Shown: positions 1 through 64,000, counted from the stretch's first letter. The stretch: 64,000 nucleotides of DNA from an uncultured Gemmatimonadales bacterium (GCA_963695555.1 CAVOGR010000001.1:608001-672000), one strand, 5' to 3'. Numbers and translations are program-made. The notes: a model not told the origin generated them from the sequence alone.

Positions 1-1013
1 AAGAGCCGCAGGTCCTTGAGGATGAACTCGCGCTTCGATGTCGGCAGCGCGCCGAGGATGCGGTCGGCCAGGCCTTGCCAGGCACGGCCCCGGACGAACC
101 GGTCGGCGCCCTCCTGTGCTTTCGAGAACCCGGGCAGGTAGTACTCGTGGTGTATCAGTGCGCCAAAGACCACGGCCGCGCCCGCCGTGGTCCAGAGTAA
201 GAGGATCGGCAGCGGGTCGGCCAGCCGGAGCAGCCAGTTCATCACCATCTGCGCCGTCCACTCGCTGGGGAAGAAGGGGTTGGTTGGGGCACGAAGCAGG
301 GTGATGAAGTCGAGCAGGTTCCGGAACCCTTCCGGCCGGGCGATCTGCTCGGGCCGGATGACCCGGAGCAGGAGGACCACGCCGCCGGCTGCCCCGATCG
401 CAATGAGACTCAACAGGTCACGAGTGCGGCGAGCGGGGAAGATGTTGACGAGGAACAGTGTTAGCGCAGACCCCAAGACCGCGGGGACCACGAGGAAGGG
501 CACGACGGCCGCCATGGCCACGAACGGAAACAAGAGGCCGCCGTCGAACACGAAGCCGTAGGCCGTGAAGATGGGAATCGCAACCAGGAGTACCATCCAC
601 GACGAATGCACCAGCGTTTCGCTCAGCTTGCTCAAGTAGAACCGGAACCCTTCCACCGGCGCGCCGACCATGAGATCGAGGTCTTTGGCCAGGAAGAACG
701 TCGAGAGCGCCGTGATCAGGTTCGAGAGCAGGAGAATGGCCAGGAAGGCGAGCAGGATGATGCCCAGGATCTTTGCCGCGACCAGGTTGCCGATATCGGC
801 GACGCCGCGAAAGTAGCGCAGCACCCGGAATGCAATGCCGAAGATGGCGGACCAGAAGCCGAGCCCCACCAGTGCCAGGAGGAGGATCCTGGTGCTGGTG
901 CCCGAGTCCCGCCGCCGGATGCGCGCAAGCACGCTCCGCCATTTGGGGGTCAGGATGGTCGCGAGGCTCGGTTGCCGGGGCCGAACGTGCGTCGCCGCGA
1001 TGATGGCGCCCAC
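1..1013 (-). CDS. ABC transporter permease subunit (3' end runs off the window)
   Basis: Not in the ORF track. GTG at 1013 directly after the ATPase stop; reads MGAIIAATHVRPRQPSLATILTPKWRSVLARI...LLALVGLGFWSAIFGIAFRVL...LLLSNLITALSTFFLAKDLDL, with several TM helices. Confidence 0.8.
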   Translation of the reverse strand, partial: MGAIIAATHVRPRQPSLATILTPKWRSVLARIRRRDSGTSTRILLLALVGLGFWSAIFGIAFRVLRYFRGVADIGNLVAAKILGIILLAFLAILLLSNLITALSTFFLAKDLDLMVGAPVEGFRFYLSKLSETLVHSSWMVLLVAIPIFTAYGFVFDGGLLFPFVAMAAVVPFLVVPAVLGSALTLFLVNIFPARRTRDLLSLIAIGAAGGVVLLLRVIRPEQIARPEGFRNLLDFITLLRAPTNPFFPSEWTAQMVMNWLLRLADPLPILLLWTTAGAAVVFGALIHHEYYLPGFSKAQEGADRFVRGRAWQGLADRILGALPTSKREFILKDLRL

Positions 1014-1014
1014 A

Positions 1015-1773
1015 CTAATCTCCGAGGATCATGTCGAGTTCCCGCGCTGCCGCCCCGCCCGTCAGCCGGAGGAACAGGTCCTCGAGGCTGAGGTTACCCG
1101 AGGCGGTCTGAGTGCGCAGCTCGTCCATGGTGCCGGAGGCGATGATGCGTCCGGTCTGGATGATGGCGATCCGGTCGCAGACGGCCTCGGCTACCTCGAG
1201 TGTGTGAGTGCTGACCAGCACCGTGCCGCCGCGCTTCACGAACTGACGGAACAGGTCTTTGAGCAGCCGTGCGCTGCGAGGATCGAGTCCCACCATCGGC
1301 TCGTCCACCACGATGACCTCCGGGCGGTGAACCAGGGCGCTCGAGATGATCAGCTTCTGGCGCATGCCGTGACTGTACGACTCGGTCAGCTCATCCTTCC
1401 ACGGTGCCAGCTCGAACAGTTCGAGCAACTCGTCGATGCGGCGTTCGACCGCGTCCCCGTCTTGGCCGTAGAGTGCCGCGACAAACCGCAAGAACTCGCC
1501 GCCCGTCAGCTTGTCGTAGACGAACGGACGATCCGGGATGAATCCCAGCTTGGCCTTGGCCACCAGCGGCTCTTGGTGAATGTCGTGGCCCCCGATCGTG
1601 ACCGTGCCGTTGGTCGGCCGGAGGATGCCCGCGATCATGCGAAGCGTGGTCGTCTTCCCGGCGCCGTTCGGACCCACGAATCCGAAGAGGCTCCCGGCCG
1701 GCACGTGCAGGTCGATGTGATCGACCGCGGTGAAGTCGCCATACCGTTTGGTCAGGTCGTGCAGCTCAATCAT
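1015..1773 (-). CDS. ABC transporter ATP-binding protein
   Basis: Walker A GPNGAGKTT, signature YSHGMRQK, Walker B IVVDEP, H-loop STH. Confidence 0.95.
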   Translation of the reverse strand: MIELHDLTKRYGDFTAVDHIDLHVPAGSLFGFVGPNGAGKTTTLRMIAGILRPTNGTVTIGGHDIHQEPLVAKAKLGFIPDRPFVYDKLTGGEFLRFVAALYGQDGDAVERRIDELLELFELAPWKDELTESYSHGMRQKLIISSALVHRPEVIVVDEPMVGLDPRSARLLKDLFRQFVKRGGTVLVSTHTLEVAEAVCDRIAIIQTGRIIASGTMDELRTQTASGNLSLEDLFLRLTGGAAARELDMILGD

Positions 1774-3305
1774 GAATCATCGCCCTTGGTCGCCGGTTCA
1801 GGCCGTATGCGGGCCACGAGAGGTACCAGTTCGAGCGGCCGGCTCAAACCGTCCACCACGATACGCACGTGACGCCCATCCACGGGAACCTGCCCGTAGA
1901 CCGGATCGACCGGTAGCCAGCGGTCGAGATAGACTTCGGCCCATGCATGATAATGGAAGCTCTGCCCCGCCTGGAGAAATCCCGCCACGGGACGTGCGGA
2001 AAGACCCGACGCACGCGCCAGCGCCACAAACGCGAGGACGATGTCACTCGTGCTGCCACGACGTCGATCCAGCGTCCGCCCCGCGCTCTGAGGAACTCCG
2101 TCCAGTGCCACGCGCAGATTTCCGGATACCCACGAGACCAGCGCCTCCACGATCGCGCGCGGCTCCCTGGTGCGGCGGACGATTTGGCGCGCCCGGGCTT
2201 CGACCCGCGGATCGGCGAGCGCGAGCATGGGCGCGGCCAGCCCCATCCACTGGGTCTCGTCGGCCGAGACCTCCGGCACGGTGGCGTCTACCGGATGCAG
2301 CAGAATGGTGTCGCCGCGGCGGGTCTGTGCCGCGCCATCGAGGCCCAGGCGCTTCCAGTCCGGCCCCGCCGTGTCGGCGCCGGCCAGACGCACCGCACGA
2401 TGGGTCGGCGGGCTCGGGTCCAGTGCACTTTGGGGCAGCGGCGTGCCGCGCGGAGCCATCGCGTCGGTCGCGATGGCCGCTCGCCCGCGGCCGCGGTAGT
2501 TACCCCGCACGATTTCAAACGCCGACCGTTCGACACGTACGCCCAGCGGACTCCTGGACGCGATGACGTATCCACGCTGGTCCACCCAGGCGTGCACCGG
2601 GATGCCTCGGTCCCACGTGTCCAAGCGCCAGGCGTTGAGGGTGTCCAAGTGAGCCGGCACCCATAAGCCGCTGACTGGGTCGACTTCGGCGCTATCCGGC
2701 ACGACCAGGATCGACTCCGCCGCGACGGTCAGGTGCTGGCGGTAGAGCGCCAAACGCACGGGATCGAACACGGCGACGTCCGCCTCGCGGCCCACCTCGA
2801 GCCGTCCTTGGCGCGCGATGGAGAGCGAGACGGCCTCGGGAAGCAGGATGGGACCGGGCAGGTTCAGTTGATGCTGTTCAGGTTGCGAATCCGCGGAACT
2901 CGTAAACGAGAGGAGCAGCAGGGAATCACCTTCCACCGTGCCCTCGAGTAGGTAGCCGCCCGCCTCGCCCGAAAGCCGGCTCGAGAACGACTGGAGGCGG
3001 AGATCCTCGGAGTAGTGGCCGTTGCTCGAGAAGATGGCTCGGCGAGGTCCCTCGCCGAGCGGGAGATCGAGATCTTGGCGAGCGACGATCCGGATTCCGT
3101 CCTCGACCGTGTCGGCCGTTGCCGAGGCGATGCCGATCTGCCGGTCGCGGCTCCACATGGCGTAAAAGGTGGCGCCTGGTGGCAGGGTCGCGACAAAGGT
3201 CTGCGCGGCTGACCCGGTGTTTGGGAAATACTCCCGCTGGACGAGCCAGCCGAGGGACCCCAGCCAGGCGAGGACGATGGCGGCGGCGACGATGCGGCGC
3301 TTCAG
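1770..3305 (-). CDS. Membrane-anchored transglutaminase-like domain protein (catalytic Cys absent)
   Basis: C-terminal ...FVALARASGLSARPVAG...HAWAEVY...WLPVDP. The frame stays open 49 codons upstream of the listed ATG (3158) through a signal/TM segment KRRIVAAAIVLAWLGSLGWL to a CTG overlapping the upstream stop. Confidence 0.8.
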   Translation of the reverse strand: MKRRIVAAAIVLAWLGSLGWLVQREYFPNTGSAAQTFVATLPPGATFYAMWSRDRQIGIASATADTVEDGIRIVARQDLDLPLGEGPRRAIFSSNGHYSEDLRLQSFSSRLSGEAGGYLLEGTVEGDSLLLLSFTSSADSQPEQHQLNLPGPILLPEAVSLSIARQGRLEVGREADVAVFDPVRLALYRQHLTVAAESILVVPDSAEVDPVSGLWVPAHLDTLNAWRLDTWDRGIPVHAWVDQRGYVIASRSPLGVRVERSAFEIVRGNYRGRGRAAIATDAMAPRGTPLPQSALDPSPPTHRAVRLAGADTAGPDWKRLGLDGAAQTRRGDTILLHPVDATVPEVSADETQWMGLAAPMLALADPRVEARARQIVRRTREPRAIVEALVSWVSGNLRVALDGVPQSAGRTLDRRRGSTSDIVLAFVALARASGLSARPVAGFLQAGQSFHYHAWAEVYLDRWLPVDPVYGQVPVDGRHVRIVVDGLSRPLELVPLVARIRPEPATKGDDS

Positions 3306-3799
3306 GGGACGGTCCTCAGTCCTGCTTCGATGCGGGCGCGTTCCGCTTCATCCTCGACTACGATGGTGAGCGTGGGTGGATCGGACAGGCCCGTGTACCG
3401 TGCGGTGAACGATTCAATCAGGAGCGTGCTCGCGTCCGCGGGTTCGAGCCCCGCCCCGATGCCCGGCGGACCGGCGGCCAGGGTGCGGAGCCCCCAGTCG
3501 GTGGCCCGCTGCCAGGCCGACACCAACGCGCGTTCGATCGTGGATCGGCTCGTACGATGGAGGTCGGTATGGACCACCGCATGGATGACGAACTGCGCCG
3601 CGAGATCTCCGGCCCCCGTCACAATCGCCGCGCCGATGTCGAGTGGCTCCCGCGTGGTTCGATGTCTGACGAAGTCCGGCCCGGCGGCCGCATCGAGACG
3701 ATTGGTCACCGGACCCACCGGCGCGAGTGCATCAGTGGAGAGTCTGAGTACGGCATCGACTCGGATTTGCGCGAGGTCGCCCACCACGACCTCGATCAT
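3302..3799 (-). CDS. Macro domain protein (degenerate)
   Basis: MIEVVVGDLAQIRVDAV...GAAIVTGAGDLAAQFVIHAV...PPGIGAG; ATG overlaps the TPR gene stop (ATGA). Confidence 0.85.
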   Translation of the reverse strand: MIEVVVGDLAQIRVDAVLRLSTDALAPVGPVTNRLDAAAGPDFVRHRTTREPLDIGAAIVTGAGDLAAQFVIHAVVHTDLHRTSRSTIERALVSAWQRATDWGLRTLAAGPPGIGAGLEPADASTLLIESFTARYTGLSDPPTLTIVVEDEAERARIEAGLRTVP

Positions 3800-4491
3800 T
3801 GTGACGGAGGCTCCAGCGACCGCTGATAATACGCGGACGCTTCCTCCGAGTGCCCGAACCGGTCCGCCAATCCTCCCAACAGCCGGTACGTCTCGCTGCA
3901 GGCTGGATCCATTTCCGCCGACCGCTCCAGGGCTGATTGGGCGCCGCCCAAGTCTCCGGCCTGGATCAATGATTTGCCGAGGAACAGATAGCCGCGCCCC
4001 GTCGGACGGGCAGCCGTGAGTCGCCGGAAGCAGTCGGCGGCTTCGGCCGGCCGGCCCCGCCGCCAATAGAGAAGGCCCAACTCGTCCCAGGCGTTCCAGG
4101 CATCGGGCGCGAGCCGGACGGCCCGTCGGAGGTCGGCGAGGGCCGGCTCCCATTCCTGGCGGCTCGCGAAGAGCGCGCCGCGGGCCACCAGCAACCCCAC
4201 GTCGTCGGGCCGCTCGCCCAGCGCTCGGGTCAGCTCGGCTAGGGCCGGCGACTGCTCGACCACCCGATCGTCTGCCGACAACAACTCCTGTGGGGCCGGG
4301 TCCTCACGAACGGCCGCATCGGCCACTCCGGCGGGAGCGGAGGCCCCAGGCACGCCTTGGCCGGGGGGAGCCTCTCTGCCGTCGTCGGGCGGGACGTCAC
4401 TGGGTTCAGCCGGTCCGGACCAGCGTTGGCCGGTTGAATCGTAGCTGACCTTGGCGTGTCGAGCGCGTCTGGCGCGACGGGATCGTCGCAT
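3796..4491 (-). CDS. Tetratricopeptide repeat protein
   Basis: TPR-pattern helices (AWDELGLLYWRRGRPAEAADCFRR; YLFLGKSLIQAGDLGGAQSALERS); GGAGG upstream of the ATG. Start uncertain. Confidence 0.8.
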   Translation of the reverse strand: MRRSRRARRARHAKVSYDSTGQRWSGPAEPSDVPPDDGREAPPGQGVPGASAPAGVADAAVREDPAPQELLSADDRVVEQSPALAELTRALGERPDDVGLLVARGALFASRQEWEPALADLRRAVRLAPDAWNAWDELGLLYWRRGRPAEAADCFRRLTAARPTGRGYLFLGKSLIQAGDLGGAQSALERSAEMDPACSETYRLLGGLADRFGHSEEASAYYQRSLEPPSQ

Positions 4492-4666
4492 TTTGCCTCC
4501 CCCACCTGCAAGCCGGTAGACCGGGATCCGTCCCGCCGGCCCGGTGCCGCGGAAAAGGCCCTGATCTTCTGTTCCCCCAACGGGATAGCCCTCGTTGCTA
4601 GACCCGGGCGTGCAAATTCCCAGCCAGAGTTGTTTCCGGGTCTGACCCCTCCTACGTTACCAGGCT

Positions 4667-7552
4667 ATGCCTCAAGAATATCTCCGGGTTCGCGGAGCGC
4701 GCGAACACAATCTCAAGAATATCTCCGTAGCCATTCCCCGGAACAGCTTGACGGTCATCACGGGCCTTTCCGGGTCGGGTAAGTCGTCCCTCGCCTTTGA
4801 TACGATCTATGCCGAGGGTCAGCGCCGGTATGTGGAATCGCTGTCGGCCTATGCCAGGCAGTTTCTCGGCCTCATGGAAAAGCCAGATGTGGATGCCATC
4901 GAAGGACTCTCGCCGGCCATCTCCATCGAGCAGAAGACGACCGGGCACAACCCGCGCTCTACGGTCGGCACTGTTACCGAGATTTACGACTATTTGCGCC
5001 TCCTGTGGGCGCGCGTCGGCATTCCGCACTGTCCCAATGACGGGAGCCCGGTCGAGCGGCAGAATGCCGCTCAGATTGCGGAGACGGTCCTCCGTTGGCC
5101 CGAGGGGACTCGGCTCGAGGTTCTGGCGCCACTGGTGCGGGGCCGCAAGGGTGAGTTCCGGGAGCTGTTCGACGATATCAGGAAGCGTGGCTTCGTGCGC
5201 GTCCAGATCGACGGGGCCACGCATGACCTTGATGCGATTCCCAAGCTCAATCGACGGCGGAACCACACCATCTCTGTTGTGGTCGACCGGGTCGTGGCCC
5301 GACCCCAGGACCGTTCGCGGATCCATGATTCGATCGAGACCGCGCTGAGCGTTGCCGGAGGGATCGTCGAGATCGTGCGGACCGGCCCGAGCGGCGGGTC
5401 AGGCAAAGCAGACGCGGAATCCATGCTGTTTTCCGAACAGTTTGCCTGTCCCGCGTGTGGCCATTCCTTGGCTGAGCTCGAGCCGCGGCTGTTCTCGTTC
5501 AATTCGCCCTACGGGGTGTGTCCGTCCTGTCACGGCCTGGGCACTCGCAAGACATTGGCGGCCGGTCTGGTGCTCGGCGATAGCAGCCTTTCCATTCTCG
5601 AGGGCGTGATTCTCCCGTGGGGGGAGCCCAGCGGCTATCTCCGCAAGGTGGTGTTGCCCACCCTGGCCCGCGCGTTTCGGTTCGATCTGGCCGCCCCATG
5701 GGCCGAGCATTCGGACGCCGCCACCGAGGCCATTCTCCATGGCGTGCCCGGACGAAAGCTCCGGTTTGCTGTCGCGAAGGGGAAGGAACGCGAGAACTAC
5801 GAAAGCGAGTGGGAGGGCGTGCTCAGCAACATCGAGCGGCGGTACCGGGAGACGACCAGCGATTCGATTCGCGCCTCGCTCGATGAGTACATGGTCGAGC
5901 AACCGTGTGCCGAGTGCGCCGGCAAGCGTCTCAAGCCCGAGAGCCTGGCCGTGTTGGTGCATGGCGTGAGCATCGGGGACGTCGTCGATCTGTCGATCGA
6001 CCGGGCGTTGGCGTTCTTCCAATCCATTCCGTTGCGGGAGAACGGACGCCCCGGGCTCGACCCTGATGTGGCAGGCCCGATCCTCAAGGAAGTGCGCGAT
6101 CGGCTGCGATTTCTGCGGAATGTGGGGCTCGATTACCTCACCCTCGGGCGGTCTGCCAGCTCCCTGTCCGGTGGTGAGGCGCAGCGCATCCGGTTGGCTA
6201 CGCAAATCGGATCCCGGCTCGTGGGCGTGCTCTACATCCTGGATGAGCCAAGCATCGGACTGCACCATCGTGACAACGCCCGGTTGCTCGAGACGCTGCG
6301 CGAGCTCCGCGATTTAGGGAACACCGTACTTGTGGTGGAACACGATGCGGAGACGATTCAGGCCGCGGACCATCTCATCGATTTGGGCCCGCGCGCCGGT
6401 CGCCACGGGGGTGAAGTGATTGCGGAGGGTGATGTCGCCCAGGTGCTGTCGCATCCTTCGTCCCTGACGGCCCGGTATCTCCGCGACGAGCTCCGGATTC
6501 CGGTGCCCCTCGAGCGGCGCCGACCCTCGTCGAGTCGGCTCCTGCGTGTGATGGGAGCGAAAGAGAACAACCTCGCCAATCTCACGGTCGACTTTCCCTT
6601 GGGCCTGTTTGTCGCGGTGACGGGCGTGTCGGGGTCGGGCAAATCGAGCCTGGTCACCGACATCCTCTATCGAGCGCTGGCACGTCACTTCTACCGGGCC
6701 AAGGTCGTGCCGGGCGACCATACGCGAATCGAGGGTCTCGAAGAACTCGACAAGGTCATCGACATCGACCAGAGCCCGATCGGCCGGACGCCGCGGTCGA
6801 ACCCCGCGACCTATACCGGTCTGTTTACCCCGATCCGCGAACTGTTCAGCTCGCTGCCGGAGGCCAAGATGCGGGGCTATGGCCCCGGCCGGTTCTCCTT
6901 CAATGTGAAGGGCGGGCGTTGCGAGGCGTGTCAGGGCGACGGCTTGGTCAAGATCGCCATGCACTTCCTGCCCGACGTGTACGTCTCGTGCGAGGTGTGC
7001 AAGGCCCGCCGCTACAATCGGGAAACATTGGAAGTGCGGTACAAAGGCCGGAGCATCGCCGATGTGCTCGATCTGACCGTGGCCGAGGCGCTGGAGTTCT
7101 TCGTCAACCAGCGGCGCATCGCCGACCGGTTGGAGGTGTTGAATGATGTCGGCTTGGGCTACATCCATCTGGGGCAGTCGGCGACGACACTTTCCGGCGG
7201 CGAGGCACAGCGAGTCAAGCTCGCCAGCGAACTGGCCAAGCGTGACACCGGGCGGACCCTGTACATCCTCGATGAACCAACCACTGGCCTGCATTTCGAA
7301 GACGTCCGGCTGTTGCTCGAGGTGCTCCACCGGTTGGTCGACAAGGGAAACAGCGTCATCGTCATCGAGCACAACATGGATGTGATCAAAACAGCCGACT
7401 GGATCATCGATTTGGGTCCCGAAGGAGGCGATGCCGGAGGTCGCGTCGTCGCGGAGGGATCGCCGGAGGCCGTGGCAGCCATCGCTCAGTCCCACACCGG
7501 GCGTTATGTGGCGCGCGCCCTGGGCTTGGAATTGCAGACCGCGGGCGCGTAG
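4667..7552 (+). CDS. uvrA: Excinuclease ABC subunit A
   Basis: GAREHNLKN, two Walker A motifs ([18 protein letters not shown]), LSGGEAQR twice, CxxC zinc fingers. Confidence 0.98.
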
Positions 7553-7573
7553 CCGATCACTCCATCTCTCTCT

Positions 7574-9889
7574 ATGTTCCGACCATCTTCCTTACCCCAT
7601 CGTTGGCAGGTGCTCGTGAAAGCCCGTGTTCTCGTTCTCGCGTCGCTGGTTCTCGCCGTCTCCGCCCCTCCGGCCACCGCACAGGCGGCCGACAGCGCAT
7701 TCCTCTCGGTCGACCGCATTTTCGGCTCCCGGGAGTTTGCGCCCGAGCGCTTCGGGCCCGCGCGATGGATCATGGACGGCTCGGCGTATACCACCCTGGA
7801 GCAGCCGGCGTCGGGCGGACCGGGAAAGGACATCGTCCAGTACGACACTCGCACGGGGACCAAAACCGTGCTCGTGTCCACCGCCGGCCTCACCCCGGCA
7901 GGCGATTCGGTCCCGCTCGCGATCGACGACTATCAGTGGTCCGATGATCGCGAGCAGCTGTTGGTCTTTACCAACTCGGAGCGGGTGTGGCGTACCAATA
8001 CCCGAGGCGATTACTGGGTGCTCGAGCGGGCCAGCGGCCAACTGCGGAAGATCGGCGGCCCTGCAGCGCCATCCACGCTCATGTTCGCCAAGTTCTCTCC
8101 GGATGCCCGGCATGTGGGGTATGTGCGGGAGAACAATCTGTACGTCGAGGACCTCCGAACCGGCACTATTGCCCAGCTCACCGCGGACGGGTCGCGGACC
8201 GTGATCAATGGCACGTTCGATTGGGTGTACGAGGAGGAGTTGGGCCTTCGGGATGGCTGGCGCTGGAGCCCCGACGGGCAGTGGATCGCATACTGGCAAC
8301 TCGATGCCGAAGGAGTGCGGGACTTCAGTCTGATTAATACGACCGATTCCTTGTACGCGCAGGTCATCCCGATCCAATACCCCAAAGCGGGCGAGGTCAA
8401 CTCGGCTGGCCGGATCGGGGTCGTGCCCGCCGCGGGCGGCGAGACCCGATGGTTCGACGTGCCGGGAGATCCTCGCAACAACTACCTCGCCCGGATGGAC
8501 TGGGCCGCCAATTCCACCGAAGTGGTGATGCAGCGGCTTAACCGGCTCCAGAACACCAATGAATTGCTCTTGGGAGACGCTGCGACCGGACGCGTGTCGA
8601 CCATTCTGGCGGACCGCGACAGCTCCTGGGTCGAGACCGTCGACGACTTCCGCTGGTTGGATGACGGAAAGCGGTTCCTGTGGGTGAGCGAGCGTGATGG
8701 GTGGACTCACGTCTACGCGATCTCGCGGGATGGCTCGGGGGCCACGCTCCTGACACCGGGCGCCTTCGACGTGCTCAATGTCATCGGCGTCGATCCGGAC
8801 GAGCGGTGGCTGTATTACATCGCTTCACCCGATCATCCAGCTCAGCGATACCTCTTCAGAACCCAACTCGCCGGTTCGGGAAAGGCGGAGCGGCTATCCC
8901 CGGCCAACCAGGCAGGCAGCCACTCGTACAATGTGTCGCCGAATCGACGCTGGGCATTTCACACCTATTCCACGTTCGATACCCCACCCGTGATCTCCCT
9001 CGTGCGGTTGCCGGATCATCAAACGATGCGGCCACTCGCCGCGAGCGAAGCGCTCGCGGGCCGGGTCGCTGCGCTCGAGCGGGGTCCGCACGAGTTCTTT
9101 ACCGTCGACGTTCAAGACGGCGTGGGTCTCAATGGCTGGATCATGAAACCGCCGCGGTTCGATGCCACGCATGCCTATCCCGTCCTTTTCTATGTCTATG
9201 GCGGGCCCGGATCCCAGACCGTCCGGGATTCCTGGGGAGGCTCCCGATATCTGTGGCACCTCATGCTGACGCAGCAGGGCATCGCGGTCGCAAGCATCGA
9301 CAACCGTGGCACGGGAGCTCGGGGGCGGGACTGGCGCAAGATCGTGTATGGCCAGCTCGGTGTGGTCGAGACCCAGGACCAGGCCGCCGCCGCCCGGATC
9401 GTCGGCCGCTGGCCTTACGTCGACAGCACTCGCATGGCGATGTGGGGGTGGAGCTACGGCGGGTTCATGAGCCTCAATGCGTTGTTCCAGCATCCGGACG
9501 TGTACCACGCGGCCGTGGCGGTGGCGCCGGTGACCCACTGGAAGTTCTACGATACCATTTACACCGAGCGATACAACGGCTTGCCCCAAGACAACGCGGA
9601 CGGGTACGATCGCGGCTCGCCGCTCTCGTACGTGGACAAACTCCGCGGCAACCTCTTGCTCGTGCATGGGACGGGTGACGACAACGTCCACTTTCAGAAC
9701 TCCGAGGCGCTCATCAACGAGTTGATCGCGGCCGACAAGCAATTCTCCCTCATGATCTATCCCAACCGGACCCATGGGATCTTTGGCGGGAACAGCCAGC
9801 GGCATCTCTTTCGAGAAATCACCAGCTACCTCGAGGCGCAGTTGCGCCCCACAGGGCCGAACGGGGATGGCGCCGTCTCGCGGCGGTAA
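7574..9889 (+). CDS. S9B dipeptidyl peptidase IV, secreted
   Basis: Signal peptide, DWVYEEE motif, catalytic GWSYGG...DDNVH...NRTH. The true start may be GTG 7616. Confidence 0.93.
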   Translation: MFRPSSLPHRWQVLVKARVLVLASLVLAVSAPPATAQAADSAFLSVDRIFGSREFAPERFGPARWIMDGSAYTTLEQPASGGPGKDIVQYDTRTGTKTVLVSTAGLTPAGDSVPLAIDDYQWSDDREQLLVFTNSERVWRTNTRGDYWVLERASGQLRKIGGPAAPSTLMFAKFSPDARHVGYVRENNLYVEDLRTGTIAQLTADGSRTVINGTFDWVYEEELGLRDGWRWSPDGQWIAYWQLDAEGVRDFSLINTTDSLYAQVIPIQYPKAGEVNSAGRIGVVPAAGGETRWFDVPGDPRNNYLARMDWAANSTEVVMQRLNRLQNTNELLLGDAATGRVSTILADRDSSWVETVDDFRWLDDGKRFLWVSERDGWTHVYAISRDGSGATLLTPGAFDVLNVIGVDPDERWLYYIASPDHPAQRYLFRTQLAGSGKAERLSPANQAGSHSYNVSPNRRWAFHTYSTFDTPPVISLVRLPDHQTMRPLAASEALAGRVAALERGPHEFFTVDVQDGVGLNGWIMKPPRFDATHAYPVLFYVYGGPGSQTVRDSWGGSRYLWHLMLTQQGIAVASIDNRGTGARGRDWRKIVYGQLGVVETQDQAAAARIVGRWPYVDSTRMAMWGWSYGGFMSLNALFQHPDVYHAAVAVAPVTHWKFYDTIYTERYNGLPQDNADGYDRGSPLSYVDKLRGNLLLVHGTGDDNVHFQNSEALINELIAADKQFSLMIYPNRTHGIFGGNSQRHLFREITSYLEAQLRPTGPNGDGAVSRR

Positions 9890-9989
9890 CCCTCCACCGC
9901 GACGAGGTCCGGCGGGTCCCGGGCCGGGGTCGCGCCCTCCCTCCGTGAACCGTAGATTGTGCATCGGCGCCAGTCTCGGGAGGTGACCC

Positions 9990-10205
9990 ATGACGTACCA
10001 GGAGATCGTCGCCCTCCTGGGGTATGCCGGGGGCAATGACCGGCCAGTCCGGATCATCACCACCGACCGAACCGAGATCACGGGCGTGCCGACCAGCCTC
10101 GACACCCACGTCGCGGCTCATGAGGTGTACCTGAGACCCGCGGGAATGGAGGAGACGGAGATCGCCCTGTCGCTCGGCGCGATCGCCGAGGTCGAACTGG
10201 TGTAG
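9990..10205 (+). CDS. Small hypothetical protein (71 aa)
   Basis: GGAGGTG Shine-Dalgarno, typical codon usage, beta-strand-like pattern. Confidence 0.7.
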   Translation: MTYQEIVALLGYAGGNDRPVRIITTDRTEITGVPTSLDTHVAAHEVYLRPAGMEETEIALSLGAIAEVELV

Positions 10206-10337
10206 CAGACCCGCGGGGCGGTGACCAGCCTCGGCCGACGGGCGCATTTTCGGAGTGTTCCGAGTTGAAACAAATCAGGTAGGGCCTCCGTACTGGCTCT
10301 GCAGCCGGATCGAGACTTCTCGAAGAGAGGCCCAGAT

Positions 10338-10586
10338 ATGGAAGGCGTTGTCGCCATCATCTTCATCTTCGGCGGCTTGACCTTGTTTGGGTTGTCGATG
10401 AGCCCGGTCGGGCGAGCCTTGGCGGAGCGGATCCGGGGTGGGCCGATCGCCCAGCACGATCCCGAGATCCTGGCCGAGCTGGATGACATCCGGGCCGATG
10501 TGGCGGAGCTGCACGAACGGGTCGACTTTACCGAGCGCATGCTGGCACGGCAGAACGAGCCAGAGCAGCTTCCGGGAGGAGCGTGA
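10338..10586 (+). CDS. Small TM + coiled-coil protein (PspB-like architecture), paralogue 1
   Basis: N-terminal TM helix, then ELHERVDFTERML coiled coil; AGAGG RBS. Confidence 0.75.
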   Translation: MEGVVAIIFIFGGLTLFGLSMSPVGRALAERIRGGPIAQHDPEILAELDDIRADVAELHERVDFTERMLARQNEPEQLPGGA

Positions 10587-10593
10587 GGCTGCC

Positions 10594-10911
10594 GTGACGA
10601 TCTGCTTGTGGCAGGTGCAAGTTCAGGTGCCCGAGATTCCGCCGATTTTCGTGTCGACGGGAGGGCCGCCGATCGAGGCCATTCTCCTGGCGATCCTCGC
10701 GTTCACCGTGATTCTCTGGCCGATTGCGCGCGCCATTGGACGGCGACTGGAACACAAGGGCGTCGCTGATGCAGCCCACATCGAGGAGCTCGAGGCTCGT
10801 GTGGCGGAACTGGAAGACCGCCAGCTGCGTATGGGGGAACTGGAAGAACGGATGGAGTTTGCCGAACGGCTGCTGGCTCAGCAGCGAGAACAATCGAAAC
10901 TCGGGCCGTGA
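10594..10911 (+). CDS. Small TM + coiled-coil protein (PspB-like architecture), paralogue 2
   Basis: GTG start; TM AILLAILAFTVILWPIARAIG; ELEERMEFAERLL matches paralogue 1. Confidence 0.72.
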   Translation: MTICLWQVQVQVPEIPPIFVSTGGPPIEAILLAILAFTVILWPIARAIGRRLEHKGVADAAHIEELEARVAELEDRQLRMGELEERMEFAERLLAQQREQSKLGP

Positions 10912-11040
10912 GGTGTCGTCATGAGGGTCCACGGCGGCGGCCCAGACGGGTGACTTCGCAACGATGGCGATCGCGCTTACATTATGCATTCGCCGCACCA
11001 GGCGCGGCATGACGATGCGTCAGGCGGAGGGGTTGAACGG

Positions 11041-11436
11041 ATGATAACTCGCGAAGAGGTTCAGTCCTACATCGACCGGCTCGAGGGCGGCGCCCTGTCG
11101 CCGAACGAGGTCAAGCCCGGGTTGTGGGTGGTGCAGACACCGGAAGAGACGGAGTTGGTGGTGCACTACGCGCCCCCTGTGGTGATCCTCCGGGTACGGG
11201 TCATGGAGCTTCCGGCCGAGGAGCCCCGACGAACCGAACTCTATCGGCAACTCCTCGAGTTCAATGCGAACGAGTTGGTCCATGGCTCCTACGGTCTGGA
11301 AGGGGACCACATCGTGCTCACCGATACGCTCGAGCTCGAGAACCTCGACTACGTCGAGTTCGAGTCCAGTTTTGATTCGATGACGCTGGCGCTAGCCTCG
11401 CACATGGGCGCGCTGGCAACGTTCCGCGAAAGGTAG
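11041..11436 (+). CDS. CesT/YbjN-like (type III chaperone fold) protein
   Basis: Acidic 131-aa protein with LYRQLLEFNANELVHGSYGLEG...LENLDYVEF pattern; GGAGG RBS. Confidence 0.75.
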   Translation: MITREEVQSYIDRLEGGALSPNEVKPGLWVVQTPEETELVVHYAPPVVILRVRVMELPAEEPRRTELYRQLLEFNANELVHGSYGLEGDHIVLTDTLELENLDYVEFESSFDSMTLALASHMGALATFRER

Positions 11437-11443
11437 CGAGCCC

Positions 11444-12211
11444 ATGGGGTTCTTTGACCGTATGTCCCAGTTGCTCCGGTCGAACATCAACGATCTCATC
11501 TCCCGGGCTGAGAATCCCGAGAAGATGCTGAATCAGATGATCGTGGACATGAAGGGCCAGCTGGCGAAGGCGAAGCAGCAGGTGGCCTCAGCGATCGCCG
11601 ACGAAAAGAAATTGCGGGCCGATGCCGAGAGCACGCGGAAGCAGGCGGAAGACTGGGAGCGCCGCGCCATGTTGGCCGTCCAAGAAGGTCGCGACGACCT
11701 GGCCAAGCAGGCCCTGATGCGGTACAACGAGCACCTGCAGGGGGCCCAGCAATTGCATGAGACCTGGCAGCGTCACAAGGTCGAAACCGAGGCGCTCAAG
11801 GTGTCCCTCCGGCAGTTGAACGACAAGATCGAAGAGGCAAAGCGCAAGAAGAACATCCTCATCGCGCGGTCGAAGCGAGCGGAGGCGCAGCAACGCATCC
11901 AGGAAACCATGTCCGGGCTGTCGGACAAGAGCGCCTTCGAATCCTTCGAGCGCATGGCCGAGAAGATCGAAGCGACCGAACGAAAGGCACTGGCGGCGGC
12001 GGAGCTGAACGCCGAGTTCGAGGACCACACGCTCGAGGACCAGTTCCGCGCCCTGGAATACCACGGCAACGAGGAGCAGCAGCTGCTCGAGTTGAAGCAG
12101 AAGATGGGGCTGTTGGCGCCGGGAGCCGACGAGGCCGCGAGACAACTCGGGGCCGGCGATGGGGACGTGGAGGACGCCGAAGTGGTCGAGGACGACGACG
12201 CCCCAGCCTGA
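11444..12211 (+). CDS. pspA: PspA/IM30 family protein
   Basis: MGFFDRMSQLLRSNINDLISRAENPEKML...GRDDLAKQAL...FERMAEKI; long coiled coil. Confidence 0.95.
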   Translation: MGFFDRMSQLLRSNINDLISRAENPEKMLNQMIVDMKGQLAKAKQQVASAIADEKKLRADAESTRKQAEDWERRAMLAVQEGRDDLAKQALMRYNEHLQGAQQLHETWQRHKVETEALKVSLRQLNDKIEEAKRKKNILIARSKRAEAQQRIQETMSGLSDKSAFESFERMAEKIEATERKALAAAELNAEFEDHTLEDQFRALEYHGNEEQQLLELKQKMGLLAPGADEAARQLGAGDGDVEDAEVVEDDDAPA

Positions 12212-12232
12212 GAACGACGGACCCATGGATTC

Positions 12233-12271
12233 GCAGCAGGCCGTCCGTTTTCGGGCGGCCTCTGCATTTTT
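12233..12271 (+). terminator. Rho-independent terminator after pspA
   Basis: Stem AGGCCGTCCG-TTTT-CGGGCGGCCT with extended GCAG/CTGC pairing, followed by ATTTTT. Confidence 0.75.
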
Positions 12272-12308
12272 CGGTCGTCGCCCCGTTTCCTCGAGGTAGA
12301 AGAGCACT

Positions 12309-13400
12309 ATGCCGGCACCCAAGCACCTGATCCTGGCCGACGGCGCCTTCGGCCCGATGACGTCTAAGACGGCCAACTGCATCATCCGCTATCAGCCGGA
12401 TCAGGTCGTCGGCGTGGTCGACCGGGAGACCGCTGGTCGCACGGCGGCGGCGGTGCTGGGATTCGGCGGGGCCATTCCGGTGGTGGCGAGCATGACCGAG
12501 GGGCTCGCGCTCGGGCCGGACACGATCCTGATCGGGATTGCCCCCGTCGGGGGCCGTCTGCCGGCGGAATGGCGTCGCTGGTTGCTCGAGGCGATCGATG
12601 CGGGCTGCGATATCTGGAGCGGGCTCCACACCTTCCTAGCCGACGATCCGGCCCTGGCCGAACGAGCCCGGAGCGCCGGGACCGCGATTCACGATGTGCG
12701 CCGCCCGCCGCCCGACTTGGAGGTTGCATCCGGGCGCGCGCGTGATCTCGAGCCCTTTGTCATCCAGACCGTTGGGACCGATTGCAACGTCGGCAAGATG
12801 ACCAGTCAGTTGCAGCTGACCCGCGTTCTCAACAAGCGGGGCGTCCGCACCCGGTTCGTGCCGACCGGGCAAACGGGGATCTTCCTTGAAGGGTGGGGCA
12901 TCGCGGTCGATGCCGTAGTGGCCGACTTCATTGCGGGGGCGGCGGAGCGGATTACCCTCGAGGGCAGCGTGGATGCGGACATCGTCATGGTGGAAGGGCA
13001 GGGGAGCATCAACCATCCGGGGTACTCCGGGGTGACGCTGGGGCTGCTTCACGGCTCGTGCCCGGACGCGCTCATTCTCTGCCACGAGGCCGGTCGCCGC
13101 TTCATTGGCGAGTTCCGGAAGGATCTCAGGTTCCCGATCCCGCCCCTGGCCGACTACATCCGCTGGTATGAATCGCTCGCGACGCCGGTCGCTCCCACGC
13201 GAGTGATCGCGATTGCGATGAACACCCAGGGTCTGGATGAAGAGGCCGCTCGGCGCGCCTGTGAGCAGGCCGAGGCGGGAACCGGCCTCCCGGCGACCGA
13301 TCCCATTCGCTTCCCGAGCGAGCCTCTCATCGAGGCAATCCTCGCCGCGCGCGAACGGTACCTCGAATCGCGGCGCACAGAATCGGTTGGCACCAGATAA
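12309..13400 (+). CDS. DUF1611 family protein (DgcN-like, P-loop)
   Basis: KTA...IGIAPVGGRLP...SGLH...GTDCNVGKMT...TGQTGI...DAVVADF...EGQGS. Confidence 0.9.
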   Translation: MPAPKHLILADGAFGPMTSKTANCIIRYQPDQVVGVVDRETAGRTAAAVLGFGGAIPVVASMTEGLALGPDTILIGIAPVGGRLPAEWRRWLLEAIDAGCDIWSGLHTFLADDPALAERARSAGTAIHDVRRPPPDLEVASGRARDLEPFVIQTVGTDCNVGKMTSQLQLTRVLNKRGVRTRFVPTGQTGIFLEGWGIAVDAVVADFIAGAAERITLEGSVDADIVMVEGQGSINHPGYSGVTLGLLHGSCPDALILCHEAGRRFIGEFRKDLRFPIPPLADYIRWYESLATPVAPTRVIAIAMNTQGLDEEAARRACEQAEAGTGLPATDPIRFPSEPLIEAILAARERYLESRRTESVGTR

Positions 13401-13403
13401 CAG

Positions 13404-13427
13404 CGCGCCCGGCCGGGGCCGGGCGCG
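13404..13427. terminator. GC hairpin between convergent genes
   Basis: CGCGCCCGGC-CGGG-GCCGGGCGCG perfect 10-bp stem; no U tract. Confidence 0.5.
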
Positions 13428-13458
13428 TCATGTCAGGGGCTGGCGCGTTGGGCGCAAA

Positions 13459-14091
13459 TTACGGGCTCGGCGCCTTTGTTTTCTTCGGGCTTTTCTCCAC
13501 GGGATAGCCCCGTTCGAGCCAGTCGACCATTCCGCCGAAGACGAGGGCCGCGTCCATCTTGGCGCGTTGCATGACCGATGCCACATAGGCGCTCCTCACC
13601 TGGTCTCCACATACCAAGGCGAGCGGTTTGTCACTCTCGATCGCTTCCATCGCGGCCCACGGCTCGGTCCATTCCAGGCAGGTCGAGCCCGGGATGTGCC
13701 CGAACCGGAATTCGAAGCTTTCCCGCGTGTCCACGACGTGGTAGCGGTCGAGCGCATTCTTCAGCTCATCCACCGTCAAGAGAGGCAGGACCTCGGTGGG
13801 AAGCCCGTCGGCCTTCCACTGCTTGAGGCCGCCCTCGAGATAGCCCTCGACCGCAAAGCCGGCCTTGCTCAGGATTCCCATCGCGACCTTGGCGATCGGG
13901 TCGGGTTCGGCATGAATGAGGTACGTCAGGTCGTGTGGAAGGGACATCTCCGCGCGTTCGGCCAGATCGGCCCGATTGAACTGGAAGTTGACCGCGCCGG
14001 GCACGTGCTCCTTCGCGAACGGCTTGGGTGGTCGCATATCCAGGACGACGGCACCATTGGCGACCGCGTCTTGGACCTCGCCGGGCTTCAT
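13459..14091 (-). CDS. Tandem rhodanese-domain sulfurtransferase
   Basis: Two domains (DMR...HVPGA; DTR...GHIPGS); only domain 2 has an active-site Cys (VCGDQVRS). Confidence 0.88.
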   Translation of the reverse strand: MKPGEVQDAVANGAVVLDMRPPKPFAKEHVPGAVNFQFNRADLAERAEMSLPHDLTYLIHAEPDPIAKVAMGILSKAGFAVEGYLEGGLKQWKADGLPTEVLPLLTVDELKNALDRYHVVDTRESFEFRFGHIPGSTCLEWTEPWAAMEAIESDKPLALVCGDQVRSAYVASVMQRAKMDAALVFGGMVDWLERGYPVEKSPKKTKAPSP

Positions 14092-14888
14092 ACCGCTGCC
14101 TCCGTGATCTGGTCTTTGGAGATGAGGCCGAGGTTGTAGGACTTGATGCGCGCGTAATCGTCGGGGAACGGCTTGGCGGTCTCTTTGACAAACGCGGCGA
14201 ATTCGGCCGGCGTCTCTTTCCGCATGGCTAGGTTGAACCGCTTTTCGAAGGCAATGGTCGAGGCCGCTTTACCGCTCATGTTGACGCCACCGCAGGTAGA
14301 ACCGCCGTAATGGCAGGGGTAGACCTCAACGTGGTCGGGCAGGGCAAACAACTTGTCCTTCACGCTCCGATACAGCGTCTCCGCCCGGGTTGCTTCGTCC
14401 ATGACGTCCAGTGCCTGATCGCCCAGCAGGAGATCAGGCCGGCCGACGTCGCCCACGAACAAGGCATCACCGGTCAGGACGCACCAGGGTTCGTTCGAAC
14501 GGGCGGTGTCCGTGATCACAAACGACGTGTGCTCGGGGGTATGACCGGGCGTGTGGATCGTCGTGATCCGGACACCGCCGATCTCGAAGACCTGACCGTC
14601 CGTAAACGATGTGAAGCCGTACTTCACCAAATCGGCCGCCGACTCGTGCAGGTAATGCGGCACGTCGTTCATCTCGGCAAGCTCGCGGGCGCAGGAGATG
14701 TAGTCGGCGTGGATGTGGGTCTCGAAGACGCCGGTGATGGTGAGCCCGAGGTCGGCGGCTTCGAGCACGTACGACTCCGCGCCCATGTCGTCGATCGGAT
14801 CGATGATGACGGCCTCCTTGGCCCGCGGGCACCCGATCAGATACGATGCCTGCGCCAGGGGCTCGAACCGGAACTGCTTCATGATCAT
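14088..14888 (-). CDS. Persulfide dioxygenase-like MBL-fold protein (CstB/Blh type)
   Basis: ETHIHADY, HTPGHTPEH, TGDALFVGDVGRPDL, YPCHYGGSTCG. Confidence 0.88.
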   Translation of the reverse strand: MIMKQFRFEPLAQASYLIGCPRAKEAVIIDPIDDMGAESYVLEAADLGLTITGVFETHIHADYISCARELAEMNDVPHYLHESAADLVKYGFTSFTDGQVFEIGGVRITTIHTPGHTPEHTSFVITDTARSNEPWCVLTGDALFVGDVGRPDLLLGDQALDVMDEATRAETLYRSVKDKLFALPDHVEVYPCHYGGSTCGGVNMSGKAASTIAFEKRFNLAMRKETPAEFAAFVKETAKPFPDDYARIKSYNLGLISKDQITEAAV

Positions 14889-14890
14889 GG

Positions 14891-15139
14891 TCAGTCCTCC
14901 TCTTCCACCTTACGCACGAAGAAGACAAACACGCCATCCTCCTCGTGCCATTCCAAGAGCTCGTTTCCGGTGTCCTCGGCCCAGGCCGGGAAGTCGGCGA
15001 TCGACCCGCGATCGGTGGCGAGAATCTTGAGGATCTGGCCGTCCGTGAGCGAGCGGATCTGCTTGCCGGCTTTGACCACCGGCATCGGGCACAAGAGGTT
15101 TCGCGCGTCGAGTACGACGTCTTCCTTGATATCAGCCAT
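14891..15139 (-). CDS. tusA: TusA family sulfur carrier
   Basis: LDARNLLCPMPVV (CPxP motif), ATDRGS..DFPAWA. Confidence 0.9.
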   Translation of the reverse strand: MADIKEDVVLDARNLLCPMPVVKAGKQIRSLTDGQILKILATDRGSIADFPAWAEDTGNELLEWHEEDGVFVFFVRKVEEED

Positions 15140-15166
15140 GACAGCCGCTCCTCCGAAGGGTCTGGT

Positions 15167-15727
15167 TCAAATGAACAGCGTCAGGTGCGACTTGCGCGCT
15201 TGCGACAAGAATGCAGCCGCGCCGCCGAATTCGACACCTTCGATAAAGTCGTCCTGGGAGTACCCGAATACATCCATGGTCATCTGACACGCGATGAGCT
15301 TCACGTCGGATTCGCGGGCCACGTCCAGGAGTTCTTGAATTGACGCCACGTGTTTCTTGGCGAACTTCGACTTCATCATGCTTGTCGCCATCGCGGTCAT
15401 GCCGGGGAGCGAGCTCACGATGTCCGGCATGGGGACCGGCATCGGCATGCCCGGATTGCCGACCGGCGAGACCTTGAGCTTCCGCTCAAAGTCCTTGTGA
15501 ATCACGTTCAGGCCGTAGAAGGTAAAGAAGATCGACACGTCCATGCCCGTCGCGGCCGCGGCCGTGGCCAGGATGAGCGGGGGATAGGCCCAGTCGAGCG
15601 TTCCCTTCGAGGAAATGAGACAGGCCTGCTTCTTGGCGGGGTCCTTCTTGAAGGCTCGCTGGATCTCTTCCCGGATGAGCTCGCGGATCGATTCTTCGGT
15701 CAACTTGTTGTCGTGCGTTTCCAGCAT
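15167..15727 (-). CDS. DsrE2/DsrE-family sulfur-relay protein
   Basis: GTLDWAYPPLILATAAAA, FFTFYGL, ACQMTMD active Cys. Confidence 0.9.
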   Translation of the reverse strand: MLETHDNKLTEESIRELIREEIQRAFKKDPAKKQACLISSKGTLDWAYPPLILATAAAATGMDVSIFFTFYGLNVIHKDFERKLKVSPVGNPGMPMPVPMPDIVSSLPGMTAMATSMMKSKFAKKHVASIQELLDVARESDVKLIACQMTMDVFGYSQDDFIEGVEFGGAAAFLSQARKSHLTLFI

Positions 15728-15879
15728 GGTCCCACCTGGTGAGAGTGGAGGAGTGGAGGATCAGGGCGGGGCAGCTGTGTGGCATGCCCAAATGGTCGTG
15801 GCGGATGCCGCGAAGGATAACAAGAGTATGTCACCATCAAGATATATTTCCCCGCCTCTCCTCAGAAGGAGCGCCTGAA

Positions 15880-17409
15880 CTGCAGGCTGCCACGTCCGCT
15901 CAACCAGCCCGATTCAGCATGGCCGACGTTATCGCCGGCGTGAGCGTTGCCATGGTGCTGATTCCCCAGTCCTTGGCCTTCGCCGAGCTGGCCGGGCTCC
16001 CGGCGTACTACGGGCTTTACGCCGCCATGCTCCCGCCGCTCGCGGCAGCGCTCTTCGCATCCTCTCCTTATCTGCAGACCGGCCCCACGGCCATGACCAG
16101 CCTGTTGACCCTGGGAGCGCTGGCGGTGCTCACCCAGCCATACGGTGCGGAGTACGTGAAGCTCGCCGCCTTGCTCGCGCTGGTGGTAGGGGTAGTCCGC
16201 ACCATCTTCGGACTCTTCCGAATCGGCTGGGTCGCCTATCTGATGTCGCGCCCAGTCCTCACCGGCTTTACCAATGCGGCGGCGATCCTGATCGTCGCCT
16301 CCCAGCTGCCCACCGCGCTCGGCGTCCAGGCCGAGGGAACCGGGATCCTGGGCAAGGCCTGGTGGGCCTTGTATCAGGTGCATCTGTGGGAACCGGCCGC
16401 ACTCCTCTTCAGCCTCGTGACGGTTGGCGTGGTCCTCGTCGGGCGCAGGCTCCATCCCCTCTTTCCCGGTGTCCTGGTCGCCGCCGCGATCGGGGTTGGC
16501 GTGAGCCTTCTGGCGGGCTATGCCGGACCAGTGGTGGGGTTGGTACCGTCGGGCTTGCCCCCGTTCTCGCTGGATCTTCCGTGGTCGTCGCTGCCGTCCC
16601 TGATTCTGCCCGGGGTCGTGATCGCCTTGGTAGGCTTCGCCGAGCCCGCAGCCATCGCGCGCATCTATGCGGCGCAGGACCGGCAGCGGTGGAGTCCGAA
16701 CCGGGAGTTCTTGAGTCAGGGTGTCGCGAACCTCGCATCGGGCTTCTCGGCCGCATTTCCGGTGGGCGGCTCGTTCTCGCGGAGTTCGGTCAACCGCATG
16801 GCGGGGGGAAAGACACGCTGGAGCGGTGCGGTGACGGGCCTGGTCGTGCTCGCGTTCCTGCCGGTAGCCGGCATGTTGGCGCCGCTTCCTCGCGCTGTGC
16901 TCGGCGGGATCATCATCGCCGCGGTGCTCAACCTGATCACGTTGCGCCAACTCGCCAAGCTGACGCGCTATTCGTTTCCCCAAGCCCTGGTCGCCTGGGT
17001 CACCTTCGCCGCTACGCTCATCCTCGCCCCGCGAATCGAACGGGCGGTGCTTCTGGGCGTTGGACTCGCGATCCTGATCCACCTCTGGAGAGAACTCTCG
17101 GTCCATATCGGGACGCATTACGAGGATGAGACACTCCGCCTGACGCCTCATGGGGTGCTGTTCTTCGCCTCGGCTCCGGGCCTCGAGGAGGCGCTGATCA
17201 CCCAGCTCGCAGCACATCCCGCGGCCACGCGGCTGGTCGTCGATCTCGCCCAGGTCGGCCGGATCGATTACTCGGGTGCGATTGCGCTGAAGAACGTCAT
17301 CGAGGAGGCGGAGCAAGCGGGCTTGGCCATTGAGATGGCCGGCATCCCACCCCAGGCTCGGCGCATCCTCACCAACGTCTTCGGCGCCGACTCACCTCTG
17401 TTCATCTGA
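15880..17409 (+). CDS. SulP family anion transporter with C-terminal STAS domain
   Basis: DVIAGVSVAMVLIPQSLAFAELAG, GP motif, GSFSRS, STAS LFFA...IDYSG. Start uncertain (CTG 15880 with AAGGAG, or ATG 15919). Confidence 0.93.
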   Translation: MQAATSAQPARFSMADVIAGVSVAMVLIPQSLAFAELAGLPAYYGLYAAMLPPLAAALFASSPYLQTGPTAMTSLLTLGALAVLTQPYGAEYVKLAALLALVVGVVRTIFGLFRIGWVAYLMSRPVLTGFTNAAAILIVASQLPTALGVQAEGTGILGKAWWALYQVHLWEPAALLFSLVTVGVVLVGRRLHPLFPGVLVAAAIGVGVSLLAGYAGPVVGLVPSGLPPFSLDLPWSSLPSLILPGVVIALVGFAEPAAIARIYAAQDRQRWSPNREFLSQGVANLASGFSAAFPVGGSFSRSSVNRMAGGKTRWSGAVTGLVVLAFLPVAGMLAPLPRAVLGGIIIAAVLNLITLRQLAKLTRYSFPQALVAWVTFAATLILAPRIERAVLLGVGLAILIHLWRELSVHIGTHYEDETLRLTPHGVLFFASAPGLEEALITQLAAHPAATRLVVDLAQVGRIDYSGAIALKNVIEEAEQAGLAIEMAGIPPQARRILTNVFGADSPLFI

Positions 17410-17629
17410 TCGGGTTTGGGTCTCGTCCTCTGATCCGGCTGGTCGCTGTGTCATGCTGCACGGATCCCGAGTCCTCAGCTGATCGGCGAGGTCGAACTCG
17501 GTCGAGCAACAGGTGTACCCACGGTTCACTCTTCTTGTGCCAGGCGCGGGCCGCGTTCATGTTTGGGCATCCCAAGCGGAATTGCCCTCGAACCAATCCC
17601 GGACAGCCGGGTCTCTCGGGAGCTTTGTG

Positions 17630-19168
17630 ATGCCGGAAGCAGCTGTTGCGGCACAGCGAGGTAATCCGACTCAGTGGGGCAAAGTCATCGATCACACCCG
17701 CTGCATCGGTTGTCACGCATGCAGCACCGCTTGCAAGTCTGAAAACGAAGTTCCCCTCTCCGTCAACCGAACCTACGTCAAGTACGTCGACGTCGGCACG
17801 TTTCCCGAGGCGCGTCGCGCCTTCCAGGTGACGCGGTGCAACCAGTGCGACGATCCTCCGTGTGTCACGGCCTGCCCCACGCGGGCGATGCATCAGCGCT
17901 CGGATGGGATCGTGGACTTCGACAAGTCGATCTGTATCGGCTGCAAGGCCTGCATCGCCGCCTGTCCCTACGACGCCATCTTCATCAATCCTGAGGATCA
18001 TTCCGCCGAAAAGTGCAATTTCTGCGCGCATCGCCTGGACGTGGGGCTCGAACCGGCCTGCGTGGTGGTGTGTCCGACGGAGGCGATCTTGATCGGCGAC
18101 CTGAACAGTCCGGGGTCGCGCGTGGCCGAGTTGGCGATGCGCGGGCCTGTGGCAGTACGGCGGCCCGAGAAAGCGACCCGCCCCAAGCTGTTCTACAATG
18201 GCGCGCACCAAGCGACGCTCGATCCCATCGCGGCCCGCCGGCCCGCCGGCGGGCTCTTCATGTGGAGCGAGCAGGCCGCCGGTTCCCACTCGGTGGTCTC
18301 CGGCCACCCCGCCGAGCCGAACAACTCGGCGGCCGCGCTCCTCGCCTACGATATTCCGCACACGATGCCGTGGGATTGGCGCGTCAGCCTGTACACGTGG
18401 ACCAAGGGCATCGCGGCGGGCGCCTATCTGGTGCCGTTCCTGCTCGTGGCGTTCAACATCATCCCCGCGTCGAGTGCACTGTGGCAGTGGGTGGCCCCTA
18501 TTATGGGAGGCGGCTTCCTCGCACTCACGGGGCTGCTCCTGATCTGGGACCTCGAGCACCCCGAGCGGTTCTACTATCTCTTCACTCACGCCCAGCCGAA
18601 GAGCTGGCTGGTGCGCGGCGGGATCGTCATCTCTGGCTACGCAGCCGTTCTCGCGGCCCACTTCGTTGGCAGCGTGATCTCGTTGCCACAGCTCCAATGG
18701 TTCCTGATGCTGGCCGGCGTGCCGCTCGCCCTCCTCACCGCGGTGTACACGGCTTACCTCTTTGCTCAGGCAAAGGCCAGGGATCTCTGGCAGAGCCCGC
18801 TTCTCGTGCCGCACCTGGCGGTCCAAGCCGTGCTGGCCGGTTCGGCCGCCGTGCTGCTGCTCGCACCGAGCCAGGCGCCTCGCGCCTTCATTCCGTTGCT
18901 CGCCGTGCTCGCCATCAGTAGCCTGATTCACCTCCTGTTTGTGCTGGGGGAAGGCACCATGACCCATCCCACGGCCCACGCCAAGCTGGCCGCGTGGGAG
19001 ATGATCCGCGGCCGCTACGCCCGGCTCTTCTGGGTTGGGGTGGCGCTCGTGGCCGGCGGGGTCCTGGCGCCGTGGATCGGGATGGCGGCCGCACCGCTGG
19101 CCCTGGCCGGACTGCTGGCCCACGAGCACGCCTACGTGCAGGCCGGGCAATCCGTCCCGCTCGCGTGA
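17630..19168 (+). CDS. Fused 4x[4Fe-4S] electron-transfer subunit + NrfD/PsrC membrane anchor
   Basis: CIGCHACSTAC, CNQCDDPPCVTACP, CIGCKACIAACP, CNFC...ACVVVCP, then TM helices with DLEHPERF and SW motifs of NrfD. Confidence 0.9.
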   Translation: MPEAAVAAQRGNPTQWGKVIDHTRCIGCHACSTACKSENEVPLSVNRTYVKYVDVGTFPEARRAFQVTRCNQCDDPPCVTACPTRAMHQRSDGIVDFDKSICIGCKACIAACPYDAIFINPEDHSAEKCNFCAHRLDVGLEPACVVVCPTEAILIGDLNSPGSRVAELAMRGPVAVRRPEKATRPKLFYNGAHQATLDPIAARRPAGGLFMWSEQAAGSHSVVSGHPAEPNNSAAALLAYDIPHTMPWDWRVSLYTWTKGIAAGAYLVPFLLVAFNIIPASSALWQWVAPIMGGGFLALTGLLLIWDLEHPERFYYLFTHAQPKSWLVRGGIVISGYAAVLAAHFVGSVISLPQLQWFLMLAGVPLALLTAVYTAYLFAQAKARDLWQSPLLVPHLAVQAVLAGSAAVLLLAPSQAPRAFIPLLAVLAISSLIHLLFVLGEGTMTHPTAHAKLAAWEMIRGRYARLFWVGVALVAGGVLAPWIGMAAAPLALAGLLAHEHAYVQAGQSVPLA

Positions 19169-19178
19169 GGATGTGACG

Positions 19179-22109
19179 ATGACGCCGAGAGAGCTAAGCG
19201 ACCGAGTCCGCGCGGCCAAGGAAGATGTCGAACGGCGCGGTGAGACCTTCTACCCCGGGCCAAGCCGGATTCACCTGGCGTCCTTCCCGCCGAAAGAGCG
19301 GTGGGACGATTGGGTGGAATTAGATTCGCGGGCCTGGCCCGAGCGGGTGGAACGCCGCTACAGCCTGGTCCCCACCACCTGCTTCAATTGTGAATCGGCC
19401 TGCGGACTGCTGGCCTACGTGGACAAGGAGACGCTTCAGGTACGGAAGTTCGAGGGCAATCCGGAGCATCCCGGCTCCCGGGGGCGGAACTGCGCCAAGG
19501 GTCCGGCCACCATTACCCAAGTGACCGACCCGGACCGCATCCTCGTGCCCCTCAAGCGCGCCGGCGCGCGGGGCGAGGGGAAGTGGGTGCAGGTCGGTTG
19601 GGATGAGGCGCTGGACGACATCGCCGGGCGGATTCGCCGGGCGATCCAGGAAGATCGCCACAACGAGGTGATGTACCACGTGGGTCGTCCCGGCGAGGAT
19701 GGGTTCACCGAACGGATCCTCGCCGCGTGGGGTGTGGACGGGCACAACTCCCACACCAATGTCTGTTCCTCCAACGGTCGGGCCGGATACCAGTTCTGGA
19801 TGGGCTACGACCGGCCGAGCCCGGATTTTGCCAATGCCAAGGTGATGGTGCTGGTGTCGGCGCACTTGGAGACCGGGCACTACTTCAACCCACACGCCCA
19901 GCGCGTCATCGAGGCCAAGAAGAACGGCGCTCGGCTGATCGTGTTCGACACCAGGCTGTCGAATACCGCGACCCACGCGGACCACTGGCTGGCTTCGTAT
20001 CCCGGCTCCGAGGCTGCGGTACTCTTGGCCGTGGCCAACTACCTCATTCAACACGATCTCTACAACCGAGAGTTTGTGCGGCAGTGGTGGAACTGGCACG
20101 AGTATCTGGCCTGCGAGCGCGACGATCTCGAGCCGTCATTCGACAACTTCGAGCGCGTGCTGAAGGAGCTGTATCGCGACTACACGTTCGAGTTTGCCGC
20201 TGCGGAATCCGGGCTCGATGCCTCGGTGATCGAAGACGTGGCGCAGGTGATCGCCACCGCCGGAACTCGGCTCGCCACGCACAACTGGCGTAGTGCCGCG
20301 GCCGGGAACGAAGGAGGGTGGCAGGTGTCCCGCACCCTGTTCTTGTTGAACGCCCTCATGGGCGCCGTGGCGAGCGAAGGCGGCACCTTCCCCAACGCCT
20401 GGAACAAGTTCGTCCCCAAGCCGATTCACACGCCGCCTCACCCGAAGACCTGGAACGAGCTGACGTGGCCGGTGGAATACCCGTTGGCGATGAACGAACT
20501 CTCCTTCCTCCTGCCCCATTTTCTGAAGGAGGGGAGAGGGCGAGTCGATGTGTACTTCACGCGGGTGTACAACCCGGTGTGGACCAATCCGGATGGATTT
20601 TCATGGATCGAAGTGCTCACCAACCCGGACCTGATCGGGCTGCACGTCGCTCTTACTCCCACGTGGAATGAAACGGCCTATTTCGCCGATTACGTGCTGC
20701 CGATGGGCCATAGCTCCGAGCGGCACGACACGCATTCGTACGAGACCCACGACGCGCAATGGATCGGATTCCGCCAGCCGGTATTGCGGACGCTGCGCGA
20801 ACGAATGGGCCAGCGGGTGGCCGATACGCGGGAGGTCAATCCGGGCGAAGTCTGGGAAGAGAACGAATTCTGGATCGACCTCACCTGGCGGATCGATCCC
20901 GATGGAGCGCTGGGTATCCGCCAGTTCGTTGCCTCTAAACAGCGCCCCGGCGAGAAGCTCTCGGTGGACGAGTACTACGCCTACGCCTTCGAGCACTCGG
21001 TTCCCGGACTGCCGGAGCGAGCCGCCGCCGAGGGCCTGAGCCCGCTCGACTACATGCGCCGCTACGGCGCGTTCGAGGTCGAGCGACGCGTCGGCCCCGT
21101 CTACACCTACGACGTTCCCCGCGATGACCTCCAGGACATCCGCGAGGACCAGTTCGGCCGGGTGTACACCAAGGCGCCCAAGCCGCCATCGCCCAATGTG
21201 GTGCCGCATCCGTCGCCCGAGTCTGACGCCGAAGGCCGCCGCCCCGTCGGGGTGACGGTAGACGGGAAGATTCTGCGCGGCTGGCCCACGCCAAGCGGTC
21301 GGCTCGAGTTCTACTCACGCACTCTGGCCGAATGGGGTTGGCCCGAAGCGGCCCTGCCCACCTATCTCAAAAGCCACATCCACCCGGACCACTTGGCCGC
21401 GGATCAGATGCCGCTGATCAGCACCTTCCGGCTCCCGGTCCACATCCACACCCGGAGCGCCAATGCCAAGTGGCTCGACGAGATTGCGCACACCAATCCA
21501 CTCTGGATCCATGCGTCCGATGCGAGCCGCCTCGGCCTCTCGACCGGCGACCTCGTTCGGGTGGAAACGGAGATCGGGCACTTCGTGGTCAAGGCCTGGG
21601 TGACCGAGGGGATCCGCCCCGGTGTGGTTGCCTGTAGTCACCACATGGGTCGGTGGAAACTCGGCGAGGCCGGGCAGCGGCAGCTCATGGCCACGGTGAA
21701 TTTGGATCACCGCGGTGCGAGCTGGGGTCTCACGCGCCGGCGCGGTGTCGAACCGTTCGCGTCGTCCGATCCGGATACCCTCAGAATCTGGTGGACCGAT
21801 GTCGGCGTACATCAAAACCTCACGTTCTCCGTGCATCCGGATCCCGTCTCCGGGCAGCACTGCTGGCATCAGGCCGTTCGCATCCGGAAGGCCGATCCCG
21901 GCGACGCCTATGGCGACATCGCCGTCGACACGGATCTGGCGCGTGACATGTACCGGCGCTGGTTGGAGAAGGCCCGTCCCGCTGATACCCATTCGCCGGA
22001 GGGTACCCGCCGGCCGTTCTGGTTGCTCCGGCCTCTGAAGCCCGCGAAGGAACACTTCCGCCTGCCGGAACCGACACACCGAGCGGGCGTCGGGCCAGGC
22101 TCCTCCTAG
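19179..22109 (+). CDS. Mo/W-bisPGD oxidoreductase catalytic subunit (Psr/Sre/Soe-like, no Tat signal)
   Basis: FS0 motif CFNCESAC...CAKG; putative Cys ligand in HTNVCSS; ADYVLP; C-terminal MopB dinucleotide-binding domain. Confidence 0.9.
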   Translation: MTPRELSDRVRAAKEDVERRGETFYPGPSRIHLASFPPKERWDDWVELDSRAWPERVERRYSLVPTTCFNCESACGLLAYVDKETLQVRKFEGNPEHPGSRGRNCAKGPATITQVTDPDRILVPLKRAGARGEGKWVQVGWDEALDDIAGRIRRAIQEDRHNEVMYHVGRPGEDGFTERILAAWGVDGHNSHTNVCSSNGRAGYQFWMGYDRPSPDFANAKVMVLVSAHLETGHYFNPHAQRVIEAKKNGARLIVFDTRLSNTATHADHWLASYPGSEAAVLLAVANYLIQHDLYNREFVRQWWNWHEYLACERDDLEPSFDNFERVLKELYRDYTFEFAAAESGLDASVIEDVAQVIATAGTRLATHNWRSAAAGNEGGWQVSRTLFLLNALMGAVASEGGTFPNAWNKFVPKPIHTPPHPKTWNELTWPVEYPLAMNELSFLLPHFLKEGRGRVDVYFTRVYNPVWTNPDGFSWIEVLTNPDLIGLHVALTPTWNETAYFADYVLPMGHSSERHDTHSYETHDAQWIGFRQPVLRTLRERMGQRVADTREVNPGEVWEENEFWIDLTWRIDPDGALGIRQFVASKQRPGEKLSVDEYYAYAFEHSVPGLPERAAAEGLSPLDYMRRYGAFEVERRVGPVYTYDVPRDDLQDIREDQFGRVYTKAPKPPSPNVVPHPSPESDAEGRRPVGVTVDGKILRGWPTPSGRLEFYSRTLAEWGWPEAALPTYLKSHIHPDHLAADQMPLISTFRLPVHIHTRSANAKWLDEIAHTNPLWIHASDASRLGLSTGDLVRVETEIGHFVVKAWVTEGIRPGVVACSHHMGRWKLGEAGQRQLMATVNLDHRGASWGLTRRRGVEPFASSDPDTLRIWWTDVGVHQNLTFSVHPDPVSGQHCWHQAVRIRKADPGDAYGDIAVDTDLARDMYRRWLEKARPADTHSPEGTRRPFWLLRPLKPAKEHFRLPEPTHRAGVGPGSS

Positions 22110-22112
22110 CGG

Positions 22113-22985
22113 ATGGAGTTACTTCGAGCGCTTGCCGTTCTTGCCGAGTCCCCCAGCGAAGAGTCCGCGGGACTTGCCCGGGTCCTGAGCCTCGATCGGC
22201 CGCCGAGCGCGGCCGAACACACCGACCTATTCGTCTTCCAGCTCGTCCCCTACGCCTCCGTGTACTTGGGCGCGGAGGGCATGCTGGGTGGTGAAGCCGA
22301 GGATCGGGTTCGGGGGTTCTGGCGGGCACTCGGCCATGCACCACCGACCGAACCCGATCATCTGACGGCCCTTCTCGGACTCTATGTACGTCTGGCTGAA
22401 CTCGAAGAGGCCGAGACCGATCTGACTCGCAAAGCGGCGCTGGGCAGGGCACGGGCCGCCCTCCTCTTCGAGCACCTCCTGAGTTGGCAGCCTGCGTTTC
22501 TCGAGAAGGTGATCGAAATTGGGCCGGGCCCTTTTCGAGACTGGGGGCGCCTGCTCAAGTCGGCACTGGTGGCGGAGGCCTCAGGCCTCGGAGTTCCCAC
22601 GGACCTGCCCCTCCATCTGCGCGAGGCCCCGGGACTTCCCGACGCGGAGCCTGCCAGCCTCGAGGAGCTGGTGTCGGCGTTCGTGGCTCCGGTCAGGTGC
22701 GGCATCATCCTCACGCGCACCGACCTCCAGCGGGCTGGGCGGGAAGTCGGACTCGGCGTGCGAGCCGGTGGGAGGCGCTTCGTGTTGGGGTCACTCCTGG
22801 AGCAGGATGCACCCGCTATGATGGAGTGGCTCGGGGCTGAGGCCGACCGCTGGGTCGGCTTGCATCTTGGCTATGCCGATTGCTTGGGCTCCATCGCTAC
22901 CTTCTGGGCCGAGCGGGCCCGCCGGACGGCCACGTTCGCCGAGCTGCTGCACCGGGTGGCAACGGAGAGTGTGAGTAACCCATGA
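22113..22985 (+). CDS. TorD/DmsD family molybdoenzyme chaperone
   Basis: PYASVY, EPDHL, EHLLSW motifs; has a C-terminal extension. Confidence 0.9.
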   Translation: MELLRALAVLAESPSEESAGLARVLSLDRPPSAAEHTDLFVFQLVPYASVYLGAEGMLGGEAEDRVRGFWRALGHAPPTEPDHLTALLGLYVRLAELEEAETDLTRKAALGRARAALLFEHLLSWQPAFLEKVIEIGPGPFRDWGRLLKSALVAEASGLGVPTDLPLHLREAPGLPDAEPASLEELVSAFVAPVRCGIILTRTDLQRAGREVGLGVRAGGRRFVLGSLLEQDAPAMMEWLGAEADRWVGLHLGYADCLGSIATFWAERARRTATFAELLHRVATESVSNP

Positions 22986-23013
22986 CTGGGTGTTCGAGTG
23001 AGGATCTGAATCA

Positions 23014-24096
23014 ATGAAGCAAGCAAGCATCATAGGCCTCGCGCTCGGCGTGCTCGTCGCTGGTCCCACGCCGCTTCCTGGACAAGCCGTCCCTCAGGTG
23101 GGTGGTGGCCCCGGGTGGGTGGTTCGTTCGGCAGCACACGTCGATCTCTGGTATCATGGCCTCGCGGTGGTGGGGTATGACGGGCTTGCGCCGCTCCCAC
23201 TCTACGCCCCCGACTACGCGGCGCACATCAAGAGCGCCAAGGAAGCCCAAGGACTGTATCCGACGACGCTCGATCGACTCCGATCCTACTTCCGGATCGC
23301 GTTCGCCACCGACAGCACGTTTGAGATTTTTCATTTCCTGCCGCTCTACTTCGGTTCGCCCGAACCCGAGCCTATGCTTGCTGCATTAGCTGCCGCCGCT
23401 CGCGGAGAGACGCGAGAAGAATTCGGAGCCAGGGTTCTGTCCGAGGTCCTGAAGAAGAAGAACCAGCGCGAGATCGCCGGCCAGTTCATCGCCGCCCTCG
23501 AAGAGGAGTGGCGGGTGTTTCTCCGGGCGCACCGTGAGGCGGAGTCACCGCGACGGGATGCCTATCTGGCGGCGGTCGAGCGGCAATGGCAGGAGCGCAT
23601 GGAGCCAGCCCTCGAAGGTTGGCTCATGGATCGTCGTCTCGACCGAGGCGTGGTGATCGCCTCGCCGGCAATAGGGCCGGAGGGCCGAATTTTCCTGGGC
23701 GAGCCGGATGATCCGGGCGACAATGTCGTTGCCGTCGGCATGCCGCTCGCACTGGATGACGTGGAGGTTGTGCTGTTTGCCGCGGTCCGCGAGCTCTGTT
23801 ATCCCATCGCCAGTCGCGAAGTGGCGCGGCAGGGCGTGCCTGGCAACGACCGCGTGACCGCCGAGCGCGTCAGCAGCCGGGCCGCGGTACGATGCGGGGC
23901 AATGCTGCTCGATGTCCGGGCGCCGGAGCTGGCCACCCGGTACCGGGACGCCTATGTTCGGGCGGCCAAGCTTGATCCGGCGCGGGTGACGTTCGAAAAC
24001 GCCTTCCCCGTGGATTCCCAGCTTCTCAAGGACGTGCGGCGGGAGTTGCGGCTGCCGAACATCAGGGAGGACGGAGGAGTAATGAGTAAGGAGTGA
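23014..24096 (+). CDS. Secreted hypothetical protein
   Basis: Sec-type signal MKQASIIGLALGVLVAG; 360-aa ORF with typical codon usage. Confidence 0.75.
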   Translation: MKQASIIGLALGVLVAGPTPLPGQAVPQVGGGPGWVVRSAAHVDLWYHGLAVVGYDGLAPLPLYAPDYAAHIKSAKEAQGLYPTTLDRLRSYFRIAFATDSTFEIFHFLPLYFGSPEPEPMLAALAAAARGETREEFGARVLSEVLKKKNQREIAGQFIAALEEEWRVFLRAHREAESPRRDAYLAAVERQWQERMEPALEGWLMDRRLDRGVVIASPAIGPEGRIFLGEPDDPGDNVVAVGMPLALDDVEVVLFAAVRELCYPIASREVARQGVPGNDRVTAERVSSRAAVRCGAMLLDVRAPELATRYRDAYVRAAKLDPARVTFENAFPVDSQLLKDVRRELRLPNIREDGGVMSKE

Positions 24097-24155
24097 GCTC
24101 GCGGGACCACGAGTTCCCAGTTCCCGACTGTCCAACCGACGTATCTTTCGTTCCA

Positions 24156-24213
24156 CTCCCGACTTCCCGACTTCCCGACTTCCCGACTACCTGACTAACC
24201 GGCTTCCCGACTC
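24156..24213 (+). repeat. 8-bp tandem repeat (TTCCCGAC)n immediately upstream of cysS
   Basis: ctcccgac ttcccgac ttcccgac ttcccgac tacctgac taaccggc ttcccgac tc ATG; further copies at about 24113-24128. Confidence 0.8.
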
Positions 24214-25765
24214 ATGTCCCTCACCCTCTACAACACGCTCACTCGCAGGCTCGAGCCGTTCGAACCGCTCGAGCCCGGCCGAGTATCGCTCTACACCTGT
24301 GGCCCGACCGTCTGGAATTTTGCCCACATCGGGAACTTCAGGACATTCCTGTTCGAGGATCTGCTCCGGCGGTGGCTCGAGGCGAGCGGGTACGACGTCT
24401 ATCACATCATGAACGTGACCGACGTGGACGATCGTACCATCAACGCCGCTGCGGCTGCTGGAACATCGCTGCGTGAGCATGTCCAGCCGTTTATCGACGC
24501 CTTCTATGCCGACCGTGACTACTTGAGAATCCGTCCCGCCAACGAATACCCCCGCGCCACCGAGTTCATCGCGCCGATGATACGGTTAGTGCAGGGCCTC
24601 ATCGACAAGGGGCACGCGTACCGAGGGGACGACGGCTCGGTCTATTTCACGATCGCGAGCTTCCCGGCCTACGGCCGCCTGTCGCAGCTGGACCGCCAAC
24701 AGCTCCAGGCCGGCGCCGGTTCGGGCGGCAGCCGGACGGGGGTCGACACCGACGAGTACGCCAAGGAAGACGCCCGGGACTTCGCGCTCTGGAAGGCCGC
24801 CCGCCCCACGGACGAGCAGGTGGGAGCCGCCTGGGATGCGCCCTTCGGACGTGGTCGCCCAGGGTGGCATCTCGAGTGCTCGGCCATGGCGCTCGAACTG
24901 GTCGGGCAGCAGTACGGGGTGGATGTGCTCGATATCCATGCCGGCGGGGTGGACCTGATCTTTCCGCATCATGAGGACGAGATCGCCCAGGCCTGCGCCT
25001 ACACCGGGCAGGAAGACTTCGCCCGGTATTGGCTCCACGGCGAGTTCCTCAACGTGCGCGGCACCAAGATGTCCAAGCGCTTCGGCAACATTCTGACAAC
25101 GCGAGATCTCAGTGAGGAGGGAGTGGGCAGCGGGGCGGTGAGATTGTTGGTCTTCCAGACCCACTACCGCCAGCGGCTCGATTTGACCGACCAGGCGCTC
25201 GATGCGGCGCGGGAGGGCTCGCGGCGGCTCGGCGAGTTCGGCCGGAAGCTGGCTGAGGCCTCGGAGCGGAGCGGGAAAGGGCCACGAGCCGTTCGAGGAG
25301 GCTGCCGGCCGGTTCGGCGACGCATTCAAGTCCGCGCTGGATGAGGACCTCAACGCGCCGCGGGCGGTGGCCGCGCTATTCGACTTCGCCAGCGAGGGGA
25401 ATCGGCTGCTGGATGAGGGGGTCCGGCCCGGCCCAAGGGCACTGGGGGCGTGGGCGCTGGCCGACGCGGCGCCGGACTGCGCCCAGGCGGTGGAAAGGGT
25501 CAGCCTGGCTGGGTCCGACGCCGCAGGCGGCTGAGTCCGCCACGCGCTATCCAGCCCACCCGCCGAGCCGCCGACCGGAACGGCCGAGGCAGCCGACTGG
25601 GCCCGAAAATGGGCCCTGGTGCGGCTCGAGCGCAAAAAGGCCCGCGACTTCGCGGAGGCGGACCGGATCCGGGACCTGCTCCGTGAGCACGGATTCGAGG
25701 TCCGGGATACCAAGGACGGCGGGGTCGAGGTGGTTCGGGCGGGGCTGATTGCCCCCCGGCCCTGA
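24214..25765 (+). CDS. cysS: Cysteine--tRNA ligase (frameshift near 25280 and in-frame TGA at 25532, probably sequence errors)
   Basis: LYNTLTR, YTCGPTV, HIGN, DFALWK, GRPGWHLEC, DLIFPHHE, KMSK; the anticodon domain (ALDEDLNAP...KARDFAEADRIRD) continues in another frame. Confidence 0.92.
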
Positions 25766-25802
25766 GCGGGCCTATCCCACCATATTTCCGGCGCTTATCC
25801 AG

Positions 25803-25831
25803 TTGACTGGCGCTTACAGGCCCGGTATTAT
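25803..25831 (+). promoter_or_regulatory. Sigma70-type promoter of the tRNA-tuf operon
   Basis: TTGACT - 17 bp - TATTAT, 23 nt upstream of tRNA-Thr. Confidence 0.8.
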
Positions 25832-25854
25832 ACGGGTCTGTCGATTTTTGGGCT

Positions 25855-25931
25855 GCTGACGTAGCTCAATGGCTAGAGCACCTGATTTGTAATCAGGCAG
25901 GTTGAGGGTTCGAGTCCCTTCGTCAGCTCCA
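25855..25931 (+). tRNA. tRNA-Thr(TGT)
   Basis: Cloverleaf, anticodon arm CCTGA-TT-TGT-AA-TCAGG, GGTTCGAGTCC, encoded CCA. Confidence 0.95.
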
Positions 25932-26010
25932 GCTGTGGCAGGACGGATGTCAGGGACGCGATGGACCCCGCCGGTGACGGGGTGCGTGTCGAGTAGCGTC
26001 GCAGGTGCAC

Positions 26011-26094
26011 GGTGGGGTGGCCGAGTGGCTAATGGCAGCAGACTGTAAATCTGCCGGGCTTCGCCCTACGTAGGTTCGAATCCTACCCCCACCA
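26011..26094 (+). tRNA. tRNA-Tyr(GTA)
   Basis: GCAGA-CT-GTA-AA-TCTGC, long variable arm, GGTTCGAATCC. Confidence 0.96.
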
Positions 26095-26108
26095 TGGCTG
26101 GCGGGCAC

Positions 26109-26181
26109 GCGGGTGTAGCTCAGTTGGTAGAGCATCAGCCTTCCAAGCTGAGGGTCGCGGGTTCGAGTCCCGTCGCCCGCT
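26109..26181 (+). tRNA. tRNA-Gly(TCC)
   Basis: TCAGC-CT-TCC-AA-GCTGA, T-loop GGTTCGAGTCC. Confidence 0.96.
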
Positions 26182-26196
26182 TGGGACACCACGGTC

Positions 26197-26269
<73 letters not shown>

Positions 26270-26397
26270 TGGAGGAGGCGGATCGGTCGGCATGGCAGTT
26301 CGTGATGACCGCCGGACCGCCGGAGGCGGTCGCCGGGGATCGGCTGGGAACCGCCGGACCGCCGCAACTAGAAACCAGACGCAAGGGAGCACTGGTC

Positions 26398-27614
<1,217 letters not shown>

Positions 27615-27638
27615 GGAGTCGGGAGTAGAGGAGCCAAC

Positions 27639-27790
27639 ATGCCGCGCGACAAGATGATCCTGGAGTGCACCGACTGCAAGAGTCGGAACTACTTCACGAC
27701 AAGAACAAGCGGAAGCACCCGGAGCGGGTGGAGTGGAAGAAGTTCTGTCCCCGGTGCGGCACGCACCGCGCCCACAAGGAGTCGAAGTAG
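27639..27790 (+). CDS. rpmG: 50S ribosomal protein L33, Zn-binding form (one indel)
   Basis: [18 protein letters not shown]...[29 protein letters not shown]. Confidence 0.92.
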
Positions 27791-27792
27791 CC

Positions 27793-28046
27793 ATGGCCAA
27801 AGGTGAAGGTCGCGCGCGGCGATGCCGCGGTTGCCCAGGGCAACGCCCTCATGCGCTCCGCGACTTCCTCGCGGCGGTGCGGGCCGAGATCGGCAAGGTC
27901 ACCTGGCCGACGCGGGACGAGCTGGTCGAGGCGACGCGGGTGATTCATCCTGCTTCGCCGTGCTCCTCGGCGTCGCTGATCGGACTGCTCGACTGGCTGC
28001 TCCAGAAGATCCTGATCGACGGGGTCGCGGCGATCTGCCGCGGTGA
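27793..28046 (+). CDS. secE: Preprotein translocase SecE (indels)
   Basis: [21 protein letters not shown] followed by a TM segment and LDWLLQ; position between rpmG and nusG. Confidence 0.88.
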
Positions 28047-28051
28047 TCGCC

Positions 28052-28597
28052 ATGGAGTACCGCTGGTACGCGATCCAGACGACGGCGGGCCACGAGAACA
28101 AGGTCCGGGCGCTGCTCGAGCGCCGCATCGCGGACGACCCGCGGCCGGAGGAGGAGAAGCTGATCCGCCAGGCCTGGTCCCGACGCAGGAAGTCGTGGAG
28201 ATCAAGAACGGCAAGAAGGTCACGGTCGAGCGGAAGCTGTATCCGGGCTACGTGCTCGTCGAGATGGTGATGAGCCAGGAAGCGCTCAGCACGTGGTCAA
28301 CAGCATCCAGGGCGTGATCAAGTTCGTCGGGACCGGCTGGACGCCGCAGGCGCTCCGGCAGGAGGAGGTCAACCGGCTGCTCGGCATCGTCGAGGAGACG
28401 GCCGAGGACGAGCGCCGAAGGAGGAGATCCCGTTCCTGGTCGGCCAGGTCGTGGAGATCATCGAAGGTCCGTTCTCGGACTTCAGCGGCACGGTCGAGGA
28501 AGTGCTCCCCGACAAGGGGAAGGTGAAGGTGTCGGTCAGCCTGTTCGGGCGGCCGACGACGGTCGAGTTGGATTACCTGCAGTTGCGAGGCCATTGA
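28052..28597 (+). CDS. nusG: Transcription factor NusG (indels)
   Basis: WYAIQTTAGHENKV, RKLYPGYVLVEM, KOW GPFSDFSG, VSLFGRPTTVELDY. Confidence 0.93.
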
Positions 28598-28721
28598 GCC
28601 GACGCGCAGGGTGCGCGCCGGTGACGTATAGACGACGGTGGGCCGGGTGGCCCCCCGCGACCGCGCGGGTGAACGCGGGAGTCGACGGCGCACCAGATGC
28701 CCCGACGTTACGAGGAGTAAC

Positions 28722-29146
28722 ATGGCGAAGAAAGTCACGGCCGTCGTCAAGCTGCAGTGCCCGGCTGGCGCGGCGAACCCGGCGCCGCCCGTGGGCACGG
28801 CGCTCGGTCCGCACGGCGTCAACATCATGGATTTCTGCAAGCAGTTCAACGCGCAGACCCAGACCCAGGCGGGCATGGTGATTCCGGTCGTGATCACGAT
28901 CTATGCCGATCGCACGTTCACCTTCATCACCAAGACGCCGCCGGCGCCGAATCTGCTGCTCAAGGAAGCCGGAATCGAGAAGGGAAGCGGGCAGCCGAAT
29001 CGCGACAAGGTCGGCAAGGTGACGCGCGCCCAGCTCGGAAGATCGCCGAGATCAAGATGGACGACCTCAATGCGACCGACATCGATTGCGCCATGCGGAT
29101 GATCGCCGGGACGGCGCGGTCGATGGGCCTGGAGGTGAAGGACTGA
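28722..29146 (+). CDS. rplK: 50S ribosomal protein L11 (one indel near 29035)
   Basis: [12 protein letters not shown]...[11 protein letters not shown]...KTPP...GTARSMG. Confidence 0.95.
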
Positions 29147-29830
29147 TGGCCGCACGGGCAAGCAATTCACGGCGGCGCTGGCCGGGTGGATCGAGCCAAG
29201 GTCTACTCGCCGCCGAGGCCGTCGACCTGGTCAAGGCGGCGTCCTTCGCCAAGTTCGACGAGACCGTGGACGTTGCGGTCCGGCTCGGCGTCGATCCGCG
29301 GCACGCCGACCAGGTCGTCCGCGGCACCGTGGTGCTGCCGCACGGCACCGGCAAGACGGTCCGGGTGCTGGTCATCGCCCAGGGCGACAAGGCCAAGGAC
29401 GCGGAGGCGGCCGGCGCCGACTTCGTCGGTGTCGAGTACGTCCAGAAGATCAAGGACGGCTGGCTCGAGTGCGACGTGATCGTCGCGACGCCGGACGTGA
29501 TGGGCCAGGTCGGCCAGCTGGGCCGGATTCTCGGCCCCCGCGGGCTGATGCCGAATCCGAAGGCGGGCACGGTCACGATGGACGTGGCCAGGCGGTCAGC
29601 GAGATCAAGGCCGGCAAGATCGAGTTCCGGGTGGACAAGACCGGCAACCTGCACGCGCCGATCGGCAAGGTGTCGTTTGGGGCGCCCAGTTGGTGGAGAA
29701 CCTGTCGCCGTTCATGGACACGATCGTCCGGGCGAAGCCGGCGGCGGCCAAGGGCACCTACGTCCGGTCGGCCACGGTCTCGAGCACGATGGGGCCCGGC
29801 GTGCGACTGGATACGGCGGGGTACCGATGA
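29146..29830 (+). CDS. rplA: 50S ribosomal protein L1 (indels)
   Basis: [54 protein letters not shown]. Confidence 0.95.
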
Positions 29831-30347
29831 GCAAGACCGAACGCCAGGCGATGGTCGAGACCCTCGCGGAGCGAGTTGGAGCGGTCGCCCAACCTCTATT
29901 TGACGGACTTCACCGGGCTGACGGTGCTGCGGATGACGGACTTCCGCCGGCGGCTCCGGGCGGCCGGCGTCGGTACGCGGTCGTGAAGAACACGCTGGCG
30001 CAGCGGGCCTTGGCGGACGCCAGGTATCCGGGCTCGAGAGCACTTGGCCGGGCCGACGGGCTCGTGCTGGCGGGCGACGACCCGGTCACTGCGGCCAAGG
30101 TGCTTGCCGATTTCATCAAGGAGCACGAGCGGCCGGCGCTGAAGAGCGGGCTGGTGGATGGCAAGACCATGACGCCGGCGGACATCAAGCGTCTCGCCTC
30201 CCTGCCGTCGCGTGACGAGCTGCTGGGGCAGTTCGCCGGGGCGCTGCAGGCGCCGCTGGCCAATTCGCCGGCATCATGAACGGACTGCTGTATCAGTTGG
30301 TTGGCGCCCTCGAGGCGCTCCGCGCGCAGCGAGGCGCGGCTTCTTAA
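29827..30347 (+). CDS. rplJ: 50S ribosomal protein L10 (indels)
   Basis: DFTGLTV...VVKNTL...[15 protein letters not shown] overlap with rplA. Confidence 0.9.
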
Positions 30348-30367
30348 TCGTACGGAGAGATACAGGC

Positions 30368-30760
30368 ATGGCGACGCAGCTGAGTAACGACGAAATCCTC
30401 GAAGCCATCGGCAACAAGACCGTGATCGAGCTGGCCGACCTGATCGAGGCGTTCAAGGACAAGTTCAACGTCACGATCGCTGCCCCGGTGGCCGCAGCTG
30501 CGGCGGCGCCTGGGGCGGGTGGTGCGGCCGAAGCCGCAATCGAGGAGCAGACCGAGTTCACGGTCATCCTGAAGGAAGTCGGCGCCAAGAAGATCCAGGT
30601 CATCAAGGTCGTCCGCGAGCTGACCACCCTCGGCCTGAAGGAGGCCAAGGACCTGGTCGACGGCGCACCGAATCCGGTCAAGGAGGGCGTCTCCAAGGCC
30701 GAGGCCGAGGAAATCAAGAAGAAGCTCGAGGAGCAGGGCGCGACCGTCGAGCTGAAGTAG
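30368..30760 (+). CDS. rplL: 50S ribosomal protein L7/L12
   Basis: [10 protein letters not shown]...[10 protein letters not shown]...[11 protein letters not shown]...GATVELK. Confidence 0.97.
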
Positions 30761-30937
30761 CGCCGTAGCGTGTCCGGTGAGCCAAGCGGGTTCACCGGCT
30801 ACTTCGAGGCGCACTTCAGTGAGACGGAATGGAACTCAGACTGCACCGCAGGACCTCGATCGATCATGAGCCCCGCGTGGACTCCGCCGGGGGTGGCGGA
30901 GCCAGCCGGGGCCCTTTGTGCTGGGTGAGGCATACTA

Positions 30938-33900
30938 ATGCCGAATAGTCGACCGGTCATCACGTTTTCCAAGCGCGAAAGCGGCATGGCGATGCCGCAC
31001 TTGCTGGACATTCAGACTCAGGCGTTCAGCAATCTCTTGATTCCTGAGGCAGAAGCGGACCGGCAGGACGTGTCGCTCGATCGCGTGTTCCGGGAGCTCT
31101 TCCCGATTACGGACGTGAACGGGAAGTACTCCCTGGAGTTCCTGTCCTACGCGCTTGGCGAGCCGAAGTACTCGGTGGAGGAGTGCATCGAGCGGGACAT
31201 GACCTACGCGGCCCCGCTCAAGGCCACGCTCCGTCTCGACGTGTTCGAGGAGGTCGACGGGCAACGCCGCCTCAAGAATACGATCGAGAAGGAAGTCTAT
31301 CTCGGCGAACTGCCGATCATGACGCCGCTCGGCACCTTCGTGATCAACGGGGCCGAGCGGGTGGTGGTGAGTCAGCTGCACCGGTCGCCGGGTGTGGTCT
31401 TCGAGGAGTCCATTCATCCCAATGGGCAGCGGCTCTTCTCGGCACGGATCATCCCGTTCCGCGGCTCGTGGGTCGAATTCACGATCGATATCCATGACGT
31501 GATCTACGTCCATATCGACAAGAAGAAGAAGTTCCCGGCGACGGCACTGCTCCGGGCGTTCGGCCATGGGGAGAATGCCGACATCCTCCGGCTGTTCTTC
31601 GCCACCAAGACCATCGACATCACCGGGAAGTTGGAAGCACGCCACGAGCGCCGAGAGGTGATCGGCGCGCTCTTGGCCGAGCCGATTCCGAATCCGGAGG
31701 AGCCGGACGGCGATCCGCTCGCCGGCGTCGGTGACGAGCTCACGCCCGAACGGCTCGACGCCGTGCGGCACGTAGGCGTGAAGCAGGTGGTCATCTTCGC
31801 GGGCTACGCCACGATCGATCTGCGCAGCATCGAACAGCCCACCACCACGCGAGAGCGGGAACGCCGGATTCTCTCGGCCCCGGTACCCGATCCGACGACG
31901 GGCGAGGTCCTGGCCGACGCCGGGACGGAGCTGTCAGAGTCGCTGCGGAAGACGCTGCTCAAGGCCGGCGTCCACAAGGTCGAAGTACTCCTGCCATCCG
32001 GCCGGGCGGAGTCGTCGCTCATCAAGAACACCTTGGGCAAGGATCCGACGCACAGCGAGGCCGAGGCGCTGGAGCAGATCTACTCGCTCCTCCGGCCCGG
32101 TGAAGCTCCGAATCTCGAAACGGCGAGGGAAGCGCTCAAGCGACTCTTCTTCAACCCGAAGCGGTACGATCTCGGCCGGGTGGGCCGGTACAAGATCAAC
32201 CAGCGGCTCGGGACCGTGTCCCCGGAAGACCACACGGTCCTGACCGAAGACGATTTCGTCGCGATCATCCGCTACCTGATCCATTTGCGCGAGGGTCGCG
32301 GCTACACCGATGACATCGACCACTTGGGCAATCGCCGAATCCGGTCGGTCGGCGAGCTGATTGCGAATCAGTTCTCGGTGGGTCTGTCGCGGATGGCGCG
32401 GCTCGTCAAGGAACGGATGAGCATCAACAGCGATCCCGAGAAGATCTCGCTGGACGATCTTGTCAATGCGCGGACGGTCTCGGCCGTCATCCAGGCGTTC
32501 TTCGGATCGTCACAGCTCTCGCAGTTCATGGACCAGACCAATCCGCTCGCGGAACTGACCAATAAGCGGCGGCTGTCGGCCCTAGGGCCGGGTGGTCTGA
32601 CGCGGGAGCGCGCTGGCTTTGAGGTGCGCGACGTCCATTACTCGCAGTACGGCCGCATGTGCCCCATCGAGACGCCTGAAGGCCCGAACATCGGCCTGAT
32701 TACCAGCCTCTCGACCTATGCCCGGATCAATCATCTGGGATTCATCGAAACGCCGTATCGCGTGGTCAAGAACGGCAAGGTCACCGATGAGATCCACTGG
32801 CTCTCGGCCAGCGAGGAGGAAGAGTACGCGGTTGCGCAGGCGAACGCCCCGCTCAACCCGGATAACACCTTCCAGAATCCGCTCGTGCTGACCCGGAAGG
32901 GCGACGACTATCCGTTGCTCGCGCCGGAGCACATCGAGTACATGGATGTGGCGCCGGAGCAGCTGGTCTCCATCGCGGCCGCGCTCATTCCGTTCCTCGA
33001 GCATGACGACGCCAACCGCGCCCTCATGGGCTCCAATATGCAGCGTCAGTCCGTGCCACTCCTGTTCCCCTCGGCGCCGCTGGTTGGAACCGGGTTGGAG
33101 GAGAAGGTGGCGCGCGACTCGGGGGCGGTGATCGTGGCGCGCCGTGGGGGAATCGTGACGCGCGTGACGGCAGACGAAATTCTCATCGATGCCGGTGGCA
33201 AGCGCGCCAAGCCCAGCTCGGCGCCCCTCTCGCGGCTGATCCAGCACGACCGCTATCGCGTGAAGAAATTCTGGCGCACCAACCAAGACACCGCCATCAA
33301 TCAGCGGCCCCTCGTCCAGGTCGGCGATACCGTTACCGAGGATCAAATCATTGCCGACGGACCCGCCACCGACCACGGCGAACTCGCACTTGGCAGCAAT
33401 GTCGTTGTGGCGTTCATGCCGTGGTACGGCCACAACTTCGAAGACGCCATCGTCCTGTCCGAGCGCCTCGTGAAGGACGACGTGTATTCGTCGATCCACA
33501 TCCAGGAACTCGAGCTCCACGTCCGCGATACGAAGCGTGGCCAGGAGGAGATCACGCGCGAAATCCCGAATGTCTCGGATGAGGCGTTGGTCGATCTCGA
33601 CGAACGCGGCATCGTCCGGATCGGGGCCCACGTGGTTCCCGGGGACATTCTCGTTGGAAAGATCACGCCGAAGGGTGAGACCGAGCTCTCGCCTGAGGAA
33701 AAGCTGTTGACGGCCATCTTCGGCGAGAAGGCAAAGGACGTCAAGGACAGCTCCCTCAAGGTGCCGCCTGGTATGAAGGGTGTCATCATCGACGTCAAGA
33801 TCTTCAGCCGCATCGAAGATCAGGTTGTTGAGAAGGATCGTGGCGAGCGTATCGGGGAAGTCCGAAGGATCGAGAACGACGAGAAGGCTCGCATCAGCAC

Positions 33901-35416
33901 CGCGATGTTGGAGGAGCTGGCGGACCTCCTGGAAGGCCAGGAGGTGGCCCTCATGCTGAAGGCGGGTACGGTCGAGGAATTCTATCCGGCCGGGACCAAA
34001 CTTTCCGGCGCGATGCTGAAGGACCTCGATCTGACGGAGATCGACCTGAAGACGCTGAGGGTGGCCGATACAGCCGCGAACGACCGCATCAGGGCCACGA
34101 TCGATACGGCCGCTGCCGAGCGGGCCAAGGTCGAGGAGAAGGCTGAGGACCAGATTGACAAGATCCTGCAACCGGATGAGCTGCCTCCGGGCGTCATTCA
34201 GTTGGTCAAGGTCTATATCGCGGAAAAGCGCAAAGTCAGCGTTGGCGACAAGATGGCGGGCCGTCACGGCAACAAAGGCATCGTCGCCCGGATCGTGCCG
34301 GAAGAGGATATGCCGTTCCTACCGAACGGGGAACCGGTCGACATCGTGCTGAACCCGCTCGGCGTGCCGAGCCGTATGAACGTCGGCCAAATCCTGGAAA
34401 CCCACCTGGGGTGGTGTGCGCAGCTGCTCGGGTTCGAGGCGAAGACGCCGGTGTTCCGCGGCGCCGACGAAGCCGAGGTGGGCACCTTGTTGCGGCTCGC
34501 TGGATGCAAGTGGGCGGCCCAGGCGCTGCATCTTCGAGCGCCCGCCCCCGAGCCGACCAGCGATGTCATTACCCAGATGGTGGACGACCTCAAGCGGCTG
34601 GCGCCGCACGGGGAGAAGACGGCCATGGAAGACATCGGCATTGGATTGTTGGCCGATGCGAGTGCCGCACCCTCGACCCGCGCGCTGCACGATCAGGTTC
34701 GCACGTTCCTCGTCGAGGCAGCCAAGGATCTTGGCGCCCGCGAGCAGGAGCAATCACGGCACACACTCGCCTTCCACCAGGCCTGGGTCGAGCAGGCGGA
34801 CGACGCAACAGTGACCGGCCAGCCGTCCAAGAAGGCCATGAAGGAGCTGGAGGCGAAGGCTGAGGCATCACTGGCTGACGCATTGACCACGGGGGGGTAC
34901 CCTGCATTGGCCGAGGCGCTCGAATCCAAAGGCAAAGGCGACATCGACGCGTCGGTCGAAGAATTGATGCGCGCTGCCGGTCTGCTGCCGTACGGCAAGG
35001 CTCGGCTTCGTGATGGCCGTACCGGGCAGGAATTCGAGGGCGATGTGACGGTCGGTTCCATTTACATGCTGAAGTTGAGCCACCTGGTCGATGACAAGAT
35101 CCACGCCCGATCGATCGGCCCGTACTCGCTGGTCACCCAGCAGCCATTGGCCGGAAAGGCGCAGTTCGGCGGTCAGCGGTTCGGGGAAATGGAGGTCTGG
35201 GCGCTCGAAGCCTACGGCGCCTCCCACGTCCTTCAAGAGATGCTGACGGTCAAGTCGGACGATGTGAACGGCCGCAGTAAGGTTTATGAAGCGATCGTCA
35301 AGGGTCAGAATCTTCCGGAGCCCGGGATTCCCGAATCCTTCAATGTATTGGTCAAGGAACTCCAGGCCCTGGGGTTGAAGGTCACGCTCGGCACCACCGC
35401 CGACGGCGACGAGTAA
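30938..35416 (+). CDS. rpoB: RNA polymerase beta subunit
   Basis: [41 protein letters not shown]. Confidence 0.99.
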
Positions 35417-35426
35417 CGAGGTAGCC

Positions 35427-38400
35427 ATGATTGATTTTCGCAGCGGACGCGAGCCCGACGGTTCGAATTTCGACTATATCAGCATCCGGATCGCCTCCCC
35501 CGAGGAAATCCGGGGGCCCCGGGATACCAAGGAACGCGAGCGGCTTGAATTGCAGGGCCAACGCACCTGGTGGTCGTGGGGCGAAGTGACCAAGCCGGAA
35601 ACGATCAACTATCGGTCGTTCAAACCGGAAAAGGACGGGCTCTTTTGCGAGCGCATCTTCGGCCCCGTAAAGGACTGGGAATGCCATTGCGGCAAGTACA
35701 AGCGCATTCGCTATCGCGGAGTGATCTGCGACCGGTGCGGTGTCGAGGTAACGCTGAGCAAGGTTCGGCGCGAGCGCATGGGGCACATCGAGTTGAGCGT
35801 GCCGGTCGCGCACATCTGGTTCTTCAAGACCCTCCCGTCGCCCATGGGAAATCTCCTGGGCATGACGCTCCGGGACCTCGAACGGGTGGTGTATTACTCG
35901 AACTACATCGTCATCGATCCGGGCAAGCAAGAGGTGGAGCTGCATCAGTTGCTTGATGAGGACCAGTATCTCGATCTCCGACAGAAGGCCCAATCCGACG
36001 GCGACAACGGGTTCAAGGCCGACATCGGCGCCCCGGCAGTGCGGGAGATCCTGAGCCGCCTCGAACTGAAGAAGTTGGCGGAAGATCTTCGCGCCAAGGT
36101 CGCGACCGAGACCAGCCAGCATCGGAAGAAACAGATGCTCAAGCGGCTCAAGATCGTGGACGCGTTCTTGAGCTCTGGCGACTCCGGCGACCTGCCCAAT
36201 GATCCCAGCTGGATGATCTTGGACGTCGTGCCGGTCATCCCGCCTGATCTGCGGCCGCTGGTTCCGCTCGATGGTGGGCGCTTTGCGACCAGTGACCTGA
36301 ACGATCTCTACCGCAGGGTCATCAACCGCAACAACCGGCTGCAGAAGCTGATTCAGCATCGTGCGCCGGAAGTCATCTTGCGGAATGAGAAGCGGATGCT
36401 GCAAGAGGCCGTCGACGCCTTGTTCGACAACGGCCGGCGCTCAAAGGCCATCCGGGGCAGAGGGAAGCGGCCGCTCAAGTCGTTGTCCGACATGCTCAAA
36501 GGAAAGCAAGGCCGCTTCCGCCAGAATCTGCTCGGGAAACGAGTCGACTACTCGGGCCGTTCGGTCATCGTGGTGGGCCCGGAGCTCCGGCTCCATCAAT
36601 GCGGGCTGCCCAAGGCCATGGCCGTCGAGCTGTTCAAGCCCTTCATCATCCACAAGCTGGTGGAAAAGGGCATCGCCGAGACGGTGAAGCGTGCGAAGAA
36701 GATCGTGGAGCGCGAATCCTCGGAAGTCTACGAGATCCTGGAAGAGATCATTCAGGACCACCCTGTGCTTCTGAATCGTGCGCCGACGCTCCACCGGCTT
36801 GGTATTCAGGCCTTCGAGCCGGTCCTGGTCGAAGGAAAGGCCATCCGGATCCATCCGCTCGTGTGCGCGGCCTTCAATGCGGACTTCGATGGCGACCAAA
36901 TGGCGGTGCACGTGCCGCTGTCCTTCGAGGCCCAGCTCGAAGCGCGGGTGCTGATGATCTCATCCAATAACGTCCTCAAGCCCTCCGATGGCCGGCCGGT
37001 GGCCGAGCCGTCACAGGACATGGTGTTGGGTTGTTACTTCCTGACTAAGTTGCCGCCGGGCTTCGAAGAGCGGCTGTCAGCGGCCGAGGGCGAGGAGCGG
37101 GTGGCCGTGAAGGCGGAGCTCTGGAAGGACGCTCGGCATTTCGGCAGCCCGGCAGAACTGGAGATGGCGCTGCTCGGCAGTTCTGTGGGATACAATTCGG
37201 CCATCTGGTTCTGGTATGTGCCACCGCACGAAGCCCAGGACCCGTATCCGCGGTGGGTCATGACCACCATCGGCCGGGTGCTGTTCAACAATATTCTGCC
37301 GCGGCAGCTCGTGGCCGAGCTGGGATTCCGCGATGACCTGATGAAGAAGAAGACGCTGTCCGAACTGGTGCTCCAAGCGTATCGACGCGCGGGGCTCTCG
37401 GAGACGGTACTGTTCCTGGACCGGCTCAAGGATTTCGGGTTCCGGTTCGCGACGATGGGCGGCATTTCGATCGGGGTTGAAGATCTGGAGGTGCCGGCAG
37501 AGAAGGCCACCCTCATTGAAGAGGCCGATAAGCGCGTCGGGAGATTCCAAAAAGCGTACAACACGGGGCAGATCACCTTCGGAGAGCGGTATAACAAGGT
37601 GATCGACGCCTGGACGCACGCCAATAACGACGTCGCCAACGCGATGATCAACCATATGCGGACCTCGCGTGGCGGCTACAACCCCGTCTTCATGATGTTC
37701 GATTCGGGGTCTCGGGGAAGCCGGGACCAGATCCGGCAGCTGGCCGGCATGCGGGGGCTGATGGCCAAGCCCCAGAAGAAACTCACCGGCGGCATCGGGG
37801 AGATCATCGAGAGTCCGATCAAGTCGAACTTCCGGGAAGGCCTCACCGTCCTCGAGTACTTCATCTCGACCCACGGAGCCCGGAAGGGATTGGCCGACAC
37901 GGCCCTCAAGACGGCCGATGCGGGATACCTCACCCGTCGGCTCGTCGACGTGGCGCAAGACGTCACCATTACCGAAGAGGATTGCGGGACCATCCTCGGC
38001 CTCGACGTGACGGCCCTCAAGGAGGGAGAGGATGTGATCGAGCCCGTGGCCGAACGCATTCTCGGCAGTGTGATCTCGGAAGACGTGTTCGATCCGCATG
38101 AGCTCGATGAGGACGGCGATCCGAAACTGCTCGCGCATGCGGGCCAGCTCGTGTCGGAAGAGATCGCCGCCGCGATCGACGAAGCCGGCATCGATAAGGT
38201 CGCGATTCGATCGGTCTTGACGTGTGAGTCCCGGCGTGGTGTGTGCCGGATGTGTTACGGGCGGAATCTCGCCACCATGGACATGGTGGACATGGGAGAG
38301 GCCGTTGGCATTTTGGCTGCCCAATCCATCGGTGAGCCGGGGACGCAGCTCACGCTCCGCACCTTCCACATCGGCGGAACCTCCGCCCGTATTGCCGAGG

Positions 38401-39959
38401 AAGCCGAGCGACGAGCCAGGTTGGACGGAATTGTGCACTATACCAAGGGATTGGAATACGCCGACCTCCCGGTCCGGCATGAAGACGATTCCGAGAGCAT
38501 AATCCGTGTCGTGCTGACGCGTGAGGATGAATCCGCCGAAGAGGAACGGCGCGAAGGCATCATCGTCGTCGACGCCAACGACCCCGAGCGGATCCTCAAC
38601 CGGTACCCGGTTCCCGAAGGGGCGGTGCTGCACGTCAAGGAAGGCGACAAAGCCATCCGTGGCGACGGGGACCGGCGTGCCACCATTCTGTATACCTGGG
38701 ATCCGTACAACGATCCGAGCATCATCAAGCTGGACGGAAAACTGCGCTGGAAGGACCTGGTTCCCGGCGTCACCCTGCGCGAAGAGCTGGACGAAGCGAC
38801 AGGGCTCCGGTCTCTCGTAGTGAGCGCCGATCCTGATCGGGAGCTCCATCCCTCGGTACTGGTGTATAGCACCAACCGGAAGAACCCGCAGGAATACACC
38901 CTCGCCGAAGGGTCACGCATCATTCTGGGGTCGCCCACCGACCAGGTGAGCCGGGCGATGAAGCTGGAAGATACGGGGAACCCGTGGTCCTCGAAGTTCC
39001 ACGTCGAAGAGGTCGGCGTGAATGTCGCCTGGCCAAGCAAGGGCAAGAAGGAGAGCAAGGACAAGACGGTCTTCCTTTCCGACCCCGTGAAGGTCATGAA
39101 GGGTGTGACCGTCACCAAGATCCCGCGCCAGGCGTACAAGACCAGGGACATCACCGGCGGTCTGCCTCGGGTGGCCGAATTGTTCGAGGCTCGCCGTCCC
39201 AAGGATCCCGCGACGATCTCTGAGGTCGATGGCGCGGTATCGTTCGGAGAGATCAAGCGCGGCAAGCGTGAGATCTTCGTCACTCCGGGCGAAGGCGAGG
39301 CGCAAACGTACGAGGTCGCCGCCGGCAAGCACCTGCGGGTGCATGAAGGCGACCGGGTGCGCGCGGGCGACCGGCTTACCGAAGGCCCGGTCAATCCTCA
39401 CGACATTCTGCGTATCAAGGGACCACGGGCGGTGCAGGAGTACTTGCTGAATGAGGTGCAGGAGGTCTACCGGTTGCAGGGAGTCAGGATCGCCGACAAG
39501 CACATCGGTGTTATCGTCAGGCAGATGCTGCAAAAGGTGCGTGTCAGCGCTCCCGCCGACACCGACTTCCTGGAAGGAGAGACCGTCGACCGGCTGCTCT
39601 TCCGCGACGTAAATGAGCGGACCGTCAAGCGCAAAAACACCCCGGCGACCTCCGAGCCCGTTCTGCTCGGCATCACCAAGGCGAGCTTGACGACGCAGTC
39701 GTTCATTTCCGCGGCCTCGTTCCAGGAGACCACGCGAGTGCTGACCGATGCGGCCATTCGCGGAGCCAAGGACGATCTGCTCGGCCTCAAGGAGAATATC
39801 ATCATCGGCCACCTCATCCCGGCCGGAACCGGCATCTACCGGTATGCCGAGATCGAGATCGAACCGCCGGCGGGCTTCGAACCGCCGCCGCCGCCGGAAC
39901 CGGTGGAGGAACCGACGCCGGAACAGATGGGAATCGTGTCGGCGGCAGTGGCAAGCTGA
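35427..39959 (+). CDS. rpoC: RNA polymerase beta' subunit
   Basis: NADFDGD catalytic motif, Zn-finger Cys, SAASFQETT. Confidence 0.99.
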
Positions 39960-39980
39960 GCCGGCAGCGGGTCCACGGTA

Positions 39981-40016
39981 TCGCGGGGGCAGGCCACGGA
40001 CGGCCTGCCCCCGCGA
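39981..40016 (+). terminator. Strong hairpin after rpoC
   Basis: TCGCGGGGGCAGGCC-ACGGAC-GGCCTGCCCCCGCGA perfect 15-bp stem; weak U tract (CGTT). Confidence 0.7.
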
Positions 40017-40123
40017 CGTTGAGGGACTGTCGCATTCCGTAGCGGTCTCGGCCGATGGGGAGTATGATTCCGTACGGTGATCTCGACCGTCGCCCCTCGT
40101 TCAATCCGGAGGTTCGCACCGAA

Positions 40124-40570
40124 ATGCCATCCCAACCATCCGCACCCCATCCCGACCGGATGCAGCGCGCCCAGGGACAAATTGCCGAGGATCACCACGA
40201 CCTCCGACAGGCTCTGGTGAAGCTTCGGCACACGACGGAGCTCGCTCTGCTGATTCCCCAGCTCACCCAGCTGCGCGCCGAATTGAAAGAGCACTTCGAG
40301 CTCGAAGAAGGCGAAGAGGGGCTGGCACAGGCGATTGGAGAGTCAGCTCCCCATCATTTGAACCGGCTCACTAAACTCTTCGACGAACACGTCGCCATGC
40401 TCGCTGCGGTAAATGGGATCATCGAGCGGGCCGAAGCCTGCCTCGATGGGCCGGTTGCGGAGGTGTTTCGTGAGGTGACGGGGCTGTGTGGCCAGCTCGA
40501 GGAGCACGAGGCCAACGAGACCCAGCTCCTCACCGAGGCCGTATTCACCGATTTGGGGACAAGCGGCTAG
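40124..40570 (+). CDS. Hemerythrin/HHE domain protein
   Basis: EDH...EHFELEE...DEH...EHEANE four-helix metal-ligand pattern; GGAGG upstream. Confidence 0.8.
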   Translation: MPSQPSAPHPDRMQRAQGQIAEDHHDLRQALVKLRHTTELALLIPQLTQLRAELKEHFELEEGEEGLAQAIGESAPHHLNRLTKLFDEHVAMLAAVNGIIERAEACLDGPVAEVFREVTGLCGQLEEHEANETQLLTEAVFTDLGTSG

Positions 40571-40580
40571 CCAAGCAGCG

Positions 40581-41579
40581 CTAGAGCGAGCTCACGATCC
40601 TCGCATTGTGCCCGCGGCCGGCCAAGATGCGCTCAGCGTCGGCCTGCCGCATGCCGAAGATCGCGGTCGCCGCGGCGTCCGCGTGCATACAGGAGCTGGC
40701 CGAGACGCTCACGCTGTGTGTCGGGGTCAGGCGCGGTGCCGCAGTCCGAGGGTCCAGGAGATGATGGTAGCGGCGCCCCGCGTACTGGAAGTACTGGAGG
40801 TAGTCCCCGCTCGTTGCCACCGCAGCATCGGTGAGCTCGAGAGTCCCGGCTAGGCGCGAGGGATCGAGCGGCGAACGGATGCCTATGTTCCACGGGTCGC
40901 CCGACGGCGCCCGACCCAAGGCGTAGAGATCTCCCCCCACATTGATCAGCGCCCGATCGATGCCACGGCTCCGGAGCGCAGCCACCGCGCGGTCGACCGC
41001 GAATCCCTTCGCGATACCGCCAAGATCGACGTGAATATCGTCGGTGGTGAAGCGGACAGCCGCGGCTCCCTGCCAGCGCGAGACATCCATGCCCCGATAG
41101 AATTGTCTCGCGGCCAGCGTGTGGACTTGCCGGGCCGGCGGCGGTGCGTGCCGGTGCATGACATCCCAGAGCTCCAGCGCCTTGCCGATGCACGGATCGA
41201 ACGCCCCGTCACTCGCCTCCGCCCAGCGAAGCGCCTCCTGGAGCACGAGGGCCGTGTCGTCGCTGATAGGCACGCCGTCTGCTGCTGCCCCGCGGTTGGC
41301 TCGACCAATATCGGACGAGGGGTCGAACCGGCTCATCGTGCGCTCCACCGCGCGCAGCTCGTCGATGGCCGCACGGATGGCCTGCTGCGCCAGCCGTTGG
41401 TCGAACGTCAGGACGGCAAACTCGGCGATGGTACCCATGACGGGCACGGTCCGGCGGACCAGCGTGCGTCGGTGCCATGAAAACGGCACCGCCGACACGA
41501 GGAAGGCACCGAGGCCCATGCGCAGGACATCGCGCCGGGTGGGATGGTGGTGGGGCACTCCGGGCTCACGGCCGTTCAT
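40581..41579 (-). CDS. apbE: FAD:protein FMN transferase (Tat-exported)
   Basis: TRRDVL Tat motif, VMGT, DLGGIAKGFAVD, NVGGD, ATSGDY, HHLLDPRT, ADAAATA. Confidence 0.95.
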   Translation of the reverse strand: MNGREPGVPHHHPTRRDVLRMGLGAFLVSAVPFSWHRRTLVRRTVPVMGTIAEFAVLTFDQRLAQQAIRAAIDELRAVERTMSRFDPSSDIGRANRGAAADGVPISDDTALVLQEALRWAEASDGAFDPCIGKALELWDVMHRHAPPPARQVHTLAARQFYRGMDVSRWQGAAAVRFTTDDIHVDLGGIAKGFAVDRAVAALRSRGIDRALINVGGDLYALGRAPSGDPWNIGIRSPLDPSRLAGTLELTDAAVATSGDYLQYFQYAGRRYHHLLDPRTAAPRLTPTHSVSVSASSCMHADAAATAIFGMRQADAERILAGRGHNARIVSSL

Positions 41580-41743
41580 GGTGACTCCGGTGGACGAGCG
41601 GCACAGCCGCAGTGATGACAGGACGCCGGCGAGTCTCCGGTCGTGCAGGTATCGCAGTGGGTTGACGTGGGCGCCCCCCGCTGGAGCAGGCCGAAGCCCG
41701 CGAACATGAGGGCGACCGCGAAGACGGCGATGACGATGCTCAT
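41576..41743 (-). CDS. 55-aa single-TM Cys-rich protein (NqrM-like architecture)
   Basis: MSIVIAVFAVALMFAGFGLLQRGAPTSTHCDTCTTGDSPASCHHCGCAARPPESP; ATGA overlaps with rnfA and apbE. Confidence 0.72.
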   Translation of the reverse strand: MSIVIAVFAVALMFAGFGLLQRGAPTSTHCDTCTTGDSPASCHHCGCAARPPESP

Positions 41744-42321
41744 GTGGAACTCAGAAGGCCGGCAAAGCCCATAAACGCGAGGGACAAGCTCCCCGCGATG
41801 ATCAGGACCAGGGCGGTCCCGCGCGCAAGGTCGGGAATCTCGGCCAACTCGGTGTTCTCCCTGATCGAGGCCATGAGGACCAGCGCGAGCGTCAAACCGA
41901 GTCCCGCCCCAACGGCGAAAAACAGCCCCTGCCAGAATCCGTAGCCACGATTGGTCTGGAAGATCGCGAGTCCCAGAATGGCACAGTTGGTGGTGATGAG
42001 CGGAAGATAGATCCCGAGTTGTCGGAACAGGGTCGGGCTCACCTTCTTGATGACCATCTCGACGATCTGTACCAACGACGCGATCACCACGATGAAGGAA
42101 ATGAGCCGCAGATACGGCGCATGCGGCAGAATGAACGTGTTCAGGAACCAGGCACAGATCGATGTGATCGTGAGGACGAAAATATTGGCCGCCCCCATCC
42201 GGAGGGCCGTCTCGATGCGCCCTGAGACGCCCATGAACGGACACAGTCCAAGGAACAGCACGAGCGTGAAGTTGTTCACCACCATCGCGGACACGAGGAT
42301 CCACATCAGGTCGCCCATCAT
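41740..42321 (-). CDS. rnfA: Rnf complex subunit A
   Basis: NNFTLVLFLGLCPFMG, LGIYLPLITTNCAILG. Confidence 0.93.
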   Translation of the reverse strand: MMGDLMWILVSAMVVNNFTLVLFLGLCPFMGVSGRIETALRMGAANIFVLTITSICAWFLNTFILPHAPYLRLISFIVVIASLVQIVEMVIKKVSPTLFRQLGIYLPLITTNCAILGLAIFQTNRGYGFWQGLFFAVGAGLGLTLALVLMASIRENTELAEIPDLARGTALVLIIAGSLSLAFMGFAGLLSST

Positions 42322-42974
42322 GCGGTCCTCCTCTGGGCCACGCCCTCCGGCCACTCACGGATTGCCGCGTTCAGCGCTCGCTTGCGCTGGACCCAACTCA
42401 GCGCCAACAGCAGGAAGCCTAGGGTGAGGAACCCACCGGGCGGCAACGCGAAGATGACCCAGGGTTCGAAGCTCGACCCGAACACGCTCATTCCGAGGAA
42501 GGTTCCGTTGCCGAGAATCTCGCGGACCGAGCCCATCATGAGCATGGCGATCATGAAACCGATGCCGGACCCAAAGGCGTCGAGGAGCGATCGGCCGACC
42601 GGGTTCTTGGAGGCGAAGGCTTCCTGACGGCCAAGGATCATGCAGTTGACGACGATGAGGGCGACGAATGCGCCGAGCGCCTTATGGACCGTCGGCACCA
42701 TGGCTTCCAGCCCCATGTCCGCGATCGTAACGAAGGTGGCGATGACGAGGATATAGGTCGAAATCCGCACTTCGTGCGGGACGAATCGCTTGAAGGTCGA
42801 GACCAGAAGACTCGAACCGGTCAGCACGAAGAAAGTGGCCACGCCCATGGCGATGCTGTTGGCGACCGTGTTGGTCACCGCCAGGGCGGGGCAGAGTCCA
42901 AGCATCTGCACCAGGACAGGGTTCTCCCGCCACACCCCGCGCAGAAAATCTGCCTGCCGTGTCGTTTCTTTCAT
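42318..42974 (-). CDS. rnfE: Rnf complex subunit E
   Basis: ENPVLVQMLGLCPALAVT, LIVVNCMILGR.EAFA, REILG.G, LPPGGF. Confidence 0.93.
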   Translation of the reverse strand: MKETTRQADFLRGVWRENPVLVQMLGLCPALAVTNTVANSIAMGVATFFVLTGSSLLVSTFKRFVPHEVRISTYILVIATFVTIADMGLEAMVPTVHKALGAFVALIVVNCMILGRQEAFASKNPVGRSLLDAFGSGIGFMIAMLMMGSVREILGNGTFLGMSVFGSSFEPWVIFALPPGGFLTLGFLLLALSWVQRKRALNAAIREWPEGVAQRRTA

Positions 42975-43636
42975 GGGCTTCGCTCGGCAACCGAGGATTG
43001 AAATGCCGGTTGCAGACGTTCCAGCGCGTTGTTGATGATGCGGATTACCGCCCGCGACGAGATGGTGGCGCCCGTGATCATGGCGACCTCATGTGGGTCG
43101 GTGCCGGTCACGTCCCGGGCCTTCATGCCTTTGAGCGGTGAGCCGGCGCCCTGGAACTGGGAGACGAAATCCTGATCCTTCTCGATCTTGTCCCCCAGGC
43201 CGGGCGTTTCCTTGCTCTCCAGGACCTTCATGCCGAGGATCGTCCCCGTTTCAGGATCGTAGCCGAAGATCAGCCGAATCACATCCTGGAAGCCTGGCTC
43301 CCCGGCCGGAATGGCATATCCGATGCTCGTTCCATCCGTTCGGTATCCGTGGTAGACGATTTCTAGGCCCTTGTCCCGCGGCCCGACCCCGGGGGGCGGG
43401 CTGTCATGCAGTACGCCCGCATAGGCGTAGAGCGTGTCGTAGTGGTCCGGTGCCTCCAGCACCTCGTACACCGCCTCCTGAAGCATGCGTGCCTTGTAGG
43501 CCTGAATCGTCGGCTGGGTCCAGCCGAACACGAAGACGATGAGGAGCCCGGCCACTGCCCCCGCCCCCGCGAGCGTGGCGAGCAGACGTCCGGCAGCCAC
43601 GTTGGGCCGTTCGGTCGGCGGCGTTGGAGGCGTCAT
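42971..43636 (-). CDS. rnfG: Rnf complex subunit G
   Basis: N-terminal TM, ETPGLG, FMN-attachment motif ITGATISSRAV. Confidence 0.92.
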   Translation of the reverse strand: MTPPTPPTERPNVAAGRLLATLAGAGAVAGLLIVFVFGWTQPTIQAYKARMLQEAVYEVLEAPDHYDTLYAYAGVLHDSPPPGVGPRDKGLEIVYHGYRTDGTSIGYAIPAGEPGFQDVIRLIFGYDPETGTILGMKVLESKETPGLGDKIEKDQDFVSQFQGAGSPLKGMKARDVTGTDPHEVAMITGATISSRAVIRIINNALERLQPAFQSSVAERSP

Positions 43637-44640
43637 GACGGCTCCGGCCGCTTGGTGCGCGCCCCGAAGGGACGTGGCTGGGTCGCACGATTGATGAACG
43701 GCACCATCGCGTTCATGAGCAGAATCGCGTACATGACGCCTTCGGCCAACCCACCCCAATACCGGATGACCACGACCAGGAGCCCGATCCCGACCCCGAA
43801 TATCCAGCATCCGGCGTTCGTCACGGGAGATGTGACCATATCGGTGGCCATGTACACCGCACCCAACATGAGGCCGCCGGAAAAGAGCATGGCCATCGCA
43901 CCGGCGTACCGCACCCCGTCGATGGTGTGGAGAAGCGCGGCAAAGAGGGCCACGGTGAGGAAGATGCTCGCAGGGATCCGCCAGTTGAGGTGCTTGCGGA
44001 GCGCCAGATAGGCGCCGGCCAGCAGAATCACGACGCCGGACGTTTCACCCAGCGATCCACCGGTGGCTCCGATCATCAGGTCCCAGAGGCCGGTGGGCGT
44101 CTGCTCGAACTTCATGAGGCCGAGCGGTGTTGCGCCGGTCAAGGCATCGACGACGCGGGGACTCGCGAACGGCAGGGCCAGGTTGTCTCCCCGGAACTGC
44201 CACCACGACTGGGGGGCGATCGGCCAGGTCGTGAGCGCAACCGGGAAGGCCGCTTGCAGGAAGGCGCGCCCGAGGAGTGCCGGATTGAAGACGTTTTGCC
44301 CCAGGCCCCCGAAGATCAACTTGCCGAACGCGATCGCGAAGGCGCCGCCGACAAATGCCATCCAGACGGGTAAGCCCGCGGGAAGCGAGAGCCCGAGCAG
44401 GAGACCCGTGATCGTGGCCGAGCCGTCGCCGATGGCGCCCCGTTGACCGAAGATCCGCTCCGTCACGAGGGCACCTGCCGTGGCGCCAACCAGCACCAGC
44501 AGGACGCTCGGTCCGAAATAGTAGGTGGCGATGGCAATGACCGGGACGAGGCTCCCGACTACCGACCACATGATCGTCGGCGTGCTATCGCGCCCGGAGA
44601 TATGGGGCGACGCCGCGATGAGAAGTCGGGGCGTCGTCAT
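43633..44640 (-). CDS. rnfD: Rnf complex subunit D
   Basis: SPH, FGGLGQNVFNPA, DALTGATPL (FMN-Thr), GSLGETS, MATDMVTSP. Confidence 0.94.
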   Translation of the reverse strand: MTTPRLLIAASPHISGRDSTPTIMWSVVGSLVPVIAIATYYFGPSVLLVLVGATAGALVTERIFGQRGAIGDGSATITGLLLGLSLPAGLPVWMAFVGGAFAIAFGKLIFGGLGQNVFNPALLGRAFLQAAFPVALTTWPIAPQSWWQFRGDNLALPFASPRVVDALTGATPLGLMKFEQTPTGLWDLMIGATGGSLGETSGVVILLAGAYLALRKHLNWRIPASIFLTVALFAALLHTIDGVRYAGAMAMLFSGGLMLGAVYMATDMVTSPVTNAGCWIFGVGIGLLVVVIRYWGGLAEGVMYAILLMNAMVPFINRATQPRPFGARTKRPEPS

Positions 44641-45962
44641 GCAACGGCCTTCTGCTTGCGCAGCGCGAGCTTGGACGCCTGGAACAGTTGAGAGAGGGGA
44701 ATGTTCGACGGGCAGGTATAGCTGCAGCAGCCGCAGAGCATGCAATCGGCCAGCCGGTTCGCCTCCATGTCCTCGTACCGCTCGACCATCGCCAAATTGC
44801 CGAGCAGTTGCGGATTGAGATACACCGGGCAGGCATCGACGCAATGGCCGCAGCGGATGCACGGGTAGGTGGCCACCGGGCGGCAGTCCGACTCGGTCAA
44901 GACCACCACGCCGGTGGTGCCCTTGAGGACGGGGGCGTCGAGGTCGGCGACGGCCGCCCCCATCATGGGCCCGCCAAAGACGACTTCCTTCGCGTCGGGG
45001 GTGAGTCCGCCGCAGGCGTCCAGGAGGTCGCGGGTCTTCATTCCCACCGGCACGATCAGATTGGCCGGCTCCATGACGCCGTGGCCGGTCACGGTGACGA
45101 TGCGCTCGATCAACGGGAGTCCCGTTTCGAACACCTCGGCGATGGTCGCGACAGAAGCGACATTCTGGACCACGGCACCGACGTGCATTGGGAGCTTGCC
45201 CGACGGGACCTCCCGGTCGAGCAGGGACTTGATCAGCATCTTCTCCGCGCCCTGCGGATACTTGACCGTGAGCGGGTGGACGGAAATATCGAGGTCGCGC
45301 GGCCGCGCGGCCTCGATGGCCGCGATCGCATCCGGCTTGTTCTTCTCGATGCCGATCATGGCACGCTCGACCCCGAGGCACCGCATCATGATCCGGATGC
45401 CGAGGTGGACCCGATCGGGGTACTCCGCCATGGTCCGGTGATCGGTGGTCAGATACGGCTCACACTCGCAGCCGTTGATCACCAACACGTCGATCGGCTG
45501 ATCTTTCGGCGGGGTAAGCTTGACGTGAGTCGGAAACGCGGCTCCACCCAGACCCACGACGCCGGCGTCTTGGACGGCGCGTACCAACTGCTCGGCTGTG
45601 AGGCCTCGCCAGTCCGGGATGATGCGCGGACGCGGCGCTTGGGCGGAGAACCGCTCCACGGTGATGCGCACGGCCGTGGCGTAGGAACCATCCGGGTGCG
45701 GCCAGAGGTCGATGTCCCGCACGACGCCCGTGGCCGAGGCATGGACCGGCGCCGAGATATACCCGTCCGCCTCCCCGATCTTATCGCCACGCTCCACCCG
45801 ATCACCGGGGCGAACGATGACCTTCGCCGGCTTGCCGGTGTGCTGACGAAGCGGAAGGATGACCTCCTCGGGGAAGGGCACCCGCCGGATGCGAATGCTT
45901 CCGGTAAGCTCCTTCAGGTCAGGCGGATGGACCCCATGGCGGAACTTGAGTTGGTACGGCAT
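44637..45962 (-). CDS. rnfC: Rnf complex subunit C
   Basis: GVVGLGGAAFPTHVK, NGCECEPYLTTD, YPQGAEK, GGPMMG, two CxxCxxCxxxCP motifs. Confidence 0.95.
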   Translation of the reverse strand: MPYQLKFRHGVHPPDLKELTGSIRIRRVPFPEEVILPLRQHTGKPAKVIVRPGDRVERGDKIGEADGYISAPVHASATGVVRDIDLWPHPDGSYATAVRITVERFSAQAPRPRIIPDWRGLTAEQLVRAVQDAGVVGLGGAAFPTHVKLTPPKDQPIDVLVINGCECEPYLTTDHRTMAEYPDRVHLGIRIMMRCLGVERAMIGIEKNKPDAIAAIEAARPRDLDISVHPLTVKYPQGAEKMLIKSLLDREVPSGKLPMHVGAVVQNVASVATIAEVFETGLPLIERIVTVTGHGVMEPANLIVPVGMKTRDLLDACGGLTPDAKEVVFGGPMMGAAVADLDAPVLKGTTGVVVLTESDCRPVATYPCIRCGHCVDACPVYLNPQLLGNLAMVERYEDMEANRLADCMLCGCCSYTCPSNIPLSQLFQASKLALRKQKAVA

Positions 45963-45969
45963 CAGGGCC

Positions 45970-48900
45970 TCACGCGAAAGGCTCGGCCCGCTTCATCCAC
46001 TTCGCGAGGTCTTTCTCCTTTGGGTTGAGCGGCGTGCCCGGGTGAATGATCTGTACCGGACACTTCTCTGCGGCCATGACCAGCTCCTTGAACGTGCCGG
46101 CCTTCGGATCCTTGATGTATGCCTGCTTCTTGTCGTTGTAGGCGAACATACGCTTGTTCATGTTGGTGCACTCGTCGCACGTGGTGCACCGCGCCGAGTC
46201 GATCCACGGCCCCAGCACCAGGCCCTCTTCTTCCTCTTCCTCCACGGCGGCCGGCGCGGCCGCCGAAGCCGGAGCTACGGCGACCGGGGCGGCTGCGGCA
46301 GTGGCGCTCGCCGCCGGTGCGGCCCGCAGGTCACTCTCACCGGGTTCGAGGCGCAATGGTGCCAAGCCGGGTTGGGACTGGACTTGTGCCAAGAGATCCG
46401 CCACGGTCCGCTGGCCGTTGCCCGCCCGGACCAGGCCCTCCGCCATGCGCCGTGCGATGACCCGCGGATACCGGGTCTTGAGGTCGGCGATCTTCGCTTC
46501 GTACTCTGCGCGAAGGGCCTCGACTTTCGCGGCGAATTCCTGTTCCACCGATTCCTCGACTAAGCCTCGCACCTCCTCCGTCGCCTCGAGCCCGGCCAGC
46601 TGCTTGAGTTGGGACCAGACTTCGAGACGGTCCTCCGCCAGCCGGACGATCTCATTCGAGGCGACGAGCCGGCCCAGCCGGTTGCCGTCCTGGTGGACAT
46701 AAATGAATGGGGTGTGACCCTCCCGTTCTTCCGGGGCCAGCTCCAGATACTCATGGAAGGGCACATACTCCCCTTCGGCATCCCGAGCCAACGGGCTGAA
46801 GTGTTTCTTGAACCTCGTTTCGGTGGCGGCCCAGTCGGCGATGGTCAGCGGCAGCGTCATGACTGCTTCGTTGCCATCCTCGTCCTGGTACTTGAGGTCG
46901 TACTCCGGCCAGGTGTCCCGGATCGATGGGTTGCCGTCGAGCGATAGCCGTTCGGGGAAGGATGTTCCCTGCGCCGGGTCGAACACCAAGACCGGGTAGG
47001 CCCGGGTCTCGAGCGCCAGCCTCGCCGCCTTGGTCGAGGCGTCGTCGCCGAGGCCATGCTCCGGCGGGCAGGGAGAGTGGAGCATGAACACCGAGGGATA
47101 ATGCGATTGGAGACCGCGGAGGACGCCGCCGATCAAGTGGGACGACGCCGCTTGCGACGACTGGAGCACGAAGACGTTGCGATGGGCCATCGCGATGAGC
47201 GACATCTCCTTGCGGGTCTCCTCCTTGCCGTGCTGTCCCTTTCCGAACGCGGCCATGTCGCTGACCTGCCCGAGGAACCCGCTGGTGCAGGCCTGTCCGC
47301 CGGTGTTGGAGTAGACCTGGGTATCGAGCACCACGACCCGGATCGGCTTGCCGGACGCCAGGAGCCGGGACAGGTTTTGGAATCCGATGTCGAGCATGGC
47401 GCCGTCGCCGCCCAAGGCGATGATCGGCGGACACATATCGAACTCATCCTCGTTGAACTGGCGCCATTCGAACCGGGTGAACTCCCGCTCGTGCTCGGCG
47501 GGGTCATATTGGTCGGCCAGCTCGAGCTCCGCGCGGCGCACCGCGACGAACCCATCGGCCATCTTCCGCATGTGCGCTTCGAACACTCCGATGGCGATCG
47601 AGGGCGCATCCTGGAAGAGGTGGTTGACCCATGGGAACGGATACGGATTGTACGGATACGTACTGCCCCAGACCGAGGAACAGCCGGTGGAGTTGGCCAT
47701 TCCCACCGTGGCCCGTCCCTTGCCGCTGGGCCCCTCGGTGTAGCGCCACCTCAGGTCCTTGAGATCGCGGAGCATGCGGGAGATCCGCTCTACCACGGCC
47801 TTCTTCTCACCCTGAAGCGGGATGTCTCCGCCGTCGAGAATCCGTGCCACGCCGTCCAGATCGACCTCCGACGCGAGAATGCCGCGTGCCTTGGCGTCGA
47901 GCTGGGCAATTAGCCCGTCCAGCCGTTCCACGTAGCGTTTCACCCGCGGCAGCATGAGCGCGTTGACGGCCGAGAGGACCAAGTGCACCACGGTCTTCTC
48001 GCCGCAGCCCATGCAGGCGCCGTCGCCACCCGCCATGGATCGGTAGTTGCTCTGCTTGAGCAAGAGCGATGACAAGACGCCGATGCCCTCTTCGAGACTC
48101 GCGATGTTGACGTAGCGATCGTTGGTCTCGGGCAGGTGCTGCCAGACCTTCCACGTGCGCCGCAGCTGATCGACGACTTCTTCGTCTTGCTTGATGGTGA
48201 TCAATGCCTGATCGGGGCACACTTCGACGCAGAGGTTACAGCCCTTGCATGCCTCCGGATTCACAGTGATCGAGAGCAACCCGCCGGTTCCCTTTTCCTT
48301 GGACTCCGGCAGATCGAAGAACGGTCCGGTCTTGGCCAAGGGGAATTCGACTAAGGCTGAGTAGACCGGCGCGAATTCATCATCGAGCTCGCGGCGGCGC
48401 TCCGGTGACAGGTTGAGCTTGTCCGTCACGGTCCGGTATGCGGTCGACAGCACATCGGAAAAGCTGGTCAAGGACACACCCTTGAGAATGCGACGTGACT
48501 CCATGGAAAGCGGCTTCACGATCTGGCGCAGCCGATCGAACGTCCGGCCGTTGGAGACGCTCGCAATCGCGGCGTGAATAACCTCATCGATTTCGCTCAC
48601 CACACCCGGGATGGCCGCATCGGGGCATTGGGTCCAACACTGGGCGCAGCCGGTGCACTTGTCCGCTATGAACTTGGGCACTTCGAACCGGATGTCGGTC
48701 ATATCGCGGATTGTGCTGGTAGCGGCCGGAATAGCGCTCATGGCCGCGAAGGGATCAGCGATCCCGTCGTCACCCGTCTTATAGAGGGCGCACACCTGTT
48801 CCCAGAACCTGCCCGGGTTGCCCATGCCGGGCCGTACGTTGGTGCCGTCGAGAATGGCCGGCATGACGGGCGGGGCACCAACTTCGCCTTCAGCCACTGA

Positions 48901-51009
48901 GAAAGCGGCGGTGTCCAGCGTCTGGACTTCATCGAAGCCGCGCCGGATGACGCGCAAATTGTCCTCCACCACCCGCTTGCCTCGGCTGCCGAACTTCTTG
49001 GACATCTGCGCGCGAATGCCGTCGAACAGCTTGACTTCATCCAGCCCTTCGCGCTCGATGAGTCCGGAGACCCGGAAGAACGCCCCCATGAACGCGGCAC
49101 CCTGCATGCGGTACCGGAGATCGGGGTCGGATGCCTCTTCCATGGCGATCTTGAACGCATCGAGGAAGTGCACCCGGATGCCGCGGTCTTTGATCGCCTT
49201 GTGGCCGGTGGCCGGGAGACTGGCCCAAAACTCCTCCGGAGACCGGTCGGTTTGGATCACGAAGACGCCGCCCTCGGCGAGCCCCGCGAGGGGATCGGAA
49301 TGGCGGAACACGTTGGGATCGGGTGAGAGCACGACGTTCACATTCTTGAGCTCGCAGTTGAGCCTGATGGGCTCCTTGGCGAGCACCGCATAGAACGTGG
49401 TCGGCTGGCCCTTCTTTTCCGACCCGTACTTGGGGTTGGCCTTGATGTACATGCCTAGGAGTTCCGAGGCCGTCATGGCGACGTTCTTCCCCATCGTGAT
49501 CGCCCCCCAGCCACCCACGGAATGGATGCGAATGGCGGTGGATCCTTTGGGGAGGAGGTTGACGCCGTCCGCCGGTGGGAGCGACAGCTCCACCAGCTTG
49601 GGGTAGGTCTCCAAAAGTTCCTGCTGCCAGATCTCAAGCTTGGGCAGTCGGGTTCCCTGCCGGATGAAGTCGATCCCGAGATAGAACTGCCGCCGGTTCG
49701 CTCCTCCAGGCAGCATGTTCTCGACCGCCGCGATGAGATCGTGCGGTTGGAGATCGCGGCTGCCGAGTCCGAAACACCCCGCGTAGAAGGCCGGTACCTC
49801 GGACGGGCCGCATGCGGCTAGGCCCGGGAACGGGGCCGAACCGTTGCCCCGCGAATTTTCCGCGGCCTTGCTCATCGCCGCACGGATCTCACGGAGAATT
49901 GGTGGATCGACCGCGAGCGGCTGGTCCAGCCGCTCGAGCACCGTCACGGCCCGCTTGCCCTTGAGCAAGTGGGTGATGACATCCGCGGGGAAGGGCCTGA
50001 ACATCGTCACGTTCAGGATGCCGATCTTGAGTCCGCGGGTCTCGCGCAGATAGTCGCACACCGCCTCGGCGTTGGGCACCACCGAGCCCTGCCCGGCGAT
50101 GACGAACTCGGCGTCATCCAACCGATAGCCCGAGGCCCGCGCGTATTGCCGGCCCGTCAAGGCGGCGTATTCCGCGAAGACCTGGTCGGTAAGCGCCAGC
50201 AGGTGGTCGAAATAGAACGGACGTTGGGCCGCGACACCTTGCTGGTAGCTGTCCTGATTCTGCACGACGCCCGTCATGGTCGGGTAGTCGAGATCGAAGA
50301 TTTCGGGAATCCGGCGACGGCGGTCACCGAAGACGTATCGCTGCGCCGGCGTGGGAGACTCGATCATGTCGGAGGGGTCGCCAAGGAACTCCTTGACGAG
50401 CTCGCGCTCCGGCATGAGGACGGATTCGATGACGTGGCTGGTGAGGAACCCGTCTTGGGCGCAGATGCCGGGATTGAGCGACAGCTCGGCGACCTTGTGG
50501 GCAATCAGGTTCAGATCGGCCGCCTCTTGCGCGTCCTTGGCGAAGAGCTGGAAGAACCCGGTATCGTCCACCGCGTGATAGTCGTCGTGCCCCGCGTGCA
50601 CGTTGAGCGCGTGCTTGGTCATGGCCCGTGCGGCGATGTTCAGCACGTAGGTCAAGCGCTTCCCGACCGCGGCGTACAGCGACTCGTGCATGTACGCGAT
50701 GCCCTGGCCGCTGGAGAAGTTGGTGGCGCGGAGTCCTGCCATGCTCATTCCGGCAGTGACCGCGGCCGCGGCGTGTTCACCTTCGGGCTCGAAGAAGATG
50801 AGCCGTCGGCCGTTGACGTTGGTCTTGCCCTCGGCCACGGCAGCCGCCCAGCCTTCGCCCATCTGGGTCGACGGGGTGATCGGATACGCTCCGGCTCCTT
50901 CGCTGGCCGCCGTTTCCATCTCGACAATGGAGCTGGTGCCGTCGACCGCCGTGGGAATGCCGGGGTACTTCGGTGAAGCAGTCGGGGGAGTCTTCTTCTT
51001 GAAAATCAC
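45970..51009 (-). CDS. Single-chain pyruvate:ferredoxin/flavodoxin oxidoreductase (NifJ-like) with fused C-terminal ferredoxin
   Basis: YPITPS, two CxxCxxCxxxCP motifs, GACMGCGE, NSTGCSS, GGDGA...DTQVYSNTGGQ TPP motif; C-terminal CTTCDEC...CP domain. Confidence 0.92.
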   Translation of the reverse strand: MIFKKKTPPTASPKYPGIPTAVDGTSSIVEMETAASEGAGAYPITPSTQMGEGWAAAVAEGKTNVNGRRLIFFEPEGEHAAAAVTAGMSMAGLRATNFSSGQGIAYMHESLYAAVGKRLTYVLNIAARAMTKHALNVHAGHDDYHAVDDTGFFQLFAKDAQEAADLNLIAHKVAELSLNPGICAQDGFLTSHVIESVLMPERELVKEFLGDPSDMIESPTPAQRYVFGDRRRRIPEIFDLDYPTMTGVVQNQDSYQQGVAAQRPFYFDHLLALTDQVFAEYAALTGRQYARASGYRLDDAEFVIAGQGSVVPNAEAVCDYLRETRGLKIGILNVTMFRPFPADVITHLLKGKRAVTVLERLDQPLAVDPPILREIRAAMSKAAENSRGNGSAPFPGLAACGPSEVPAFYAGCFGLGSRDLQPHDLIAAVENMLPGGANRRQFYLGIDFIRQGTRLPKLEIWQQELLETYPKLVELSLPPADGVNLLPKGSTAIRIHSVGGWGAITMGKNVAMTASELLGMYIKANPKYGSEKKGQPTTFYAVLAKEPIRLNCELKNVNVVLSPDPNVFRHSDPLAGLAEGGVFVIQTDRSPEEFWASLPATGHKAIKDRGIRVHFLDAFKIAMEEASDPDLRYRMQGAAFMGAFFRVSGLIEREGLDEVKLFDGIRAQMSKKFGSRGKRVVEDNLRVIRRGFDEVQTLDTAAFSVAEGEVGAPPVMPAILDGTNVRPGMGNPGRFWEQVCALYKTGDDGIADPFAAMSAIPAATSTIRDMTDIRFEVPKFIADKCTGCAQCWTQCPDAAIPGVVSEIDEVIHAAIASVSNGRTFDRLRQIVKPLSMESRRILKGVSLTSFSDVLSTAYRTVTDKLNLSPERRRELDDEFAPVYSALVEFPLAKTGPFFDLPESKEKGTGGLLSITVNPEACKGCNLCVEVCPDQALITIKQDEEVVDQLRRTWKVWQHLPETNDRYVNIASLEEGIGVLSSLLLKQSNYRSMAGGDGACMGCGEKTVVHLVLSAVNALMLPRVKRYVERLDGLIAQLDAKARGILASEVDLDGVARILDGGDIPLQGEKKAVVERISRMLRDLKDLRWRYTEGPSGKGRATVGMANSTGCSSVWGSTYPYNPYPFPWVNHLFQDAPSIAIGVFEAHMRKMADGFVAVRRAELELADQYDPAEHEREFTRFEWRQFNEDEFDMCPPIIALGGDGAMLDIGFQNLSRLLASGKPIRVVVLDTQVYSNTGGQACTSGFLGQVSDMAAFGKGQHGKEETRKEMSLIAMAHRNVFVLQSSQAASSHLIGGVLRGLQSHYPSVFMLHSPCPPEHGLGDDASTKAARLALETRAYPVLVFDPAQGTSFPERLSLDGNPSIRDTWPEYDLKYQDEDGNEAVMTLPLTIADWAATETRFKKHFSPLARDAEGEYVPFHEYLELAPEEREGHTPFIYVHQDGNRLGRLVASNEIVRLAEDRLEVWSQLKQLAGLEATEEVRGLVEESVEQEFAAKVEALRAEYEAKIADLKTRYPRVIARRMAEGLVRAGNGQRTVADLLAQVQSQPGLAPLRLEPGESDLRAAPAASATAAAAPVAVAPASAAAPAAVEEEEEEGLVLGPWIDSARCTTCDECTNMNKRMFAYNDKKQAYIKDPKAGTFKELVMAAEKCPVQIIHPGTPLNPKEKDLAKWMKRAEPFA

Positions 51010-51858
51010 GCGTATGCCCTCTCAGCTGTCGGGGTGCGCTCGAAGGTCTGAGCGCCGTCAACCCACACGATCGCACCCGTGGGACACCGTGCCGTCGCCT
51101 GCAGGAGTGGCGAGGCTGTTCTTAGAATAGTCGATGACGGCCAAGCCGTTCACCATCGCGATCAGTCCGGGAGCCGCATCCAGCGCGCACTTGCCGCATC
51201 CCGTGCAGGCGACCTGGCAGACCGCTTCCGCCTCGTCGCCCTCGAGCAGGTTCTTGCATTGCACGATGAGCATCTGCTCGACGGGCATCAAGGTGAACAG
51301 GTCCTTCGGGCAGGCCTCCACGCAGTCGCCGCATGCCGTGCAGCGCTCCGGGATCACGACCGGAAGCTCCGCATCGTTCATATAGATCGCGTCGAAGTCG
51401 CACGCGATCTCACAGTCCGCGAGGCCGAGGCAGCCCCACGAGCAGCCCTTCCCGCCGCCAGCGACCGCCGCGGCCGCCTTGCAGGTCTGGAGCCCCCGGT
51501 ACTCGGCCTGCGGCGGGGCGACGTCGCAGCCGCCCGCGCACAGGAGCCGGGCCACCCGCTTGGTGGCCTCGCCCGCATCCACCCCCAGATAGGAAGCCAT
51601 GTCCGTTACCTGGTCGGGGCCCATCACGGTGCAGGTTGCCGGTTGGATCTGTCCGTCGATCAGGGCCTCGGCAAATGCCCGGCACCCCGCCTTTCCGCAG
51701 GCGCCGCAGTTGTTGCCCGGGAGCATGTCGGCCACCGCATTGATCCGGGGGTCTTCCCACACCCAGAACTTGCGGTTCGCAAGGGCGATGAGGGTGGCAA
51801 AGACCAAGCCGACTCCGCCCAGGATGGCGACCGAGACCAGTACCGTCGTAAGGTCCAT
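51006..51858 (-). CDS. rnfB: Rnf complex subunit B (one-base frameshift near 51100)
   Basis: TM, LPGNNCGACG..GC, polyferredoxin Cys; removing one base restores ...ATARCPTGAIVWV... ending in GTGA overlap with PFOR. Confidence 0.9.
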
Positions 51859-51869
51859 GGACGCTCCAG

Positions 51870-52892
51870 TCAGCTCACGTCGGTGAGATCGGCCTGCTGC
51901 AGAAGCCAGGCGGCGAGTTTGTCGACCGGATCGGCTGCGGTCTCCGGGGCTCCAGCCGGAAGGCCTCCGACCGAGGCGTCGCCGCGGGCCGGACCGCTGG
52001 GCTTGGCCGCTTCTGCCATGGCGGTCAACTGCCGAAGTTCCTCGGCCTGCTGACGCGGACTCAAGCCGCCCGTGGAGCGCGTCGGTTCCCGTGATGGTAC
52101 CGATCCGATCGAGAGCCGCTGCCACGGTGCCGCGCCCGCTGCCGGATCGTGGGTGAACACGGCCGCCGTTTCGGGCATGAGGGCCGCCACTCCCGGTCCG
52201 TCCCAGGCAGCGAAACGGTCTAGGCCGCTCACCACGTGCGTCTGCATCACAAAGGTGCCCGGCGTGATTAGACGGACCAGCGGGGCCGGGGGGGCCTCTC
52301 CCCGAACGACCAGGACGAGCTTCTGCGATCCATCCAGGAATTCCGCCACGCCGCCGGTCCGCAGATCGGCGCCGTCGACCGTGACCACCAGCGGCGGCGC
52401 TAGCGCACGCTCGCGCCGGCTCCACTCGGGGAACGCGAAGCCATCCAGGCTCGGCGCCCGCGTGGTGCGCGCCGCTCCTCCGGACCGGGCCTGATCGAAC
52501 GCGCGAGCAGCACCGAAGGCGCGTCCAATTTGTTCGAGCGCCTGGCCGACCGTCGCGGTGAGGTTCCCTCCCGACGGCACGTCCACGAGGAACAGGTCCC
52601 GATCGAGCGCCGCCAGATCGCGGATTGTGTCGCGGGCCTTCTGGATCGTCTTGAGGAGCCGCCCATCCAACGACGCGGTTGCGAACAGGGACGAAAACCG
52701 TTCGCCATCGATGCGGCTGCCGGCAAACGGCCCGAGCTCGACCGTCATGCGCTCCCGGGTCCCATTGGAATTCCCGCGGTTCGCGATGTAGTGGTCGACC
52801 TGGTCGGCTGTGGTTCCAAGGGCGGCAAGGAAGGCATCGCGCTGGCCCGCCAGGGCCTGGAAGACGAGGTCCACGCGGTCGTCAGACGGCAT
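51870..52892 (-). CDS. Uncharacterised protein resembling a degenerate PFOR TPP-binding (beta) domain
   Basis: Collinear motif similarity to the neighbouring PFOR C-terminal half (see findings); no Cys ligands. Confidence 0.7.
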   Translation of the reverse strand: MPSDDRVDLVFQALAGQRDAFLAALGTTADQVDHYIANRGNSNGTRERMTVELGPFAGSRIDGERFSSLFATASLDGRLLKTIQKARDTIRDLAALDRDLFLVDVPSGGNLTATVGQALEQIGRAFGAARAFDQARSGGAARTTRAPSLDGFAFPEWSRRERALAPPLVVTVDGADLRTGGVAEFLDGSQKLVLVVRGEAPPAPLVRLITPGTFVMQTHVVSGLDRFAAWDGPGVAALMPETAAVFTHDPAAGAAPWQRLSIGSVPSREPTRSTGGLSPRQQAEELRQLTAMAEAAKPSGPARGDASVGGLPAGAPETAADPVDKLAAWLLQQADLTDVS

Positions 52893-53835
52893 ATCGATCC
52901 AGCTCCGTGTTGAGCAACGCCAGCTTCTGTTCTGCGGACTGGAGGTGCTCGCGCCGCACCTCCTCGTACACCGGCAAGCTCGCATTCCGATAGAACATGC
53001 CGAGGCGCACCTTCCCGTCGACCTGGGCCAGGCGATGTGCCTCAGTCAGGTCGGAAGGGTCGTGGACGACATGGTTCTGGTAGAGCGCCTCGACGTCCGG
53101 GGCCACGATTCCGTTCGGATGTACGAGGAGTTCGACGTTCTTCGGGTCGCGGACGGCGTCCAAGAAGAGCGTCTCGGTGAACTTGGGACACCGCTGAAGG
53201 ATCCGAATGAAGGAAAAGCCGCGGTGGTGGAACCCCGCCGAGAGCGTTTGAAACAGATGCTCAGGAATCCAGTCACCGGTCTGGGCCACGAACGAGGCAT
53301 TGGTGACGCCAAGTGTTGTGGAGATCGGATTGAGGCCCGGGAGATAGGCACCCCTGGGCTGAGTATTACTGGGTTGCCCCTGCGGCGAGGTCGGCGACGT
53401 TTGGTTCTTGGTCAGGCCGTACACGCCATTGTCCAACATCAGCACGACCATGTCCGGGTTGTACCGGGTCGTGTGGATCCAGTGCCCGGCGCCGATGGAG
53501 CAGCAGTCCCCGTCACCCATGACCACAAAGACGTGGAGGTCGGGGCGACGGAGTTTCACACCCGTGGCGACGGGAAGCGCCCGGCCGTGCAGGCCGTGGA
53601 AGCCGTAGGTGTGGAGGTAGTGGGGGAAGCGGCTGGAACACCCGATGCCGGACACGAACACGGTGCGCTCGGGCGGCAGTTGCTCGGTTTCCAACAGGCG
53701 TTCGACCGCGGCGAGGACGGCGTGGTCTCCGCACCCAGGGCACCAGCGCGCCGTGGCTCCGGCATAGTCGTCCATAGTGAACGAACGATCGTCGTCCGTT
53801 CCGCACCCCAGCAGTGAGCAGCCCTCCTCGATCAT
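52882..53835 (-). CDS. 2-oxoacid:ferredoxin oxidoreductase beta subunit (KorB-like)
   Basis: WCPGCG, SGIGCSSR, HGR, GDGD...DNGVYGLTKNQ.SPT. Confidence 0.93.
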   Translation of the reverse strand: MIEEGCSLLGCGTDDDRSFTMDDYAGATARWCPGCGDHAVLAAVERLLETEQLPPERTVFVSGIGCSSRFPHYLHTYGFHGLHGRALPVATGVKLRRPDLHVFVVMGDGDCCSIGAGHWIHTTRYNPDMVVLMLDNGVYGLTKNQTSPTSPQGQPSNTQPRGAYLPGLNPISTTLGVTNASFVAQTGDWIPEHLFQTLSAGFHHRGFSFIRILQRCPKFTETLFLDAVRDPKNVELLVHPNGIVAPDVEALYQNHVVHDPSDLTEAHRLAQVDGKVRLGMFYRNASLPVYEEVRREHLQSAEQKLALLNTELDRYAV

Positions 53836-55746
53836 GACGTGGCTCCCTTCGCCAGATGGGCGAGTATGGCCTGGTGAATCATCTTGGGCTGGAGTGGCTC
53901 GCCCGGCACGCGTGTCCAGCAGTCGACATCGACCAGCGTCGTTGCCCGGAGCAGCCAGGCCAGCTGCCCCCGGCGTCGATTCTCGTCGGTAATGAACGGA
54001 TCGTCGGGCTCGTCGCTGTAGTTGATCTCGACGGTCATGACCTTGCCGAACCGGTGGAAGATATCTTTGAGGCCGGGCTCGAGCGGCGAGAGGAAGCGGA
54101 GGTGGAGCGAGGAAACCGCGAGGCCCTCCGCTCGTGCCCGATCGACCGCTTCATTGATGGCCCCCTCGGTGCTCCCCCAGCCCACGACCAAGAGATCGCC
54201 GGCGTCATCCCCACGGACCGTGGGAGGCCGGAGCGTGCTCTGAAAGACCGCCAGCTTGCGACTGCGCATGGCGCAGCCGAGCTGGTTCACTCCGGGGCCG
54301 TAGGCGACCTTGCTCCGCTCGTCGTGGGCCAGGCCGGTGGCGGTGAACATCCCGCCGGGTTGGCCGGGAATGATCCGGCGGGAGAGCCCGGCCTCCGGAT
54401 CCCATTGGTAGGGCAGGGTGCCCTCCGGAACGGGGCTCAGGTCGACCGGAGCGGCGATCCACTCCGTGGTCACCTCCGGCCGAAGGAAGGGCTGAACCCC
54501 GGTGGCCAGGTTGGCATCCGACAGCACCATCACGAGGCAGCGGAATGCCTCGGCGATGCGCCGGGCCGTGATCATGCAGGCAAAGCACTCTTCGATGGTG
54601 GCCGGGGCGAGGACGACGTGGGGCGTGTCGCCGGGCTGCCCGAAGATGGCGGCCAGGAGATCCGATTGCTCGACCTTGGTCGGCAGTCCCGTGCTCGGCC
54701 CGCCGCGTTGCACATCCACCAAGCACGAGCGGCGTTTCGGTCATGACGGCAAGGCCAAGGAACTCGGTCTTGAGCGCCAAGCCCGGGCCGGAGGTGATGG
54801 TGAACGCCACCTTGCCCGCGTAGGAGGCTCCGATCGCAACTCCCACCGCCGCGATCTCGTCCTCGGCCTGGTGGACGACGCCGCCAAAGTCCTCGAAGAC
54901 CTCGCTCAGGTAGTGCGACGCCGAGGTGGCCGGGGTGATGGGGTACATGGCACAGAGTTCCATGCCCGCCGCGATCGCGCCCAGGCCGACGGCTTGGTTG
55001 CCGTTCATGACGACCATGGCCCTCTCGCTCTTGGCGATGGGGACCTCAACCCGGAAATCCAGGTGGTCCTCAGCCCAGCGGATTCCAGCTTCCAGGAGGG
55101 CAATGTTGGTGTCGATCACCTCCTGTGACTTCTTTCGGAACTCATTGGCGATGAGCATGCGGAGGATGTCGGCGTCCCGGCCATACACGCCGGCCAACAG
55201 CCCGAGCGCGAACATGTTCTTACCGCGTGCCGGGATGTCCAGGATCTTCTGGCACTCCTCTTCCATCGGCACCCGAATAAACTGGTAGGAGCGCTGCCCC
55301 AGCTCCTCCATGGCCGTCTGCCACTCCTCGCGGATCGTGGGATCCTCGTGGGTTTCCCACTGGCTCTCGATCAGGATGATGGCGTCCTCGGCCAAGGCGT
55401 CGAGGCGATGGCGGGACAGCAACACCTGCTCGTTGAATGCCACCACTACGTTGGCGGCGTCACCCCAGTTGGTAACCGGCTCGGTGCCGATACGGATACG
55501 GTTGCCGCTCGCGCTGCCGGGCGTGCGGGCCGGCGGCTGGATTTCGGCGGGGATGATCTCGACCGTCCACACCCCGTTCCCCATGCGGGCCGACGTGCGA
55601 CCGAACAGCTGACCGCACTTCTGTGCGCCCTCGCCCGAGTCGGAGACGATCTCGACCGTGTGCTCGGGGACCCGGATCTGGGTCGGGGGTCCTTCGAGAA
55701 CGATGGCGGTCGCGGAGTCGACAGGGTTGGAGGCGGAGGAGTTCAT
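53832..55746 (-). CDS. 2-oxoacid:ferredoxin oxidoreductase alpha subunit (KorA-like; one-base frameshift near 54721)
   Basis: DSGEG gamma domain, GNQA, YPITPA, QAEDEIAA, TSGPG; continues after one extra base as VDVQRGGPSTGLPTKVEQSD. Confidence 0.92.
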
Positions 55747-55962
55747 GGGTGTTCCGGTGCCAAAGTCGTGGATGGGTGGCCAGGTCAGGTCCCGGGCCAC
55801 ACACATTCTAGCTCGTGGAAGGCCCCAGTCGCAGTGACGCTCAACCACGTGTGAAGGCCCGGCCTGCTACCAGGTTCATGAAGCCGGGTAAATCCTTACG
55901 AATCTTAAACTAAGGCCAGCAATAATGGCATAAGAAACCATGAAGGAATCTTCATTGTTGGC

Positions 55963-56895
55963 TCAAACAGGCCCCGCCGGGCGTGCCGCCAGTCGCAGCC
56001 CACCGAGCCTGGCGGCTATCCAACTCCAATTCACGAACAAGAGCAAGTGGAACATGCTCACGAAGAAGATTTGCATGCTCAACAAGATGGCCAGATGAAA
56101 GCCCACGGCGGCCGGGACGAGGATACGGCGCGCCATCTTCGAGAAGAGCGTCGTCACGAATACCAGCTCGAACAGGAATACGGCGACCGCCCCGAGTGTC
56201 GTCAGCACGGCAGACCCGGCGACGAGCGATCCCAGGTTGCTGACCTGGTGCCCGGGGACGATGTGGGCGAAGAGCACGGCTTGACGGCCGATTTGTTCCG
56301 GACTGAACCAGCCTAGTCCATGGTGATACAGCTTTCCCCAGAACCCGAACAGGTAGATCTGCGCCACGAAGAGCTGCATGAGGCGGAGCGGCCAGGTGTA
56401 CTCCCAGTGGGGTGCGATGGACGCCGCGCCACCGGTGCGACGGCCTACTCGCCAGACGTCGGCACACCTGGCCGCCGAGAGCACCACCAGGCTCAGGACC
56501 GCAATAGTGAAGCCCCGCGCGTGAGGGTCCGTTTCGACCAAGAACGTCTGGAGCGGCGCGAGGTGGTACAGCATCACCGCAGCCGCCAGCGCTGCCACGC
56601 GTGTCCAGAGCCCCAAGAGCACGGCCAGGAGGGCGACGAGCGCGAGTGCCTCGATGATCTGTTCCACCCCGGGGTGACCCGGGAAGATGAGAAAGCGCCA
56701 TTGGGCCGAGAGCCGTGCTTGCCACCAGAATCCCTGGGGAATACCGGACAGCGCCGCTATGTCCCAGGACCAGACAACCCACATTGCATGTGCCGCGATG
56801 ATAATACGCGCCGCCGACAGATTTGCGGCGGCGCCGGGCGTGTACCACAGTCGCTGCCACTCGTGTTTCAGCCACCCTAGCAATCGCGCACTCAT
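55963..56895 (-). CDS. HTTM-domain (SdpB / vitamin K-dependent carboxylase-like) membrane protein, copy A
   Basis: Multi-TM; WPLRLMQLFVAQIYLFGFWGKL...GW, FEL, GFH motifs. Confidence 0.75.
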   Translation of the reverse strand: MSARLLGWLKHEWQRLWYTPGAAANLSAARIIIAAHAMWVVWSWDIAALSGIPQGFWWQARLSAQWRFLIFPGHPGVEQIIEALALVALLAVLLGLWTRVAALAAAVMLYHLAPLQTFLVETDPHARGFTIAVLSLVVLSAARCADVWRVGRRTGGAASIAPHWEYTWPLRLMQLFVAQIYLFGFWGKLYHHGLGWFSPEQIGRQAVLFAHIVPGHQVSNLGSLVAGSAVLTTLGAVAVFLFELVFVTTLFSKMARRILVPAAVGFHLAILLSMQIFFVSMFHLLLFVNWSWIAARLGGLRLAARPAGPV

Positions 56896-57548
56896 GGCGC
56901 GATGTACTCGAAGACGAGGCTGCGCGGTTGGTCCGCTGCCGCTTGTGGAGGCTCATCGAGGTTGGCGTGAAACTGGTAGATCCTGAGCCCCTTCACGTCG
57001 AGCGGGCTCATACTGTCGCCGTGCGTCCACACCGGCGGCAGCACCAGCCGGGGACGCGCGGCCAACGGCCCCCGGTCGCCAGGAAGGCGACGGCCCGCGT
57101 CCAGGTCTCCGCGTGCCCTGGCGATTTTGTCGAGGAGCCAGGGGGCCACTTGGGCGAATGCCTCCGGATTCCGACGGCGGGTCCGCTCGAGCCAGGTATG
57201 GAGGTCCATCCAGTCGATGGGATAGAGCGCTCGCAAGTCCAAGTCGTGCTCGACACCCTTGTCGTCGACGACGACGGGACGGAGGCCCGAATACTCAGCC
57301 ACGAAATACTCGTTGTCCATCGGCCAATGAGTGAAGGGCCACATTTCGTGCTGCATCGCCCCAACCGCCATGCTCACCACCACGGAGAATGCCACGAGGA
57401 GGCCCACCCCCCTGCGCCGCTCACCCGGCGAGCGGACGAGCAGGCTGCCGGCGCGTACCGCCAAAACGACGAAGGTAAGGAATACCACGAGCCGGGCCAT
57501 GTCCGCGATTGCCGTCAGACTCGACACTGGCCCTCGGATGTCTTGCAC
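56892..57548 (-). CDS. Two-TM anchored HTTM partner protein, copy A
   Basis: Two TMs then EMWPFTHWPM soluble domain; ATGA overlap with HTTM copy A. The start may be ATG 57500. Confidence 0.72.
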   Translation of the reverse strand: MQDIRGPVSSLTAIADMARLVVFLTFVVLAVRAGSLLVRSPGERRRGVGLLVAFSVVVSMAVGAMQHEMWPFTHWPMDNEYFVAEYSGLRPVVVDDKGVEHDLDLRALYPIDWMDLHTWLERTRRRNPEAFAQVAPWLLDKIARARGDLDAGRRLPGDRGPLAARPRLVLPPVWTHGDSMSPLDVKGLRIYQFHANLDEPPQAAADQPRSLVFEYIAP

Positions 57549-57647
57549 GGAGGGAGCATATTTTCGAGTGAATGCGTTGGCAGAGCCCGTGTGTCGTGAG
57601 CTCGGCGAAGGGTGGGGCGCAAGCTTAGGCGCTCACTTCGAGCGGAG

Positions 57648-57851
57648 TCACCCCGCGTCACCGGCACCACTCGACGACGTGGCAACCGCCTTTAAGGCAA
57701 AGCGCATGGCCTCACCGAGTAATTCGGGAGGATAGGCCTGGAGGAATGGTTCTGGAGGATCCACGTATAGCCAGAAGATCTCCATGCACTGTTCGTCGCT
57801 CAGCTCCTCGATCCAATCAGTGCCGGCTACGTCCGGGCTCTGTTGTGCCAT
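57648..57851 (-). CDS. 67-aa acidic peptide (candidate precursor or accessory protein)
   Basis: GGAG RBS; MAQQSPDVAGTDWIEELSDEQCMEIFWLYVDPPEPFLQAYPPELLGEAMRFALKAVATSSSGAGDAG; fills the intergenic gap. Confidence 0.6.
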   Translation of the reverse strand: MAQQSPDVAGTDWIEELSDEQCMEIFWLYVDPPEPFLQAYPPELLGEAMRFALKAVATSSSGAGDAG

Positions 57852-57966
57852 CGACCGCTCCACGTCCGGAATAGGTGGTATGGGTGCGCGCTCCGGCCTG
57901 CAATCTGTGCGTGATAGCGGCACCAGGACAAGCGAATGAGGACCTCACACGTCGTGCGAGTGAGTC

Positions 57967-59154
57967 TCAGCTGCTTTCCGGCGTCCGCGTGGCGGGCAGA
58001 TCTCGGGAACCCATCAGCTTGACCGCGCCGGCAATCGGCAGCGCGCTCGCGACCAAGAGAGCCCGATATGCCGCTCTGACGGATACCCGCCAGGCTCGCC
58101 CCAGGCGAGGGAACCGGTGCTCCAGCCAGGCAATGAAGCGGTAGGGGGACGGCTCCAGGGTCCGTTGCCACACCTGATGGATCCAGAGCGCTCGGCGCTC
58201 CCGCCTGCCCAGCAGCAGCGCGAAGGTCCACTCGGCCAGGTCTCTGGCGCGGGCCGCGGAGACCGGAAGTCTCCGTGTTAGCTGCCTCACCAGGTAATGG
58301 GCGAGCGCCAGGTGGCGGAACCGATCGGCGGTCGGAACACCCGTCGACATTGCGTGCGCCATCGCAAGGACGTCGCCGAGTGGTGTTGCGTACTCGTGTT
58401 GATCGACTCGTGTCTTCAGCCCGGTCAGCTCCTCGGCCCCGCATGCTGCGACCGCATCGGCCACCACGATCACGTCCCGCAACCGACCCCGCCGGTTCGG
58501 ATGGTCCACCACGGCATGCCGGAGGACATGCCACAGATGATCAGCCGGCGCGAGCGCGTGCAGGCCGGAACAGCCGGGAACCGGCGTGAGCCCATGCCAC
58601 ACTCGCTCGGCGGGTGGCGTGCCGTCCGCGTCGAGGCTGAGGTGAATCTCGACTGGCAGGGCATTGGGCGTAATCCGGGCACCGAGATGCTGGGCGGTGC
58701 TGAAGATGGCGCCGTGGCCCCGCTCATCGAGGATGGTTGCCAGGGCCCCCGCCGCGGCCCCCGGTAGGAGGATGTCGACGTCGTTGAGGTCGACCGGCCC
58801 GGGGCCGACGAGCGCGGACAGCCCGCCCTTGAGCACGGCCGGGCGCCAGTCTCGCTCCAGCGCGATCCGCCCGAGCTCATGCAGTTGGCTCCGTGCGGAG
58901 AGGACCCGGGTCTGCTCGTCCAGGGCCCGCTCGCGGATCGCGTTCTGGACCTCCGAAGTAAGCTGCGGGAGATGACCCGTGGTCTCCAGGCATCGCTCGA
59001 GCCGGATGGCACAACGCTCGGCACGCAAGAACGCGTGCCATGTCGCGGGTGAGCAGGCAAGTGCCGGCTGCCACGTGGGTCCGGCGGGCAGGCCACTCAG
59101 CGTTCGCAGAGCCAGTTCGCGAAGTCGGAGTGCTCCGCGGGGCGATCCGCTCAT
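57967..59154 (-). CDS. Nucleotidyltransferase family protein (NTP_transf_5-like)
   Basis: VLKG...DVDILL...VEIH...HVLRH...RLRDV, pol-beta-type motifs. Confidence 0.8.
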   Translation of the reverse strand: MSGSPRGALRLRELALRTLSGLPAGPTWQPALACSPATWHAFLRAERCAIRLERCLETTGHLPQLTSEVQNAIRERALDEQTRVLSARSQLHELGRIALERDWRPAVLKGGLSALVGPGPVDLNDVDILLPGAAAGALATILDERGHGAIFSTAQHLGARITPNALPVEIHLSLDADGTPPAERVWHGLTPVPGCSGLHALAPADHLWHVLRHAVVDHPNRRGRLRDVIVVADAVAACGAEELTGLKTRVDQHEYATPLGDVLAMAHAMSTGVPTADRFRHLALAHYLVRQLTRRLPVSAARARDLAEWTFALLLGRRERRALWIHQVWQRTLEPSPYRFIAWLEHRFPRLGRAWRVSVRAAYRALLVASALPIAGAVKLMGSRDLPATRTPESS

Positions 59155-59170
59155 GTCGGATGAAGTCGAA

Positions 59171-60106
59171 TCACGGCACAGCAGCGTGGAGCGGGACTCG
59201 AGGAGCGCCTGCCGGGCGCTTCAACGCCTTGAGCCACACCCAATCCCAGTTCACGAAGATCAGCAGAAGCAGCGCAGTGACGAAAGTCAAATTCATCGCA
59301 TATGCGATACCGATATGGAATGCCAGCGCGGCAGGCACGAACCAGCGCCGGGCCATGGACGAGAACATGACGGACACAAATCCGAACTCGAGGACGAGTG
59401 CGCCAATGGCGATTCCGAGGCAAATCGTGGGATGCGACGCGATCCAGAGCCCAAGCGCCTGGAAGCGGGCCACTTCGGGGTCCTGCACCAGATAGAGAAT
59501 CCAGCGCCGGATGTTGTCGGCGGACACCCAGTCCAATCCCGTCCGCACGATCTTCGACCAGCCGGAGAAGAGATAGATTTCGCATATCAGCAGCTGGATG
59601 AGTCGAAGCTGCCACGAGTAGGCCAATCCTGGGCTCGGCTCGCGGTTTCGGCCGGGTGTAATGAGGGAAAGGCGGTCATCGCAGCGCGACAGGGAAAGGA
59701 GGATGAGAGCCAAGACGGGAATGGTGAGACCGCGAACGTACGGCGTCGATATCCAGATGATCCCTTCGAGTGGCGCCAGGTGGTAGAGCAGGATCCCGGC
59801 TATGGCACAGCACACGCGGGCGTAGATACCTACCAACGCTCCGACGAGCGTGACGAGCGCCACGACGAGGAGAATACGCTCCAGTTCCGGGTGACCGGGG
59901 AAGACGAGGTACCGCCACATCGTGCTCGGGTCCACCCGAGACCAGAAGACTGACGGTAGCCCGGAAATGGCTGGGTAGTCGCGGGAGAGGAGGATCCAAA
60001 GAGCCTGGGCCGCTACCAGCACTCGAGCCACTGCCAGATTGAGCGCAGATGCGTGCTGGAACCAGAACCAATCCCAGGACGAGCCCCTGGGAGCCACGCC
60101 TGTCAT
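59171..60106 (-). CDS. HTTM-domain membrane protein, copy B
   Basis: WQLRLIQLLICEIYLFSGWSKI...GLDW, LEF, AFH; aligns end to end with copy A. Confidence 0.78.
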   Translation of the reverse strand: MTGVAPRGSSWDWFWFQHASALNLAVARVLVAAQALWILLSRDYPAISGLPSVFWSRVDPSTMWRYLVFPGHPELERILLVVALVTLVGALVGIYARVCCAIAGILLYHLAPLEGIIWISTPYVRGLTIPVLALILLSLSRCDDRLSLITPGRNREPSPGLAYSWQLRLIQLLICEIYLFSGWSKIVRTGLDWVSADNIRRWILYLVQDPEVARFQALGLWIASHPTICLGIAIGALVLEFGFVSVMFSSMARRWFVPAALAFHIGIAYAMNLTFVTALLLLIFVNWDWVWLKALKRPAGAPRVPLHAAVP

Positions 60107-60819
60107 GGCGTCTGCTCCGGGAATTCGTGGAGCACCTCTCGGACGAGCTCGGTCCGGCCTTCATCGACATTCCACCATTCCCGAATGACCCGCACACCGA
60201 CGAACGGCTCGGCAGGGGCATCATCCGGCCGGGACCACACGGTGGGATGCAGCATGTGCTCCGGTGCGGTGAGCGGTCCGAGAAATCGATGGAGATACCC
60301 CACGCGGCGGCCCTGCCGTGCCTGGACTCGCCCTGCATTGGCACGATCGAGCAGCCAGCGGCTCGCCTCATCCTGCTCCGCGGGTGTCAGGGTGGTGAAT
60401 CGGAGATCGAGCCACGCGATCAGTTCTTCCCATTGGAGCGGATGCCAGGATCGAGAATCGACGACGTGTTCTTGGCCGTTCGCACCAATGGCGAACACGC
60501 GGGCGTGACCGACCTCGGGCGAGCGCACGTCGGGGATCATGGACCAGGCCGAGAACGGCCAGAGTTCTCGTCGCGAGAGTCCTGCTGCCATACTGATTCC
60601 CAGAGTGAACACCACGAGCGCATTGACGGCCCGCCGACGCGTGTACGATGATCGTCCGGTATGTTCCGTCCACCATACCCGTGCCGCCGAGAGAAGGAAC
60701 ACCACCCAGCCGAGGGCCGGCACCAGGTTCTTGACCCAGCGCGGGATGGTACTCTCCGCCATGAAATCTGGAATGCGCCGCTCTTGCACCGTCGCCCTCC
60801 GCAGTCGTGCTGCGATCAA
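60103..60819 (-). CDS. Two-TM anchored HTTM partner protein, copy B
   Basis: ELWPFSAWSM...EH.VD.R..HP..W..L..WL...WLLD...GPL.A......P.VW. Start is TTG 60819 (overlapping the formyltransferase stop) or ATG 60762. Confidence 0.72.
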   Translation of the reverse strand: MIAARLRRATVQERRIPDFMAESTIPRWVKNLVPALGWVVFLLSAARVWWTEHTGRSSYTRRRAVNALVVFTLGISMAAGLSRRELWPFSAWSMIPDVRSPEVGHARVFAIGANGQEHVVDSRSWHPLQWEELIAWLDLRFTTLTPAEQDEASRWLLDRANAGRVQARQGRRVGYLHRFLGPLTAPEHMLHPTVWSRPDDAPAEPFVGVRVIREWWNVDEGRTELVREVLHEFPEQTP

Positions 60820-61748
60820 AGATGATTCGTGGGGCCGGTATCGGGCAGGACCGGCACCCGGCCACTCAGGTGAACCACTCCGTCCTTGCAGTAGAGCAGG
60901 GCGCCGTCTGCGGTGCGCGCGACCGTCCCGGCGCGCTCGGCCACCGTCTGGTGGCGGAATCCCGGCACGCTGGCATACTCTACGGGTTGGCCCATGTCGT
61001 CGAGCAGGGGCTCATGGAATCGGGGGACCAGGCCCGCCAGAAAGTGCCACACTCGCTCGACATCCCACTCGGCGAAATCGACCATGCGGCTTCCGGGCCC
61101 GATCATCGGAGCGGCGGTGGCTCGCTGGTGGTCTTGGGGAATCCGGGGGGCTGTCCCACGCTCGACGGCCTCGAGGGCCCGCCGCAGCAGGGCGCCGCCC
61201 TCATGGGCGTTCCGTCGGTTCAGGGCTTCGACGGGGTACCCCCGTGGCAGCGGCATAGCGTTCTGAAGGAGGATATCGCCGGTGTCGGCATGTTCATCCA
61301 CCCAGTGCACCGTCACCCCAGTCTCGCGATCGTCCTGATAGTAGATCCAAAACAAGGGAAGGACTCCCCGGTGCCGCGGCAGTAATGACGGATGGCTATT
61401 GATGGCACCGATCGCCGGCACCGCGAGGAATGCGGGCGGGAGAATCCAGCGATACCCCGCGATGCAAAAGAGATCCGGCTGGAGTTCCTCGAGGCGTTCG
61501 ACGATGCGGATATCGTTGCCGGAGCGTGCCGCCCAACACGGGATGGCATGCTCCCTGGCCACTGCGGTGAGGACGTCCGGGGTGCCAATTCTGAGTGCCC
61601 GGGCGGCCGCGGCGACGCGCCGGCGAACTCGCGATCCTCGCGCGAAGGAAGCCGCGCGGATGACGGCCACGACGCGATGCTCATCCACGATCGACCGTAA
61701 GTGCTCAGCCGAATACTCGCCGCCCATGCCGAAGAACGCGATTTTCAT
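60816..61748 (-). CDS. N10-formyl-THF-dependent formyltransferase (Fmt-like)
   Basis: MKIAFFG, INSHPSLLPRHRG, GVTVHWVDEHADTGDI, plus a short C-terminal domain. Confidence 0.88.
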   Translation of the reverse strand: MKIAFFGMGGEYSAEHLRSIVDEHRVVAVIRAASFARGSRVRRRVAAAARALRIGTPDVLTAVAREHAIPCWAARSGNDIRIVERLEELQPDLFCIAGYRWILPPAFLAVPAIGAINSHPSLLPRHRGVLPLFWIYYQDDRETGVTVHWVDEHADTGDILLQNAMPLPRGYPVEALNRRNAHEGGALLRRALEAVERGTAPRIPQDHQRATAAPMIGPGSRMVDFAEWDVERVWHFLAGLVPRFHEPLLDDMGQPVEYASVPGFRHQTVAERAGTVARTADGALLYCKDGVVHLSGRVPVLPDTGPTNHL

Positions 61749-61895
61749 CAGTGGGCGACTGTGTCTCGGGCAACGCGACGCACGATCAAGCCGGTGCGGT
61801 GACGCATGGGGTGTGGGATCGTTGGGCGGCGGGATATGTTTGGCCCATGCACACCGATGGGTCTGAGTGACCCCGCGGCCGATCGATCGACGCCC

Positions 61896-62513
61896 ATGGA
61901 GAACGAGGTGCGCCACGTGAGGCCGGACGACGCGCCTGCGGCGGCTCGAGTCCGGGTGGTGGAGCCGTCGGAGGTCCGGGCTGTTGCCTCGCTGCTCAAG
62001 CGCTCGAACGAAGTAATCGAATCGCGAATTGTCGGGGCGAGCATGGGTGCCACGATGCCGGCGGGGACTCGGATCCGCATCCGGTGCGGCGACGTGTCGG
62101 AATGGTCGATCGGCGCAGTCGTGGTCTTCTTCACGGGACGCACCCTAGTAGGACACCGAGTCGTCGCACGGGGAACGGGACGGGCCAAGGACTATTGGGT
62201 CACGCGGGGCGATGGTACGATCTTCTGTGATGCGCCGGTGCACCAAGACGTGATCCTCGGGGTGGTGACTGAGTGCGCGGGTGGAACCGACTGGCACCCG
62301 GTGCCCGCCTGTGTCCCGGCCGGCTCCGTTCGTCGACTGGCTGCAAGCGCCGCCGGCGCCATCCTTCGCTTATTGCTCAAAATCGACGTTGCCGTTGCCA
62401 CGCGGTGGGCCACGGGGACCGTTCGATTGGGCCATGGGTTCAGGCGGCTCCGTGGTGAGAAGCTCGGGACCCGGCCCGCCGCCGCCGGCCAGGACGACTC
62501 GCCCGGCGGCTAG
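61896..62513 (+). CDS. S24/S26 family (signal-peptidase-like, Ser/His type) peptidase
   Basis: GASMGATM..G, GHRVV, TRGDG...D.PV...ILG; no N-terminal TM. Confidence 0.78.
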   Translation: MENEVRHVRPDDAPAAARVRVVEPSEVRAVASLLKRSNEVIESRIVGASMGATMPAGTRIRIRCGDVSEWSIGAVVVFFTGRTLVGHRVVARGTGRAKDYWVTRGDGTIFCDAPVHQDVILGVVTECAGGTDWHPVPACVPAGSVRRLAASAAGAILRLLLKIDVAVATRWATGTVRLGHGFRRLRGEKLGTRPAAAGQDDSPGG

Positions 62514-62521
62514 CTGCGGTC

Positions 62522-63304
62522 TCAATCGATTCCCAGTCGCTCCCGTACTGCGGCCCGGCGGGCATCGGACTGCTGGACCGCCACCTCGACCTCGCCCGGA
62601 TCGAAGCCCGCCTCGAGCCGCGCCTCCGTGGCCACCCCGTACTTCACGACGTTGGTGCCGCCCTTGGCGAAGACCTGCTCGAAGGCGCGCGCACCCTGGG
62701 TGAGGGCGCGGGACATGTGCAGCACGTTCCGCGGATCCTTGCCGAGTTGCTCCTTGATCCAGTCGTTGGCGAATCGGATGTGCAGCACTTCGTCGGCCTG
62801 CTGGGTCTCATACATCTCGGCGAGTTTGTCCTCGCCGTCCCGTCGGGCCTCCTCAATGGCGTGCGTGACCGCATCCAGTCCGTCGGCCTCGAAGGTCCGG
62901 TTTTGGACGGCGAGGCGCCCGACGAGCGTATCGATCTTCCGAAGAATCCGGTACTGGAAGTTCATCACCGGGTATTGGCCGACCTCTCCGCCACGTGCCT
63001 CGAGGAGCTCGCGGTAGGTGTCGACATGACGCGCTTCATCAGCAGCCTGCCGGGCCAACCAATACCGGATGTTCCAGTCGGCGTCCGGGAAGTCGGTGAT
63101 ATTGCTGGCCGCGTTTTCCAGGACGTTGCATTCCTCGTTCATCTGCCGGTGGAAGAACTCCATTTTCCACTCGGGATCATCCTCCGGCAGGTTGACCATG
63201 TCGACCCAGACTTCCTTCACGGTAAAGCGTTCGTCGCGCGCGGGACCCTCTCCGAAGAACGCAGGGTCGAGTGCCGGGTGGATCGTCGATGCCATGGTGT
63301 TCAC
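62522..63304 (-). CDS. DUF455-like ferritin-fold di-iron protein, paralogue 2
   Basis: H.QMNEE...DEARH...NRTFEA..LD...ADEVLH..F...W; GTGA overlap with paralogue 1. Confidence 0.82.
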   Translation of the reverse strand: MNTMASTIHPALDPAFFGEGPARDERFTVKEVWVDMVNLPEDDPEWKMEFFHRQMNEECNVLENAASNITDFPDADWNIRYWLARQAADEARHVDTYRELLEARGGEVGQYPVMNFQYRILRKIDTLVGRLAVQNRTFEADGLDAVTHAIEEARRDGEDKLAEMYETQQADEVLHIRFANDWIKEQLGKDPRNVLHMSRALTQGARAFEQVFAKGGTNVVKYGVATEARLEAGFDPGEVEVAVQQSDARRAAVRERLGID

Positions 63305-64000
63305 CTTAGGGCGGATGGAATGATGGTGCGGAATCCGGCCTGGCTGAGCACTTCCTTGATTTCATCCATCGTAAACTCTGCCTCGAGCCGATCCTCGATA
63401 TTGACCGCCGGGGGGCGGAGCTTCTCTTCGGTCCACACCGTCCCGACGACGTTGGTCTCGCCTGGTTTGAGCTGCATGGAGCCGATCGCCTTTCCCAGAA
63501 AGCGTACGGCCATCGCCACCTTCAGCAGGATGGCCGGATTCTCCTCGGTCATGCGCTTGATCCACCGGTTCCCGAAGCGCACGTGGGTAATCTCGTCGGC
63601 CAGGATGCTTTCGAGCATGTCGGCGGTGGCATGATCGCCTTCCTTCCGCCATTTGTCCCGGAGCGTGCCCAGGAGATCGATCAACCCCGCCTCGAAGGTG
63701 CGGTTCTGCACCGCGAGGCGGCCCGGCAGGTTGTCCAGCATGTTGGTTACGCCCCATTCGAAGTTTGCGATGGGGAACTCGCCCTTCGCGCCGCCCATTT
63801 CCACCAGCCGGTTCAGCAGGAGGTCGGCGTGCCGGGCCTCATCCGTGGCCTGCCGCGCCAGGTTCATGCGGAGGCCCCAGGGCGCCTCCGGGAAGTCCAC
63901 CAGAGCCTGCGCCGCGATTTCCATCGCGCCGGTCTCATTGTTCATGTGGCGGTGGATCCGCTCACGGCGGGAAATCTCCGACATGTCGGGCCACTCGTGC
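63301..64000 (-). CDS. DUF455-like ferritin-fold di-iron protein, paralogue 1 (5' end probably outside the window)
   Basis: HRHMNNE...DEARH...NRTFEA...ADEITHVRFG.RW; frame open to the window edge (..HEWPDMSE). Confidence 0.82.
   Translation of the reverse strand, partial: HEWPDMSEISRRERIHRHMNNETGAMEIAAQALVDFPEAPWGLRMNLARQATDEARHADLLLNRLVEMGGAKGEFPIANFEWGVTNMLDNLPGRLAVQNRTFEAGLIDLLGTLRDKWRKEGDHATADMLESILADEITHVRFGNRWIKRMTEENPAILLKVAMAVRFLGKAIGSMQLKPGETNVVGTVWTEEKLRPPAVNIEDRLEAEFTMDEIKEVLSQAGFRTIIPSALR

Follow-up and report, generated by a model that had tools for sequence, protein, structure and literature searches.

The window analysed here, a 64,000-nucleotide stretch of DNA from an uncultured Gemmatimonadales bacterium, carries two copies of a two-gene module on its minus strand, each consisting of a gene for an HTTM protein, the GGCX-fold membrane subunit, and a gene for a smaller partner. 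HTTM1 (59171-60106, 311 aa) is preceded by partner 1 (60103-60789), with a TM hairpin and a domain predicted to face the periplasm, and HTTM2 (55963-56895, 310 aa), the diverged copy, is preceded by partner 2 (56892-57548), with two predicted TM helices, a WPFxxW loop and an alpha/beta domain. The ATGA overlaps between partner and HTTM genes noticed in a sequence-only reading of this DNA are indeed present, as 4-base overlaps that read 'tcat' on the plus strand (56892-56895 and 60103-60106). The same reading placed the start of partner 1 at TTG 60819, but it is probably GTG 60789 or ATG 60762, because close homologues start there. The two pairs are not adjacent. Between them lie, on the minus strand, an LppN-like accessory gene for an NTP_transf_5 nucleotidyltransferase (57967-59154; Pfam PF14907, E 4e-14), which has the same position in genome G201 (locus L098), and a gene for a conserved 67-aa protein (57648-57851), which is found in clusters of the Gemmatimonadota type whether or not they carry the pair and whose residues 2-67 had no match in Pfam or NCBIfam. 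The nucleotidyltransferase had no BLAST match in the 50 HTTM loci that we compared, and matched genes in L098, L107 and L108.

On the other side of pair 1 there is a formyltransferase gene (60816-61748, minus strand; Pfam PF00551, E 9e-31), which commonly lies directly upstream of the partner and is present at 37 of the 50 HTTM loci. It is followed by a gene on the plus strand for an S26 / archaeal-type signal peptidase-like protein (61806-62513, start uncertain; TIGR02228 E 5e-7, below the cut-off), found at 29/50 loci and a candidate for an LppS-like leader peptidase. Two genes for DUF455 ferritin-like diiron proteins, on the minus strand, complete the window: protein b (62522-63304; Pfam PF04305, E 2e-21), a core cluster enzyme, and protein a (63301-64000), which continues beyond the window end. 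Past that end, the locus encodes a 191-aa protein, an HprK-like kinase, a 43-aa precursor, a PqqD/RRE protein, a sterol-desaturase-like protein and AsnB (locus L001). Both pairs are thus part of an RRE-dependent RiPP cluster that extends beyond the window. In the best of four RNA runs (contigs only), read cover was flat along the full 20 kb, a picture that DNA carry-over would give as well.

The cluster specifies a small modified peptide with a short Trp-Trp core. The core motif is FQ[IVL]TxAxxWW, and the core of the window genome ends in FQITSAGASWWG. The Trp-Trp was invariant (27/27 cores), and 26 of the 27 core variants had no Asp or Glu after FQ, with the core boundary inferred from that of linear polyphosphorylated peptides (LPP). 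Glu residues are conserved in the precursors upstream of FQ; by analogy with LPP, which is cleaved after F-E-T, they would lie in the leader. Core cluster genes were present at 35/50 HTTM loci, and at 24/26 when only loci of at least 12 kb were considered. LPP clusters share with this one the RRE, the YxxP leader, the HprK-like kinase, the SpI-like peptidase, the NTP transferase and an F-x-T-like motif at the leader end (PMC13381572). In contrast to the cluster studied here, LPP clusters come with an MsbA-like exporter and their cores are long, and the LPP core genes for the MsbA-like transporter and the NTP transferase are not core genes across the 50 HTTM loci; the main text of that paper mentions neither HTTM nor carboxylase nor ferritin (PMC13381572).

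The pair itself is optional, as it was carried by 3/10 cluster-bearing genomes in a sample from one phylum. The pair as the class-defining enzyme was rejected, as clusters without it exist (one genome sample was without positives). Near-identical cores occurred in clusters with and without the pair, indicating that the substrate sequence does not predict its presence. AsnB often flanks the pair but also stays in pair-less clusters. Taking the cluster context as a whole, we consider it likely that the pair acts in the Trp-Trp peptide pathway. In the literature searched we found no published description of the pair family or of the cluster, and the supplements of the DUF5819, LPP and RRE-mining papers may list such loci. 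Split GGCX-like pairs as such are already in print: one is the subject of the DUF5819 + HTTM preprint, and SdpA/B and LinG/LinL are similar.

The AF2 model of HTTM1 (pLDDT 90.5) was compared with known structures. The sequence-only reading had likened a conserved Lys of the HTTM proteins to the catalytic base of GGCX, and both a GGCX fold and this placing of the Lys were supported. In Foldseek, the top 15 rows for HTTM1 were all GGCX (best E 3.3e-4, TMq 0.63), and in VIA GGCX was aligned with Z 11.7 and an rmsd of 4.3 over 197 residues, the next row having Z 7.7. A PDB sequence search with the close-family profile (A1) gave no match; the profile of distant relatives (A5) matched GGCX with E 2e-9, placing its Lys on Lys218 and its Trp on Trp223, and hhalign against bacterial GGCX-type proteins gave 98.9%. 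Lys218 is the catalytic base of GGCX. In the profile alignment its equivalent is Lys185 of HTTM1, and the Lys was kept in 87/87 proteins; the other equivalents are Trp193 (Trp223), Glu240 (Asp263), His264 (His287) and approximately Phe275 (Phe299). Among 57 cluster-linked HTTMs, Lys was conserved in 56 (with one X), Trp193 in 57, Glu/Asp240 in 52, His264 in 55 and Phe275 in 46, and the Lys, the Trp and the acidic residue were also kept in 66 of 67 distant relatives. In GGCX, Phe299 stacks on CO2. It is seemingly retained here, in a register uncertain by one residue, and would be equally compatible with carboxylation.

The pair thus has the membrane-core fold, as well as Lys, Trp, Glu or Asp, His and probably Phe, in common with human GGCX (PDB 9wfc, 9l21 and further entries; PMC12647623), a likeness that extends to bacterial single-chain HTTM + PF22777 proteins. 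It differs from GGCX as follows: the pair is encoded by two separate genes whose order is the reverse, it lacks the Asn159/His160 clamp and Asn290, its partner has no PF22777 match, and its setting is a RiPP cluster. The glutamate clamp Asn159-His160 was found in 90/90 bacterial GGCX-type proteins, whereas the pair family has P-x-x-R-G instead, with Arg at the clamp position in 38 and His in 3 of the 57 cluster-linked HTTMs. Asn290 has an equivalent in 89/90 GGCX-type proteins versus Asn in 8/57 cluster-linked HTTMs, and Tyr395 has no counterpart in the pair family, which conserves residues of its own (Ser41, Arg42, Arg65, Tyr108-His109 and Glu114). Mutation of Asn159, His160 or Tyr395 impairs GGCX (PMC12647623).

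The carboxylation of Glu or Asp implied by the sequence-only reading was therefore not supported, as the Asn-His clamp is missing and the likely substrate core has no acidic residues. A classical carboxylase could still have as its substrate the precursor with its conserved Glu residues, the acidic 67-aa protein or some secreted protein encoded at an unlinked site, as the GGCX fold with its Lys, the conserved Glu upstream of FQ and the position of the 67-aa gene directly upstream of pair 2 would suggest. However, Asn159, His160 and Tyr395 lack counterparts, and the 67-aa gene was found at just 9/50 HTTM loci and is also kept where the pair is missing, making this explanation very improbable.

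The earlier inference that each pair is a split membrane enzyme gained support from the GGCX fold of HTTM1 together with a predicted cognate heterodimer. The complex prediction for the cognate pair scored 0.93, and the best of 3 controls 0.01; the mark used for this score is reached by 116/157 solved pairs and by 2/215 mismatched ones. At least 95% of contacts agreed between runs, and the partner had a pLDDT of at least 88. In the predicted complex the WPFxxW loop of the partner lies on the Lys helix, its Trp73 contacts HTTM residues 177, 180 and 181, and the interface includes residues 183-185 and 192-193. The high score may stem from resemblance to solved GGCX structures. Across genomes, the partner was found at 49/50 HTTM loci, an aligned partner lay directly upstream of 53 of the 57 aligned HTTMs, and the pairwise identities of HTTM and partner correlated (Spearman 0.76, confounded by ancestry). 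Natural fusions in the GGCX order, with HTTM followed by a partner-like domain, occur in L085 and L088 and, weakly, in P0176; P0171 and P0219 were not counted as partner-HTTM fusions, since their middles read as frameshifted. Taken together, the models and the conserved pairing make it very probable that the two proteins form a heterodimer.

The descent of the partner is less apparent from its sequence. None of its 68 members belonged to a Pfam family, PF22777 included, and the partner had no PDB sequence match and no Foldseek match; in VIA, the rows for the partner alone were filled by the TM hairpin only, and in the ESM Atlas it met unnamed clusters only, so that these searches do not show a new fold. 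Against the GGCX lumenal domain, hhalign gave 2.4%, 4.0% and, via distant partners, 10.8%, which is not significant. The distant partners matched the cluster partners at 98% and the GGCX-type C-terminus at 10.8% (E 0.003; controls 0.6% and 0.2%), and their profile picked out the stand-alone PF22777 partner of L055 from 1545 ORFs with E 0.04, but aligned to the FSWxM motif in only 9/88 GGCX-type proteins. The partner does carry a W-x-M/L motif, comparable with Tyr395...Trp399-x-Met401 in the GGCX loop. Taken with the fused proteins and the contacts in the modelled complex, this motif suggests that the partner may be the counterpart of the GGCX lumenal domain.

A similar arrangement was described for the DUF5819 + HTTM heterodimer, in which the genes are adjacent, a TM-anchored partner is encoded upstream, the predicted complex resembles whole GGCX, Lys, Trp and Phe lie near the quinol, and the substrate channel is altered according to the authors (bioRxiv 10.64898/2026.08.19.745780). 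The adjacency, the upstream partner and a predicted GGCX-like heterodimer site are shared by the pair described here. Unlike in that system, the partner has no DUF5819 (PF19136) match and has two TM helices, the HTTM protein lacks a DCC1 domain, and the pair is bound to a defined peptide cluster.

By the positive-inside bias, the partner domain and the side of the membrane that holds the Lys lie outside, predicting a periplasm-facing active site; that of GGCX is likewise on the non-cytoplasmic face. A motif scan found no ABC-type exporter at any of the 50 loci or around the cluster, with 33 matches elsewhere in the genome, a result that speaks against a step on the periplasmic side, and no exporter was seen by eye among the recognised genes of pair-less clusters. 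The lack of an exporter in the scan and the optional nature of the pair would fit a non-catalytic or transport role, in which the pair would serve as a membrane receptor or flippase for the hydrophobic peptide or give immunity to it, with a structural Lys and a redundant copy 2. Such a role seems improbable to us, as the membrane helix bundle holds an invariant Lys and Trp together with an acidic residue, kept even among distant relatives (66/67), which argues for catalysis, and as pair-less clusters show no recognised exporter either. Two genes of the futalosine pathway (PF02621) are present in the genome, so that menaquinone is probably available.

A GGCX fold with the Lys but without the glutamate site, located in a peptide cluster, probably indicates a different late reaction on the peptide. 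As our main reading, held with a probability of about 0.4, we propose that the pair is a late tailoring enzyme whose base chemistry, of the GGCX type, would bring about epimerisation or elimination, as in linaridins, and not Glu carboxylation. The catalytic Lys and the core within the membrane would come from the HTTM subunit, and the partner would add a TM hairpin and a WPFxxW loop that closes the active site where GGCX has loop 395-402. The pair would thereby perform an optional, late, periplasm-facing step in the maturation of an RRE-dependent Trp-Trp RiPP. Its substrate, cofactor and chemistry we infer as follows: the Lys would act as a general base, probably, like that of GGCX, by way of O2 and a quinol in the membrane, and would deprotonate a C-H group of the hydrophobic peptide after its export. 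The carbanion would most likely be reprotonated, giving L-to-D epimerisation, or eliminate the oxygen of Ser/Thr or phospho-Ser, giving a dehydro residue, because the Glu clamp is lost and the core has no acidic residue. We put epimerisation or elimination, as opposed to other chemistry, at slightly better than even odds.

Precedents for such pairs exist in peptide maturation. Epimerisation or the formation of dehydro residues is attributed to the HTTM/LinL pair of linaridins. Both linaridin LinG/LinH (HTTM) + LinL and Bacillus SdpB + SdpA combine an HTTM-type protein with a small partner, both needed for the maturation of a ribosomal peptide. The cluster differs from those of linaridins: no LinE alpha/beta hydrolase was found among 17 window-cluster proteins scanned, and no methyltransferase or transporter among the genes identified here, the precursor is RRE-dependent with a very short Trp-Trp core, and the pair is optional here but class-defining there. 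The window HTTMs did not match SdpB (TIGR04033), nor the partners SdpA (PF17418); TIGR04033 matched 2/67 members of the distant alignment (best E 3.7e-8).

A quinol- and O2-dependent carboxylation of a non-acidic peptide carbon is an unlikely alternative to epimerisation or elimination, in which the target would be an oxidised Trp or the alpha carbon of Gly/Ser/Ala, and AsnB might then amidate the carboxylate so formed. The equivalents of the quinol/CO2 site (Lys, Trp, the acidic residue and Phe) are kept, AsnB is often beside the pair, and menaquinone genes are in the genome; but the clamp is lost, AsnB is a soluble amidotransferase whereas the Lys side faces out, and AsnB is retained in pair-less clusters. 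Moreover, all carboxylations known to us are on Glu or Asp. A precedent is MloH of malonomycin biosynthesis, a bacterial GGCX-fold enzyme of natural-product tailoring, as we propose for the pair, which alpha-carboxylates Asp in an intermediate (PMC12186529, PMC12647623). By its description, MloH differs from the pair in being a single chain and in its Asp substrate on a PKS-NRPS intermediate.

The quinol site could also have been turned to the product itself, so that the pair binds an oxidised Trp-Trp unit, an indole quinol/quinone that the diiron proteins would produce. The pair would then be either a late oxidase that oxygenates this unit or an enzyme that protects the producer by detoxifying it. 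The invariant Trp-Trp, the ferritin-like proteins among the core genes, and the optional, outward-facing pair are consistent with that, as is an extra desaturase-like membrane oxidase often found in pair-less clusters between DUF455b and S26 (G045, G096, G323, G247, L121, L125 and L138). However, the Trp chemistry of the cluster is only hypothetical, two desaturase-like genes occur together with the pair in L017 and L041, and the close relationship among the pair-less clusters means that the pattern may represent one event; we regard this explanation as quite unlikely. A wider version, to which we give a small chance, would be a GGCX-fold enzyme with undescribed chemistry, either non-acidic carboxylation of a RiPP or use of its own oxidised Trp-Trp in place of vitamin K, within a new class of short Trp-Trp RiPPs spread through Acidobacteriota, Gemmatimonadota and Pseudomonadota and with copies that split the work by position.

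To our knowledge, no reaction has been assigned to the majority of bacterial HTTM proteins. The pair family comes with a candidate substrate of approximately 8-12 residues and with natural plus/minus controls, namely near-identical cores in clusters with zero, one or two pairs, which makes the role of non-carboxylase GGCX-fold enzymes directly testable. The answer would bear on the evolution of vitamin K chemistry and on the maturation mechanisms of linaridins and SdpAB, and the pair could provide a new peptide-modifying catalyst.

All of the motifs listed earlier as shared by the two copies were found in the HTTM and partner translations. HTTM1 and HTTM2 are identical at 117/298 positions (39%, E 1e-68), and the partners at 55/165 (33%, E 4e-24); the Pfam HTTM cut-off (27.7 bits) was reached only by HTTM1 (30.8 bits), and HTTM2 and both partners had no significant match in Pfam or NCBIfam, HTTM2 being placed in the superfamily by its identity to HTTM1. 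A recent tandem duplication was rejected, as the copies were not sisters in a quick tree. The frames of copy 2 are intact and its dN/dS versus L098 is ~0.18-0.22, so it is not a decaying pseudogene; copy 1 versus L003 gave an equal dN/dS, with dS near saturation. The notion of diverged copies therefore stands, both being under purifying selection and copy 2 having fixed changes at family-conserved positions. HTTM2 retains the equivalents of Lys, Trp, Glu, His and Phe and carries R42W, E114Q and N198Q (HTTM1 numbering); copy 2 is a genus-level second copy with an altered substrate side. It is plausible that the two copies work on different sites or substrates, with copy 2 probably modifying the peptide at a different position or after nucleotidylation.

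The two HTTM pairs lie in a single, mostly minus-strand RRE-dependent RiPP cluster, which extends beyond the window end in the sequence read past it. Its genes follow the order AsnB amidotransferase, sterol-desaturase-like gene, PqqD/RRE, 43-aa precursor, HprK-like kinase, 191-aa protein, two DUF455 ferritin-like proteins, S26 peptidase (plus strand) and formyltransferase, and then pair 1 (HTTM1, 59171–60106, and partner 1, 60103–60789, both minus strand) and pair 2 (HTTM2, 55963–56895, and partner 2, 56892–57548), with an NTP transferase (NTP_transf_5) gene and a 67-aa gene located between them. The sequence-only reading of a duplicated module was borne out: HTTM1 and HTTM2 are 39% identical and the partners 33%, and all the motifs described as shared were seen, as was the ATGA overlap of each partner with its HTTM gene. 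The HTTM alignment, used as a query against genome contigs, retrieved 50 loci, most of them under Acidobacteriota or Gemmatimonadota names and two under Pseudomonadota. The partner was present in 49/50 of these, formyltransferase in 37/50, the precursor in 32/50 and core cluster genes in 35/50 (24 of the 26 loci of at least 12 kb). The 67-aa gene (57648–57851, minus strand) is highly conserved (62–86% identity), has no family match, occurs also in scanned loci L005, L012, L019, L020, L026, L032, L034, L043, L051, L102–L104 and L106–L108, is tied to Gemmatimonadota-type cluster versions with or without the pair, and often adjoins AsnB.

The HTTM1 structure model (pLDDT 90.5) resembled gamma-glutamyl carboxylase (GGCX) in the Foldseek comparison that had been proposed as a check: its top 15 matches were all GGCX (best E 3.3e-4, TMq 0.63). 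By VIA, the model and GGCX gave Z 11.7 and an rmsd of 4.3 over 197 residues, the next chain reaching 7.7, and an HTTM profile that takes in distant relatives matched human GGCX at E 2e-9. The conserved Lys had been equated with the catalytic Lys of GGCX, and profile alignment indeed placed Lys185 of HTTM1 on Lys218. It also paired Trp193 with Trp223, Glu240 with Asp263 and His264 with His287, and put Phe275 at most one residue from Phe299; what these residues do in GGCX is described in the accessible text of PMC12647623. Comparison with 90 bacterial GGCX-type proteins by hhalign gave an identical register (98.9%). Among 57 cluster-linked HTTMs, the Lys was found in 56 (the other has X), Trp193 in 57, Glu/Asp240 in 52, His264 in 55 and Phe275 in 46.

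The partner had neither a family match nor a fold match in family, sequence and structure searches; its model (pLDDT 90.4) consists of a TM hairpin and an alpha/beta domain. The claim that each pair is a split membrane enzyme is favoured by three lines of evidence, but the partner profile was not significant against the GGCX-type C-terminus (2.4%, 4.0% and 10.8%). The first line is the predicted complex of the cognate pair, which scored 0.93 against 0.01 for the best control; the mark was reached by 116/157 solved pairs and 2/215 mismatched pairs. Runs agreed on at least 95% of contacts, with a partner pLDDT of at least 88, and the Lys helix of the HTTM is predicted to be contacted by partner Trp73 at residues 177, 180 and 181. 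Resemblance to solved GGCX may account for this pass. Secondly, many distant HTTMs are preceded by related partners, and a partner-like domain is fused behind the HTTM in L085 and L088, and weakly in protein P0176, in the order found in GGCX. Thirdly, the upstream partner of one split pair (L055) is above the PF22777 cut-off. The partner motif W-P-F-x-x-W-x-M/L is located after the last TM helix, like Y395-G-Y-S-W399-D-M401 of GGCX, in a register set by inspection. The hairpin loop carries a mean of 3.96 K/R and 0.84 D/E, a composition that suggests an inside position, and therefore the partner domain and the Lys side would be outside. L055 / L095 (genome G148) is a split GGCX-type pair, in which the PF22777 lumenal domain has a gene of its own, immediately upstream of the HTTM gene, and the HTTM has retained Asn-His. 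Six HTTM proteins (P0155, P0193, P0126, P0231, P0245, P0256) have long C-terminal extensions resembling, by eye, NTP_transf_5, S26-like or DCC1-like thioredoxin domains.

In GGCX, according to the accessible text of PMC12647623, the substrate carboxylate is clamped by Asn159, His160 and Tyr395. The Asn-His is present in 90/90 bacterial GGCX-type proteins, whereas cluster-linked HTTMs have P-x-x-R-G there (Arg 38/57, His 3/57), and the equivalent of Asn290 is mostly Ile. As 42/67 more distant HTTMs keep His in this column, the clamp loss is particular to the cluster-linked family, in which Ser41, Arg42, Arg65, Tyr108-His109 and Glu114 are conserved instead. Further Gemmatimonadota families of upstream partner and HTTM (L060, L074, L077–L081; L061, L075, L083, L086), seen in 1.5 kb of context, have the partner motif WPFxxW/YxMY and His at the clamp position. 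The cluster-linked pairs retain the base-generating side of GGCX, with a remodelled glutamate side.

RRE, kinase and SpI-like peptidase are common to the window-type cluster and the linear polyphosphorylated peptide (LPP) family, whose peptides are cleaved after F-E-T, to go by the accessible text of PMC13381572. By likeness to that cleavage, the core of the window precursor, whose C-terminal end is ...YVAP...FQITSAGASWWG, would comprise about eight residues, SAGASWWG. The 32 loci with a precursor gave 27 distinct cores, in which F, Q and Trp-Trp were invariant; Asp or Glu followed FQ in 1/27. Classical Glu/Asp carboxylation is very improbable. The candidate substrate would be a short hydrophobic Ser/Thr/Gly/Ala/Trp peptide, encountered on the outward side of the membrane. 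For the action of an HTTM protein and a small partner on a non-acidic ribosomal peptide, linaridins provide the closest precedent. CypH and CypL themselves reportedly dehydrate and epimerise (work attributed to Xue 2023). Accounts of linaridins, as far as accessible, state that deletion of cypL, cypH, legG or legE blocks product formation, name their proteins as candidates for dehydrobutyrine formation, and report D-residues. Because the base side is retained, the glutamate side remodelled and the candidate substrate non-acidic, and given the linaridin precedent, we rank epimerisation or elimination first as the late chemistry of the pair, tentatively, at roughly two chances in five. Futalosine-pathway genes are present in the window genome. 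Carboxylation of a non-acidic carbon is ranked second, and we consider it unlikely. Oxidation or detoxification of the oxidised Trp-Trp product comes third and is doubtful. A motif scan of the 50 HTTM loci turned up no ABC exporter; a non-catalytic or transport role is nevertheless improbable.

The pair is optional. In a sample of 300 genomes of the window's phylum, the DUF455a gene occurred in 10 other genomes, 3/10 of which had the HTTM. In genome G045 (4 contigs, 97% complete) the cluster is continuous and includes formyltransferase, AsnB and the 67-aa gene, but the pair is missing. A metagenome scan anchored on DUF455a gave 31 loci of at least 7 kb (49 shorter loci were left out; two loci, L117 and L118, differ little from the window genome): 22/31 had HTTM or partner, 2 had formyltransferase-AsnB without the pair, and 7 were of insufficient length. 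Since clusters without the pair exist, and their cores, e.g., FQVTSAGVSWWG, are nearly identical to those of pair-bearing clusters, the pair is an accessory tailoring or protection function and not the class-defining step. A second sterol-desaturase-like gene lies between DUF455b and the S26 peptidase in L101, L103, L104, L115, L121, L125 and L138, clusters that are without the pair or end before it could show; in L106 and L107 this place is taken by another membrane protein, of 360 aa.

In a quick tree, HTTM1 and HTTM2 were not sisters, and HTTM2 grouped only with an orthologue from the same genus, on a stem that is long (0.97). The orthologue genome (L098) retains the block of NTP transferase, 67-aa gene, partner 2 and HTTM2. 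Purifying selection acts on both pairs, with dN/dS of about 0.18 in the HTTMs and 0.22 in the partners (dS is near saturation). In 54 conserved columns, HTTM2 departs from the family consensus 9 times and HTTM1 3 times; R42W, E114Q and N198Q are common to HTTM2 and the orthologue. These fixed changes, with the Lys, Trp, Glu, His and Phe equivalents retained, fit an altered specificity. Acidobacteriota also have two HTTM copies, from separate deep clades. Precursor-bearing loci with at least two HTTMs had a longer tail after Trp-Trp (10/10), ending in Cys in 8/10; a Cys-ending tail occurred in 2/22 single-copy loci, both broken off at the locus end. This link is a lead only, as the genomes are related and lineage is a confounder. 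The multi-pair loci with longer tails, all from Acidobacteriota, are L022, L028, L033, L036, L038, L039, L040, L042, L048 and L052.

A split GGCX-like heterodimer, DUF5819 + HTTM, is in print (accessible text of bioRxiv 10.64898/2026.08.19.745780), and linaridins and SDP are matured by two-gene HTTM-type systems; by the tests made, the window family is outside all three types. Our literature searches found no published account of this family or its cluster, the value of which is that a very small, defined candidate substrate comes together with natural controls that have or lack the pair. Second copies of the precursor are found several kb away from the main cluster (L017:3751-3933, L017:19395-19550, and L007:1075-1547 with PqqD). 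The cluster looks like an insertion among housekeeping loci: an Rnf-like + pyruvate/2-oxoacid:ferredoxin oxidoreductase operon, recognised by eye, lies downstream (43600–55850, minus strand), and a ribosomal protein operon beyond the opposite end. The 2-oxoacid:ferredoxin oxidoreductase alpha gene is in two frames (54205–55848 and 53832–54722, minus strand), split near 54720. As the RNA contigs from one run differ by one base at this point (position 722 of L001, the window cluster), the split may be an assembly error.
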